Source of the DNA: Mobula hypostoma | Lineage: Eukaryota | DNA: 64,000 nucleotides | Direction of reading: 5' to 3' | NCBI RefSeq assembly: GCF_963921235.1 | Contig: NC_086108.1 | Location: 43,650,001 to 43,714,000, forward strand | Shown: positions 1 to 64,000 of the stretch, piece by piece | Layout: each line of letters starts with the position of its first letter | Position numbering within the stretch: the stretch's first letter is position 1 | Made by a program: the position numbers and the translations under genes | Notes under the pieces: model-generated | Database searches by the model: none | Seen by the model: the letters and a program-made list of their open reading frames with translations, nothing else | Told to the model about the DNA's origin: nothing

Positions 1-1
1 G

Positions 2-879
2 AGGAAGCAGTGGGACCGCACGTATTTAGAGTTTGCCCGTGAGATGCAGACATATTGTGAGCGTTGGTGCGCCTCGAAGGGGGTAGAGGGGGATTATGAC
101 AGACTGCTACAGCTGATCCTGATTGAACAGTTTAAAGGTTGTGTCCCTGAGGGTATGAGACCCTACCTAGATGAGAAAGAGGCAGCCACGTTAGCCGCAA
201 CTGCTAAGTTAGCGGATGAATATGCGTTGATGCATAAAATGAAGTTTTCCCCGAGTAAAGGCTACCAGAAGGGTAGTCAGGACGGCGGGGAAAGCCCGCC
301 GGAAAAGTCAGAAAGTAAGCCGGGGACTAGTGAGAAGGATAAGGTAGACTGGGAGCAGTCTGGTAGGAAGTCTCCTGGGGTCGTCTGTTATAATTGCGGG
401 AAAGTCAGACACTTTGCGTCCAGGTGCTTTGCCCCAAAGAAGGAGACGGGAAAAGGAAAAACGGCGATTTTGACTGGCTGTATCGAGCTGGTAAACGAAC
501 CGCTAGGGAAGGACAGGTCTGCCAAAGTTCAGGAAGGGCGCGAGAAGTTTATCTCGGCCGGATTGGTGTCAGTGAAGGAGGGGTTAAAACCAGTTCCAGT
601 CCGGATCTGGAGAGACACGGGAGCGTGTCAGTCACTAATACTGAAGAGTGTATTAGAGTTTAGCTCAGAGACCCAGACTGGGGAGTTCAAGGTCAAAAGG
701 TATTGGAGAAGGGACAGAGACAGTCCCTTTGCACCAGGTACACTTACAAAGTAACCTGGTCTCTGGATTAGTCACAATCGGGGTGAGGTCCGAATTACCG
801 ATGAAAGACGTGGAAGTCTTGCTCGGTAATGACGTCGCCGGGGGAATCGTGTTCCCAGCCGTGAGATTGACAGGTCAGC
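2..879 (+). pseudogene. Gypsy gag-protease region (SCAN-like CA-CTD, zinc knuckle, aspartic protease) with one +1 frameshift
   Basis: Frame open from nt 2: ERWC..DYDRLLQLILIEQF..AKLADEY; CYNCGKVRHFASRC; IWRDTGACQSLI. After the A-run at 695-698 the protease continues in another frame (GIGEGTETVPLHQV..LLGNDVAGG). Confidence 0.85.
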
Positions 880-3800
880 ATCATCCTATTAAAAGGAAAA
901 AAGTTTTTAAAGTGTTCCGGAGACTTAAAGCACAAATTTTATTTTTACAAGAGACCCATGTACGGAGGGGGGACAGACTACGTTTTTTCAAATTCTGGAA
1001 GGGACAACAATTTCATTCGAACTCCAATGCTAAGATTCGAGGCGTCTCTATTTTTATAGACTCCTCAGTTACTTTTATACAACAGGATATTATCTCTGAT
1101 CCGAATGGTAGATTTTTATTGGTTAGTGGTTTACTATTTAATAAAAAAGTAGTTTTGGTTAATGTTTATGCTCCTAATATGGATTGTCCGGAATTTTATA
1201 AATCATTGTTTGATCAGTTTCCGAATTTGAACGAGTTTTCATTGATTTGGGGCGGAGATCTTAATACCTGTTTATCTCCAGCTTTGGACCGTTCGGCTCC
1301 TTTACGGACTTTACCTAATAAATCTGCAAATTTGATTAATTTTTTCCTTTCTGATTCTGGGTCGACGGACATTTGGCGTTTTCTGCATCCTCAGGAAAAA
1401 GATTTTTCCTTCTTTTCACATGTTCATCATTCCTATTCAAGAATTGATTATTTTTTCATTGATTCTCGTCTCATTCCTTCAGTGATTAAATGTGATTATG
1501 ATTCTATAACCATTTCGGATCATGCTCCACTTAAGCTTTCTATTAAAATTATGGCCAATATACCAAACAATAGACAATGGCGTTTTAATTCGCTGTTGCT
1601 TCAGGACTCGGACTTTGTTAATTTTATGAATGAACAGATTGAGCTTTTTTTTACAATTAACCATACAGAAGATATTTCGGTTAACACTCTTTGGGACACT
1701 TTTAAAGCCTATATTCGGGGTCAGATTATTTCGTATTCCGTTGCTTTGAGGAAGAAACAGAAGCAGGAGGAGATGGCAATTGTGGACAAGATTAAAGAAA
1801 TTGATAAGAAATATGTTATGGCTCCTTCTGAGGAGCTATACAAACAAAGAACTGAACTTCAAATGGAACACAGTTTACTACTCTCGTCCTCGATTGTAAA
1901 CCAATTAAAGAAAACAAGAAGTGATTTTTATGTTCACAGTGATAAAATTGGCAAGCTGCTGGCTAATCAATTGAAATCTAATTATGTTAAATCTCAAATC
2001 AATCAGATTTATAACCAAAATGATCGATTGATATTGGATCATGTGGGGATTAATCAAACCTTTTGTGATTTTTATTCTTCTTTATATCAATCAGAGTCTC
2101 CTCGAGATTCTAAATATATGAATGATTTTTTAGATAAGTTACACTTCCCTCAGATTTCACAGGATATGTCTTCTTTATTAGATACTTCCATTACAATGGA
2201 TGAGATTAAGAATGTTATTTTTTCTATGAATCTGGGGAAAGCTCCTGGCCCTGATGGGTTTACCGTTGAATTTTATAAATGTTTTGCTTCTTTATTGATT
2301 TCTTGGCTCTATAAGGTTTTTGAGGCTTCTTTGAAACTTGGTAAACTTCCGGAATCTTTTAATAGAGCATCAATTTCTTTAATACTAAAGAAGGATAAAG
2401 ACCCTGCTCAATGTGCATCTTATAGACCAATATCTTTATTAAATGTTGATTCTAAAGTTTTTTCTAAGTTATTAGCAAATAGACTAGAAAAAGTACTTCC
2501 TTCTATTATTTCGGAAGACCAAACGGGTTTTATTAAAGGTCGTTACTCTTTTTATAATATTCGTACATTGTTAAATATCGTTTATACTCCCTCACAAAAT
2601 GTTCCTGAGTGTGTTATTTCTTTAGATGCCGAGAAAGCTTTTGATAGAGTAGAATGGCCTTATTTATTTAAGGTGCTTGAAATGTTTAATTTTAGCTTGA
2701 AATTTATATCCTGGATTAAACTGTTATATCACTCCCCTGTAGCCTCGGTTCGTACTAACTCCTTAAACTCACCTTTTTTTCCTCTCTTTCGTGGTACTCG
2801 ACAAGGCTGTCCTCTTAGTCCCCTATTATTTGATATTGCATTAGAACCTCTTGCAATTGCTATTCGAGAATCTTCAAATATTACTGGGATAACTCGGGGA
2901 TTAAAGTCCCATAAATTATCACTCTATGCTGATGATTTACTTTTATATATTTCTAATCCTGAGAGATCCATTCCTGCTGTTTTAGAGTTATTAGCACAAT
3001 TTGGTCTTTTCTCAGGTTATAAATTAAATCTTAGTAAGAGTGAACTTTTTCCGATTAATAAACATCTTCCCTTATATTATAAATTTCCATTTAAATTGAT
3101 TAATAATTACTTTTCATATCTTGGGATTAAAATTACTTGTAAACATAAAGATTTATTTAAGACTAACTTTTTACCATTAATAGACCATATTACTCAACTT
3201 TCATCTAAATGGTTTCCCTTATATTTAACTTTGATTGGTCGTATTAATGCAGTTAAGATGTTTTTTTTGCCAAAATTTTTATATGTGTTTCAGGCATTAC
3301 CAATTTTCGTTCCTAAATCTTTTTTTGATAAAGTTGACTCTAAAATTTCTTCATTTATTTGGCAGAATAAGAATCCGAGACTGGGTAAAATACATTTACA
3401 GAAAGCTAAGAGAGATGGAGGTTTAGCATTACCTAACTTTAGATTTTATTATTGGGCTATTAATATTCGACATATGAAATTTTGGTTACTTGACCGGGAC
3501 ATACTATCTATTCCTAAATGGGTAGCATTGGAATTACAATCTGTTCAGGGTTATACACTTGGTTCTATTTTAGGTTCCTCTCTTCCTTTTGATTCGAAAC
3601 GCCTTAAGCAGGTCTCTAACCCGATAGTTAAATATGCTTTGCGCATTTGGTTTCAATTCAGAAAATTTTTTGATCTTAATCAATTCGGGTTAGCGATTCC
3701 TATTTTAGGTAACATATTTTTTCCTCCCTCTTTTACGGATCGCGCTTTTCAAACTTGGAAGACTAAGGGTATTTTACGGTTTTTGGATTTATTTTTAGAT

Positions 3801-4610
3801 GGTTCCCTTATGTCTTTTGAACAATTATCTAATAAATATAACTTATCAAGAATACATTTTTTTAGATATTTACAAGTTAGAAATTTCCTAAGTACTATAC
3901 TTTCTTCCTTTCCAATGCTTCCTCCTATATATATTTTAGATTCGATAATTAACCTTAATCCATGTCAGAAAGGTGCATCGGCTATGATTTATAATATTAT
4001 TATGAAACTTAGGAAAGCTCCATTTGATAAGATTAGGGTAGATTGGGAACAGGAATTGGGGCTTACCATTTCTGTGGATGATTGGGGGCAGATTTTACAA
4101 TTAGTTAATACTTCCTCTATTTGTGCTAAACATTCCCTAATTCAATTTAAAGTGGTTCATAGAGCACATATGTCCAAAGATAAGTTAGCGCGTTTTTACT
4201 CGCATATTAATCCTTTCTGTGATAGATGTTCGGGGCAGATAGCCTCTTTAACTCATATGTTTTGGTCTTGCCCTACTTTGGAAACTTTTTGGAGAGATAT
4301 TTTCAATATTATTTCTAAGGTATTAAATATAGATATCTCTCCTCACCCTATTACTGCTATCTTTGGACTACCTAAAATTTCTAGTAATCTTTCCCCTTCA
4401 GCCCGTAGAATGATTGCATTTCTTACTTTAATGGCGAAAAGATGTATTTTACAACATTGGAAAGAGCTTAATGCTCCAACTACCTTTTTTTGGTTTTCTC
4501 AGACGATTTTATGTTTGAATCTGGAGAAAATTAGAAGTAACCTTTATGATTCTTCATTTAAATTTGAACAGATTTGGGGACCTTTTATTCGATATTTTCA
4601 TTTAATGTAA
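729..4610 (+). CDS. Chimeric ORF: 50 codons of Gypsy protease C-terminus fused in frame to LINE-1 ORF2 (APE endonuclease, RT, C-terminal CCHC)
   Basis: EN motifs LQETH, NVYAPN, GGDLN, SRIDYF, SDH; RT motifs KAPGPDGF, YRPISLLN, DAEKAFD, GTRQGCPLSP, YADD; CDRC..HMFWSC; no stops in 1293 codons; first in-frame ATG at 801. Confidence 0.9.
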   Translation: MHQVHLQSNLVSGLVTIGVRSELPMKDVEVLLGNDVAGGIVFPAVRLTGQHHPIKRKKVFKVFRRLKAQILFLQETHVRRGDRLRFFKFWKGQQFHSNSNAKIRGVSIFIDSSVTFIQQDIISDPNGRFLLVSGLLFNKKVVLVNVYAPNMDCPEFYKSLFDQFPNLNEFSLIWGGDLNTCLSPALDRSAPLRTLPNKSANLINFFLSDSGSTDIWRFLHPQEKDFSFFSHVHHSYSRIDYFFIDSRLIPSVIKCDYDSITISDHAPLKLSIKIMANIPNNRQWRFNSLLLQDSDFVNFMNEQIELFFTINHTEDISVNTLWDTFKAYIRGQIISYSVALRKKQKQEEMAIVDKIKEIDKKYVMAPSEELYKQRTELQMEHSLLLSSSIVNQLKKTRSDFYVHSDKIGKLLANQLKSNYVKSQINQIYNQNDRLILDHVGINQTFCDFYSSLYQSESPRDSKYMNDFLDKLHFPQISQDMSSLLDTSITMDEIKNVIFSMNLGKAPGPDGFTVEFYKCFASLLISWLYKVFEASLKLGKLPESFNRASISLILKKDKDPAQCASYRPISLLNVDSKVFSKLLANRLEKVLPSIISEDQTGFIKGRYSFYNIRTLLNIVYTPSQNVPECVISLDAEKAFDRVEWPYLFKVLEMFNFSLKFISWIKLLYHSPVASVRTNSLNSPFFPLFRGTRQGCPLSPLLFDIALEPLAIAIRESSNITGITRGLKSHKLSLYADDLLLYISNPERSIPAVLELLAQFGLFSGYKLNLSKSELFPINKHLPLYYKFPFKLINNYFSYLGIKITCKHKDLFKTNFLPLIDHITQLSSKWFPLYLTLIGRINAVKMFFLPKFLYVFQALPIFVPKSFFDKVDSKISSFIWQNKNPRLGKIHLQKAKRDGGLALPNFRFYYWAINIRHMKFWLLDRDILSIPKWVALELQSVQGYTLGSILGSSLPFDSKRLKQVSNPIVKYALRIWFQFRKFFDLNQFGLAIPILGNIFFPPSFTDRAFQTWKTKGILRFLDLFLDGSLMSFEQLSNKYNLSRIHFFRYLQVRNFLSTILSSFPMLPPIYILDSIINLNPCQKGASAMIYNIIMKLRKAPFDKIRVDWEQELGLTISVDDWGQILQLVNTSSICAKHSLIQFKVVHRAHMSKDKLARFYSHINPFCDRCSGQIASLTHMFWSCPTLETFWRDIFNIISKVLNIDISPHPITAIFGLPKISSNLSPSARRMIAFLTLMAKRCILQHWKELNAPTTFFWFSQTILCLNLEKIRSNLYDSSFKFEQIWGPFIRYFHLM
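863..879 (+). repeat. Left copy of 17-bp L1 target-site duplication
   Basis: GAGATTGACAGGTCAGC, identical to 4966-4982. Confidence 0.93.
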
Positions 4611-4965
4611 TATTTACCCTTCTTGTTTTTTTTTTCACTGTTTTAATGGAGGTCGGGATTGAGGACGTGATTTTAAGTTTAACTCTGTTTGGTTTCAAGT
4701 TAGCCCATTGCTTTGCTTTGCTTTTAGTTAGTTGCACGGTGGTTTTTTTTTTTGGGGTTTTTTTTTCTTTTTTTTTCCATTGATATATATAAAATCTAGT
4801 ATACTATTATGTTATCTTGGTTTCTTATGCTTAAATTACATTGTTTGTAGTATTTTCTTTTTGGTATTGTTATCTTTTGGAATTTTATTATACTTTAACA
4901 TTGTATTAATGTTTATATGGCTTACCTTTTTTGTATACTTACTCAATAAAAAGATTTAAAAAGAA
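880..4965 (+). mobile_element. 5'-truncated LINE-1 (ORF2, T-rich 3' UTR, A-rich tail)
   Basis: AT-rich L1 ORF2, AATAAA at 4945-4950, A-rich tail 4951-4965, flanked by 17-bp direct repeat GAGATTGACAGGTCAGC. Confidence 0.93.
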
Positions 4966-4982
4966 GAGATTGACAGGTCAGC
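4966..4982 (+). repeat. Right copy of 17-bp L1 target-site duplication
   Basis: GAGATTGACAGGTCAGC directly after the A-rich tail; Gypsy sequence resumes here. Confidence 0.93.
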
Positions 4983-6270
4983 CTGCCAGCATTGAGGCCC
5001 CGCCCATGGACTCAGGTTCATCACGGGACCGCGGTAGTAAATTTAGCTGAGATGTTTCTGCCAGTCTTGTACGAGACGGGGGTAGAAAATGAAAAGGAGT
5101 GTAGTGAGACAAGAGGTAGTGAGGGAGCTGGGACAGACATAGCAGTAGCCAGGAAAGAATTTGTGCAGATGCAGGAGCGAGATGAGGGGCTGATGGTTTT
5201 GGTGGAGGAGGAAGTACTAAGGAAGAAAGGGAGACCAAGTACCGTACCCGCAGATGAGGAATGGGGGGTGGTGCAAAAGAGTTATGGGGATGAGGTTTTT
5301 AACCTGGCCCACAAGGTACCCCCCGGTGGACATTTTGCGGTACTGGAGGAAACAGTTGGTGGAATCATGAAAGAGGTTTACCGGCTGCCCAGGGGGAAGG
5401 ATGTTATTGATTATGACTGACGCGAACTGAGACGGTCACAGGCTTTTGATATGCTAACAAGCCTAGTCGGTGTTAGTGCGGAAATCAATGAAGCTAGGGT
5501 CCCCCCGATAAGAGAAAAGAACCATTTTGAAAAGATGAGTATGGTATCGACCAGATGGGAGAAAGCTATTGTTTTGGCCAGGTCTGCTGATAAGGTCTCT
5601 CCCTTAATCCCCGAACAAAGCGGCTCTTTAGGAGAAGTAATTAAACGACTCGCACATGTGTGTTTGATTGTCCCGAGGCGATGCAAAGAACTGGGACGTT
5701 GGGTGGTGTCTGTTATACTAGGTCAGCCTAGCGAGCACCATACATATAGAATGAGTAATTCAGTGACTAAAGGGCTGACGAACACAGAGGTGTGTATTGG
5801 TGATGTAATACGGCTGTCTGAAGCCAGCTTGATAGTGAACCTTGAAAAAAATGAGTTCGGCCACATGAAGGTCACTTACCTGGGAATTGTGGTGACACAG
5901 GGGCAGCTGGCAACAATGCAAGCTAAAGTGCGGGCTATCTCTGACATCCCAACCCTGACAGATAAGAGGGCCCTCAGAAGGCTCTTGGAGATGGTGGGGT
6001 ACTGTAGGAAGTTTTGCAATAACTCTGCGGTCACTACGCCTCCCCCTCCTACTCAGCCCTTGCGAGAGAAAACTAAGTCGGAATGGGACGACCCTTGTTA
6101 TTGTGGTCCGGGACAAAACCAAATGAGAGGTTACATTGATCGCAATTCATCAGTGTTTTTGGCCACTGTGAAGTTTGCTAAGTTGGAGCCTGGTCTAAGA
6201 GATTATTAATAACACATATAAAAGGAACAGAAAATGTGATGGCTGACTGTCTGTCAGGTGTTGACAACTT
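4983..6270 (+). pseudogene. Collapsed Gypsy pol remnant (integrase N-terminal fragment, then RT thumb fragment)
   Basis: VPADEEWGVVQ..LAHKVPPGGHF parallels VPANEEWAIVHQ..LAHSKPLNGHL of the element at 26595-27266; RLSEASLIVNLEKNEFGHMKVTYLG..KRALRRLLEMVGYCRKFC parallels RT of 25257-26153. Confidence 0.8.
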
Positions 6271-6383
6271 CAAATTCGCTGTATTAGCCAAATAGCTGAT
6301 AAAGATGTATATTTGTGTGTATCAAATAATGTATTCATGTTTGTAATTTTTACCCCCCAGTAAAAATCCTTAAAGGGGGGAAG

Positions 6384-7248
6384 TGTGACAAGAATACACA
6401 TAGATTAAGATGTTAGCTGTCCTGTGTGCTCAGCAGTTGGTCTGCCACCTGTCTTCAGGAGAAAGAGGGATAAGGGAAACAATGGAGCAGCATTTGGAGA
6501 TGTGAAATGAAGGGATGGGAGAGAGAGTAACAGAAGGAGGGAGCTGTCAAGAGCGGCTCCCCCTTTGAATCCTGAACTGTTGAAGTGATGGACAGGCGAT
6601 AACCCAGCAGGGGGATAAAAAGGGACAGGTTCGCTAAGGCAGGACACACATGACACCCGAGGTAACAAGACCCTGGAAGCGATGCGTCTCTCACAAGTCG
6701 GTGGGAAGTACCGGGCCATAAACGCACAGGGTGGAAAGGCACGATCGGCGGGAACCTGGTGTGTGTCCACCCTTGCCTGGGTGCTGGGTTCACCGCAGAG
6801 AAACGATCGTATCTGGAAACGGAGGGGTCACGGTCGGTTACCTCAGATGACATCACAAAGGACTCGCCCGAAAGCTGACTGCGAAGGTCTGTGTGGAAGC
6901 GGTTTTGAATATTCATTCGTTTTGCTCTCTCTCTCCTTCCCCCCACACTGTCCACCTCCCACGGCAGCGATTACTGCGAACTGAACTGAACTAAATTGAA
7001 CTGAACTTTGCGTCACTTTGAAACTGGTCATTTACCCCTAGACAACGATAGAGCTTGATTAATCCTGTTATCTTAATTCTGTGTACATGTGTGTTTATCA
7101 TTGCTGAACTGCTGCATTTATTATCCTTTTGATTAGAGTACTGTGTTGCTTGTTTCTTTAATAAAACTTTCTTAGTTCTAGTAATCCAGACTCCAACTGG
7201 GTGATCCATTTCTGCTGGTTTGGCAACCCAGTTACGGGGTACGTAACA
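6384..7248 (+). repeat. 3' LTR of the first Gmr1-like element
   Basis: Starts TG after the PPT, ends CA; TATA-like GATAAAA near 6614, (GAACT)n tract near 6978-7007, AATAAA 7160-7165. Confidence 0.85.
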
Positions 7249-8205
7249 CTAAACACAGCTCCAATGCCGCATTTAAATTTGCTCGCACCACCTCTGTCGT
7301 TGGCCGAGTCTAAGGTGGTGACAAATTAGCATGTAGGAGGGAGACTGAAAATCTGGCTGAGTGGTACCACAGCAACAACCTCTCACTCAATGTCAGCAAT
7401 AACAAAGTGATGATTATTGTCTTTAGGAGAAGGAAACTGGAAGTTCTATGAGACAGTCCTTATCGGGGAATCAGAAGTGGAAAGGGTCAGCAACTTTAAA
7501 TTCCTTGGCGTTATCATCTCAGAAGATCTGTCCTGGGCCCAGCAGGTAAGTGCAATTATGAAGAAAGCACATTAGCACCTTAGAAGCATGTTTACTTCCT
7601 TAGAAGTCAAGTCAAGTCACTTTTTATTGTCATTTTGACCATAACTGCTGGTACAGTACACAGTAAAAATGAGGCAATGTGTTTCAGGACCATGGTGCTA
7701 CATGAACAATACAAAAACTACAGTGAACTACGTAAAACAACACAAAACTACACTAGACTACAGACCTACCCAGGACTACATAAAGTGCACAAAACAGTAC
7801 AGGCATTACAATAAATAATAAACAAGACAATAGGCACAGTAGGGGGCAGTAGGTTGGTGTCAGTCCAGGCTCTGGGTATTGAGGAGTCTGATGGCTTGGG
7901 GGAAGAAACTGTTACATAGTCTGGTCGTGAGAGCCTGAATACTTCGGTGCCTTTTGCCAGATGGCAGGAGGGAGAAGAGTTTGTATGAGGGGTGTGTGGG
8001 ATCCTTCATAATGCTGTTTGATTTACAGATGCAGCGTGTGGTGTAAATGTCTGTAATGGTGGGAAGAGAGACCCCGATGATCTTCTCAGCTGACCTCACT
8101 GACCTGCGAAGATTTAGCATGTCACCTAAAACTCTGACAAACTTTCTATAGATGTGTGGTGGAGAGTATATTAATTGGTTGCATCACGGCCTGGTATGGA
8201 AACAC
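7249..8205 (+). mobile_element. Rex1/Babar-like LINE RT 3' fragment, with an oppositely oriented related LINE 3' end inserted at ~7606-8105
   Basis: Degenerate NNLSLNVS..FKFLGVIISEDLSW sequence; minus-strand ORF 7860-8120 (DPTHPSYKLFSLLPSGKR..NSFFPQAIRLLN) with (TTGAC)n tail. Confidence 0.7.
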
Positions 8206-9994
8206 TTCAGGTTGGGACCTGTCATCTGGACTGAAAGATAGGGGGAGGTGACCAGTATACAAACATAGAGAGAAGGGTTGGAAAAGGAGGAGGAGAAAGT
8301 GGGAATCGTACCAGATATGGGAAGGTGCTAAGTGAAAGAGACAAAGGGCTGAAGATAATGGAATCTGATTGGAGATGAAGATGGGGGCATGGAATAAAGG
8401 AAAGGCAAGGCAAGGGCAGATGGGAGTAATCAGTCTAGTTTGTGAATCTTGGGAAGGACTCTGTGATATTACATAACTTAATGGTGGTTATAAATTATTC
8501 TAGCTGTCTGTTTTTGGCCGTGGGAGATCTGCATGTTTCAGAATTTCAGTGAAGCGGCATTCCGCTGTAAAGAATTGGGATTTTTTTTCTTGCATCTTAC
8601 TGGTGATTCCATGGATGTGAGAAAATACAATAGAGGTTTAAAATCTGTTGTTGATTTCTGTTAGCACAGTTGGACTCTTCTAGTCTCTTTGAGTCAATTC
8701 ATTCTCACTCATTCACTCAGCGAGGTTGAAGCAGCTACTACTGCAGAATCTGCCACTTTCACCAGAGGAAGAGAGACCTGAAACTATTCAGGAGGTAAGA
8801 GTTGCCCTCATGGCTCATCACTCAGGCAGATCAACATCTAACCCTCTGTGTTGCCAACACCTGTGAAGATCCCTTGGCAAATCCAAGTTGGTGACTGTAT
8901 GGCACCTCTCTGACAACTCATTGTCCCTGCTAAGTTTTACACTTTGCAATGAGTCAAATCTAATTTACACGAGTAACTAGTGAGTTGATGAGATGGAACA
9001 TTTTGTTTAAATTCTGTCCTGGGTTTCTCAAAAGCACTGCTGCTTTTATTTCTAGTATTGAAATATTCATACTTTCTATACAAGTTCTAAACCTTCAGAT
9101 ATTTAAGACAGATGTGCTTAAGACTAGGAATTTGCAGGTGTTAGGTAAAAGAGGTCTTGCAGACTTTGATGTCGGCAATTCCAGGGTTCTGCTTCATGAA
9201 ATGTTTTCACTGGAGATCCCCTGTGGCTTTACACCAGGACCCAGGCATGCTATTCACAGTAAAAGTTTTCCTTACTAGTACTTCTCAGAGTATGTCACTT
9301 CAAATGCTCAGGGTAAGTTTGTGGACAGCAGGATGACTGCATGTCTATTTTATGTTTGGTTAGGTCTATTTGTTAAATGGATCTGCCATAATTCAATCCG
9401 GTTTCTGTTCTTTCTTCATAGGTGGCCAGTTCAAACTCATAAGACGGTCCAAAAGTTCAAGTTTCAGAGCCTTCTATGGAAGTTTGTGCTGCTCCTTGGA
9501 ACTTGCCGCTTCTTCATTGTAACCCTTCGGTACAATGCTTCCCTCTAGTGGACTTCTCCAATTTGTACCCAAGAGAATTTGCAAATGCTGGATATCCAGA
9601 GTAAAAAATGCTGGAGGAACTCAATGGGTCAGGCAGCATTTACGGAAAGTAATAAACAGTCAACAGTTTGGTGGGGGAGGGGTCTCAGCCTGAAATGTCA
9701 AATGTTTATTTTTTTTCAATGGGTGTTGCATGTCCTGATGAGTTCCTCTATAGATCAGTTGGAAAGCTGGCAGAGCAATGCCAAATAGAATATAATCCTG
9801 ATAGACATGAGGTGATACATTTTAGAAAGGCAAACGAGGTTAGGACAAACTCAGAGCGACAGGACCCAAGAGGCTTTTGATAACAATAATACTGGGGAGC
9901 AAGTCAGTAAGTCCCTTAAAATGGTAGCACAGTTGGGTAAACCGTTGACTAAGGCATGTGGGCTGCCTGCCTTCATTGGCCTTGACAAAGAAAA

Positions 9995-10457
9995 CAAGAA
10001 CTGATTGTGGCCTTCAGAAAGGGTAAGATGAGGGAACACACACCAGTCCCTAAGCTGCAGAGAGTTGTAAAGTTAGTCAGCTCCATCATGGGCATTAGCC
10101 TCCATTGTATCCAAGACATCTTCAAGGAGCGATCCCTCAAAAAGGCGGTGTCCATCATTAAGGACCCACATCACCCAGGGCATGTCTTGTTCTCATCAGG
10201 AAGGAGGTACAGAAGCCTGAAAGCACACAAACAGCGATTCAGGAACAGCTTCTTCCCCTCTGCCATCTGATTTCTGAATGGACATTGAACCCATGAACAC
10301 TACTTCACTACTTTTTTATTTCTATTTTTGCACTAAATTATCGATGTAATATACTTACTGCAATTGAGTTTTTTTTATCTATCATGTATTGCATTATACT
10401 GCTGTCGCAAAGACAACAAATTTCACGACATATGCCGGTGATATTAAACTTGATTTT
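9995..10457 (+). mobile_element. Rex1/Babar-like LINE 3' fragment
   Basis: ORF 10007-10270 IIKDPHHPGH..SGRRYRSL..RFRNSFFPSAI plus characteristic 3' UTR. Confidence 0.7.
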
Positions 10458-11506
10458 GAGAACTGGGACATCATATTACAACCGGGTTAGGCTATATTTG
10501 AATTATATAGTCCTGATATAGAAAGGATGTGATTGCTGGAGTGGGTGCAGAGGATACAAATCATCATTACAGTCTTAAGGAGAGATGGAATGGGAGTTGG
10601 CGGAGATGGCTCCCTTAGAACCTCAGTATAACAAGGGGAATTAATATTTATCTTGGTTTATGATCAGTCCAGGTTGCTGCCTCTGATCGTAACCATATAT
10701 ATTTCTCAAAGGTTTGCTGAATTACTGCTGCTGCCTTACTGTAAATACCTGTACAGGCAAATCTGACCTCCCTTGTACTGTTTGCTCACCTGCTACAACT
10801 CCACCTCATAGTATCTACTTGTCTAGGTAGATTTCTGATCTCCACTGTGTAGTTCACACTCATTCTCTAATACCACTGACCTTGGTGTCCTAATCAGGCA
10901 CTGGCTTCTTGTGTTGATGTTGCAAGATGAGCAAATTTATTAATGATCTTAATTCTTCGACAAACCCCTGCTCAGCAACAACCGATGTCCAGCTCGCGAT
11001 TCAAAGTCATGCAATTTTCTACTTCACTCACTGAATTTAAGCAAATAATAAATGTATATGTAGTGAAGTGAAGGATGTTGTGTCTCTACTCATTGTGCTC
11101 TAATCACTGACCTCAATTTTTAGAATCATACAGCAGAGATACAGGCCCTTTCAACTCACCCCAGCCATGTTGGCCATGATGTCTACACTAATCCCATTTG
11201 TCTGCATTAGCTTTATATCCCTTTACCTTTTTTCTTCCAAACACCTGTTCAAATGCCTTTTTTTAACATTGTAATATTGCAGCAGCCTGTTCTGTGTGGA
11301 AAAACTTACCCTCAGATCCCCTTTAAACTTCTCCCCTCTCACCTTAAAATTCTGCCCTCTAGATCTCTACTCTCTTGCCCTGGGATAAGGACTATCTACT
11401 CTGTCTATGCCTCTCATAATGTTCTAAATCAGAATCAGATTTAATACCACCTGCATATGTCATGAAATTTGTTTACTGCAGCAGAACAACGAAATACATG
11501 ATAAAT

Positions 11507-12140
11507 TCGGCAGGAGGAGAGAGAGCAGCGCGCCGCACGTGCGCAGCCCTCCGGTGAAAAATGATATTGTATCCGTTAAATAGGGGCCATGGACAATTCT
11601 TATTTTGATGGAGGTGGACGTGAAAGCACAGAGGAACATCTGGAAAAATTTCTGAAACGCTCGTTTGCTGCTGTCGTTACTGCGCGGTCGGGAATCTTCC
11701 GGAGGGAAGGCCTCAAAATCCCTAGCTTTGCCTGCTGTTTGGCGACCAAGATTGAGGTCGAATCGTTCGGACAGAGATGGCGCTCAGTACTCGGTGTCGG
11801 AGAGCTGATTCGGAGGCTCGAAGTTTTAGGATGACTCAGATGGATTGTGGTCGGGCATGGCAGGGAGAGTTTTTCTTCCTTCTCCCGTCTGCGTGAGATA
11901 TGGGACATTTGAGAGACTTTGAACTTTTTACTGTGCTCATGAACTTCTTCATCAAGTTATGGTATTGTTGCACTGTTGTAACTATATGTTATAATAATGT
12001 GGTTTTGTCAGTTTTTTCAATCTTGGTCTGTCCTGTGTTTTGTGATATCACACTGGAGGAAATATTGTATCATTTCTTAATGCATGCATTACTAAATGAC
12101 AATAAAAGAGGACTGCCTGGCTTCATAATCTAAAAAAAAG
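11507..12140 (+). mobile_element. Unclassified non-coding retroelement-like insertion (CpG-rich head, AATAAA, A-tail)
   Basis: CpG-rich 5' part, AATAAA near 12101, A-run near 12132; splits a minus-strand LINE tail (11430-11505 / 12140-12580). Confidence 0.5.
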
Positions 12141-14406
12141 AGAAAAAACTGAGTTACATTAAGTATATACATGTCTATTAAATTGTTAAGTTAAAACAAA
12201 AGTAGTGAAGGATGAAGTAGTGTTCATGACTTCATTGTCCATTTAGGAATCGGATGTCAGAGGGGAATTGCTGAGTGTGTGCCTTCAGGCTTCTGTACTT
12301 CCTGCCCAATGGTAGCAACATGAAGTGGGCATGTTCTGGGTGGTGGGGCTCCTTAATGATGAATACCGCCTTGCTAAGAAGATGTATTGGATACTACTTA
12401 GACTGGTACCCACAATAAATCTGACTAATTTAACAAGCTTCTGCAACTTATTTCTATCTTGTGCAGTTGCCCCGGCCCCCATACCAGGCGGTGATGCAAC
12501 CAGTCAGAATGCTCTCCACGGTACATTTGTAGAAGTTTAAATGTTTTATTTGACAAACCAAATCTCCTCAAGCTCCTAAGGTCACTCTCAGCCTCCTAGG
12601 CTTCAACGGGAATAAATCCAGCCTATCCTATCTCTCCTTGTAATCACAGGTCTTCATTCTAGACAACATCCTAGTGAAGCACTTCTGCACTTTAAAGCTA
12701 CTTTTAATTACTGTCATGTTGTAACCATAAATGTACACAATACTCCCAATGCAATCTAACCAATGCTTTCTACAGCTGTAACATAGCATTGCAGCTCCTA
12801 TATTCAGTACGTCAGACTATGAAGGCAAACATACCAAATACCCTTTTCACCACCCTACCTGTGTCACTACTTTCAATCAGCTACTGACGTACACTCAAGA
12901 TGCCTTTGTATGTCAATGCTCAAAAGGTGCCTTCCATTTACTCTACATGTCTAATGAGAATTTCACTTCCTAATTTGCATTTCCTCACACTTATTTTGAT
13001 TAAATCCAATTTTAATTTATGTCTTGTTGTAACATTGGAACCACCTTTTTTGCTATCTACAATGTTCTGTGTTGCCTGAAAACTTACTAATCAGACCACA
13101 GTGTGCTGATTGGGCATTGGTCGCACGTTCATGTTGAAAGATGAAAAAGTAATTTATAACAATAAAAATGTCCCACAGTACACACCATTTGATACAGATT
13201 TCCAGTCAGAAAAAGAACCCATTCATCATTGCCCTTTGCCTTCCATCACCAAGCAAGCCAATTTTGGATCCAATGCTTGCTTTCATTGGCTGAGACTTCA
13301 GTATCTTTATCAGCCACAGCAGAGGAACTAGAAAACTGGAAGATAGCTAATGTTAACCAAATTCAGAAAGGTCCACGTGGAAAAGCCTGAAAACTACAGC
13401 TGCATTATGCCATCATTTTCTGAACCAACCTACAATTTTTGTCTGTCCCAAAAGCTTTACAGAAATTCAGGGAAACAGTGTCTACTGCACCACTTTTATT
13501 AATTATTCCAGTCATTTCCTAAAAAGATGATCAAATTTTAGATATGATCTCTCCCACACTATTGTGTCCAGGCTTAACCCTGCAACCCTTTCTTAGTAAG
13601 GCAACAATAGCAATCCTCCAGTCTTTTGGTTTCCCACCCACAGCTACCAAGAACCTCGTTATCTTCTCCCTTATTTCCATTAGTATCCTGGGACAGATTT
13701 AGTCAGGGTAGGGCATTTATCCACTCCAATATTTTCAACACTTACTGCTTCCAGACTCAGGCAACTGAATGATAAGTATTTTTCGACGTACATTCAGATC
13801 TGAGACCAGATTTTCTTATATATCATCTGCCTACACTGAGAATACCTGCGGTGATATTTCTTATCCTACTGAATTACTGACCTCATGAGCATTGTAACTC
13901 CATCCTCGGCTACTTCATCGTGCTCCCCAATATGAAAACTGAAAATGCTGGAAATACTCAGCCTGTCAGGCATCAACTATAGAGAAGTAATTAATGCTGA
14001 ATCTTTCTAGCAGTTTGTATTTCAGATTCCCAATATCTGCAGCTTTTTTAAAAATTCTCAGAGTTTGATAAATCATCATGTCACGACACTGACTTGTACC
14101 ATAAGCATCCAGCTGAATCTGTTTTCAGTACAGTAATTGTTAGCCCCTACTTCCCTAGTGCAGGTCACCCACCCTGAATCTGGCAATCGGTCATTCCGTT
14201 CCACTAACAGTTTGGTCATAGTTTTCGCCAGCCTAATTTCCATTTTCCTGTGTTGCCACGCCAATCCGTCATCACTGTTTTGGCCGTGCTATTAGCTGTT
14301 GGCACGGTCTTCAAAAGCAGCAAATTGTTCCTCTGTGTTATTTAACATTTATTTTTATAATCTGACCTCATCTAGCCCAAGTCATGTTTTCATTGAATAA
14401 AGGAAG

Positions 14407-14548
14407 TGCGTCAGGACAAAGGGTCTCGGCCTGAAACGTCGACTGCGCCTCTTCCTACAGATGCTGCTTGGCCTGCTGCGTTCACCAGCAACTTTGATGT
14501 ATGTTGCTTGAATTCCCAGCATCTGCAGAATTCCTGTTGTTTGCGTTT
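14407..14548 (+). mobile_element. Short Penelope-type hammerhead-derived element (degenerate core)
   Basis: AAGGGTCTCGGCCTGAAACGTCGACTG..GATGCTG..CAGCATCTGCAGAATTCCTGTTG, nearly identical to copies at 39182, 39521 and 40688. Confidence 0.8.
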
Positions 14549-14629
14549 AAATAAGAAAAGTTGCTCTTTTTCTTTACCGACAGCGAATCAAAAGCACCAG
14601 GCATGCATAAGGAAAACAATGAAAGGCAG

Positions 14630-14956
14630 GAGATGTTCACGACGAGATAAGGTTCTCATAAAGTGGTTTAAGTACGCATCAGCAAAGGTGTAGAACTGTC
14701 AGGAGAGATGGTGAAGGAACAAGCAAAATTATTTCATGAAGAATTAGGACCGGATTACAAATGTGATTACAGTGAAGGGTGGCTTCAGCATTTCAAGCAG
14801 TGTCATGGCATAAAATTTCCTGCATTGTGTGGTGAAAAACTGGCAGTAGACAAGAAAGCAGCTGCTGGGTTTGTTGATGTGTTCGACAAGTTAGTTTCTG
14901 ATGAAAATTTAACTTCCGAGCAGGTCAACAGTGTGGATGAAATTGCCTTATATTAA
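14630..14956 (+). mobile_element. Tigger/pogo (CENP-B/Jerky-like) transposase fragment
   Basis: LIKWFK..VKEQAKLFHEEL..YSEGWLQHFKQCHGI..GEK..EQVNSVDEIALY: HTH and start of DDE_1 domain. Confidence 0.75.
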
Positions 14957-16599
14957 CCATCTGTGATTCAACAAAATCACTAATCTGGCACTGCACAGGT
15001 CCCAGTTGTTCCAGGTTTGTGGTGGTCAACCTGTACTCAAATACTTTAGACACATCACTGAGCTCCCCAGAGATATCACCACAAGATATGGCCCGGCTTT
15101 GCAGACTGATCCTAGGGTTTTTCAGTTCGCTGTACGGACCGGATGGCAGCATCCAGAAAAGGAAGAAGTGATGATGTTTGTTTCATAATAAACTCATCAT
15201 ACTACTTGAATGTAATGGACGTGTCTCATTTCTGATCCCCTACCTAGAAAATCTGTTAGTGAAGTGCCAAATGTTCTATCTACTGAGTTAGTTTTCTGCC
15301 AACATCCTGGCTGAATTCTACGTCCTGTCTCAGGCAGATGTCAATAAGGAAATGAGCACCATGATCAACAACCATGAAATCGGCATAGCCCAGTGCCTTC
15401 ATCATCATCACTAGGGACTTAAAATGGACAGGCTTTAAGAAACGTCTGCCTAATAAGAAGCAATGTGTCATCTTCAACACGAGAGGACCGATCACACTCA
15501 GTCACTGCTAGACCACCATCAGGAATATTTTCTGCTCTGTCCCTCTTCTGCACTTTGGTACATTCAATCACCCAGCTTTGCTTCTTCCTGTGTACAGGCA
15601 GAGAGAAAAGAACACAGCTCCAATGGAGTGTACAGTGAAAGGCTGGTCAAGGGAGGCAGAAGTGTGAATATAGGATTGCTTTGAATTAGTGGACAGGGCC
15701 ATGTTCAAAATGGACGTAAATGAATATGCCACATTTGTCACTGATTACATAAGCAGCTGTGCGAACAAGTGTGTACCCTCAAAGACATCGAGTCTTAACC
15801 CAATCAGAACCCCTGGGTGAACCAGGAGACTCATAATTTGTTCAAAGGCAGTTATGTGCTGTTTAGGACAGGCAATCTAATGTTTAGGACATCCAATTCA
15901 GGATTATACAATGTCCTGGTACAATCTCTGGAAAGCCATTGTGAGCGTGAAAAGACAACCCAGACTAAACTGGAGACGCAGATAGACACTCAATACTTCT
16001 GGCTTGGGTGCCATCACATCTTACAAATGAAAATGAATGGCATTAGTGTCAATGACACATCACTTCTAGATGAGCTCAATACATGTACAAATGGAGAATA
16101 ACAACACTCCTACACAAGCATGTTTCTCTATAATATTCGCATCAGACAAACACAAACCACAACTAGCAACACACGTGAACGATGATAGGCAGTCAAAACA
16201 ACTGACAGGCACAATGGCAAAGGTAAATGCTTTGACTAGATGGCGTTTGTGTTCAGTGGGCCAGCAGTTCATTAACAATGAGCTACCAACTTACGTTCTG
16301 TTTATTGTTAGCATTTGTAACAGTGTTGTGACTTGAAACACTAACATGGAAATACGTTGAAGCTCTAAAATGTTTCAAAGTAAAGGATATGGTACATTTC
16401 TAATTAGAAAATTTATGCATATATTCATTAATACATAATTAGTTATAGAATGAATGAAACAAATTTCAACATTCTATTAGTATAATTTTAAAATTACTTT
16501 AACATTATATAAAATTCCATCGGCACAGCAACAAGAGGTATGAGCATGAGAGCATTATCAGTTACTGCGTGGCCATGCATCCTAGAGCGAACAGTGGTT

Positions 16600-17010
16600 C
16601 AGACCAAACACGTGGAAGAAATGTGATCTAAGTGACTTTGACTGTGGAATGGTCGTTAGTGTCAGACTGGATGGCTTGAGTATCTCAGAAACAGTTAATG
16701 TCCTGAGATTTTCATGCACAACAGTCTCTAGAGTTTACAGAGAATGGTGTGAAAAACAAAAATTATTAAGTGAGCAGTAGTTCTGTGGGCGAAAATGACT
16801 TGTTAATCAGAGAGGTCAGAAGAATGGCCAGACTGGTTCAAGATGACAGGAAGGCAAAAGTAACTCAAATAATCATGTGTTACAACAGTGGTGTAGAGTA
16901 GAGCATCTCTGAATGCATAATATGTCAAACCTTGAAAAAGATGGGCTACAGCAGAAGACTATGAACACTTCATCCACTTCATCCAGCACAGAAGGTCCTA
17001 ATAAAGTGTA
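16600..17010 (+). mobile_element. Tc1-like transposon remnant (N-terminal HTH region)
   Basis: Degenerate DLSDFD.GMVV..GLSISET..L.FS.TTVSRVYREWCEK coding, typical of fish Tc1 elements. Confidence 0.6.
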
Positions 17011-17681
17011 GATGCATTAAAGATGTTTCAGCGCCTCTACTTTCATTGAAGTTTAAAATTTGACGTCACCAAATGCTCTAATGAACTTTTACAGATGCAC
17101 CATTACAAAGTACAAACTGGTTGCATAATGGCCTGGAACAACAATTCCAAAACAGATGACTGCAAGAGGTTGCAGATGCCAACAGACACAGCCAAGTCCA
17201 TCATGGTTCAACAACTGAATGGTTGAAGGGAGATAGCTGTTCTTCATCCTGAAGGTGTGGGACTTCAGGCTTCTGTACCTCCTGCCCAATTATGGCCCAG
17301 ATATTGGGATCTTTGATGCCAGATGTTGCCTTATTGAGGCAGTGCCTCCTTTAGATACTAGTGGTAGGGTGGGATGTGCCCATGATGTACTGGGAAAAGC
17401 CCATTATTCTCTACAGCTTCTTACATTCCTGTACATACAAGTGGATAATGGTGAATCAATTATTTCTACAAGGGCTTCTGCAAGTTCTTCTCTACCCTCC
17501 AACAAACTCTAAGGATGCATTGAGTCAGGCCCAGTTATTTTTCCAACCTAATTTTCTCCAAAACATTCCAATTTCTTTCCCTTATCCCTTTAGCAAGCAT
17601 GAATTTCTCTTTAAAAAACTGAGCACCGTTGATCTCTAAGGGGACCTAGTTTCTCCCTAACCACCCCTTTACTCTTAGATA

Positions 17682-19502
17682 CAGTTGCAGGAAAAGGTTA
17701 GTGAACTATTTGCAACTATCTAGTTTTCTATATTAATTACTCAGAAAATCATTGTTCCCTCAATGATTGCAAGCTGTCCAGGCCCTGAGGCAGCAAAGCA
17801 GCCCCAAAGCATGATCCTCCTTCCACCATGCTTCACAATTGGGATGAGGTTTTGATGTTGGTGTGTAGTGCCCTTTTCCTCCAAAAGTTTCTTCTAAAAA
17901 GTTCAGCTTTTGCCTTTTCTGTCCACAGAACACTGTCCCAGAAGCATTGTGGAACATCCAGGCGGTCTTTTGCAAACCTGAAACGTGAAACAACGATTTT
18001 TTTGTTTCCTCCGGCGTATCCTTCCACGAACACCATTCTTGTTCAGTGCTTTTCTTACAGTGGACACATGAACAGAGACTTCAGCAAGTTCTAGAGATTT
18101 CTGCAGGTCCTTTGCTGTTACCCTTGGGTTCTTTTTCACCTCCTTCAGCATCTGCGCAAACAGCTTAACTTCCACCTTCGATTCTATTTCTTTTTCAGGG
18201 TGGGCGGGGTTCTGTTGAAGACCCTGACCTGGAGTTCAGTTCACACTCAAACTTCAGTTCTTTGCCGTGGTGGGACCCGGGGCTGGGGGCTCACAACTGG
18301 CCACTTTTTGAAATCCCAAGGATGCAGCCCAGAAGACGAACACAGTTTCGGGGTTCCGAGGTTTCGTGTCCCTGTGGATGGGCTGATTCTATACCAGTGC
18401 CGCCAACTGAAGTGTGTTGCGGGAGAAAATAGAACATCAGGAATAGCGGATTAGCTGTTGGAGGCTCTATATTTGTGAATATCTCTCTCTCTCTCTCTCG
18501 GAGGAGAGTTTGTTGCCGATTCTCGGAATAAAAAAGCGATGCAACAGACTTTATCATTGCAAATCAGCGAGTTGTTTTGTTATGTCTCCCTCCTCACTGT
18601 GAAAGTGGAAACTTCTTTTTCCCTTTATTAGGAAGAGAGGGAGCCTGTGCTATATTGAATTTTCAGGTGAACAATTAGTTTTTGTTGTACTGCAGATTAT
18701 GGCCTTTATTGGAGGCTTTGCTATTGTGTACTTGGGGGTGGAGAGTGCTGATGCTTTTTTTTGCGCAGGTGGGTGGGGTGGTGGAGGATTGTTGCTTTGC
18801 TGCTGGTTGTGCATGGCAGGGAGTGAGTAGGGGGTTTTGGGGGTTCTATCATTCTTACTTGTCACATATCCTTTGGGGGACTCTTCTGTTTTCGTGATGC
18901 CTGTGAAGAACGAGAATTTCAGGATGTATATTGCATTCATTTCTCTGATATTAAATGGAACTATTGAATTACTGATCTTTGCAGAATGCCCACTCCTCCA
19001 TTTGTAGACAATTTCTCTTACTGTAGACCAATGAACACTCAGGTCTTTAGAAATGTTTTTGTAGCCTTTTCCAGCTTCATACATCTCTACAATTTTTCTT
19101 CTAAAGTCCACTGAAAGTTGTTTTGATCAAGGTGTGGTGCACATAAATAGATCTTTCTTGAGAAGAGTAGGCTTTAACAATTACCTGACTATGCGTGTCT
19201 TTTTTTTAAATAGGGCAGGGCACTTCTACAACCCACACTTCCAATCTCATCTCATTGATAGGAACACCTGACTCCAAATAGCTTTTGTAGAAGGCATTAC
19301 CCCAGAGGTTCACACACTTTTTTGAACCTAGACTGTGGTTATTTAAATGGTGTACTCAGTACTGATGAGGAGTTTGTACGTTATTAGTTTAGGCAGATTG
19401 TGTTTGTCTATTATTGTGATGAAGATCAGACCACATTTCAAGAGGAATTAAAGAAGAAAACCAGGTAATTGTAAACGGTTCACAAACTTTTTCTTGCAAC
19501 TG
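17682..19502 (-). mobile_element. Tc1/mariner DNA transposon, defective, carrying an ~0.8-kb insertion
   Basis: TA|CAGTTGCA..TGCAACTG|TA termini; transposase fragments RRKIVEMYEAGKGYKNISK, EVKKNPRVTAKDLQ, FWDSVLWTEK; same family as 51672-53305. Confidence 0.85.
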
Positions 19503-19942
19503 TATATTAGTAGAACCACTTGGGATGTTCCCCTAATCTTACCTGCTAGATCATCTCATACCTTCCTGATTACCCTCTTAAGAAGTCTTAATCTTTGTAT
19601 AGTCACAGAAAAATTCAGTCGTCCTAGACTTCCTAAACCCAATAAATGCTTTCTTCTTTTTCTTAAGCAGAGCCTCAATATCCCTTGCCAGCTAAGTTTC
19701 CCTAAACTTGCCAGGTTTACCTCTCACCCCAAGAAAACTATGCTGCTCTTGGACTCTCGATATCAGACTCTTAAAAAGCTTCCTAATTGCCATTCCTTCC
19801 TTTCCCTTCAAATAGGCTCACACAGTCAACCCTTGTTTGATCTTTCCCTAATTCTCCCAAAATCAGCCCTGCTCCAGTCTACTTATCCTTGTCCCGTCTT
19901 TTTCCATCACATCTTAAAACTACTAGAATGATGTAAAACTTA

Positions 19943-20175
19943 CGGATGGCACAGTAACATTAACGGTTAGTGTAACACAATTACAGCACCAGCAACCCGG
20001 ATTCAATCCCACAGCCATCTGTACGGAGTTTGCACATTCTCCTTGTGACCATGTGGCTTTCCTCCAGACAATTGAGTTTCCTCTCACAGTCCACAGACGT
20101 ACAGGTTAATCACGTGGGTGTAATTGGGTTCGCTGGGCCAGAAAGACCTGTCGCTGCACTGTATCTATAATTAGC
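19943..20175 (+). mobile_element. V-domain / HE1-like SINE
   Basis: tRNA-like head (GGTTAG..GGATTCAATCCC) followed by V-domain-like GGAGTTTGCACATTCTCC..TGTGGCTTTCCTCC..TTTCCTCTCACAGTCCA. Confidence 0.65.
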
Positions 20176-23100
20176 TAAATGAAATGGTCACTCGAGCCAA
20201 AGTGCTCTCTGACTGCCATTGCTCTGTTCCCCAAGAGGAGGTTCAGTATTGCACCCTCCTGAACAGGGCCCTCTATATACTGGCTCAGGAATCTTTTCCT
20301 CGACACATTTCACAAATTCCATTTCATCCATGCTCTTACCACTCTGGGGAGATTAAAATCTCCAGTTAAAACAACCTTATTATTCTTACAACTAGGAGCA
20401 AATTCACTGCAAACTTGTTCCTCAAGTTTCCTCTATTATATAACACAGCCCCACTATAGAGTGACCCTCCCCTTCTTGATTCTAAGCTCTAGCTAAATGA
20501 CAATCCCCAAATAATGTCACCTCTAAGGTCTGCTGTTATGTTCTGCATTTTCACAAAGGCTGTACCCTCTCCTCGCTTACCTGGTGCCTTTGTCAAGTCC
20601 ACAGTATCTGTATCCTGGAAAACACTAAGCTGTCAGTCCTGCTCTTCTCTCAGCCATGCTTCTGTTATGGCTGTAACATCCTAGTCCTCAGAGACAATCC
20701 ATGCTCTGAGTTCGTCCACCTTCCACATTAAATCAAATGCAATTTAATTAAGTATTCTATTCCCTCCCTCAGTTATGGCCCTGGCTTGTTCTCGCTCACT
20801 GCTGTTTTATCCCTGACTTTCTCCAGCTCAGAACCACCCGCCTCCCGTCAATGTAGTAGCACTAGAAACTTTGATTAGCAGGAATTATGGCAGATGAACA
20901 AAGTTCGGTCGACTGAGGAAAATTAGAAAGGTGAGTAGTCACAGGAGCAGAATTACATAATTTAGGAACACAGCAGATGAATATATGGGCAGTGATAATG
21001 GAGTGATTACACTGAGGAACAATCACAAGGCCAGGTCTGGAAGAGCACTCATATCAGAAAGGATTATGGGGGAGGAGGACATTAGAGACAAAGGAGTAGT
21101 AAAAAAAATAGAGCTCTAAAAGCCACTTGAAATCACTGCACATCCCCATGGTGAGCCAACACAAGCAAGCAGATGAATGCACAATAATAGTCAACCAAGA
21201 TTAAATACATTAACCCATGGATGAAAGTGAAACACAAGTGTCCAAAGACTGGAATAAAGCAGCAACAGTTTCAATCTATCTCCTGTAACTACCAAAAGAA
21301 ATTCTTTAATTTTCCTATGCCAGGACCCAAAAACAATGGCTCAGCATCTTCTCATGACCCAGCCAATGCAAAACTATATAAGGTTTGGCAATTCTGTTGT
21401 TGGAAAGATGGGAAAACACTAGACTATGAAAATTTTAAAAAAGCGAATGTTAGGACTGAAGAATCTTTGGTATCTGGATCACAGTATTTGGAGTCTTGCA
21501 CACTGATACATGCACATACACACATAATTTCCCGATCTTTCTTCTCAGTTACTCTTCTACTCTTTCCTGGATTTTCTACGCCCTTCCCTGACTTCCCCAC
21601 CTCAGCTGCACTTAATTCTAGGACCCCCCGTCAAACCATAGCCCACTGAAAGTGTACTCTTTAAAATATGTGTGTTTTGCCATTCTCATTTCCCCAAATC
21701 TTTGCTTCTCAGTAAACCTTATTTCTCTGACCTTGCCCTAAGAATTAGTCTCTTTTCCCTTAGCTGCTGTCTCTCACAGTAAACCCTTTCCCTGATAATC
21801 TCCATTGCATTGTATCTCCCTCTCCCCCTCCACAAGTTAGTGCTTCTTTCCCTCATGTGCTCTCTCTTGCCACGACCCTAACAGTGATCATCTCAGACCC
21901 CAGATGTCGGCAATCCCGCTGGTAGTACCCCACTGTAGCTTACCCTGCCCCCACAGATCCCACAGGAGGTATACTGCCCAAGGCCTGATGCCCACCCAAT
22001 CAGGACATGTTAGAATCTCCAGCTACCCATCCAATGCCATTGTGTATCAACACGGCAGGGCCACCCAGTATGCCTTGAGCAACTGGTGACAGCGACAAGT
22101 AAGCTGGCCACAGTGACACCTGAAGGATGAACCCACCAGCCTGAGAGCCAAAAAAATGCCTAGGATATACTATGAAAGTGATTGCAATCCATTTTCAGTC
22201 ACTACCCACGGTTAACAAAATACACATCTGTTTATTAACCTCTCTATTTTACTAAACAAACCATTCCACCCTCACCAACAGTATTCTGTAAGAGTCGCTG
22301 ATAACCAGAAATTTAACTGAACTAGACACATAAATATGGTATCCCTGTCATAAAGTCAGGGACTGGATATTCCAAAATGATTCGTTTCTTGATTCCCCCA
22401 AAGCTTTTGCACCTTCAGCAGGATAGAAATCATAAATACTGTAGATCATTTGCACTTGACTGGATAAGCTTAGCTCAGCAAGATGTGCTATCTAAGGGCA
22501 AGAGCACTTTATTGTCACCTACATCCAGCATCATAAATCTTTACTTCTTCCATCAGTTAACCCTCAGGAACGGCACCTTTAAGCAGAAAAAAGTACTCTG
22601 CCCATGGCCAGAAGAGAGGAAAGGGGGGGTAGACTCCAAGCCAAATTGAAGTGCTGAGGAATGAGACACCCCTCTCATTCATCTTGTTAGCAAATGTACA
22701 GTCACAGGAGAACAAGACTGAAGACCTATGGGCAAGCTTGCTGTATCTGAAGGAAATGAGGAATTGCTGTATTCTGTGTTTTATGGAAACATGGCTCACT
22801 CTGAACACACTGGGGATTCAGCGATACACAAAATGGACCGGACTGCTGATTTGCTGATTTGGAGAAGGCAAAAGGTGGGGGTTGTGTGACATGATAAACT
22901 CTTTGTGGACCGGTCTTGTCACACTCTTGGTTCCCCAATCTGGAACATCTAACAATTAAGCACTGACCGTTCTATTTACCAAGAGAGTTCTCCTCTGTGA
23001 CCCTGACTGCAGTTCACCTACTGCCAAAAGCCAACATTAATCAGGCATTCAAGATATTGAATGCTGTCATCACCAAACAAACAGCCCACCCGACACATTT

Positions 23101-24151
23101 CAAATCATAGTCAGGGCTTCTGTCAGGTTGTTTGAAGAAATCTCCACTCAATTATCATCAGCATATAACCTGTAGCACCAAGGGCCCCAACACATGAGAT
23201 CACTGCTATACTATGATAAGGAATGCCTACTATTCCATGCCCAAACTATATTTTGGGAAATCTGACCACTTGGCTGTTCTTCCCTTACCAGCATACAGGC
23301 AGAGGCTAAAGAGCAAGGCTCCAGAGATAAGGACAACAAAGAGGTGGTTGCAGGAGGCAGAGGAGCCAATACAGGATTGTTTTGAGTCAGTGGACTGGGC
23401 CATGTTCAAAGACTCATCAGAGGATCTGAGTGAATACACCACAGACATTATAAAAGCAGTCATGTAGACAAATGTCTCCCCACAAAATAAGAAGTATTCA
23501 GGTCTGGAAACCAAGTAAGATACAGGACCATAAGATATAGTAGCATAATTAGGCCATTTGACCCATCAAGTATGTTCCACCATTTCATCATGACTGATCC
23601 ATTTTCCCTCTCAGTCCCAACCTCCTGCCTTCACGCCGCATCCCCTCATGCCCTGACTAATCAAGAATCTATTAACCTCTGCCTTAAATATAACTAGAGG
23701 CTTGGCCTCCACAGCTGCACGTGGCAATGAATTCCACAGATTCACCACTCTCTGGCTAAATAAATCCCTCATCTCTGTTTTGAAAGGACACCAGTCTATT
23801 CTAAGGCTGTGTTCCCTTGTCTTAGACTCGATCACCATAGGAAACATCTTTTCCATGTCCTCTATCAAAGCCTTTCAACATTCAATAGGTTTCAATTAGA
23901 TAACCCCTCCGTCTTCTAAATTCTAGTGAATACAGGCCCAGAGCCATCAAACTCTCTTAATATAACAAGCTTTTCAATTCTGAAATCATTTTCATGAACT
24001 ACCTTTGAACCCACTCCAATGTTAACACATCCTTTCTTATATTAGGGGCCAAAAACTGCTCACAATACACTGAGTGAAGCCTCACCAGTGCTTTATAAAG
24101 TCTCAACATTACATCCTTGCTTTTATATTGCAGTCCTCTTGAAATTAATGC

Positions 24152-24852
24152 TGTAACATACCAGCAGCAAGATATGACAAATTGAGTCGGGTTTTAATAT
24201 TAAAACCACTATATTTATTTACATCTATTCAAAACTATAAAAAATTAAATAAACGACTTTCTTAAACAGAAGTTAACAGTGTTATGTGTCTATATAGCTC
24301 CCTTACAGTCAAACTTAGAACTCGCTCTTAACAAATCTTACTCAAGCACAACCTTAAAGTGGCAGTTCAGAGAGTCCCAGTAATTCACGAATTAGGTGAG
24401 AGGAGAGACTTGTGAATTCACAATGCAGCGACAAGGCGATCACGATGAATTCCAAAGATTCCACAGCTAGCCAACAAAGAAATGGTTACCAAAGATCCCA
24501 ACCAAGGAATACTGTTCCGAAGTCCACGAAGAGCAATTTCACAAAGTGATTGTCATGAAATCCACACCCATGGATCAATACGAAGGACAGGCACGTCTCC
24601 ACAATGCACAGTGTGCCGCTGATTAACCCAATCCTTTGGGTATGGGTAAGTATTAGACTTCACCCTTCTCAATCGTGAGCTGTTCCCGGAGAGCTTGAAG
24701 TGCAGCCTTCACACTCTCTCTCTCTCTTTCTTTCGACTCCTTCTCAGCACTATGCCCACATTGCTTTTATACCGTCGACATACATCATAAGATAATGCTC
24801 ACAGAAACGAAACTATGGACTCCCAGGAAAACAAAACTGTGGACACTTAACA
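24152..24852 (-). repeat. 3' LTR of the second Gmr1-like element
   Basis: Aligns along its length with 29056-29738; TG..CA ends; abuts the PPT (plus strand CTTCTCCCCAAGAG). Confidence 0.9.
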
Positions 24853-25020
24853 CTTCTCCCCAAGAGAAAATTTTGATCTGTAAGAGCAAAATTTTAACTA
24901 CAATCTACAATATGTGGAGCAATACATATATGGTTATCATACAGCACAATACAAACTAATACAACAGGGAGGATATACAAATATTAAATTCCACTCCATT
25001 ATTAAAATTACATTGCAAGT

Positions 25021-28000
25021 TTAACATCTGGAAAGACAATCAGCAATTACATTATCTTTGCCTTTAATGTGAGTTATCATGAGATCATACTCTTGCAAAA
25101 TCAAACTCCAATCCAGCAACCTTCTATTTTTGTTTTTCAGCTTACTCAAGAACACCAATGGATTATAATCTGTATAAACCACAAGTGGTTTCTGAGCTGT
25201 GCAAACATACACATCTAAAAGCTACAAAGCCAAAATAAGTGATAATAATTCCTTCTCTATGGTGGAACAATTTCTTTGATGCTCATTGAATTTCTTTGAA
25301 AAGTATGCCACAGGATGGTCAACATCATCATAATCATCCCTTTGTAGTAACACTGCTCTGCAGCTTCATCACTGGCATCCACAGCTATGGAGAATGGCTT
25401 GGCAAAATCGGGTGACCTGAGCACAGGTTGGTGACATAAGATGGCTTTCAATTTATCAAATGCCTCCTGACAAGGTTCTGTCCAAACAAACTTTTCACCC
25501 TTCTTCAGGAGGTTAGTCAATGGGAGAACAATATCAGCAAAGTTCTTACAGAACTTGCGATAATATCTGGCCATTCCCAGAAATCTTCTAAGAGCCCTTT
25601 TCCTGGTTGGAATGGGATCCTCAGAAATTGCCTGAACAGGAGCCAACCTGCCTTGACCTACAACATAACTAAGATAGGTCACAGTGGCATGGCCAAATTC
25701 ACTCTTAGCTAGGTTAATTGTAAGGTTGGCTTTAGAGAGCCTTTCGAACAGCTTTTCCACTGCAGAGATATGGGCTTCCCGGGTGTCATTCCCTGTGACT
25801 AAATCATCAATATAGGCATCTGTGTGTTCTAACCCTTGAATTACAGAATTAATAATTCTCCGGAATGTTCCCAGAGCATTTTTCATTCCAAATGGCAGAA
25901 CATTGTTTTCATACAACCCAGAAGGCGTCACAAAGGCAGAAATTTCTCTACCTCTATCGGTTAATGGAACACACCAATATCCTTTTAACAGATCAATCTT
26001 TGTAAGAAACTTGGCTTGTAGAGGGTTTGTTTGTACAGGAAACGAAACAAGCACTTTATTTCTCAGCTTGAATGACTTCATTCTGGCTTGTTTATCATAC
26101 TTAGTTTTCATCCTTTCCTGGCTGATTTTAGATTCTCCTTTGCAAGGTTGCAAGCCCTTTGCAATTTGTCTTTGAACTTCAAGACATAATCTAGAAAATT
26201 AACATGCAAGTCATTGTTAACCCACTGTTCCTTTAACAATGCCAAAGGTCCTCAGACCTGGTGACCAAACACAAGTTCAAAGGGACTAAAGCCTAGGGAC
26301 TCTTGTACTGACTTCCTTACTGCAAATAAAAGCAAATGAACTCCCTTATCCCAATCCTTCTCATTTTCAATACAGAATGTCCTAATCATGGTTTTGAGGG
26401 TAGAGTGGAATCTCTCTAAGGCCTCTTGGAATTCTGGTTGATACGCAGATGATGTAATCTGTTTGGCTCCCAGTTTGTAAACTACCTGCTGGAATAATCC
26501 TGACATAAAATTACTCCCTTGATCAGACTGAATTTCTTTAGGCAAACCAAATAAACAAAAAACTTTACGACAGCCTGCGACACAATTTTGGCTTTTATCT
26601 TTCTGAGAGGTATTGCTCTGGAAATCTAGATGCTGTACACATGACAGTTAGCAAATATTGATGACCAGCTTCAGACTTTGGCAATGGGCCAACACAATCC
26701 ACAATAACTTTAGAAAAGGGTTCACCAAATGCAGGAATAGGCTGCAGTGGGGCCACTGGGGTGTCCTGATTAGGTTTACCCACAACCTGACAAGTGTGAC
26801 AAGTCCTGCAAAATGTTGCAACATCTTTCCTCAAACTAGGCCAGAAGAATTGTTTTAAAACTTTGTTCACATTTTTATTCACACCTAGATGGCCATTCAA
26901 GGGTTTACTGTGGGCCAAAGTTAAACTCTCTTTCTTATAGGCTTTAGGAACTACAACCTGGTGAACAATTGCCCATTCCTCATTTGCAGGAACATCAGGT
27001 GGTCTCCACTTCCTCATTAACACTCTATCTTTGAAATAATACCCTACTGGCACTTTATCAATCTCCTCACCAGAGAGAGCTTTTTCTCTTAAAGCTTCAA
27101 TCTCAGGGTCCCTGCTCTGTTCTGCTATAAACTCCTTCCTAGACAGAGATAAACCAGATTTAATACCTGGATCCTGGTGAAACAATGAAGGTAGAAAAGT
27201 CCCTGACAAGTCATCAAAATCTGATTCCCTATTTGGGCTATCATGAGTAGCCGAATCATGCTGCACAGGACCATCTGCATTGGCAAGTTTCTTGGCACTA
27301 GCTCAAGTTACTGCACACGAGGGGTAAATGATAGGGTCTATCTTTGAATCATCATTGATAGGCTTAGTTGTCAGCTGCACTGCAGGAACAACTTTACCAC
27401 CTGCTAGGTCATTCCCTAACAATAAAGAAACACCTTCCACCGGTAAACTGGGTCGTAGTTCTATTTTAACGAGTCCTGAAACTAACTCTGACTTCAAAAT
27501 TATCTTGTGCAGAGGTACAGAAACAACATCGCACCCAATAACTTGAATAAGATTTACCTCACCAGTGGAAGTTTCATCATCAAACTTCAGAACACTGTCT
27601 AACATAAGTGACTGGGAAGCCCCAGTATCTCAAAGAATTTTCACCAGTACCAGGGTTGACCCTTCCTTTACTGAAACAAACCCATTTGACGTAAAATGAA
27701 GAAATTCTTTTCTAACCTGACCAGACGTTTTAGCCTTTGACAGAGCTTTGTCAGAACGTTCAGAACCCTGTGGATTCACAGGTGTTTCAACATTTTGAAC
27801 ACAGGCATCTGGAACTGCCTCATTTTCCTCCTTATTTTTCAGAAGGAAACAGTTAGCCATAACATGACCAGGTTTCCTACAATAGTGACAAGTAGGACCA
27901 AGGCCTTCTCCTTTAGTTGTTTCCCTTCATCCTTACCTTTGTCACTAAACCCAGATTTGATTTCTGGTTTACCCTGACTATCCATGATACTCTTTTGGAA

Positions 28001-28963
28001 GGTCTTACTCGGGGTAAACTTAATCTTGTGGGTTAAGGCAAACTTATCTGCTAATTTAGCAAACTCTTGCAAAGTGGTGGCATCCTTTACATCTAAGTAT
28101 GCCTTTATATCATTATGGACACACTTTTAAATTCTTCAATTAAAATTAACTCTTTCAGTTTCTCAAAATTACCATCCACATTTTTAGGTGTGCACCATCT
28201 TTCAAAACACACAGATTTCTCATAAGCGAATTCCACATAAGTCTGGTTCACAGATTTCCTCAAATTTCTAAAGCTTTGCCTTTTGGCTTCTGGAACTAAT
28301 TCATAGGCTTTAAGTACAGCCCGTTTCACGATCTCATAATTAGCTGCATCTCCATTTGATAAGGCAGACTAAGCCTGTTGAGCCTTACCCTTAATTACAC
28401 TCTGTAACAAGAGAGGCCAGCTTTCTTTCAGCCACTTTAGGCTCTGAGCAACCTTCTCAAAATGTTGAAAGTATTTATCAACCTCAGTTTCATCAAACAG
28501 AGGGACCAATTTAAGTTCCTGGCTGGCAATAAACGGTACAACCAGCTCCTTAGAGCCAGCAACTTCTCTCTTGAGCCTTAGCTTATCCATTTCAAATCAC
28601 CTCTGTCTTTCTGCTTCCTCCCTTTGTTTGTCTGCTTCTCTAGCATCAAATTGCCTTTCTCTTTCTTTAGCCTCAGCCTCTAATTTAAATCCTTCAAACT
28701 TCATTTGTTCCAGTCATAACTAGATCTCCTCTTTACTTATAGGAAACCTCTAACACCTCCTCATCAAACTGCTTCGTAGATATATAGTGCTCAACTATTT
28801 TCCTCTGAACCTCTGACTTTTTCATACCCCGCTTTACCTCTGTAAGGTTCAGCTCATTAGCAATGGTCAACAATTCATCCTTTTTGGCTTTCTCTGTCTC
28901 AGGGGTTGGCAATATCAGAAATTCCCCAGCATCCATTGCTGCTAGTTTCTCCACACAAGTCAA
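25021..28963 (-). pseudogene. Frameshifted gag-pol of the second Gmr1-like element
   Basis: Gag (FQHFEKVA, AYELVPEA, FERWC, LILIEEFK), PR (LLLGNDLAGG), INT (H..GH..CRTCHTC, VIVDCVGPLP, IQSDQGSNF, LERFHSTLK), RT (IDLLKGYW, PFGMKNA, YIDD), RNase H (VDASD, VYTDYNPL, NVIADCLSR). Confidence 0.9.
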
Positions 28964-29044
28964 TCAAAAGCGTAGTAGGCAATGAGTTCGATAATCAATC
29001 AATAAGCTCCAATTTTGTTCATTTCGTGGACGAGCGCCCAATTT

Positions 29045-29738
29045 TGTTACTATTTCGTGATGTACCAGCAGCAAGAGATGACAAATTGAGTCGAGTTTTA
29101 ATATTAAAACCACTATATTTATTTACATTTACTCAAAAATATAGAAAATTAAATAAATGACTTTCTTAAACGGAAGTTAATAGCATTGTGTCTATAGCTC
29201 CCTTGCAGTCAAACTTAGAACTCGTTCTTAACAAATCTTACTCAAGCACAGTCTTAAAGTGGCAGTTCAAAGTCCCAGTAATTCACGAAATAGGTGAGAG
29301 GAGAGATTTGTGGATTCACAATGCAGCGACAAAGCGATCATGACAAATTCCAAAGATTCCACGGCTAGCGAACGATGAAACGGTTACCGATGATCCCAGC
29401 TGAGGAATACCGTTCCGAAGTCCACGAAGAGCAATTTCACAAAGTGACTGTCATGAAATCCACACCCATGGATCAATACGAAGGACAGATATGCCTCCAC
29501 AATGCACAGTGTGCCGCTGATTAACCCAATCCTTTGGGTATGGGTAAGCATTAGACTTTACCCTTCTCGATCGTGAGCTGTTCCCGGATAGCTCAAAGTG
29601 CAGCTTTCACTCTTTCCTTCGACTCCTTCTCAGCACTATGCCCACATTTCTTTTATATCGTCGGCATACATCATAAGATAACACTCACAGAAACAAAACT
29701 ATGGACTCCCAGGAAAATGAAACTGTGGACACGTAACA
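29045..29738 (-). repeat. 5' LTR of the second Gmr1-like element
   Basis: Diverged direct repeat of 24152-24852; followed on the minus strand by AAAT and the PBS TGGGCGCTCGTCCACGAA. Confidence 0.88.
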
Positions 29739-32216
29739 ATGCTAACATCACATTTGTCTTCCTCACCACAGACTCAACCTGCAAATTAACCTTTAGGGAA
29801 TCCTGTACAAGGACTCCCAAGTTCTTTTGTACCTCCGATTTTTTAATTTTCTCTCCATGTAGAAAATAGTCAACCCTTTCATTTCTTCTACCATACACTT
29901 CCTGACATTGTAATCCTTCTTCCACTTCTTTGACCATTCTCCTAATCTGTCGAAGTCCTTCTGTAGCCTCCCTACTTCCTCAAAATAACCTGCCCTTCCA
30001 CATATCTTCATATCATCCATAAACTGTACAACAAAGCCATAATTTCTATTATCCAAGTCATTGACATTTAACATAAAAAGAACCAGTCCTAACACAGATC
30101 CCTATGGAACACCACTAGTCACCAGCAGCCAACCAGAAAATGCTCCCTTTGTTTCCACTCTTTACCTCCTGCATCAGCCACTGCTTTATTTATACTAGTA
30201 TCTTTCCTGTAGTACCATGGGCTCTTATATTGTTAAGCAGCCTCATGCCAAAGGCTTTCTGAAAGTCCAAGCACACAACATCCACTGATTCTCCTTTTCT
30301 ATCCTGCTTGTTAATTCTTTAAAGAATTCCAACAGATTTGTCAGGCAAGATTTTCCCTTGAGGAAACCATGCTGACTACAGCCTATTTTAACATGTGCTT
30401 CCAAGCACCATCACTCCAGTTCCCATTCCCCTGCAAATTAGTTTAAACTCTCCCATTTAAACTAATACAGGTCCAGGTACAATCTCTGGAAAGTCATCTC
30501 ATGAGCAAAGTGGCAATTGTGGACCAAACTTGAATCACTGAAGGATGCTTGACAAAGTGAATGCTATTACTTCTTACAAAGTGAAAACAAGTGACATAGG
30601 TGAAACAAGGCTTCACTCCCAGATGAGTTCAAAGACTTCTACCCTTGCTTTGACAGTCGAAACGTGGGGGAATCACAGACCCCGATGACCCTGTGATTTT
30701 AGTCTCTGAGGCTGATGTGAGAGCATCTGTCAGGAGAGTAAGCCCACAGAAAGCATCTGGCCTAAGTGGGGTACTTGGCCGAGTACTAAAGACCTGTGCT
30801 GATCAACTGGCTGCGGTGTCCACCGATATCTTTAACTTCTGGCTTCAGCAATCTGAGGTACACACCTGCTTCAAGCAGGATTCAACAATTCAGCTGCCTG
30901 AGAAGGACGTGATAACCTGCCTCAAAGACTATCAGCTATACTGTTGCCCAAGAAGAAACATGGTATCCTGCCTCAATGACTACCATCCACTGTGATGAAG
31001 TGCTTTGAGAGGTTGGTGAGAAAACATATCAACTCCTGCCTGGGGAGCAGCTGGCAGCACTTCAATTTGCCTAGCAGCGCAACAGGTCCACAGCAAATGC
31101 CATTTCATCGGCTCTTCACTCAACCTTGAAGCACCTGGACAGCAACAATGCATACATCAGAATGCTCTTTATTGATTACAGCTCAACATTCAATACTATC
31201 ATCCCCTCAAAACTAATCAATAAACTTCAAGACCTTGGCCTCAATATCTCCTTGTGCAATTGGATCTTTGATTTCCTCACTTGCAAAAGTTTGGATTGGC
31301 AACATCTCCTCCATAATCTTCATCAGCATAGGTGTACAAGGCTGTGAGCTTAACTCCCTGGTCTATTCACTTTATACTTATGACTGTGAGGCTCATTGCT
31401 CCAATGCCATATTTAAAGTTTAATGATGACACCACTGTCATTGGCCGAATCAAGGATAGTGTTGAATCATCGTATAGGAGGGAGATGGAAAATCTGGCTG
31501 AGTTGTGCCACCACAACAACCTCTTACTCAATGTCAGCAATGCCAAGGAGTTGATTGTTGTCTTCAGGAGGAGGAAACCAGAGGACTATGAGCCAGTCCA
31601 CATCAGGGGAACAGAGGTGAAGAGGGTTCAGCAACTTTAAATTCCTTGGTGTTATTATTTCAGAGGGTCTGTCCTGGGCCCAGCATGCAGGTGCAATTAT
31701 AAAGAAAGCATAGCAGTGCCTCTACTGCCTTAGAAGTTTTCCAAGGCTTGGCATGACATCTAAAACTTTGACAAACTTTGATAGATATCTGGTGGAGTGT
31801 GTATTGACTGGTTGCACTATAGCCCAATATGGAAGCACCAATGCCCTTGAATGGAAATCCTAAAAAAAGTAGTGGATACAGCCCATTGCCTCAAAGGTAG
31901 AGCCCTTCCCACTACTGAGCACATCTTCACAGAGCGTTATCACAGGAAGGCAGCATGGAAGACCCTATCTCCCAGGTCATGCTGTCTTCTTGCTGCTGCC
32001 ATCAGGAAGAAATTACAAGAGCTTCAGGACTCACACCACCACCAGCTTCAGGAACAGTTATTACCCCTCAACCATCAGACTGTAAAACCAGTGGGGATAA
32101 CTTCACTCAACTGCACTCCCCCCATCACTGAACAGTTCCCACACTCTCTTTCAAGGTCTTTTCATCTCACCATCCTGATATTTATTGCTTATTTATTTAT
32201 GTCTATTAAGGTAATT

Positions 32217-32964
32217 GTATATCAAGCAGTAGTAAATCAAGGCAAATGGACTTGATGTTTTGTCTAGATGTTTCACCACTCATTCAAGAGACTTATTCAG
32301 ATCTGATCCATGGTGGGTAGTTTTCCAGCTTACAAACTCTGAGTTGTTTAAAGATATAACCATCACATGAGGGTTGTTAAGAGTCATAGTGGTAATGAGA
32401 GGCTCATTAGTCTTATCTTTGCATGAATGGAGGTGTGACCTGTTGTGGAGACACCAGGGAGAGATGTTAGGACTGCATTGTAAGTAGCTGATAGGTGGTG
32501 TCATTACCCCACCCTCCCTGTTCAGGCAATACACACAAAATGCTGGAGGAACTCAGCAGGCCAGGCAGCATCGATGAAAAAAAGTACAGTTGACGTTTCA
32601 GCCCGAAACCCTTCAGTCCAACCGAAGGGTTTCAGCCCGAAACATTGACTGTACTTTTTTCTATAGGTGCTGCCTGGTCTGCTGAGTTCCTCCAGCATTT
32701 TCTGTGCGTTGCTCGGACTTCCAACATCTGCAGATTTTTTCGCGTTTCCCTCTGTTCAGGGATGGGTTTTCCAGTTTGACAAAGATGGCTTCTTTAACCT
32801 CTCTTTCAAACCACCCCTCCTCCCTGTCCAAAATGTGCACATTGTTATCAAAGGACCTCTCATTACCTCTACAACTCTCATGTGATTGCCTCTCGGACGA
32901 ATGCCGAAACGTCTTCTAGACAACACAGCAAGTCCAATTGCCTTGATTTACTACTGCTTGATAT
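32217..32964 (-). mobile_element. Penelope-like element 3' fragment (GIY-YIG C-terminus) with inverted terminal repeats
   Basis: Minus strand ~32750-32855 encodes FDNNVHILDREEGWFEREVKEAIFVKLENPSLNR; 32221-32275 is an inverted copy of 32906-32962. Confidence 0.75.
32527..32747. mobile_element. Palindromic Penelope-type hammerhead-derived element
   Basis: Arms 32527-32614 and 32624-32711 are reverse complements; flanked by CTGTTCAGG (32518-32526, 32752-32760). Confidence 0.8.
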
Positions 32965-34396
32965 TTATTTATTATTTCTGTATTTGCACACTTGGTTATC
33001 TATTGCACATTGCCTGTTTGTCCACTCTGGTGAGTGTGGTTTTTCATTGATTCTATTACGTTTCTTGGATTCACTGAGTATGCCCGGAAGAAAACGAATC
33101 TCCAAGTTGAGTGTGGTGAACCACATGGTCTTCGATAATAAACTTACTTTGAACTTGCAAACTATGGGTGTCATACACGCCATCTGAAGTATTCACTACA
33201 GATATTCACACAGTTTTTCTGCAAGAGCACCTCCCAGAACTGTGACCACTGCTATCCAAGATAAGGGCTTTAATTGCACGGAAGTACAGGTCGACCTTCA
33301 CTAATCCGACTACCTGTAATCCGGCTCCTTCAACAATTCTGCACCGATCATTCTTAATGTGATCCTTCTGTAATTCGGCATTTTCACTAATCCAGCACTC
33401 CTCAGGTCCCAATGGTGCTGGATTAATGAAGGTTGACCCGTACTTCCACCTACAGTTCTTTTCTGGTATCCCTTGGTAGATTTATCAAAGAAAAGAAATA
33501 CACACTAACAGAAGGACTACATGAAGATTGTTAGATTTTACGAACAAAGTGAGATTGTTCCCAGCTTTTTCAAAGTTGCACCACAACAGCACTGAGAGCC
33601 GATGACTAAGGAAAACAGTTATAGAAAACTTCAGGACTGATAAAGAAATCATTGAAAATAATTTCAAAACAGAATTCCATCTTCTAAACAATATGGAGGC
33701 AACAGATATGAGAAATGGAGCATGGGATAGGGTGAATTTGAGGAGGAAGTAAAAGTGAAAAATAGAAAGAGAGAAGATATATTCCTGCATTATGCAAGAT
33801 TTATTAATTCACTAAATGTATACTCATAATAGTGTCCTGAGAATATATAATGTTCAAGTCAACAATATTACATTTTTAAAAAATTACAAGACATGAGTGA
33901 AATAAAGCAGATCCAAAGAAGCAGAGTAATTATACATATAACCATTCAAAGTATCTTTACAATGGGTACAACAGTCCAATGATTGGTAAAGATGCTATTA
34001 CTGTAACAGTACAAAATTGGCCGCTCCACACGCTAACTGCAATAGCTGTTTTAAACTCCATAAGACCATGACTGCCTCAGACAGAAAGGATAATGGTAGT
34101 TATTAAAATAGCAAAATGCTCACAATTAAAGCATCTGCAGGACAGTTACAGGAAGGCTTATAGCAGTTGTAAAATCTACAGAGTTACACAATACAGCATC
34201 TGTCCCAATAATGTCACCTCACATTAAATGTGGAAACAAAATATTCACTCCTAGTGCATCTCTCTCCGCTGAACAAGCAGAGGAAAAGCATCATTGCTTT
34301 CAAAAATCAGAGGCCAATGTTTGTGTCCTTTCTCCACCGCGCTGCATAATATTTGTAATCACAACTGATGCACTAGCAGTTGTTCAAAACTATGCT

Positions 34397-34888
34397 TCAG
34401 CTTTTTGCTTTGTGATTTGCATAGTTAGGAAACCCAAACTGTGAGATCATGATATTGGAGTATTTCAAAGGCATGCTGCCATAGATAGCAGCCAACTGAT
34501 TCAAACACCATGATCTCTGAAGCAGATGCTCTGCACGATGCCACATCCCATTGAAACCACTATTGGAATCTTTCTCCAGATTCCTCATGTCCACTGGCTT
34601 CACAAACACTCCTGATGGCTTCCCAGTGTACTTTGCAACTATGAAGTTCATGGCAATATCATCACAATTTTGTGTTTTGTCTATTAAAGTGTGGACAGAT
34701 GGGAGCTGGACTTTAAATTTCTCAAGATAACCAGCATGGAAAAATGCAGCTCCAATCAGCACCATGGAATAGTAGTCACCAATTCTACCTGCTGCATTCT
34801 GGAGCTCAAAACTCCCATAACTATAAACTCCTGAAGAAGTTGTGACGTGCTTTCGAGGGACAAAGCCCACTATTTGATCTGGGAATTG
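34397..34888 (-). CDS. EXTL2: Exostosin-like glycosyltransferase 2, last coding exon
   Basis: Acceptor TTTGTTTTTCAG; QFPDQIVGFVPRKH..YSMVLIGAAFF..QNCDDIAMNF..MWHRAEHLLQRS..YSNIMISQFGFP; TGA at 34397-34399. Confidence 0.96.
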   Translation of the reverse strand, partial: QFPDQIVGFVPRKHVTTSSGVYSYGSFELQNAAGRIGDYYSMVLIGAAFFHAGYLEKFKVQLPSVHTLIDKTQNCDDIAMNFIVAKYTGKPSGVFVKPVDMRNLEKDSNSGFNGMWHRAEHLLQRSWCLNQLAAIYGSMPLKYSNIMISQFGFPNYANHKAKS

Positions 34889-36181
34889 CTGAAAAACAAA
34901 AAATAATGCTCAGTTTAAAAAAAAATACTCCAAGAACATGTTTTTAAAAATTACTCACACAAAAATTAGCCGCCATCACAGCTAATCTGGTTTAAATTTC
35001 AATCACCTAGGTCAAATACTTCTTAATATTTTATATATACTGATGAGGTTTCTTCTTAACCACCAGCTCCCCAAAGTTAACAATTCAGTGTGATCTAATC
35101 TAACAAACCCCTCCTCTACAGCTGTTTTCGCATTTTTCTCTGCACCTAGCCATGTAGAGAATGAGGAAATAGCTATGGAAATAAAAGTGAAGGAGTTATG
35201 ATGGTAAAAATATAGAGAGTAATTAAATATCTTCACCATCTTTTGAGAAATAAATTGATGAGGTTAAGAACTGAAATACACAGAATCTGAATGTTACACC
35301 CTGGCAGATGGTAGATGCAGAGGTTATGATCTTACAAAGATCTTCTGATTTTACAAAAGTATCATAGGACTGGAAAACGGCTAGCTAAATACCTTTATTT
35401 GAAAAGGATGAAGACAAAAAGTGGATAACTTCAGGGTAGTTAGCCCAAAGGTCATAGTTGTGAACATCTTCAAGGGGCCATATAACAATCTACTGCACTG
35501 CTAAAACTTTATCTCAGAGTCAGATTTATTATCACCGGCATTTGACATGAAATTCGTTAATGCAGGCAATGGGAGAATCATCCCTCTTGTGCTTCTTCAT
35601 CTTGTCACTCGAGATTCAGTGTCACACAACCCTACCACTTTGATCTCCGGGATTTTAGAAGATCCTTATGGGATGTCAAAGAGTAATATTTACCTGAAAA
35701 TCTCTACTTTATAAACTGAAATTGATTGTGGGAATTTTTTTTTAAATCTCAGTACAAAAACCTTTTAGTAATAAACTAAAGGTCCTTGGATCATTAAATT
35801 TTTCAACTGTATGTTTAATAATCTGATATTTAAAATTAACTCCATAAAAATGTAAGAGTTAACAGAGTTACCGTGAGAATGTAAATTATCTCTAGTTATC
35901 ACACTAATGCACTTATCACACTACTTAGGGAGTGCAAATATTAAAGACTTTTGTTAGCTTATCCCAATTTATTATGAAGACATCATTTCCTGTGTGATTG
36001 CATTTCCTACCAATGTTTTCAGGTTTCAATTTTTTCTTGAACAGAAGCACAAATTGGAGACAGGTTCAGTACAATATGTTTACAAGCTAATTCAGAAAAA
36101 AAAGATACTTATTTGATATCTTAACACATTCTGCACATTAAGCAAGTTATCCTCTAAATCAGGAAATATTTAAAAACATAC

Positions 36182-36252
36182 CTGCCACACAGAAAAGGCA
36201 AAATCAAGGTCGTAGGCACTAATTAAAATATCGTCATCAACCATCAAAACAG
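36182..36252 (-). CDS. EXTL2: EXTL2 71-nt internal coding exon containing the DxD motif
   Basis: Acceptor TTCTTCTTGACAG, donor CAG|GTATGT; encodes (A)VLMVDDDILISAYDLDFAFSVWQ; phases match both neighbours. Confidence 0.95.
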
Positions 36253-37211
36253 CTGTCAAGAAGAAAAAAAAAGTCAGTACTTTAATAACATGGGCATCAC
36301 AGAATTCTCAACATGCCTCAGAGATTAGACAGAAATCAAGAATTAAAAAAAGCAAACAAGAGAAAATCTGCAGATGTTGGAAATCCAAAAAGCTCTGTAT
36401 TACTTCCCTTTCCAAATTTATTCATTTTGTAGATTTTCATCCCTATCCACTGACTACCCCTTGCCCATCTGCATTATTTTTCTATTGCTGCGTTGAATTT
36501 ATTTTCACAGCCACTTTAATGGTTTCATATTATGGCAGGTTATGCTCAGACTCCAAAGGTTTTGGGTGAAGGTTTTCTTTTCAGCATACTGCTAACTGCC
36601 TACTTAAGTATCAACTCAGATTTTAACATTCCATCACAATGAAATTTTTGAATGAAATAATTCTAATCATAATCTTGAACAATAAATTCAGAGACTTTGA
36701 AACATTTCTGAAAAGAAAACAAGAAAATAGGAGCAAAAGTAGGCCACCAGATCTCTCAGGTCTGCAACATCATCCAGTATGATTTTGGCTGATCTAACAT
36801 ATTATAGGTTTCAACAACTCCTCTGTCACTGTAGCTCTCAATTTTTTGGAAAGGTATCTACCTTCACTTTAAATAATTCTATTGAGCTAGAATCCACAAC
36901 TCTCTGGCGGGGGTGGGGGGGGGGCGTTCATTACCTTCTATGAGAAGAAATTTATACCTAGTTTGTTTTCAAATAACTATCTCCTTATACTGAATCTATG
37001 TCCCATCATTTGAGACTCATGCTAATATGTCAACATTCAACTCATGCCCTGAGGATCTGATGCTGCAATAGGATTACCCCTCTTTCTTCTAAACTCCTAA
37101 GAATACATGACCTATTTAGTGTTTTTTGTTAGGACATTGCTCTCATACCAGGAATTAGCTCGATGAAACTTATTTTGAATGGCCTCAAATGATACCACAT
37201 CCTTTCTTATG

Positions 37212-37410
37212 TTGTTCCTTTCCCTGCCTTGTGGCACATTGGGTGACAATCTTGCCATTTCTTTAGCACTTCTGCTTGTTTTTTTTTCCACAAGGCCGAG
37301 TTGCTAGCTCGACACTCAACCCAGTACGGATGGAAAGCGTGCAAGGAGCCGGTCGGATTCGAACCCGGGACCACTTGCCTCCAAGTCCGGTGCTATACCA
37401 CCGGCCAGCT
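37212..37410 (-). mobile_element. tRNA-derived SINE in an EXTL2 intron, inserted into an old CR1 remnant
   Basis: B box GGTTCGAATCC (37355-37365, minus); 14-bp TSD CATCCTTTCTTATG at 37198-37211 and 37411-37424. Confidence 0.85.
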
Positions 37411-38069
37411 CATCCTTTCTTATGCAAGGGGTCAAAATAGTGTGGACTCACCAACACCCTGCACAATTGCAACAAAACATCACTATTTTTAAACTCCAAC
37501 TTCGTACAGTAAAGACCAGTATGCCATTTGCATCCTTAACAACTTGTAGCGCCTGCTAACATTTTGTGATTCACAAACCATATGTAGATCCCTCTGTACT
37601 TCACTAATTTGTAATCTTTTTCTATTTAGATGAAAATCTCCCTTTTGGTTCCTACTACTAAGTACATTTCCCAGATTAAACTTCATCTGCCAAATTCTGC
37701 TTACTCACTACTGAGGCAGATATCGTTAAATTGTCTTCATCACAACTTGCCGTTCTTCCTATCTCCAGATGAAAAACAGCAGCACTCCAGAAACTAAACC
37801 ACTCAAAGCAGATCTAAACTGTGACTGAGGACAAGAAACACAGCACCTTTGAATAAAAGGGAAGGACCAATCCATGCGAAGTGTAAGCTGGACACTTGGA
37901 GCTGAATGTTTTTCAAGGCTGTTCTTTCCCCACTGAGGGATGATTTAATTACACAGACAATTGCTGTAAAAATTGTATTTCAAACAATTTCAGAGATAAA
38001 ACATTAAATAACAGGTGATATAAAGATAAGCCAGATGGGAATAAGATTAACATTACAATAATTATTTAC

Positions 38070-38482
38070 CTTTGGTTTCCAGTTCAGGAAATGGTTCCAG
38101 GCGATTTCGCATTCTATTCACCGTCTGCTCCCTAAAAATAACTGGGATGGGATGTGGCCCCAGTGAATCCCATAAATCTTTTGGCGGTTTTATTCCAACA
38201 CTGTTCCAAACGACAATGATTTTATGCAGGTTTGGAATGGCCTGATAATGATTCAGCAGTTTAAGAAGCAGGTCCGTCCTGTTGTAGGTCTGCATCACGA
38301 TGGTGAATGAATTACGAGTGTCGATTCTGTGCACGTCCTGCTCTCTACGGACCACAGTAGCTCCGCTTTCCACAACTTTGGGCAATAACGTGGTCAAGAC
38401 AGCTCCCACAATAAGAACAATTAGAACAGCCATCACTAAATACGAGGGAAGAGTCCCACCACCAAACAACCGTCTTGTGAAT
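38070..38482 (-). CDS. EXTL2: EXTL2 413-nt coding exon (type II membrane anchor and start of GT64 domain)
   Basis: Acceptor TTTTACATTCACAG, donor AAG|GTAAAT; VLIVLIVGAVLTTLLP..SFTIVMQTYNRTDLLLKLLNHYQAIPNLHKIIVVWN..NRMRNRL. Confidence 0.95.
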
Positions 38483-39181
38483 CTGTGAATGTAAAACAGC
38501 TGAGTGAAATATTGTAAACAATTCTCATTCACAAAACCCCTCACCCAGATTCCAAACCTACTTAGCTGAGACAGATATCCTCCAATTCTAATAGAAGGAC
38601 TAATGAATAAACAAAACATAAAAAAAGCTTTGAAGTATTTGACCAGCACGGTGTTGCAGCAGTTAGTACAGCAACAGCCACATGGGCTCAATTCCTGCCA
38701 CTGTCTGTAAGCAGTTAGTACGTTCTCCAGGTGACTGCGTGGGATTCCTCCCCGTGCTCCGGGCCTGTTACAGTGCTGTATCTCTAAATAAATTTTTTTT
38801 TGGTAACCTCTGAAATAAGAAGAAATTTTCATTGTCTCGCAAGGCCTGTAATTATATCCATCTGATTTAGGCACATATTGCATTAAAGTGAGTCTTATTT
38901 CCTATGTCAACCCAGATAGTATGGCCAAAGTTGTCCAAACTGGATGACATGAGGATATGAGAGGCAGATCAAACCCATTATTATTCTCACTTTCCTAACT
39001 TGGAATGGACAATTAGTTTTTTTATATACATTCCATGTTATTTCTGAGAGTTTTTTTTCCATAAAAAAGACACAAAGCACTTAATTTGCTTGTCATTTTC
39101 TTTTAACAAAGCTGTTTATTTTTTTTTAAACTGCCAAGTATCAAGATTGCTAACATGTAATTCCAGAATTGTATCCACCTG

Positions 39182-39272
39182 ACAAAGGGTCTCGGCCTGA
39201 AACGTCGACTGCACCTCTTCCTACAGATGCTGCCTGGCCTGCTGCGTTCACCAGCAACTTTGATGTGTGTTG
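39182..39272 (+). mobile_element. Short hammerhead-derived retroelement with TSD
   Basis: 14-bp TSD ATTGTATCCACCTG (39168-39181, 39273-39286); core CTGACAA..GAAACGTC. Confidence 0.85.
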
Positions 39273-39520
39273 ATTGTATCCACCTGTCAGTTTCCCATAA
39301 AATGTCTAGATAATTTAATATTATAGCAATCATACCTGTCAGCAATTTTTACTCATCCCACTTCCAAAGAGTCCCAGCCCTGAAACATTGACCATGTCTT
39401 CCTGCATTTCAAATGCACTTTGTTTTTTTTTAATTTCAGATTTCCATCAGATTTTTTCACCTAGTAAGGAAAGAGGGCTGGGGCCAAGTACAGTATTCAA
39501 ACCAAGTTCAGTTAGCTTAA

Positions 39521-39654
39521 CTTGGACCCTGACAAAGGGTCTCAGCCTGAAACGTCGACTGCACCTCTTCCTAGAGATGCTGCCTGGCCTGCTGCGTTCA
39601 CCAGCAACTTTGATATGTGTTGCTTGAATTTCCAGCATCTGCAGAATTCCTGTT
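39521..39654 (+). mobile_element. Short hammerhead-derived retroelement with TSD
   Basis: 15-bp TSD GTTCAGTTAGCTTAA (39506-39520, 39655-39669); core CTGACAA..GAAACGTC. Confidence 0.85.
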
Positions 39655-40261
39655 GTTCAGTTAGCTTAAGGACGGAATATGCTATGACCTCGTTTTCAAA
39701 ATGCCCTAGCACTTTAGGAACTGCAGAAGAGCTTTCAGTACAAGTTTCCATAGAAACGCTGCTTGGAAATCAAGGGGTAGCTTGTCTGCATTGGAATGCA
39801 TTTACATCACAAGACACTGTTCTATTTGCGAAAGCGACGAAAACACATAAGGATGACATATGGATCGAAAGTAATAGCGTACTCATTGCAATGAATGAAT
39901 CAGAGGGAAGAGAATGCTATACATAGAAAATAAATCGTCTCGTTGACCAGAAGAGTGCGTGGTAGTAACTGGGGATCTCAAAGCACTGCTGCGGAGCTGC
40001 AATAAACATCCCAGATTTTGGCTTTTCCTGCCAGCCCATATATTTAGGCCTCAACATCGGAGCCCGCGTCCCTGATCTCCCAATCCGAGGAAACGGACAG
40101 TGCAGTCCCAAAACAGGGACAAGGGGGCAAGGAGCGTGGGGAAGGAAAGAAAAGGCAACAGCTCGCCACCTACAACCGTTCAAACCCACCTCCTTCAGAC
40201 TGAACAACCAGGATAATTTATAATCAGTGCAGATCCACTCCACGCGGTCGCTAGAACCCAC

Positions 40262-40266
40262 CTCAT
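40262..40266 (-). CDS. EXTL2: EXTL2 first coding segment (ATG AG, phase-2 donor)
   Basis: Minus strand GTGTCATGAG|GTGGGT; phase matches the exon starting at 38482, giving MRFTRRL..; total CDS 5+413+71+492 = 981 nt. Confidence 0.75.
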
Positions 40267-40269
40267 GAC

Positions 40270-40360
40270 ACAGCGGCCCCACATCTACAACCACTATCGT
40301 AACTCACACCTGAGCCCGCAGAACGCATGCGCGCTCAAACGCCCGCTCGCGGCTCATTGC
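40270..40360 (-). promoter_or_regulatory. Small CpG-rich patch with NRF1-like motif upstream of the EXTL2 ATG
   Basis: CGCATGCGC at 40324-40332 within a CpG cluster in otherwise CpG-poor DNA. Confidence 0.5.
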
Positions 40361-40687
40361 CTCTGTCAATCACTTTTAATCCTATTTACAGTTTTCTCAC
40401 CGGAATAGAATAGAATAGAGAAAAAAATTCATTTCACACTTGCACCCAATTAAAGACGACATATCTTGCAGTATGAGGTCACCACTGGTAACAATACTAT
40501 TTCAAGGTATAACTTTTTAAAAATTTTATGGGCACGTTTGTGCGTCACTCTTAGTTTTGATGGATTGCTTCGGGGAACCAGCAGCTTCCTATTTCTGGTT
40601 CACAGGCCCCACATAAGAAAGGAGGAATTTCTCTGGGTTTGCTTTAAAATATCCCACTGATGGATGGCCTGACCCAAAGTGTTAACT

Positions 40688-40910
40688 AACAGGAATTCTG
40701 CAGATGCTGGAAATTCAAGCAACACACATCAAAGTTGCTGGTGAACGCAGCAGGCCAGGCAGCATCTCTAGGAAGAGGTACAGTCGACGTTTCAGGCCGA
40801 GACCCTTCGTCAGGACTGACCCTTCGTCCTCGGCCTGAAACATCGGCTGTACCTCTTCCTAGAGATGCTGCCTGGCCTGCTGCGTTCACCAGCAACTTTG
40901 ATGGGTGTTG
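40688..40910. mobile_element. Palindromic hammerhead-containing element inserted into an older relative
   Basis: Inverted arms ~40719-40800 / 40828-40911; 14-bp TSD CCAAAGTGTTAACT (40674-40687, 40911-40924). Confidence 0.85.
40781..40818 (-). ncRNA. Minimal type I hammerhead ribozyme motif (Penelope-type)
   Basis: Minus strand CAGTC-CTGACGA-AGGGTCTCGGCCT-GAAAC-GTC-GACTG: stem I CAGUC/GACUG, intact CUGANGA and GAAA boxes, GUC cleavage triplet, palindromic ACGU stem III. Confidence 0.75.
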
Positions 40911-41169
40911 CCAAAGTGTTAACTGTTTATTTCCCTCTACAGATGCTGCCTGAGCTGCTGAGTTCCTCCAGCATTTTGTATGTGCGACTGTTTCACTTTG
41001 CACGGATGTTGCTTGGCCTGTTGAGTTTTCCCAGCACTGTTTGTCATGATTTTAGATTTCCAGCAGATGCAAAAGCTTGCCCTTGTGGTTATCTATTTCA
41101 TATCTGTCTGATCAATTCTCTTGTGAATGAATCAAAAATGGAAGTTGTATAAGATGTTGGTAAGAGCAA

Positions 41170-44100
41170 AGTTCAAACTACATTTATTATGAAAGTACCT
41201 TTATGTCACCACATACAACCCTGAGATTTGTTTTCCTGTGGCATATACAGCAAATCCAATGAAACACAATAGAATCAATGAGAGACCACACCCAATAGGA
41301 TGGACCAACAACCAATGTACAAAAGACAACAAAGTATGCAAATACAAAAGAAAAATATAACAATAATAATAAATATATATCAAGAACATGAGATGAAGAG
41401 CCCTTGAAAGTGGGTCCAGAGGTTCTGGGAAGAGTTCAGTGGTGGGGCGAGTGAAGTTATCCCCACAGGTTCAGGAGACTGATGGTTGAGGGGTAACAAC
41501 TGTTTCTGAACCGAGCAGTGTGAGTCCTGAGGCTCCTGTACCTCCTTCCAGATGGTGGTAGCGAGAAGAGAGCATGATTTTGGTGGTGTGGGTCCTTGAT
41601 GTTGCTTTTCTCCAACAGCGCTACAGTATGGTGTGTTGGCATTCATCAACCATGGGATTGAGTTCAAGAGCCGTGAAGTAATGTTACAGCTGTATAAGAC
41701 CTTGGTCAGAACCCACTTGGAGTACTGTGTTCAGTTCTGGTCACCTCACTACAGGAAGGATGTGGATATTATAGAGAGAGTGCAGAGGAAATTTACAAGT
41801 TTGTTTCCTGGATTGGAGGGAGTACCTTATGGGAACAGGTTGAATGTAGTTGACCTTGGAGCAACGGAGGATGAAGGTGACCTGATCAAGGTGTACAAGA
41901 TGATGTGGGGCATTGATCATGTGGATAGCCAGAGCATTTTTCCCAGGGATGAAATGGCTAACACGAGGAGGCATAGTTTTAAGGTGCTTGGAAATAGGTT
42001 CTGAGGGGATGTCAGGCATAAGTTTTTCACACAGAGACTGATGGTTGCGTGGAATACATTGCTGGCAGCAGTGGTGGAACCGGATACAATAGGGTCTTTT
42101 AAGAGCCTTTTAGATAGGTACACGGAACTTAGAAAAATAGAGGGCTATGCACTAGGGAAATTCTAGGCAGTTAGGTTACATGGTTGGCACAACATTGTGG
42201 GCTGAAGGGCCTGTAATGTGCTGTAAATTTCTATGTTCTATGTAGTATGCTCTCCACCACACATATATAGTGATTTGTCAAAGTTTTAGATGTCATGCCG
42301 AATCTTCACACATTTCAAATGAAGCAGACATGGTTTAAGGCACTGATGTGCTTTCTTCATAATTACACTTGCTGCACCCGGAACAGACCCTCTGAAATGA
42401 CATCACCAAGGAATTTAAAGCTGCTGACTCTCTCCATCTCTGTTCCTCTGATGAAGACTGGCTCATAGACCTCCAATCTCCTCCTCCTAAAATCAACTAT
42501 CATCTCCTTGGTCTTGCTGACACTGAGTTGAGTGTTATCGTGGCACCACTCAACCAGATTTTCAATCTCCCTCCTATATGCTGATTCACCATCACCTTTG
42601 ATTTGGCCAACAACAGAGGTGTCCTCTGCATACTTAAATGTGGCATGAGAGAGGAGTTGGCCAGAATTGATTGGAAGAGAATACCGACAGGGATGATGGC
42701 AGAGCAGCAATGGCTGGAATTTCTGGAAGCAATTTGGAAGGCACAGGATATATACATCCCAGACAGGAAGAAGTGTTCTAAAGGAAAGATGATACAACGG
42801 TGGCAACAAGAGAAGTCAAAGTCAACATAAAAGCCAAAGAGAGGGCATATAATAGAGCAAAAATTAGTGGGAAGTTAGAAGATTGGGAAGCTTTTATAAA
42901 CCAACAGAAAACAACTAAAAAAGTCATTAAGAAGGAAAAGATGGGATATAAAAGTAAGCTAGTCAATAATATTAAAGAGAATACCAAAAGTTTCTTCAGA
43001 TATAAAGAGTGTAACAGAAACATGAGAGTGGATATCAGACAGCTGGAAAACAATGCTGGGGAAGTACAAACGTTTGTAGTAATGTGGGACACTGAAATGG
43101 TGGACGAACAGAATAAGTACTTTGCATCATCTTCACAGTGGAAGACACTGGAAGTATGATGGAAGTTCAAGGTGGCAAGGGTCATGAATTGAGTGAGGTT
43201 ACCATAACTAGAGAAAAGATTCTTGGGAAACTGAAAGGTCTGAAGGTAGATAAGTCATCTGGACCAGATAGTGTACACCCCAGGGTTCTGAAAGAGATGG
43301 CTGAAGAGATCATAGAGGCATTAGTAACGATCTTTCAAGAACCACTAGATTCTGGAATGGTTCCAGAAGACTGGAAATTGCAAACGTCACTCCACTCTTC
43401 AAGAAGGGAGAGAGGCAGAAGAAAAGAAACTATAGGCCAGTTAATCTGACCTCAGTGGTTGGGAAGATGTTGGTTGATTATTAAGGATGAGGTCTCAGGG
43501 TACTTGGAGAAACATGATAAAATAGGCCGCAGTCAGTATAATTTCCTCAAGGGAAGGAAAATCTTGCCTGACAAATCTGTTGGAATTCTTTGGAAAAATA
43601 ACAAGCAGGATAAACAATGGAGAATTGGTTGCTGTTGTGTACTTGGATTTTCAGAAGGCCTTTGACAAGGTGCCACACGTGAGGCTGCTTAAAAAGTTAC
43701 ATGCCCATGGTATTACAGGATAGATTCTATCATGGATAAAGCAGTGGCTGATTGGCAGGAGGCAAAAATTGGGAATAAAGGAAGCCTTTTCGGGCTGGCT
43801 GCCAGGGACTAGTAGTGTTGAAACCAATTCTTTTTACGTTATATGACAATGATTTGGATGACGGAATTGATGGTTTTGTTGTAAAGTTTGCAGACGATAT
43901 GAAGATAGGCAGAGGGGCAAGTAGTTTTGAGGAAGTAGTGAGGCTACAGAAGGACTTCGACAGATTTGAGAGATGGGCAAAGAAATGGCAGATGGAATAC
44001 AGTGTCAGAAGGTGTATGGTCATGCACTTCGGTAGATGAAATGAAAGGGTTGAGTATTTTCTAGATGGAGAGAAAATACAAAAAACTGACATGAAAAGGG

Positions 44101-45520
44101 ACTTGGGAGTCCTTGTGCAGGATTCCCTAAAAATAACTTGCAAGTTGAGTCTGAGGTGAGGAAGACAAATGCAATGCTACCATTCACTTCAAGAGGACTA
44201 GAATATAAAAACAAGGATATAATGCTTAGACTTTATAAAGCACTGGAGAGGCCTCACTTGGAGTATTGTGAGCAGTTTTGGGCCCCTTTCTTATATAAGA
44301 AAGGATGTGCTGAAACTGGGGAGGGTCCAAAGGAGGTTCATAAAAATGATTCCAGTATTGAATGGGTTGTCATATGAAGGGTATTTAATGGCTCAGGGCC
44401 TGTATTCACTGGAATTCAGAAGAATAAGGGGTGACCTCATTGAAGCCTATTGAATGCTGGAAGGCCTTGATAGAGTGGATGTGGAGAGGATGTTTCCTAT
44501 GGTGGGAGAGTCTAAGACAAGAGGACACAGCCTCAGAATAGAGGGGTGTCCTTTTAAAATGAAAATGAGGAGGAATTTCTTTAGCCAGAGTGTGGTGAAT
44601 CTGTGGAATTCTTTGCCACAGGCAGCTGTGGAAGCCAAGTCGTTATGTATATTTAAGGCAGAGGTTGATAGATTCTTGATTGATCAGGGCATGAAGGGAT
44701 GTGGGGAGAAGGTAGGAGATTGGGACTGAGAGTAAAATTGGATTAGGCTTGACAAAATGGCAGAGCATACTCGATGGGCCAAATGTCCTAATTCTGCTCC
44801 TAGATCTTGAGGTCTTATAGAGTAGAGTAGGAGGCGAAGCACACAGCCTTATGGTGCACAGGTGTTGACGAAGATTATGGGGATGTTATTGTCAATCTGA
44901 ACTGACTGGGGTCTAGAAATGAGGATATCAAGGATCCAATTGCACCAAGAGGTATTGTGGTCAAGATCTTAAAGATTATTGATTAGTTTTCAGGGGATGA
45001 AAGTAGTGAATGCCGAGCTGTAATCAAAGAAGTTGTATGCATCTTTGCTGTCCAGATGTTCCAGGGTTGAGTGAAGAGCCAATGAAATGGAATCTGCTGT
45101 GGACCTGTTGTTACAGTAGGCAAATTAGAGAGGATCCAAATTGCTTCTTAGGTAAGACATGATAGGTTTCATCACCAACTTCTCAAAGCATTTCATCACA
45201 GTGGATTTAAGTGCTACATGACAATAGTCATTGAGGCAGGCTACCATGTTCTTCTTAGACACCTGTACAATTGAAGCCTGCTTGAAGCAGGTGGGTACCT
45301 CAGAGTGCCAAAGTGCGAGGTTAAAGATATCAGTGAACACTCCAGCCAGTTCATCAGCACAGGTCTTTGGTACTTGGCCAGGTACCCCATCAGGGCCAGG
45401 TACTTTCTGTGGGTTCACCCTCCTGAAGGATGTTCTCACGTCAGCCTCAGAGACTGAAATCACAGGGTCATTGAGGGATGTGGGGGTTTTCTCCATGTTT
45501 CGATGGTCAAAGTGAACATA
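41170..45520 (-). mobile_element. Rex1/Babar-like LINE (minus) interrupted by two plus-strand CR1-like LINEs (~41626-42242 and ~42642-44818)
   Basis: Rex1 ORFs 45125-45580, 42363-42640 and 41457-41625; CR1 ORFs 41633-42004, 43138-43449 (KSSGPDSVHPRVLKE), 43815-44039 (KFADD) and 44454-44729. Confidence 0.8.
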
Positions 45521-45859
45521 GAAGACATAGAGCCCACTTGGGAGTGAAGCCTTGTTGTCACCAATGTTGTTTAGTTTCACTTGGTACGATTTGGATTACT
45601 GTGTGCTGTTCTGGTCACAGACCTACAGGAAAGATATTAATAAGATTGAAAGATACAGAGAAAATATACAAGGATGTGTCTGGGATTTGAGGTCCTGAGT
45701 TAAAGGGAAAGGTTGAATAGGTAAAGACATTTTTCTCTCCGAGCACGGGAGATTGAGGAGAGATTCGATAGAAGTGTAGAAAATATTTTTATACATTCTT
45801 TGATAATATATGTATTTTGAAACTTTGAATCTTTGAATCTAGAGTCTGCTGAGAGCCAG

Positions 45860-47595
45860 ATCAGAGGCATTCAAGTCTGGAGATCAAAAATGCTACAAGT
45901 GGGGCAGGTATGATCTCTGGAAAGCCTCCTCTTGGGTGAAGTGGAGATTCCAAACCAGACTGGAATCAACGAGGGATACGTGACTGTTGTGGCAGGGTTT
46001 GAATGCCATAACTTCTGCAAAGTTAAATCTTGTGACAGCAGAGCTTTGCTTCTCGATGAGTTCAATGGCTTCTATACTCACTTTGAACACCAGAAAAGGG
46101 AGGAACCATCACGCACCCCAATGATTCTTTGATCTCAGTATCTGAAGATGACATTGTGTGCTACCTTCAAGAGAGTGAATCCAAGGAAAGCATCCAGTCC
46201 AGACAGATTACCTGGTCAAGTACTAAAGACCTGTGCCAATCAACCAGCTGGTGTATTCACGGATATCTTCAAGCTCTCACTTCAGCAGTGAGTGGTACCC
46301 ACCTGTATCAAGTAGGCTTCAATCGTACTGGTGTCCAAGAAGAGCATGGTAACCTATATAAATGACTATTGGCCAGTGGCACTTACATCCATAGTGATGA
46401 AGTGTTTTGAGAGGCTGGTGTTGAAGCATATGAGCTCCATTCTGAGTGGCAACTTGGATCTGCTCCAATTCACCTACCAAAGCAACAGGTCTACAGCAGA
46501 TGCTCTCTCTATGGCTCTTCACGCAACCCTGGAACATCTGGACAGCAAAGATGCATACATCAGGATGCTTTTTATCGATTACAGCTCAGCATTTGACAGT
46601 ACCTAAACTAATTAGTAAACTCCAAGTCCTGGCCTGAATGCCCCCCAGTGCAATTGGATCCTGGATTTCCTCACTTGTAGACCCTAGTCAGTTTGGATTG
46701 GCAAAAACACTTCCTCCACAATCTCCATCAGCACAGGAGCACTGCAGGGATGTGTACTTAGCCCCCTGTTCTACTTGCTTTACATCTATGACCATGTGGC
46801 TAAGTGTAGCTCCAACACCATATACAGGTTTGCGCTCAACACCACAGTTGTGTGCTGTATAAAAGCGGGTGATGAATCAGCATTTAGGCAGGAGATTGAA
46901 AACTTGGCTGAGTAGTGCAATAACAACAACCTCTCACACAATGTCAATAAGACCAAGGAACTCATTGTAGACTTCAGGCAAGGGAAACCAGAGATCCATG
47001 AGCCTTAATCATCTGAGGATCAGAGGTGGAGAGTGTCAGTAACTTTAAATTCCTTGGTGTCATTATCTCAGACAACCTGTCCTGGACCCATCATACAAAT
47101 ATTATTGCAGAGAAAGCACGACAGCACCTCTACTTCCTCAGGAGTCTGTGGAGATTTGGTATGTCATCAAAGATCTTCGCAAACATCTTTAGATGTATGG
47201 TGAAAAGTGTGCTGACTGGCTGCATTATGGCCCGGTATGGGTACACCAATGCCTTTGATCGGAAAATCCTACCTAAGGTAGTGGATTTGGCCCAGTACAT
47301 CATAGAAAAGAGGCATCCATCATCAAAGATCCTCACCACCCATGCTCTTTTCTCACTGCTGCCATCAGGTAGAAGGTACAAGAGCCTCAGGATTTGTACC
47401 ACCAGGTTCACAAACAGCTACAACCCCTCAACTATCAGGCTCTTGAACAAAAGGGGATAACTACACTCATTTAAGGACTCTTTTATCTTGTTATCCCGTT
47501 CTACAGATTTGCTAAGTATGCCCAGAGTAAACGAATTTCAGGGTGGTATATGGTGACATGAATGTACTCTGAAAATAAATTTTACTTTGAACTTA
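45860..47595 (+). mobile_element. Rex1/Babar-like LINE RT and 3' end, degenerate
   Basis: ORFs 46331-46606 ([26 protein letters not shown]) and 47026-47460; 3' UTR ending AATAAATTTTACTTTGAACT. Confidence 0.8.
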
Positions 47596-47984
47596 TTCTG
47601 ACAAATGGAAGAGCTACTTTCCTTCCTTTTCTTACTTTTAGTAATTATTCTTTCTTATCAGTCTTATATACTTTTGATGTAAGTGATTATAATACTGTGG
47701 GGGTACCATTACCATATTGAGTGTTTTTTGTATATTTTCTGTTTACAGACAAAATCATCTCAAGTACAACAGGATAAATAATACCCATTCATTACCTGAG
47801 AACAGCCTGCAGGAGCTTACTTATCCAGCAGGCTTTTATTATTATAAGTTTGAAAAGATTACTCTTTGTCTTTTTTTTCCTAACCAATTATGTAAATTGT
47901 AAATAGCCGAGACCCAAATAATGATTTTTATAGTACGCTTTATTGGACTGCTCGCTGTGCAGAACCTGCTCTCTCCTTGGCATT

Positions 47985-48200
47985 ATGGTGCTGCCATCAG
48001 GACCACCACAGAGGCTGCTGAGTGAGCCTCCAGATGGCCACGGATCAGGAGGTGTAACCTATGGACCAATGCTGCTGGGACATAAGCCAAAGCCTGTTCA
48101 ACCCTAGCTGGGTCGCCTGGGCGAGAGTGTCTGATGTTCAAAGACCCGAAACACCCAATGATCCCAGGTTACATCATATGTCCCAGTGCATCCGAGGATG
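47985..48200 (+). mobile_element. Possible 3' end of a restriction-endonuclease-type (HERO-like) non-LTR element
   Basis: Degenerate AIRTTTEAAE.ASRW coding followed by GCTGGGTCGCCTGGGCGAGAGTGTCTGATG..GACCCGAAACACCCAATGA; recognised from memory only. Confidence 0.4.
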
Positions 48201-48979
48201 AATCTCAGCATCAACTTGCTGATCTGAAAAAATATCCATTTATTCTTATTGTCTGTGTTCTATTCATTGATCCTTGATCCCTACACTCAGTATTAAACAC
48301 TATTCCAAGAGGTTTGTTTATGCAAAACAACTCGGGTGCCACTTTAGTGTACTCCTAAAAACACAAAACTAACTGGATCCCCGTTACGTACTCTACCTAT
48401 TTAAAAAACACCAAGAGATTATCAGATGAACAGAGGAAACAATTCAAGGATGTTGTCTAAATCTTCTTGAAAAAGTTACATTTTAGTTATCCTTGGACCG
48501 ATCTCTCTGTCTCTCTGTCTCTCTCTCTCTCTCGTAGAGGACCTTCAATTACCGAAGCATGCGAGGGGAGCTGGCCAAAGTTAATTAATAGGGGACACTA
48601 GTAGGGATGATGGCAGAACTGCAATGGGTGGAATTTCATCTGCAGCTCAGTTTATGTCAGGAGAATGATTCTCCTATTTCATACCTTGGAAATGTTAATG
48701 AAAATGATGAGGGTTATAGATAGGGTAATTGCAAGCAGGCTTTTTCCACTCAGCTTGGGTGAGACAACTAGAGGTTATGAGTTAAGGGTGAAAGGTGAAA
48801 AGTTTAAGAAACTTCTTCACTCAGAGGGTTGTGATAGTGTGGAACGAGCTGCCAGCGCAAGTGGTCAATGCGTAAGAAAAGTTTGGATGCCTATGGTCCG
48901 AGTGTAGGCCGACGGGACTACTCAGTTTAAATCGTTCAAATAGCCTGTTCTGGGCCGTGCTTTTCTATGACTAATGATC

Positions 48980-49155
48980 AGAATCGCATCGCCTGCTCAG
49001 ATACGGCGGGAGGAGGCCGGCGCACAGCACGGCGCGTTTGCGCCTGCGCCTTGGATGCCGTCGGCTCCGGGCCGTTCCACTCGGCGACCGGAAGTTGCGG
49101 CGAGTCCCGGGTAGGTGCAGTTGCCGTGGAGCGGCGACTGTAGCCTGCGAGCAGC
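48980..49155 (+). promoter_or_regulatory. CpG island promoter / 5' UTR of SLC30A7
   Basis: Dense CpG; NRF1-like TGCGCCTGCGC 49039-49049; ETS/GABP site ACCGGAAGT 49087-49095. Confidence 0.75.
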
Positions 49156-49235
49156 ATGTTACCCCTCTCTATAAAGGACGATGAATACAAGCCGCCACGG
49201 TTCAATCTGCTCCGCAAGGTGTCGGGTTGGTTCAG
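49156..49235 (+). CDS. SLC30A7: Zinc transporter 7 (ZnT7), coding exon 1
   Basis: MLPLSIKDDEYKPPRFNLLRKVSGWFR; donor CAG|GTAGGT; 80 coding nt. Confidence 0.95.
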
Positions 49236-49416
49236 GTAGGTGGGAGGGAATGGGATGGACTGAAGGGGGCTGGGTGTGTATTGGGCTCCAGCCATGGGCC
49301 CTGGGTCCGGGACGGGGACCGAGACCGGAGTCTTACAGCTGGAACATGGGGACGGGTGTAAGGATCGGACTGCCCGCCAAATCCTTCGCCAACTCGCATG
49401 TTTTTTCTATTCTCAG

Positions 49417-49518
49417 GTCCATTTTGTCGGATTCCACATCTCGAAACCTCTTCTTCTTCCTTATGCTCAACCTCTCCTTTGCCTTCGTAGAGCTGCTGTA
49501 TGGGATCTGGAGCAACAG
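49417..49518 (+). CDS. SLC30A7: Zinc transporter 7 (ZnT7), coding exon 2; further exons not found in the window
   Basis: Acceptor TTTTTTCTATTCTCAG; SILSDSTSRNLFFFLMLNLSFAFVELLYGIWSN; donor CAG|GTGAGT; 102 nt, phase 2-2. Confidence 0.95.
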
Positions 49519-51324
49519 GTGAGTGGAGGGAGAGCGGGAAGGACAACCTCCGCTGCAATGCCACGTTGCTGTCTCTAAGAGGAAGTAGGGGAAAGGCCAT
49601 GTACGTTACTCGCAGCCAGGAATTACAGGAACCCTGGACTGAGCCAGGTTCTTCGTATTTTCCTATCTCAGTTATTTTAATAAACGTACTGCCCTTCATA
49701 AATAAGTTTATAGGTGATACAGCTGGCGGTGTCGTTGATAATGAAGCAGAAGGTAGTTGATTTGGAATGTATTGATGGACTGGTCGGAGAATTGGGGGAA
49801 ACATTAAGGAGTGAGTGTATGTAAACAGTAGGATTCTAAGAGTGCAGAGGATGAGGGGTCCCTAGGGATACTGTGATCTGAGATCTGAAGGTAGTGTGGC
49901 GAGTAGATGTTAAGCAGACGTAATGTAGCATTCATTTTTGGCTGGGTTATAGAGGAAATGTGACAGCTGTGTAAAGCATTGGTTAGCCCACAGACAGAAT
50001 GCTGAGTAGTGCTGGTCACCACACCAAAGAGAGGATATGAGAGGATGCAGAAGTGATGAGAACAAAATGCGAGTACTGGAAATCAGTAAGGTTGTTGCCA
50101 TTTATGGAGAAGTTCGGTTATGAGGAAAGATTGGCCAGTCTTTGGAAGTGGAAGCTGTAGGAGAAATGTGTCAAATTTGTCAATGAAGTCCGAGTTCCCC
50201 TTATAGAGACGTTGTTAACTAGGAAACAGTTGATAACCTCTGTTGTTTTTAATTTTTCTCACTCAAAGTTAGTAGTTAAGAATTCGTTCCCTGAGTGATT
50301 GAGACAGAAATCCTTGTCAATGTTAAGTTAATAATTTGATTTTGACAGGGATGGGCATGATGGACCAAATAGCTGCAGATTTATATGAGACAGTCTGGTT
50401 ATTAGACTTAGCAAGCACCAAGACATTAAATATGTATTTCTTCTGTACATAATTCTACAGATGTTTAAATGAGGGTTTGATGTATACCTGAGAAAGAAAG
50501 TGATGGGTGAAGTCAGGGTATATTCTGGTCTCAAAGCTGTTCTCCTGAACCTTTTTTTCTGCATTGTACTCTATATCTAATGGAAAGTTTTCCCTGATGG
50601 TTCATGGTATGTGCACCTTAATGCCCAAATAATCTGTTGGCCTACTGTTAATTGGAAAATATAATAAAACTGGTATGTCAGTTTATTTGTGGTGTGATTA
50701 TTTTTATATAGTCTGTTTTTGTTGTGGATTTGCCAACTTGAAGTGGTCACCACCTATGTAATTATGGCAGCTAACCAGGAGAGGAAAGGATATGAGAACA
50801 AAAAATTAGATACATCTAATCTAAATTGTGTGTTGGTTAGTATGTCAAGATAAATCTAGACTCTTTAATGGGATCTGGTTTAAATCACAATCAATAAGAA
50901 TAACCAAAACAGCGGTTATACCACGTCCATTCATGGATGGCAATACAGGTGGACTGTTCAAGAACATCCAGTCCTCAGTAATGGTTGAGCCTAGTACAGT
51001 GGGTTATGGAGGACCTGATCTATGCAAATATAGTTTCATGTAAGCTTTCTCACAAGTTTTTAAGTAACTTTTCATAATAGTAATAAAATGTTTTTCTGTA
51101 TTCATTAAGAACTGAATATATATTCCATTAGTTTAATTATGAATAATGTTAGGATGAAGTCTCAATGGAAGAATTATATGACTGCACGGCAATATGATAT
51201 AGATGAGTAAAGAGACATTTCTGACTCTTAGAAAATTCAGATTATAGAGAGTTCTCAGGAACAGAACTATTGCATAACCTGCAAATCATCTATATATAAT
51301 AGTTTTTTTTTAATTTAGCGATAC

Positions 51325-51480
51325 AGTGTGGTAACAGGCCCTTCTGGTCCAACAAGCTCACGCCTCCAAATTATACCCATGTTATCAGTTAACCTGCTAA
51401 GCCTTTTGGATGTGGGAGGAGGTCAGATAACCCAGAGGAAATCCATGTGGCCACAGGTAGAAAGTACAAACTCCTTTTGT
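51325..51480 (-). mobile_element. V-domain / HE1-like SINE fragment
   Basis: Minus strand GGAGTTTGTACTTTCTACCTGTGGCCACATGGATTTCCTCTGGG..CCTCCCACATCCAAAAG. Confidence 0.55.
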
Positions 51481-51671
51481 ACTTTCTCCTGAATATTGGT
51501 GCTAAAATAAAGCTTAAACATTTTTTAATATCCTTAGCCATTGGATACAAGACAGGCTTTTGGGCCAGATAACATCTTACTGGAGTACTGGAGACACAAA
51601 AGCCAGCAGATGCTGGAGTCTGGAACAGTACATAAAATGCTGGAGAAATTTGGCTGGTTGGGTAGCATCTA

Positions 51672-53305
51672 CAGCTATAAGAAAAAGTTTGTGAACCCTT
51701 TGCAATTACCTGGTTTTCTGCATTAATTATAAAATGTGGTCTGATCTATATCACAATGATAGACAACACAACCTGCCTAAACTAATAACACACAAACAAT
51801 TGTACTTTTTCATGTCTTTATTGAACACATTGTTTAATCTTTCACAATCCAGGCTGGAAAAAGTATGTGAACCCTTGTACTTAATAACCTCCACCAAATG
51901 TCTCCTGTAGTTGCTGAGCAGACTTGCACAATGTTGAGGAGGAATTTTAGACCATTCCTCTATACAAAGCTATTTTAGTTCATCAATATTTCTGGGATAC
52001 CTTGTAGGAACAGTTCTCTTCAGGTCATGCCACTGCATCTCAAATAGGTTAAAGATCTGGACTCTTACTTGGCCATTCCAAAACACAAACTTACTTTTTA
52101 AACCATTCTGTTGTTGATTTGCTCTTGTGTTTCAGATCATTGCCTTGTTGCATCATCCAACTTCTATTAAGCTTCAGTTAACAGACAGCTGCCCTGACAT
52201 TCTCCTGTAAAATGTCTTGATACAATTTTGAATTCATTGTACAAAACAGCCCCAAACCATGATGCTCTTTCCAACTTGCTTGGCAGTTGGAATGAGGTTT
52301 TAGTGTTGCTGTGCAGTGCCCTTTTCCTCCAAACATAGCCGTGTGCACTTCGGTCAAAAAGTTCAACTTTTGTCTCAGCTGTCCATAGAACATTGTCCCA
52401 GAAGTGTTGTGGAACATCCAGATGGTCTTTTGCAGACTTTTTTTTCCTCCAGTCCTATGAAGGGACTTGGCCCAAAACGTCAGTTGTATTCTTTTCCATA
52501 GATGCTGCCTGGCCTGCTGACTTCCTCCAGCATTTTGTGTGTGTGACATGCAGCTGTGATTTTTTTTTTGGAGAGCAGTGGTTTCCTCTGTGGTGTCCTT
52601 CCACGAACACCATTCTTGTTCAGTTTCTTCGAGTGGACTCGTGAACAGAGACTTTAGCAAGTTCTAAAGATTTCTGCAGGTCTTTTGCTGTTACCATTGG
52701 GTTCTTTTTCACCTCCTTCAGCATTGCACGTTGTGCTGTTGATGTGATCTTTGCAGGGCAACCACTCCTAGGGAGAGTAGCAACAGTACTAAATTTCCTC
52801 CATTTGTAGACAATTTCTCTTACTGTGGACCGATGAACATTCAGGTTTTTAGAAATGCTTTTGTAGCCTTTGCCAGCTTCATGTATCTCTACAATTCTTC
52901 TAAGGACCACTGGAAGTTGTTTTGATCGAGGCATAGTGCACATAAGCAGATCTTTCTTGAAGAGCAGGCTCTGTCAGTAACCTTACTTTGTGTGTCTTTT
53001 TTATAGGGCAGGGCACCTCTACAACCCACATATCCAATCTCATCTCAATGATTGGAACACCTGACTCCAAATGGCTTTTGTAGAAGGCATTACCACAGAG
53101 GTTCACATTTTATTTGAACCTATCCTGTGATTGTTTAAATGGTGTACTCTATTGATGAGAAGAAGCACAACTGTTTTTGTGTTATTAGTTTAGGCAGATT
53201 TTGTTTGTCTATTATTGTGACTCAGCTGAAGATCAGACCACATTTTATGAGTAATTTAATGCAGAAAACCAGGTAATTGCAAAGGGTTCACAAATCTTGC
53301 AACTG
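51672..53305 (-). mobile_element. Tc1/mariner transposon with long (IR/DR-type) inverted repeats, defective
   Basis: TA|CAGCT..CAACTG|TA; long TIRs with internal repeat AAAAGTATGTGAACCCT; MPRSKQLP..RRIVEIHEAGKGYKSISK..EVKKNP; carries a hairpin-element fragment at ~52436-52545. Confidence 0.88.
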
Positions 53306-56300
53306 TATGGAGGGAGATAGACAATCAATGAGCCACTGAGTTCCTCCAGCATTTTATGTTAAATGTGGCACTAGCGTCTTTGTTCCAGAACTAACCATAT
53401 TTCCAGCCAAGCTGTTTCCATGTCATTGCCGTACCAATAAACCAATAAAAGATGCCTGCATTTGTTAGTCCACAAAAAGCAGGATAAATCCAAACTTTCT
53501 GATCACTGTTCAGCTGGTCTGTTCTCAGTCACAGGCAAATAGGAGTTGTCATCGATAGTGTTGTCAAGCAGAACTCATCAATACCTGCATAGCTGAAACA
53601 GTCTGTTGTCACTGACTAAGTGTTCTGGAACACCAGCCCTTGAGAAGAGGCTTCTCAACACATCCACAATGTGTGAGGCTGGCCACTTTGTAGTTGCATC
53701 CACTACTATCGAGAAATTTATGTTCATGGCAATATCCACATGACTCCTCTGCTAGGACAATGCAGGACTGCTCTTGGCATCTTTATGACATGTTGTCAAT
53801 CCAAATGGTGCATGGCAAGCTGCTCGATCTGCTGATCTACCTTGGGCCACCAGACAGCTTCGAGCCAACACTTTCATTTTGGCCACGCCTAGATGTAACT
53901 CCTCCAACATTTTAGCTCTCAGCTTGGATGGTACAACAACTCTCAATCCCCCAATAAGGCAACCCCTGTCAAGGACAAGTTCATCCTGGCACTGGTATAA
54001 GTGGTGGAAATGGATGTTATGCTACACATTCCAGCCATTTTGGGTGGCCATATAGACCTCAGACAGTGTGGGGTCTTTTCTGGTTTCCCTCTGGATCATC
54101 TCAGCCATAATAAGGAGAATTTTGAATTCCATCAGGGAGTATATGTTGAGGAGTGTTGTAAAATTTTCAGGTATTTTTTTTCCCATGGGTAAATAGGACA
54201 ATCCATCAGCATTTCCATGAATAGCCATCCTCTTGAATTCGATCTTGTAATTGTCCTCCAAGAAACAGAGCCCATCTCTGCATTTGTGCTGCTGCTGTTC
54301 ATGGGGAGCATCCTTCTGAGGATTGAAAATGGACACTAGTGGTTGATGATTATTAATGAGTGTAAACTCTCCCATACAAGTTCTGGTTGAATCATTTTAC
54401 ACCCCAAACTAGACTCAAGGGCTCTCGGTCAATCTGTGTGTAATTTTTCTCTGCTGCAGTAAGGGAACGTGATGTAAAGGCTATGGTGCATTCACTTCCG
54501 TCACTCTTAACGTGACATGACTGTACATGCAATATACCATAAGAAAGGCATTTCAGGCCAGCTTTGCTGGCTGATGTGGATCATAATGTGTGAGTTCAGT
54601 GTCTGACTTCACCATTTCTTTACATTTTTGAAAGCCATCTCACACTGCTTTATCCATTGCCATTTCTTCCCGATATTCAGTAATGAGTTCAGTGGTGGAG
54701 AACAGTAGCCAGGTTTGGCAGGAACCTGTTATAGTAATTGACAAATCCTAAAAAGGACAGTAACTGTGACACATCCTTTGGCCTTGGGGCATCCACCACT
54801 GCTTGAATTTTCTCAGCACACTCGTGTAATCCTTTTGTGCCAGTGATATGATGTATAGTTTAAAGAAGTCACACTTGTTGTGTTGTGCTCCGAGCCCATA
54901 ATCTTCTAATCTTTTAAACACTGTCTGAGATTTCAGAGCGGTTCCTTGTTGCCCTCACTGGTAACATCCAATAACGAATACCTGGACAGCTTTACAGCAC
55001 CTTGTCTGTAGCTTTCTGCCAGAGTGTAGGTGCAAATGCTACTCCAAAAATTAGTCTACTATAGTGATAAAACCCTTTGAGAAACACTTAGGGCTCTTGT
55101 TCCATCTCCACCTGTGGGTAGGCCACTTTGCTGAGGTGTTTCCCTCCGGAAATGTTTGTGAAGATGTCCTCAATCCTGGCAGAAGGTATTGATCTACTTT
55201 CAGTACTGGGTTGATGGTGATCTTAAAATCACCACAGGTCCTAACAGATCCATTCTTCTTGGCTGCTGGGACCATTGGCATTGTCTATGGGCCTTCACTC
55301 AGCCTCCATGCAATCTAGATCAATGGCCAATCCCATCCTTGGCTGTTGCATCATTCAGGACCTTTATTAATTCACTTCCAGTTGACTATATTGCAGGGGT
55401 TGTGGCATGCAAATAGTGGATGGATCTCCAATCAAGTTGTAGTTGTCTCAACCAATCACAGCTCCACAATGCTGGCCCTCCTGTTTTTACCACATACTAG
55501 CCCAATGTGGCTTGTTATGAATGCCATTCCCACAGGAATGATCTTTTCTCCAGTATAAGTCCTTAGATATCCACAGGCTTCAGATGAGAAACTTTGAAAT
55601 GCAGATCAAACTCATTTTGTGGAATGACTGAAACAGCCAAACCTGTGTCCAATTCCATTTTAATTTATTTGCTGTTCACTTCTGGTGTAAACCAATTTGC
55701 TTGTCTTGATAGTTTTCACATTGCAAATCTCAGGTGCACAGTCCCATCACTCATCATTATCAGGTTTTTTGATCAGCAGCATGCAGATTTATGCTCTCTT
55801 TGAAAGTGCATTTTGACTTTTTATCTTTTCTGTTCACTGCGCAGTGCAGTTATTTCTGTCTGCCCTACATGCTGTTTGTATGTGTCCTGCATTGTTGCAT
55901 TTCATCTTTAAATCTGCATTGGTTGGTCTGGTATATGTGATCCCGTGCCTCAACAGTAACAGAATTTGTTCGGTCAGGCAGGTTTTTGTTCAGACAATTT
56001 TGTTCACACTCACTTTCATTCCTGATTGCAACTGTATTGCATTTCTGGCTGCTTTACCATTGATATAGCTATTTCAACTGCTCTTTTAAATGTGGGCTGT
56101 ACTTTCGTTTAGAGCTATTTCTGAATTTTTTTTATATAAGATTCCACAAACTGAACGATTTCTTAGTGCATCATTAATCCCATCACTGAATGTTCAGACA
56201 GCTTCTTCAATTCAGCCACATAAGCTGTAATGGACTCCCTTCTGATTCTGCTTAAGAAATCTGAAGTGTTCTACAATCAACAATAGTTACAGTTCTAAGT

Positions 56301-56433
56301 ATTCCTGCATTACTTGCACAATACCAGCAAAGCTCGTTTTGGTTGAAGCAGTTAAACTTCTAAGCAAACTGTATGCATTCCCACCAACTGCACTCAGTAA
56401 CACTGGCACTCGCTTTTCATTGGCTATTTCATT

Positions 56434-59400
56434 TATGAGACCATAAGACATAGCAGAATTAGGCCATTTGGCCCATCAGGTCTGCTCTGGCATTCAATCA
56501 TGGCTGTTCCCTTTTTTTTTCCTCCTCAGCCCCACTCCCTGGCCTCCTCCCCGTTACCTTTGATGCGGCCTCCACTGCTGCCTTTGGTAACAAATTCCAT
56601 AAATTTACCACACTCTGGCTAAAGAAATTTCTCCGCATTTCTGTTTTAAATGGACGCCCCTCTATCCTGAGGCTGTGCCCCCTTGTCCTAGACTCCCGTA
56701 CTATGGGAAACATCCTTTCTGTGTCTACTCTGTCTAGGCCTTTCAACATTCAAAGGTTTCAATGAGATCCCACTTCATCCTAAATTCTAGCAAGTATAGG
56801 CCCAGAGTCATCAAATGTTCCTCATATGATAGCCCTTTCATTCCCAGAATCATCCTTCTGAACCTCCTCTGAACTGTCTCCAATGCCAGCACATCTTTTA
56901 TAGACAATAGACAACAGGTGCAGGAGTAGGCCATTCGGCCCTTCGAGCCAGCACCGCCATTCACTGTGATCATGGCTGATCATCCACAATCAGTACCCAG
57001 TTCCTGCCTTATCCCCATAACCTTTGATTCTGTTATCTTTAAGAGCTCTATTCACCTCTTTCTTGAAAGAGATAAGGAGCCTAAAACTGTTCACATTATT
57101 CAAGGTGAGCTTCACCGGTGCCTTATAAAGCCTTAGCATCAAATCCCTGCTCTTATATTCTGGACCTCTTGAAATAAATGCTAACATTGCATTTGCTTTC
57201 CTCACCACTGACCCTTCCTGCAAGTTAACCTTTAGTATGTTCTGCACAAGGAGTCCCTTTTCATCTCAAATTTTTGGATTTTCTCCCCATTTAGAAAATA
57301 GTCTGTACATTTATTTCTACTAGTAAAGTGCATGACCATGCATTTTCCAACATTGTATTTTATTTGCCACTTTCTTGCGTATTCTCCTAATCTAAGCCCT
57401 TCTGCAGCCTTCCTTTTCACTCAACACTACCTGGCCCTCCACCAATCTTCATATCATCTGCAAACTTGGCAACAAAGCCATCTATCCATCATCTAAATCG
57501 TTGTACAGATTTCCTCGGCTATCCGAAGGTAGAGCATTCCTGTGAAACGGTTCGTAAGCTGGAATGTCGTAAAGTGAATAAGGAATTGCCATTTATTAAT
57601 ATGGGAAAAATTTTTGAGCGTTCCCAGACGCAAAAAATACCTTACAAAATCATGCCAAATAACACATAAAACCTAAAATAACAGTAACATATAGTAAAAG
57701 CAGGAATGATATGATAAGTACATGGCCTGTATAAAGTAGTGCAGCGCAGCGAAAATCTCACAGCAGCACTCTCGGTGGAAGTGCTCTCGGCAGAAACACT
57801 CTCCAGTAACCTTCAAGCTCTGAAGCTGCCAAATCATACCAAATAATGCATAAAATACACAGCCTATATAAAGTAGAAATAATGTATGTACAGTAGCCAA
57901 ACTCACTATTGCCGTATTTATTGTTGATGGTTCGAAGCCTTTAAAATCGTTCACTGCTTTGGGACACAGTTTCCTCCAAATACCATTTCTCATCGAGACT
58001 GTTAGCCTATTGAGAACATCTCCAATGTTGGTGATTGCCAATTTTATATTGTATCCTTTCCAGATCTCTCGCAAAGCTGCTTTGGAATTGCCCTCTCTGT
58101 CAATGGTATTTACAATAAAACGCATCATATTTTGCATATAGTAAGCTTTAATTGTGGCTATTAGGCCTTGGTCGCACGGCTGCAGCAATGATGTCGTATT
58201 TGGCGGTAAGAGCGCAACACAAATGTTACAGCCATACTCGGTAATGTCAGGCAGATGAGCAGCACAATTATCGGCAATCACAAGACACCTATTATCGAGG
58301 TTATTTTCTCTACAGTATTTTTCAACGAAAAGCCTAATGTATCCACTCGTGTACTCTGAAAAAAGCACTTGGGTATTCCAACCGCTTGGATGTGAATGGA
58401 ACACAACAGGAAGTGTTTTCTTATCAATGCCTTTAAGTGCCCTGGGATTTTCTAAATGGTACACTAGTAGAGGCTTAAGGACAACATCACCAGTGGCGTT
58501 AATAATAGGCATTAGGGTAAACCTGTCCTTCGATGCTTTGTGTCCCTTAGCTTGCTTTTCTTCTATCGAAATAAATGTCTCGCTCGGCAAGTTTTTCCAA
58601 TAAATTGCAGTTTCATCACAGTTAAACACTTATACAAATAACCAAACGCCATTTCTCTCTGTGTATAAATAGTACGAATGGTGGACGCAGGCAAGTTCAA
58701 CGCGTGGACAATGTCCTTACTTCGTTCACCATGATCGAAACGCTTAATTATGTCTAGTTTTACGCTAAGTGTGCACCCTTACGAGCTGTTTTAGACTTTT
58801 CTGATACCTTAGAACTCATCTTGCTAATGGATGCACAAAATAAATCGACATAAAGCACGTGTTTAAGCAATGCCGGCTAGAATGCAGTTCCGGGGGAGGA
58901 GCTTGGCTGTTTGGGCGTGTGCTGCCTTTTTTCGTAACAGTGAAAACACCTGTTAGCGAAAACAGGTAACTAATGTAGTTCTTTCATAACAGCGAGGTGT
59001 CGTAAAGCGAACGTTCGGAAAACAGGGGCCACCTGTACTGCATAAAAAGCAGTCCCAACACTGACCTCTGCGGAACACCACTAGTCAGTGGTAGTCAACA
59101 TGAGAAAGATCCTTCTATTCCTATTCACTGCCTCCTACCAATCAGCTGATGCTCTAACCATGCTAGTAACTTTTTTGTAATACCATGGACTCTTAACTTG
59201 GAAGCAGCCACTGGTGTGGCACCCTGTCAAAGGCCTTCTGAAAGTCCAAATTTATAACACCCAGTATCTATCGTACTTGTAATCTCCTCAAAGAATTCCA
59301 ACATGTTCGTCATGCATGTTTTTCCCTTAAGGAAGCCATGCTGACTTTGTCCTATCTTGACCTGTATCACCAAGTTCTCCATCATCCTTAACAATTGACT

Positions 59401-60517
59401 CTTAACATTTTCCCAACCACTGAAGTCAGGCTAACTGGTCTATAAATTCCTTTCTGCTGCCTTCCTCCTTTCTTAAAGAGTGGAGTGACATTTACAATTT
59501 TCCAGTCCTCTGGAGCCACACCAGAGTCCAAAGATCATTACTAATGCCTCCACAAAATCTACTGCTGCCTCTTTCAGAACCCTATGGTGCTGTTCATCTG
59601 CTCTGGGTGATTTGTGTGCCTTTTAGGTCTTCCAGCTTTTTGAGCACCTTAACCCTTATAATAGTAACTGCACTCACTTCTCTTCCCTTACACCTTTCAA
59701 CGCCTGGCACATTGCTTGTGTCTTCCACAGTGAGGCTGTTGCAAAATACTCATTTAGTTCATCTCCCATCTTCTTGACCCCTGTTATTATTTCTCTGGCC
59801 TCCTTTTTCAGAGTTCCTATATCCACTTTAATCTCTTTTAATTTTTTTTATATATACTTGAAAAAGCTTTTCCTGTTGACTTTGATATTGTTTGTTAGCT
59901 TGTTTTCATATTTCATATTTTCCCTCCTAATGATTCTTTTATTTGTTCCCTATAGGTTTTTAAAAGTTTCCCAATCCCCTCTTCCTGCTGATTTTGGCTT
60001 TGTTGTATACCCTCCCCTTTGCTTTACTTATTAGCTTTACTTCCCTTGTCAACCACAGTTGTACTGTTTTGCCATTTGAGTATTTCTTCGTTTTTGTAAT
60101 GCATCTATCCTGGACCTTCCCCATTTTTCCCAGAAACTCATGCCATTCCTGCTGTGCTGTCGTCCCTGCCAGCATCTCCTTCCAATTTACTGTGGCCAAC
60201 TCCTCTCTCATACCTCTGTAATTTCCCTTATTCCACTGGAATACTGCTACTTCAGATGTTACTTTCTCCCTATCAAATTTCAAGTTGAACTCAAATCATG
60301 TTGTGATCATTGTCTCCTAAGAGTTTCTTTACCTCAAGCTCCCTAATTGCCTCTGGTTCATTACATAATACCCAATCCAGTATAGCTGATCCCCTGGTAG
60401 ACTTAATGACAAACCTCTCTTAAAAAGCCATCTTGGAGGCATTTAACAAATTCACTCTCTTGGGATTCATTACCTACTTGATTTTCCCAATCTACCTGCA
60501 TGTCAAAATCTCCATGA
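56434..60517 (-). mobile_element. CR1/HER1-like LINE, with a second CR1 3' end (~56900-57070) and a Tigger inserted
   Basis: SRTRGHSLRIEGRPFKTEMRRNFFSQSVVNLWN; KGNYRGMREELATVNW; 3' tail CTATGTCTTATGGTCT. Confidence 0.82.
57506..59035 (-). mobile_element. Tigger/pogo DNA transposon, internally deleted
   Basis: TA flanks (57504-5, 59036-7), imperfect TIRs CAG..TCCGAA; ORF 57673-58629 FNCDETAIYWK..KDRFTL..ADNCAAH..LPPNTTSLLQPCDQG (DDE_1 domain). Confidence 0.85.
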
Positions 60518-61058
60518 CTTCAAAATACTGCTCAATTCATTAATATATCACCCAGTTATCTTTTGTACAATTGAATGTGTCTATCCTTCCAATGCAGCCA
60601 GCCATTTCTGCTTCTTTAATATATGATTATTATTACTTGGTACTCACTGTTTATGAACCATGAATTTCATCCATTTTCTGCTATTTTTTTAAACTGGATT
60701 TTCTTTCTGTTCTCCCTTCTGAAGGACAAAAACATGCTGTGCTTTTTAAAAAATTTGTATATTTTGCTGCGCTTCAACAGGTAGGTAGTCATCTTGGGTT
60801 CCTTTTAAAACTTGCTTGTCGCCACTGTGATGTTTTGTAACTTCAGAAATTAATCGAAAGAAAAACATGGGAAACTGGGATAAGTTCATTTTCTCTTCAG
60901 TGAGGCATTAAGTATGACCTGGTGTAGTGACTTATGCCATTCACATACTTTTACATAATTCCTTACATGTTATATGTAAACAACAAAGAATGTTTAATCA
61001 AACAATGTATTTGCTATATTACTGAAATATTTATTACTGAAGTGTTAAATATACAACA

Positions 61059-61812
61059 ACTCTTACGTCAGAATGCTGTTCATTGACTTTAGTTCAGCAT
61101 TCAATACTGTGATCCCTTCCAAGCTGATCGCCAAACTTCGCCAGCTTGGTATCAGCTCATCCCTCCGCAATTGGACCTTGGGCTTTCTGACTAACAGACC
61201 CCAATCTGTTAAGTTAGACAACCTCTTCTCCTCCATTCTCACCCTGAACACCGGCGTGCCTCAAGGCTGTGTGCTGAGCCCTCTGCTGTACTCCCTTTTC
61301 ACCTATGACTGCGTTCCTGTACACAGTTCTAACTCCATAATCAAGTTTGCAGACGACACCACGGTGGTTGGCCTGATCAGAGGAGATGACAAGACGCCCT
61401 AAAGGGACGAGGTTCAGCACCTGGCCACGTGGTGTGCCGATAACAACCTGACCCTTAACACCCAGAAGACCAAGGAAATTATTGTGGACTTCAGGTACGC
61501 TAGGAGCCACATTCATGTCCCCATCTACATCAACGAAGCTGTAGTGGAGCATGTATCAAGCTTCAAATTCCTTGGTGTCCACATTTCCGAGGATCTCTCT
61601 TGGTCCCTTCTGCTGAACCTCACATCACAGCGTTAAGCAGTATTGCACCCATATTGGACTGTCTCAGTACTTTTATATTTGTATTCTGTAGTACTTTTTA
61701 TTCGCAGTTATTTTGTAAATAATACTATTCTTTTGCACTTCTGGTCAGATGCTAATTGCATTTCATTGGCTTTGTATCTGTACTCGGCACAATGACAGTA
61801 AAGTTGAATCAA
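61059..61812 (+). mobile_element. Rex1/Babar-like LINE RT fragment and 3' UTR
   Basis: [50 protein letters not shown]. Confidence 0.85.
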
Positions 61813-61814
61813 AA

Positions 61815-62940
61815 TTAAATCAGGTCAAAATTAAGGCACGTTATCGTGTTTTTCCTGGATCCTGGGATGATAGTGGTCTTCTTAAAGCAAAATAGAACCA
61901 CAGCCTGGAGCAGGGATATGTCGGCAAATACCCATGTCTGCTGATCAGCACAGGATGTAAAGATACAGCCAGGGGCGCCATCTAGGCTCAGTGTTTTCCG
62001 CATGTTCACTCTGTGAAAGACTGATCTTGTGTCTGTGATGGTGACTGTCGATTCAGGTACGCTGAAGACTGTCAGGGTGGGTGGTGACATACTCATTCAG
62101 TTCTGTTCAAATCATGCATAGCATGTGGTAAGCTTATCAGAAAGGGATGAGTGATTCTGTCTGACTTTGCTTTGTAACCTTGTTATAGTTTGTAATGGTA
62201 TGGTTAGACTGAGACTTGATTTTGCATTGGTATTGTCTCTTGGCATCTTTGCTAGCTTTATGGGGGTCAGACCTTGATTTCTTATGAAGGTTAGAGTCAC
62301 CTGATTTGAATACTGTGGACCTAGACTTCAGAAGTCAAGTCTTGATCTACAGGTTCATCCATGGTTTCCAGTTTGGAAGCACCCAGATTGTCCAAATTGG
62401 TACACAGTTGTCAAAATACTTGTCGATGATAGTAGTGACATGCTCATTTAGGCTGGTAGCTGAGTCTTTGAACACGGGCCAGTTTATTGGCACAAAGTAT
62501 TCATTTAGAATCTGATCTGTTTCCTCAGGCTAGCACTGTGTGACTTTATATTCTGAATTCTCCCATTTCAGCAGAGTGTAGGAACACAGTCTGGTGGTCT
62601 GCTTCACTAATGTGGGGATGAGGGATGGTTCAGTAAGCATCTTTCATGGTTGTATATGATTGGTTCAGGGTATTTGGGCCCTTGAATATTCCAAGTTGGG
62701 TGAGCAAGAGCTTGCCAGAACCTTCATGTCTGTGTATCATGAGGAGTTGATTAAGAAGTCCTCTCCACCTCCTTTTTTGCCCAAGGATACAGTCTATCTG
62801 GGGAATTGAGAAGCCCTCGGGTTGAATGATAGTATCAAATGAAGTGTGTGTAAGGCACATCTCAGTGAGTCAGCACACAACAGATCCTCGTTTAATTATT
62901 GAATGGCAGCAAATATAAATCTTGACACCCATGCCTAGTT
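61815..62940 (-). mobile_element. Degenerate Rex1/Babar-like LINE EN-RT fragments
   Basis: RSVFHRVNMRK..DGAPG..SCADQ..CFKKTTIIP; CLTHTSF..IQPEGFSI. Confidence 0.6.
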
Positions 62941-64000
62941 TAAATAAAGTAAAGCAAAAACAAATCTCTTGAAAGCTTTGTAAAATGAATTTTGATAAAC
63001 CCGGTACTTCTTGAAAATTAAAAATATGCAATTCTGTGACTCTTCATGACCTCTAAGAACTTTAAGTATTTTACTTCCAAAAATACTTTTGATATATAAT
63101 GTTGTAATTGTTGAAGGCAATTTGCATTCAACAAGGGCTCTCAAAGAACATAAGAGGCATTAAGGTTCTTTGATAATTAAAGAAAAATATTAGCATTGTT
63201 CTTTTAAATACTGTCTTTAGCTGTTTATATCCTCTTAAAAGAGGTTGTGGTATTGTTTTAATGTCCAAGTTTGAGGTGATTCTTTAGTATTAGACTGGGT
63301 TGGCTTGAGCCTAAAATCATCTGAGTAAAAATATGAAAAGCTGAGTAGAAGTGATAACCAAAATCAACGAAAACCTTTCTGCTTTAAAAGGAGTGATTTT
63401 CAAGGCCTTTGGACAACTAAAATATCTTGTATCAGTAAGGAACTTTTAAACCGTAGTTGCTGTTGCAACCCGATTAGCCCTTGTTGACTGCTTCCACCTG
63501 AACTCTTTTGGATTTGACATTCATTACTTGAGAATTCTGTTCTCATTCATTTAATATTAATATTGTGTGATAAACAAACCATCTGATAATCAAATTACCA
63601 GTTAAGATGGTCCCTCACAAAGCCTGTGGGAGCTTATTCCTTTCCTGTTATTTCACTTGTCCACAAAATGCTTGGTGGCTATGAGAAGTTAGGAGAATTA
63701 CCGTTGATTCCTAGTTATGGAGGATAATGGAGGGGAATGCCTCCATGAATAAGACAAAATCACTACTTATTTTTAACTAATAGACATATATATACTTAAA
63801 TATGTATATTAAGTTTTTTCACTATTTAGTTAACATGTATTTGATTGTGCTGCTGCTGTAAAGTTAACAAATCTCACAACATATGCCAGTGATATTAAAT
63901 CTTATACTGAAATAGTTTCGAATTAAATGATACAGCTGTTTCTTAACATGGGTAGCTGTGGAAGGAAGAGGATGTTATAGAATTGGCAACATACATCAAA

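Follow-up and report, generated by a model that had tools for sequence, protein, structure and literature searches.

This locus raises the question of whether a long open reading frame (ORF), which joins part of a Gypsy-type protease to ORF2 of a LINE-1 (L1) element, belongs to a new hybrid element or to an ordinary nested insertion. The frame lies near the start of the window, the whole stretch of 64,000 nucleotides of Mobula hypostoma DNA that was analyzed. The initial annotation had proposed that an LTR element could supply promoter and start codon to a non-LTR reverse transcriptase (RT). Our results indicate that the locus is most likely inert and an ordinary nested insertion rather than a new hybrid element. 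We compared it with related proteins and with contig pieces of X1, X5, X7, and X9, of which those of X5 and X7 stem from other samples and carry no information on expression; summed contig depths were not taken as copy numbers. The features of the locus are as follows.

2..754, + strand: host gag (SCAN at about 17-238, CCHC knuckle at 386-427) and N-terminal part of the protease (DTG at 614-622), 85-95% identical to Mobula family proteins
690..700, + strand: host protease frame break, parting gag and DTG from the L1 frame, located with family proteins and the X5 contig
699..879, + strand: C-terminal protease segment and linker, sharing the L1 ORF frame, with an internal Met at 801-803
863..879, + strand: 5' copy of the target site duplication (TSD), 17 bp, placed by the contig joint that links 862 to 4966 and shares 17 letters
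880..4610, + strand: 5'-truncated L1 ORF2 with endonuclease (EN) at 891-1523, RT at 2385-3131 (YADD), and zinc knuckle at 4101-4292
4611..4965, + strand: L1 3' UTR, T-rich, with AATAAA at 4945-4950 and a short A-rich tail
4966..4982, + strand: 3' copy of the TSD, 17 bp, placed by the sequence repeat
4983..6371, + strand: degenerate host pol remnant, integrase region before RT, with CIGD at the RT YxDD position
6372..6383, + strand: polypurine tract, read directly from the sequence
6384..7248, + strand: host 3' LTR, TG...CA, 865 bp, with AATAAA at 7160

The stop-to-stop frame was located at 657-4610 and encodes 1317 amino acids. Within it, the 1293 codons reported earlier were recovered at 729-4610, followed by a stop and beginning with TTG, and the ATG reported at 801 was likewise found in frame with L1 ORF2, in a weak context (C at -3, A at +4). 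Pfam matches in the 1317-aa frame were EN at residues 79-289, RVT_1 at 577-825, and zf-RVT at 1149-1212, the last with a score of 25.9 bits, under the cut-off of 27.5. ORF2 matched human ORF2p with an E value of 2e-181 and its closest fish-type relatives at 62-65%. The L1 sequence starts at 880 inside ORF2, and both ORF1 and the 5' UTR promoter are absent. Relative to P0132, the closest full-length relative, ORF2 lost 15 codons and one base, in agreement with the earlier description of an L1 without ORF1 and the first ORF2 codons; codon 879-881 at the junction is a host/L1 hybrid. The RT and C-terminal motifs were intact, with 10 deviations in 257 conserved columns (median of the relatives, 11). 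The motifs had all been described as intact, which held for the RT and the zinc knuckle but not for the EN, whose first catalytic Asn is now Arg, a loss that the same annotation had stated. Neither the 1269-aa nor the 1293-aa product had an exact match in the protein collection.

The EN domain lacks its own first strand as well as this Asn. The residue equivalent to human N14 is Arg here and Asn in 55/55 relatives, as expected earlier from the truncation, whereas the remaining catalytic motifs of the EN were retained. The N14A substitution has been reported to abolish EN activity (PMC1965478). The host segment aligned gap-free to the missing strand with the conserved Gly retained, and AF2 modeled it as the first EN strand (residues 15-22; block pLDDT, 82-84). 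The EN model resembled human L1 EN with a TM score of 0.82, although the alignment used biases this model, and a single-sequence control was uninformative (pLDDT, 39). Because the host segment both aligns to and is modeled as the lost strand, the EN domain may still be folded despite a host-derived strand. Any protein made from ATG 801 would retain an intact RT and would most likely have no endonuclease activity.

The 17-bp TSD claimed earlier was confirmed: its two copies are exact and are the sole repeated 17-mer within bases 1-8000. Together with the polyA signal and the A-rich tail, it forms the scar of target-primed reverse transcription (TPRT) around the L1. In contigs of X1 and X9, the empty-site joint omits 4103 bases, and position 879 passes directly into the post-TSD host sequence in 18 contigs of X1 and 7 contigs of X9. 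Because the TSD surrounds the L1 alone, the two elements were inserted sequentially, and a chimera formed in a single event was rejected. The 879/880 junction was crossed by 0 of the 32 contig pieces listed, which is no evidence of absence because a further 92,554 exist; among the listed pieces, the dominant contigs on either side represent the parental sequences. At the 5' junction, host and native L1 share zero letters at the exact point, and a 4-base match, read by eye, lies 4 to 7 bases before it.

Next, we examined the reading frame of the host. The gag-protease frame at 2..754 is open at the window edge, loses register beyond about 695, and ends at TAA 752-754. Near 695, the match to each of the 18 family proteins that span the position passes from frame 2 into frame 3, and the break of the host copy is shared by none of them. 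Because of this break, gag translation ends 46 bases before ATG 801, which contradicts the proposal that gag supplies the start. The break and the stop at 754 therefore leave a fusion that, from ATG 801, gains only 26 residues from the host and lacks a protease site. No single frame was found to stay open across gag and the protease active site as far as ORF2, and gag, as the frames read here, cannot run into ORF2 in this copy. The two elements had been described as sharing orientation and frame; this is correct for the sense orientation and for the local frame of the C-terminal protease segment, but gag and DTG lie in another frame. The dominant X5 contig is without the break. The depth without the break was 712/728 in X5, 133/43,656 in X1, 93/79,982 in X9, and 0/688 in X7. 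The X1 and X7 alignments reaching 707 stop within 13 letters, which suggests that they are clipped at the break, so that these depths speak neither for nor against it. Across 695, the sequence as it stands in the window was present in no contig among those listed, and the break may therefore be an assembly slip. Downstream, the frame of the pol remnant is broken again near 5012 and meets a stop codon at 5418-5420, and no Pfam integrase or RT was matched in 4983..6371. At the 3' end of the LTR, 95 X9 contigs part from the window sequence after 7248 and run on into flanks unrelated to it.

The host has a SCAN-bearing gag together with CCHC and aspartic protease motifs, which fits the Gmr1 lineage, and SCAN is described as confined to Gmr elements (PMC4131045). 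The host remnants map in integrase-before-RT order onto a second copy at 25.2-28.3 kb, which carries Integrase_H2C2 and rve, followed by RVT_1 and RNase H. The earlier view of the host as Gmr1-like was thus upheld by SCAN gag, CCHC, DTG, and the position of the integrase region before the RT remnant. Pfam RT or integrase was found in 0/6 long host-family proteins. YxDD is lost across the host family, and no catalytic RT or integrase core was present. The pol of the host had been called destroyed; the pol cores are indeed lacking, but this is a family-wide trait, not peculiar to this copy. The host is a member of an abundant, non-autonomous Gmr1-derived family of Mobula. The family lacks RT and integrase cores and is found with the L1 site empty, which makes it independent of this RT; because of the empty site, we also rejected the idea that the L1 RT rescues the host. 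Nor did the data support the view that an LTR element with a dead pol has gained a functional non-LTR RT, as the EN Asn is lost and the fused part has no protease active site. A gag-protease-only Gmr1 family is abundant in Mobula, and its members are mislabeled in gene annotation.

The relative ages of the two elements were estimated from their divergence. All 13 L1 pieces listed for X5 and X7, which represent the dominant contigs of the family there, showed 0 differences from the window L1 over 2,401 of 4,086 bases, a figure that leaves out five L1 pieces of X1 and X9. These five listed pieces had low depth and 7 to 12 differences each, i.e., they are older family members. The ORF2 is thus essentially identical to the young L1 of the X5 and X7 contigs, one of the conditions under which the initial annotation would have seen an inert recent insertion. 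In contrast, the three listed host pieces of X5 and X7 showed 20 differences in 251 bases, 20 in 314, and 16 plus 4 gaps in 198, a divergence of 6-10%, which indicates that the host is older. Some of the host differences may reflect subfamily rather than age. Near-fixed differences from the window made up 20 of the 40 substitutions listed (324 exist); 18 of them fall within the 3,145 bases of the host and 2 within the 4,086 bases of the L1. Per base, this is an approximately tenfold excess in the host among the 40 of 324 substitutions, and the host lesions are therefore most likely older than the L1. Both near-fixed differences in the L1 alter an amino acid, one of them at a Pro kept in 47/55 relatives.

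In the window, an in-frame ATG preceded any stop at 29.5% of 117,525 junction positions, which supports the null explanation offered earlier, an in-frame insertion by chance. No fused protein was found among the best 150 of 722 representative matches, 20 host-family proteins, and 121 L1 homologs; the best 150 were all protease-side with zero L1 similarity. A literature search for in-frame LINE-LTR hybrids gave no precedent, which does not show that a precedent is absent.

Altogether, we consider it very probable that the locus arose by recent TPRT insertion of an L1 into a decayed non-autonomous LTR element and that the frame match is due to chance. The mRNA of a young, abundant L1 family would have been inserted into a Gmr1-derived copy after the L1 endonuclease nicked the pyrimidine-rich bottom strand of the protease-integrase linker. 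The cDNA synthesis would have halted 46 bases into ORF2, and the repair step would have produced the 17-bp duplication. Decay of the host copy presumably preceded the insertion, the sense orientation and the matching frame would be accidental, and the ORF would be open solely since the insertion is recent.

The same structure could be a passively expressed locus, in which a transcript driven by the 5' LTR ends at the L1 polyA site and reinitiation at ATG 801 after the gag stop yields, as a by-product, an EN-deficient and RT-competent ORF2p with at most weak endonuclease-independent activity. The distance of 46 bases from gag stop to ATG resembles the ORF1-ORF2 arrangement described as read through reinitiation (PMC10760644), LTR-flanked retrocopies have been reported to be cotranscribed with their LTR element (PMC5131818), and both the intact RT and C-terminal motifs and the EN fold kept in the AF2 model fit this reading. 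However, the ATG context is weak, the 5' LTR is hypothetical and outside the window, four more AATAAA signals lie inside ORF2, and the dominant X5 and X7 contigs extend 5' of 880 into native L1 sequence, not host; we regard such expression as unlikely. A step further, the L1 would have gained the LTR as a promoter and gag as a substitute for ORF1, with an LTR-driven RNA of gag, stop, 46 bases, and ORF2 (or a polyprotein if the 695 break is unreal), a host linker completing the EN fold, and an RT-competent product that moves the composite RNA by endonuclease-independent or trans-assisted target priming, a scenario that we hold to be decidedly improbable.

A gag-protease-ORF2 polyprotein of about 1,760-1,810 aa would require the 695 break to be an assembly slip or to postdate the L1, with gag replacing ORF1 and the LTR replacing the L1 promoter, once or still. 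The break does lie in a short homopolymer, gag is open across 230 visible codons, and only 5/289 host residues were found in no family protein. Against this, the 3.7-kb L1 ORF contains 101 homopolymer runs of at least 4 with zero breaks, so that local assembly quality looks good, and two further host lesions lie downstream. The host excess of near-fixed differences, the lost EN Asn, and the failure to find a fused homolog in the proteins searched also argue against the polyprotein, and the L1 polyA signal at 4945 would end transcripts upstream of the polypurine tract and 3' LTR. We therefore judge it very unlikely. We give almost no credence to capture of an L1 mRNA through a template switch made while the LTR element was being reverse transcribed. 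This process is documented for host mRNAs in animals (PMC5131818), and the 4-base match before the junction could be taken in its favor, but the exact junction shares no letters, and host sequence was not replaced. Instead, 17 bases are duplicated around an L1 with polyA signal and tail, described as the target-primed signature (PMC10760644). Capture was rejected because the TSD surrounds the L1 alone and nothing was deleted.

The recent nested insertion was also compared with known systems. It resembles 5'-truncated LINE-1 copies made by TPRT in the APE endonuclease, RT, and zinc knuckle of ORF2 and in the TSD of <20 bp, polyA signal, tail, and 5' truncation described for them (PMC10760644), but here the truncation lies 46 bases into ORF2 in frame with upstream sequence, the tail is short and impure, and the exact 5' junction has no shared letters. 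The host resembles the Gmr1 lineage of Ty3/Gypsy elements in its SCAN gag, CCHC, DTG protease, polypurine tract, and TG...CA LTR, and in the integrase remnant preceding the RT remnant, the INT order described in PMC2774666. In contrast to that lineage, integrase and RT cores are missing from the host family, which is non-autonomous; in this copy, two frame breaks and a stop come on top. LTR-mediated retrocopies (Tan et al. 2016, PMC5131818) likewise place foreign coding sequence in sense and in frame in an LTR element, where cotranscription is possible; however, those are reported to arise by template switching at microsimilarities and to interrupt the element, whereas here the TSD brackets the L1 without host loss. 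Chimeric LINE-1 copies (U6/L1 and mRNA/L1; PMC13174262) share non-L1 sequence 5' of a truncated sense L1, but one TSD is described as spanning both parts there.

As found, the locus is of small import, since nested truncated L1 insertions are routine and young ones keep an open frame by default. The mislabeled gag-protease-only Gmr1 family of Mobula is of some value to annotators. The exchange of promoter and RNA-binding module by a LINE is usually inferred from old family histories only; transcription and copying of the composite, if they occurred, would offer a direct view of a LINE exchanging both for those of an LTR element. The locus itself provides a clean case of a chance open chimeric ORF in a repeat-rich ray genome.

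The open frame spans 657-4610 (1317 codons), with TTG at 729 and an in-frame ATG at 801, and joins a Gmr1-derived LTR element (the host; 1-879 and 4983-7248) to a 5'-truncated LINE-1 (L1; 880-4965). The parts of the composite are as follows.

2-754: host SCAN domain, zinc knuckle, and DTG protease motif in frame 2, ending at TAA 752-754; the L1 frame runs from 657
4611-4965: L1 3' end, with a T-rich 3' UTR after the stop, AATAAA at 4945, and a short A-rich tail
6372-6383: polypurine tract of the host
6384-7248: LTR (TG...CA), end of the host

Positions 863-879 recur without any change at 4966-4982, and this is the sole 17-mer present twice within the first 8 kb of the window; this target site duplication (TSD) and the in-frame ORF with ATG 801 were correctly described in the initial annotation. 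The L1 ORF matched human L1 ORF2p (E = 2e-181), and APE endonuclease (EN), RVT_1, and, below threshold, zf-RVT were detected with Pfam. Alignment with P0132, the nearest full-length relative at 65% identity, started at P0132 residue 17, indicating that 15 codons and one base of ORF2 are missing. TSD, polyA signal, tail, and 5' truncation are described in PMC10760644 as usual scars of target-primed insertion. Single-event L1 chimeras, as presented in PMC13174262, have one TSD around both parts, whereas here the TSD encloses the L1 alone, and such a chimera was therefore rejected. In the run contigs, four bases at 873-876, located 4-7 bases before the 5' junction, are common to host and native L1 in register and preserve a conserved Gly codon; they may have helped 5' joining, and chance could also account for them.

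We compared 20 host-family proteins, 18 of them named from Mobula hypostoma or M. birostris. All 18 proteins spanning position 695 follow frame 2 upstream and frame 3 downstream, indicating a frame break inside the protease of the host copy; the remaining two start at a Met equivalent to 801. The host copy carries two further lesions, another frame break near 5012 and a stop codon at 5418-5420. The 695 break may be an assembly slip, but the adjoining L1 ORF contains 101 homopolymer runs of at least 4 bases and no break. It was absent from the dominant contig of X5, the only informative one there among four sequencing runs (X1, X5, X7, and X9), of which X5 and X7 are from two other samples. Translation of gag ends 46 bases before ATG 801, contrary to the proposal that gag supplies the start. 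A protein begun at 801 would include no more than 26 host residues and would lack the protease active site. Thus, the local frame match is real, but gag and the protease active site are not joined to ORF2.

When the fused ORF was aligned with 55 relatives, the host segment fell gap-free onto the lost first EN strand. The initial annotation called the EN motifs intact but itself noted the loss of the conserved Asn; this catalytic Asn, found in 55/55 relatives, is Arg in the fused ORF. The Gly three residues beyond this site is kept, and the other EN catalytic motifs are present. According to PMC1965478, the human N14A mutation apparently eliminated EN activity and cut retrotransposition to 1%, and the matching Zorro3 mutant showed <5%. 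AF2 with a 72-sequence alignment modelled residues 15-22 as the lost strand (block pLDDT 82-84, mean 90.9), a result biased by its alignment, and a single-sequence control failed; the model resembled human L1 EN (TM 0.82). The fused EN domain may fold and is probably not catalytic.

When ORF2 was compared with the young L1 family, as the initial annotation had proposed, all 13 L1 pieces among those listed in X5 and X7 (depth about 900-5000) were identical to the window, covering 2,401 of 4,086 bases. Contigs of these runs 5' of 880 carry native L1 sequence encoding the missing Trp-Asn motif. The three X5/X7 host pieces among those listed showed 20/251, 20/314, and 16 plus 4 gaps/198 differences, a distance that may partly reflect subfamily difference rather than age. 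Five L1 pieces among those listed in X1/X9, with low depth and 7-12 differences each, are older copies. Near-fixed changes against the window made up 20 of the 40 substitution rows listed (of 324), of which 18 fall in host sequence (3,145 bases) and 2 in the L1 (4,086 bases). The two L1 changes are both amino acid replacements, Asp to His at 448 and Pro to Ser at 501, the latter at a site with Pro in 47/55 relatives. They give no sign of purifying selection, although so small a number proves little. The openness of the ORF is explained by L1 youth. At 1932-1940, the young family has Val in place of a conserved Glu at 378 and Ser in place of a conserved Gly at 380, and because both lie within zero-difference pieces, they are L1 family traits.

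An empty-site joint skipping exactly 4103 bases was found in X1 and X9, with 18 (X1) and 7 (X9) contigs running from 879 straight into post-TSD sequence. The uninterrupted target site is common, and dependence of the host family on the L1 RT was rejected on this ground.

We observed the TSD, tail, truncation point, L1 youth, host lesions, and empty sites, and the locus is very probably an older, decayed non-autonomous LTR copy that recently received a target-primed L1 insertion. The LTR copy would already have decayed when the young L1 inserted by target priming, 5' truncated inside ORF2, and the locus would be inert. An LTR-driven transcript with reinitiation at ATG 801 would instead yield an EN-deficient RT. 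Reinitiation at ORF2 has a precedent in human L1 (PMC10760644, citing Alisch 2006), but this reading is unlikely given the weak ATG 801 context, four more AATAAA inside ORF2, and a putative 5' LTR that would fall outside the window. A true gag-protease-ORF2 polyprotein, which could hold only if the 695 break is not real or arose late, is highly improbable; the join was rejected because gag and DTG lie in the other frame, stopped at 752-754. Template-switch capture, as reported by Tan et al. 2016 (PMC5131818), is contradicted by the TSD and hardly credible. The L1 polyA signal would end transcripts before the polypurine tract and 3' LTR, making LTR-type copying of the composite unlikely. We consider it very doubtful that the L1 acquired an LTR promoter and gag in place of ORF1 with a mobile composite RNA.

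The chance baseline comprised 117,525 junction positions, taken from either strand of the window with the element itself left out. An in-frame ATG preceded any stop at 29.5% of positions (23.7% within 26 codons), bearing out the null explanation of chance insertion, and at least 74 open codons lay upstream at 4.8%. The frame match is real, yet at chance level. According to bioRxiv 10.64898/2026.10.27.761883, Gypsy/DIRS elements account for 2.5-3.7% of the genome in batoids, and LINEs for about 29% in mobulids. In-frame nesting is to be expected. No protein joining host and L1 parts was found in the best 150 of 722 representative matches, 20 host-family proteins, and 121 L1 homologs, and neither fused ORF product was in the exact-match protein collection. 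No in-frame hybrid of a LINE and an LTR element came up in the literature searched, although a precedent may exist; each component and process is already known.

Other features in the window include a second copy used for comparison with the host.

25257-28260, minus: another Gmr1-like element, more distantly related, that has gag, protease, Integrase_H2C2, rve, RVT_1, and RNase H but is disrupted by frame shifts and what looks like an internal deletion
34397-34909 and 38062-38901, minus: glycosyl transferase family 64 gene, two exons, presumably EXTL2
57673-58629, minus: DDE_1 transposase remnant, which we take to be Tigger/pogo-like, with a related fragment near 14672-14956

The host pol remnants aligned integrase-first onto the second copy at 25.2-28.3 kb, which is more complete. 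A SCAN domain in gag and an integrase that precedes RT characterise the Gmr1 lineage (PMC4131045, PMC2774666), and the host is assigned to it by these two features. Ninety-five X9 contigs exit the host at 7248 into unrelated flanks. The family, represented by proteins P0121-P0141, is abundant in Mobula, with one long open ORF encoding gag, SCAN, CCHC, and protease, followed by remnants of integrase and RT that lack the catalytic cores. Two members are named in RefSeq "metastasis-associated in colon cancer protein 1 isoform X1" (P0123) and "ubiquitin-conjugating enzyme E2 G2 isoform X1" (P0139); their sequence is the host retroelement ORF, and the names reflect either mis-annotation or exonised copies. 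Family proteins reach 1004 aa with gag and protease open, and none of the six longest scanned had a Pfam RT or integrase match. The RT YxDD position reads CIGD in the host copy and CIGN in P0137, adjoining an 18-residue gap. The host pol is lost, as had been claimed, but the pol-less proteins and YxDD loss indicate a trait common to the whole family rather than destruction in this copy. The host family thus looks like a gag-protease-coding non-autonomous family.

What the first reader, a model, noticed from the sequence alone, without database searches (positions are those of the whole stretch)
40781..40818. Intact minimal hammerhead ribozyme on the EXTL2 sense strand, ~0.5 kb upstream of the ATG
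Seen (minus): CAGUC CUGACGA AGGGUCUCGGCCU GAAAC GUC^GACUG, with 5-bp stem I, complete catalytic boxes, short stem II, GUC cleavage site and a loop-less palindromic ACGU stem III. Known: Penelope-type minimal type I hammerheads with palindromic stem III are thought to cleave as dimers. This is the only copy in the window with an unmutated core. Inference: if EXTL2 or a divergent transcript starts at the SLC30A7 CpG island, the motif is transcribed and might cleave with a partner in trans; the flanking inverted arm could instead sequester it.
Basis: partly seen in the sequence, partly recalled or inferred. Interest (0 to 1): 0.72.

Follow-up and report, generated by a model that had tools for sequence, protein, structure and literature searches.

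The report
Hairpin-trapped Penelope hammerhead upstream of EXTL2
The 38-base motif is real but ordinary: it is the already described minimal hammerhead motif carried by a short fold-back stub of a very abundant, likely Penelope-type jumping gene that landed about 490 bases upstream of where EXTL2 transcript contigs begin, and it is predicted to be inert because its own mirror-image arm would pair with it.

Summary
Observation confirmed; regulatory reading not supported. 40781-40818 (-) is an exact minimal type I hammerhead motif, the only full-core copy in the window. It is the 5' edge of a 224-bp fold-back insertion (40688-40911) with a 14-bp target-site duplication, a 131-nt long arm ending in a one-sided 31-nt tail, a 10-nt slipped linker and an 83-nt inverted arm, nested in an older copy of the same family. 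This is the published layout of Penelope-like insertions. EXTL2 has its own CpG island; spliced contigs in 3 of 4 runs end at 40278-40291, 490+ nt short of the motif; SLC30A7 is 8.3 kb away. Any read-through RNA makes the inverted arm first, and it is predicted to trap the motif (stem I probability about 1e-20). Stem II closes with G·U, not the usual G-C. The scan has reported this family, fold-backs and masked copies many times on other DNA of this genome. No cleavage assay, raw reads or whole genome were available. Verdict: passive retroelement scar, interest 0.08.

The parts
40781..40818 (-). Minimal type I hammerhead motif: 5-bp stem I, CUGACGA, bulged A, 4-bp stem II (G·U, G-C, G-C, U·G; CUCG loop), GAAA, ACGU palindrome, predicted cut after C17 at 40786
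40688..40818 (-). Long arm of the insertion (131 nt): pseudo-LTR-like stub that begins at the 5' edge of the hammerhead
   Evidence: 94-97% identical to three sister copies
40688..40718 (-). 31-nt tail present on the long arm only
   Evidence: layout as in PMC8557442 and PMC3846280
40819..40828 (-). 10-nt linker, a direct re-copy of 40802-40811 (likely template slip at the arm junction)
40829..40911 (+). Short inverted arm (83 nt, 3 differences from the long arm), starts in the stem II loop, no tail; antisense to the 3' half of the hammerhead in a minus-strand RNA
   Evidence: (I25)
40674..40687 (+). Target-site duplication, left copy (CCAAAGTGTTAACT)
40911..40924 (+). Target-site duplication, right copy (first base shared with the short arm)
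40657..40988 (+). Older decayed copy of the same hammerhead-bearing family, split by the insertion (about 40657-40687 and 40925-40988); the duplicated site aligns with its hammerhead remnant
   Evidence: the pre-insertion site aligns continuously with the copy at 52457-52547, 77%, E 2e-13
40190..40291 (-). EXTL2 first exon as seen in RNA contigs (neighbour, not part of the element); ATG at 40266-40264
   Evidence: joint 38482-40190 in 3 of 4 runs; gene identity
40001..40400 (.). EXTL2's own CpG island with an NRF1-like palindrome at 40324-40332 (motif label recalled)
39528..39654 (+). Sister copy in EXTL2 intron 1 (antisense to EXTL2), 15-bp TSD, G8 changed to A
39178..39279 (+). Sister copy in EXTL2 intron 1, tail-less, duplicated flank of 11-14 bp, G8 changed to A
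14415..14538 (+). Sister copy with tail, first box broken
48801..49600 (+). SLC30A7 CpG island and first coding exons (ATG 49156), 8.3 kb from the motif

Best explanation
The motif is the 5' edge of a 224-bp, TSD-flanked fold-back stub of a high-copy, likely Penelope-like retroelement that inserted upstream of the EXTL2 CpG island, and this copy is predicted to be catalytically silent. Shown: two head-to-head arms, one-sided 31-nt tail, 14-bp TSD, nesting in an older copy, EXTL2 contigs ending 490+ nt downstream. Inferred: the element's endonuclease/reverse transcriptase (encoded elsewhere) made a staggered cut 14 nt apart, copied a short RNA from the tail to the front edge of the hammerhead, slipped back 10 nt, and was joined to a second, tail-less copy in the opposite orientation (two-ended model taken from earlier scan notes, consistent with this one junction). 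The core is unmutated most likely because the copy is young (arms differ at 3 of 83 sites), not because the host keeps it. Predicted: in any minus-strand read-through RNA the short arm is made first and pairs with stem II 3' half, GAAA, ACGU, the cut site and stem I in one long hairpin, so neither monomer nor trans-dimer forms.
For: TSD, arms, tail, linker. Family: 11 BLAST hits of the long arm in the window including itself; 122,426 contigs of one DNA run lay on the 3.4-kb stretch, with summed depth 7.6 million over the motif bin against 12-24 on unique flanks (not a copy number). Published layout: inverted 5'-truncated copy plus 30-40-bp one-sided tail (PMC8557442; PMC3846280); PLEs tend to insert into older PLE copies (PMC6765202). 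Folding: element MFE -179.3 kcal/mol, z -21; forcing the hammerhead costs 37 kcal/mol and stem I probability is 1e-20 to 1e-22; already 3e-14 when the last base of the motif is made. Even alone, the open-core fold has P 0.001 against 0.73 for a rod pairing G8 and C17. EXTL2 start: own CpG island; contig ends 40288, 40278, 40291 in 3 of 4 runs of one study and about 40311-40322 in a run of a second study by depth arithmetic, while a DNA contig runs 39633-40712: a weak hint only. Single min-HHR showed no cleavage and dimers little (PMC4209133); anole PLE hammerhead needed the element's protein, and no reads ended at its cut site (PMC11167929).
Against: No RT/GIY-YIG ORF of the parent was found or sought genome-wide (no genome held), so Penelope membership rests on layout and motif. 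RNA data are assembled contigs of runs only guessed to be RNA; they cannot show starts, strand or rare isoforms. If an RNA started at the motif's own 5' edge it would skip the inverted arm and stems I and II would form (P 0.91-1.00); the Drosophila Penelope pseudo-LTR has an internal promoter able to drive downstream genes (PMC2377424). Equilibrium folding ignores proteins and kinetics. Presence of this insertion in the related species could not be read.
Confidence: 0.9

Rival explanations
1. The stub acts as a minor upstream promoter: RNA starts at the hammerhead's 5' edge, skips the inverted arm, runs into EXTL2, and is cut in trans through ACGU pairing with one of the many family RNAs.
For: Stems I and II form when the RNA starts at 40818. 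Orientation is sense to EXTL2. Family sequence is abundant in RNA contigs, 2,083-4,388 laid per run. Penelope pseudo-LTR promoter is internal in Drosophila.
Against: EXTL2 contigs end at the CpG island. ACGU/ACGU duplex is only -1.7 kcal/mol, G8 and C17 are predicted paired 93-98% of the time, and the predicted two-strand MFE is not the active dimer. G10.1·U11.1 closing pair. No promoter activity known for this stub.
Confidence: 0.04
2. One reading: a transcript from the SLC30A7 island reads 8 kb to EXTL2, putting the motif in an intron or 5' leader where it cleaves with a partner.
For: The two genes are divergent neighbours; in mammals they are close head-to-head (recalled, untested).
Against: Separate EXTL2 CpG island; exon-1 contigs end without further sequence in 3 of 4 runs; such an RNA would make the antisense arm first and trap the motif.
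Confidence: 0.02
3. The locus matters, if at all, as double-stranded RNA or DNA structure rather than as a ribozyme: an 83-bp hairpin (ADAR or small-RNA substrate) in upstream read-through RNA, or a 127-nt inverted pair with the intronic copy around exon 1.
For: Hairpin z -21; arms 39528-39654 and 40688-40814 are 97% complementary across the CpG island (I7).
Against: Needs transcription upstream of the island, for which no evidence was obtained; no editing rows in the four runs, though repeat copies make that test blind.
Confidence: 0.04

Closest known systems
Minimal hammerheads (min-HHR) in pseudo-LTRs of metazoan Penelope-like elements (Cervera and De la Pena 2014, PMC4209133; parts 1-2 of 4 read)
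   Same: Type I, 5-bp helix I, unpaired base between positions 9 and 10.1, palindromic 15.2-16.2 with no loop 3, mostly solitary copies from truncated elements, opposite-strand pairs close together
   Different: G10.1·U11.1 instead of G10.1-C11.1; 4-bp helix II (7-8 bp in the schistosome families); cartilaginous fishes are not named in the parts read (supplement not read)
Head-to-head inverted pseudo-LTR insertions of endonuclease-bearing PLEs (PMC8557442 and PMC3846280; passages read)
   Same: Inverted 5'-truncated copy, 30-40-bp tail on one end only (31 nt here), TSD
   Different: No ORF between the arms; TSD 14 bp against 8-10 bp in the rotifer examples read
Poseidon element of Anolis (PAc) hammerhead (PMC11167929; parts 1-2 of 4 read)
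   Same: Hammerhead a short way upstream of the tail; insertion ends mark reverse-transcription starts at either side of the tail
   Different: Activity shown there only with the element's protein; no protein or activity shown here; clade of this family not determined
Non-LTR retrozymes (bioRxiv 10.64898/2026.07.22.740005; part 1 of 5 and passages read)
   Same: Non-coding, type I hammerhead, PLE pseudo-LTR origin, reported in one cartilaginous fish
   Different: Retrozymes are head-to-tail tandems with a hammerhead in each unit; this is a single head-to-head unit with one complete motif

Membership tests
min-HHR of metazoan PLEs | Core boxes CUGANGA, GAAA, UH in type I order | tested here: met
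min-HHR of metazoan PLEs | Short helix I (4-5 bp), no stable helix III, palindromic 15.2-16.2 | tested here: met
   5 bp; ACGU
min-HHR of metazoan PLEs | Unpaired base between 9 and 10.1 | tested here: met
   A at 40806; MFE stem II begins after it
min-HHR of metazoan PLEs | G10.1-C11.1 pair (typical, not part of the published descriptor) | tested here: not met
   G·U in this copy and in all 5 young arms; C kept in 2 of 4 older arms. Lowers 'intact', not descent from the family
min-HHR of metazoan PLEs | Self-cleavage as dimer or with the element's protein | not testable with these tools
   needs in vitro assay
Endonuclease-bearing Penelope-like element insertion | Inverted 5'-truncated copy at the 5' end | tested here: met
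   40829-40911, 96%
Endonuclease-bearing Penelope-like element insertion | 30-40-bp tail on one end only | tested here: met
   31 nt
Endonuclease-bearing Penelope-like element insertion | Target-site duplication | tested here: met
   14 bp
Endonuclease-bearing Penelope-like element insertion | Parent ORF with PLE reverse transcriptase and GIY-YIG endonuclease | not testable with these tools
   no genome held; motif scans of metagenome and viral contigs empty; clade label comes only from earlier AI notes
Non-LTR retrozyme | Two or more head-to-tail units each with a complete hammerhead | tested here: not met
   one complete motif in 64 kb; arms head-to-head
Host-domesticated hammerhead in a gene transcript (category recalled) | Lies inside the host transcript | tested here: inconclusive
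   contig ends lie 490+ nt downstream; contigs cannot prove absence
Host-domesticated hammerhead in a gene transcript (category recalled) | Free to fold as a monomer with stable helix III | tested here: not met
   no helix III; predicted sequestered
Host-domesticated hammerhead in a gene transcript (category recalled) | Conserved at the orthologous site above neutral | tested here: inconclusive
   related-species DNA contigs listed stop at 40293; junctions of this insertion not shown

The most novel reading that the evidence does not exclude
The Penelope stub works as a tissue-restricted upstream promoter of EXTL2 whose RNA begins at the hammerhead's front edge, escapes the inverted arm, and is decapped by ribozyme cleavage only when family RNA or the element's protein is abundant: a host gene wired to retroelement activity through a trans-dimer ribozyme.
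Probability: 0.03. Interest if true: 0.6.

Novelty: new member of a known kind. Interest (0 to 1): 0.08.

Why it matters
As read here it matters little: one more decaying copy of a known motif in a known insertion layout, near a gene by chance in a repeat-rich genome. It is a clean example of the fold-back junction (run-off at the hammerhead's front edge, 10-nt slip, one-sided tail, 14-bp TSD) useful for work on how Penelope-like elements insert. It would matter only if an RNA starting at the motif and running into EXTL2 were found.

Tried and rejected
Whole-genome counts and parent search: no genome held. Exact motif scans: 0 stretches in metagenome contigs and viral contigs. Rfam: no hammerhead family hit. 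No RNA holder is on record as RNA; the runs used are guessed RNA, supported by a GT..AG joint. No contig cover in the unique bin 40508-40621 in 4 of 4 runs and in the 2 non-DNA runs, while both DNA runs cover it: absence of cover is not proof of silence. Ends at the predicted cut and editing could not be read: contigs only, and thousands of other copies lay on the element. Covariation count on the 9 arms was not obtained (one search failed on a length slip; not repeated, 9 mostly decayed rows would say little). Pfam on 8 of the 75 ORFs listed found no GIY-YIG; the other 67 were not scanned. Literature: 'EXTL2'+'hammerhead' gave 1 paper, seen as a listing only, on zebrafish ext2; 'Penelope'+'shark'+'hammerhead ribozyme' 1 review listing; 'EXTL2'+'SLC30A7'+'promoter' 5 listings, none read; 'G10.1'+'C11.1' 4 listings, so the effect of G·U at that pair is not sourced. 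Lunse et al. on dimer cleavage is not held; seen only as a reference and through a review's passages. Rejected: chance match (0 of 100 shuffles); retrozyme (no tandem); DNA-transposon MITE (unequal arms, one-sided tail, hammerhead at the turn).

Full report
Observation. A descriptor scan of both strands (CUGANGA, GAAA, UH, at least 4 bp of stem I, at most 3 nt between GAAA and UH) returned this one site in 64 kb, and the two-box pattern had 0 matches in 100 shuffles. Rfam does not report it. The best stem II is four pairs behind a bulged A and closes with G10.1·U11.1; the published min-HHR consensus has the bulged base but a highly conserved G10.1-C11.1 pair (PMC4209133). All 5 young arms in the window have the U, 2 of 4 older arms have the C. 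The size of the effect on rate is not sourced here.

What it sits in. The motif is one end of a repeat. The 133-nt query 40686-40818 has 11 BLAST hits in the window including itself, three of them separate copies at 94-97% (39528, 14415, 39178). The focal insertion spans 40688-40911 between two copies of CCAAAGTGTTAACT (40674-40687, 40911-40924). It has a 131-nt long arm starting at the first base of stem I, a 10-nt linker that repeats 40802-40811, and an 83-nt inverted arm that starts in the stem II loop, differs at 3 sites and lacks the last 31 nt. With one TSD removed, the flanks align as one older copy of the same family (77% to 52457-52547), the duplicated site lying on its hammerhead remnant. 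An inverted 5'-truncated copy, a 30-40-bp tail on one end and a TSD are the described marks of endonuclease-bearing Penelope-like insertions (PMC8557442, 12 of 20 passages; PMC3846280, 12 passages), and such elements tend to land in older copies (PMC6765202, passages). The family is very abundant: 122,426 contigs of one DNA run lay on a 3.4-kb stretch, with summed depth over five orders of magnitude above the unique flanks (not a copy number). The parent ORF was not seen; no genome is held. That the host is a cartilaginous fish is recalled and stated in earlier AI notes, not tested.

Relation to the genes. EXTL2 (GT64 domain; best PDB match EXTL2, E 8e-79) is on the minus strand; SLC30A7 (ZnT7 matches) starts at 49156 on the plus strand, 8,338 nt from the motif. 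There are two separate CpG islands, 40001-40400 and 48801-49600. In 3 of 4 runs guessed to be RNA (one study), a contig joins 38482 to 40190 over a GT..AG intron and ends at 40288, 40278 or 40291; the fourth run showed exon 2 only. A run of a second study and species covers 18 nt of the 40166-40279 bin and about 43 nt of the next, which puts its end near 40311-40322 (arithmetic from depths, joint not listed). A third-study RNA run did not cover exon 1. A DNA contig passes through 39633-40712. This is a weak hint that EXTL2 starts in its own island, about 490 nt downstream of the motif; contigs cannot show true starts or rare isoforms.

Can it fold? In a minus-strand RNA from upstream, the short arm comes first and is antisense to the 3' half of the motif. 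The element folds at -179.3 kcal/mol (z -21); forcing an open-core hammerhead (3-bp stem II register) costs 37 kcal/mol, and stem I pairs have probability 1e-20 to 1e-22. In prefixes that mimic transcription, stem I is at 3e-14 when the motif is just complete. Against this: an RNA starting at 40818 would form stems I and II (P 0.91-1.00), but G8 and C17 stay paired 93-98% of the time, the open-core monomer has P 0.001, and the ACGU duplex is worth -1.7 kcal/mol. These are equilibrium predictions without proteins or tertiary contacts. Published activity is low: none as monomer, weak as dimer (PMC4209133); the anole element's hammerhead cut only with the element's protein, was dispensable for insertion in vitro, and no reads ended at its cut site (PMC11167929).

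Mechanism. Most likely (0.9) a passive scar. Shown: anatomy, TSD, nesting, family abundance, contig ends. Inferred: staggered cut, reverse transcription from the tail to the motif's front edge, slip, and joining to a second tail-less copy; this two-ended model is taken from earlier notes of the scan and fits this one junction, which does not test it. The unmutated core is expected of a young copy. Rivals: stub as upstream promoter with trans cleavage (0.04; internal promoter known for Drosophila Penelope, PMC2377424 abstract and discussion), read-through from the SLC30A7 island (0.02), double-stranded RNA effects (0.04).

Known and novel. It works like, and by descent belongs with, the min-HHRs of Penelope-like pseudo-LTRs; activity is untested and the closing pair is atypical. 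It is not a retrozyme by the tandem criterion (bioRxiv 10.64898/2026.07.22.740005). I found no paper on this locus (listings only), but the class is in print, and supplements I did not read (PMC4209133; the preprint's closed tables, which include one cartilaginous fish) may list this very family. Earlier notes of this scan describe the family, its fold-backs, TSD length and a masked copy on other DNA of the same genome; they are unchecked and not independent support. Verdict: new member of a known kind, interest 0.08.

Noticed in passing
window 40190-40291 (-), EXTL2 exon 1: Splice donor differs between species. In this species' contigs (3 of 4 runs) exon 1 ends at 40190; the exon-1 ATGs (40284, 40266) then run into a TGA at 40197-40195, leaving a uORF and a first in-frame ATG in exon 2 at the start of the membrane anchor. 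A second species' run fits the donor at 40262/40261, which keeps the frame open. A third species' DNA differs at +6 of the distal donor (40184). Possible donor shift that shortens the N-terminus; contigs may hide the other isoform.
   Followed up: partly
window 14415-14538, 39178-39279, 39528-39654: All 3 sister copies share G8-to-A (a CpG site) and a second, non-CpG change against the focal copy: either a sub-lineage that spread with a dead core or repeated CpG decay. Earlier notes report a different core-mutant subfamily (A6C).
   Followed up: partly
window 39528-39654 and 40688-40814: 97% complementary 127-nt arms bracket the EXTL2 CpG island and exon 1, 1,033 nt apart.
   Followed up: no
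window 39178 and 39528 copies: DNA contigs of a related species run from unique flank into both intronic copies, so both look shared between the species (under 31 letters on the element side at some junctions).
   Followed up: partly
window 32521-32737 and 9602-9705: Older head-to-head fold-backs of the same family, also turning at the hammerhead.
   Followed up: no
window 14406-14414: The 14415 copy begins with a 9-nt inverted piece of the hammerhead's 5' end, a miniature fold-back (read output).
   Followed up: no
RNA runs X1-X3 laid on 40754-40817: Contigs of 1,949-1,966 nt end in the hammerhead region with about 1.9 kb of other sequence upstream in element sense; candidates for the parent element's coding transcript; letters not available.
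   Followed up: no
window 657-4610 (+): Open 1,317-aa L1-type ORF2 with AP endonuclease, RT and zf-RVT matches.
   Followed up: partly
window 41000-48800: The EXTL2-SLC30A7 intergenic region is about 8.7 kb and filled with LINE-like fragments (family labels not tested), separating two CpG islands.
   Followed up: no
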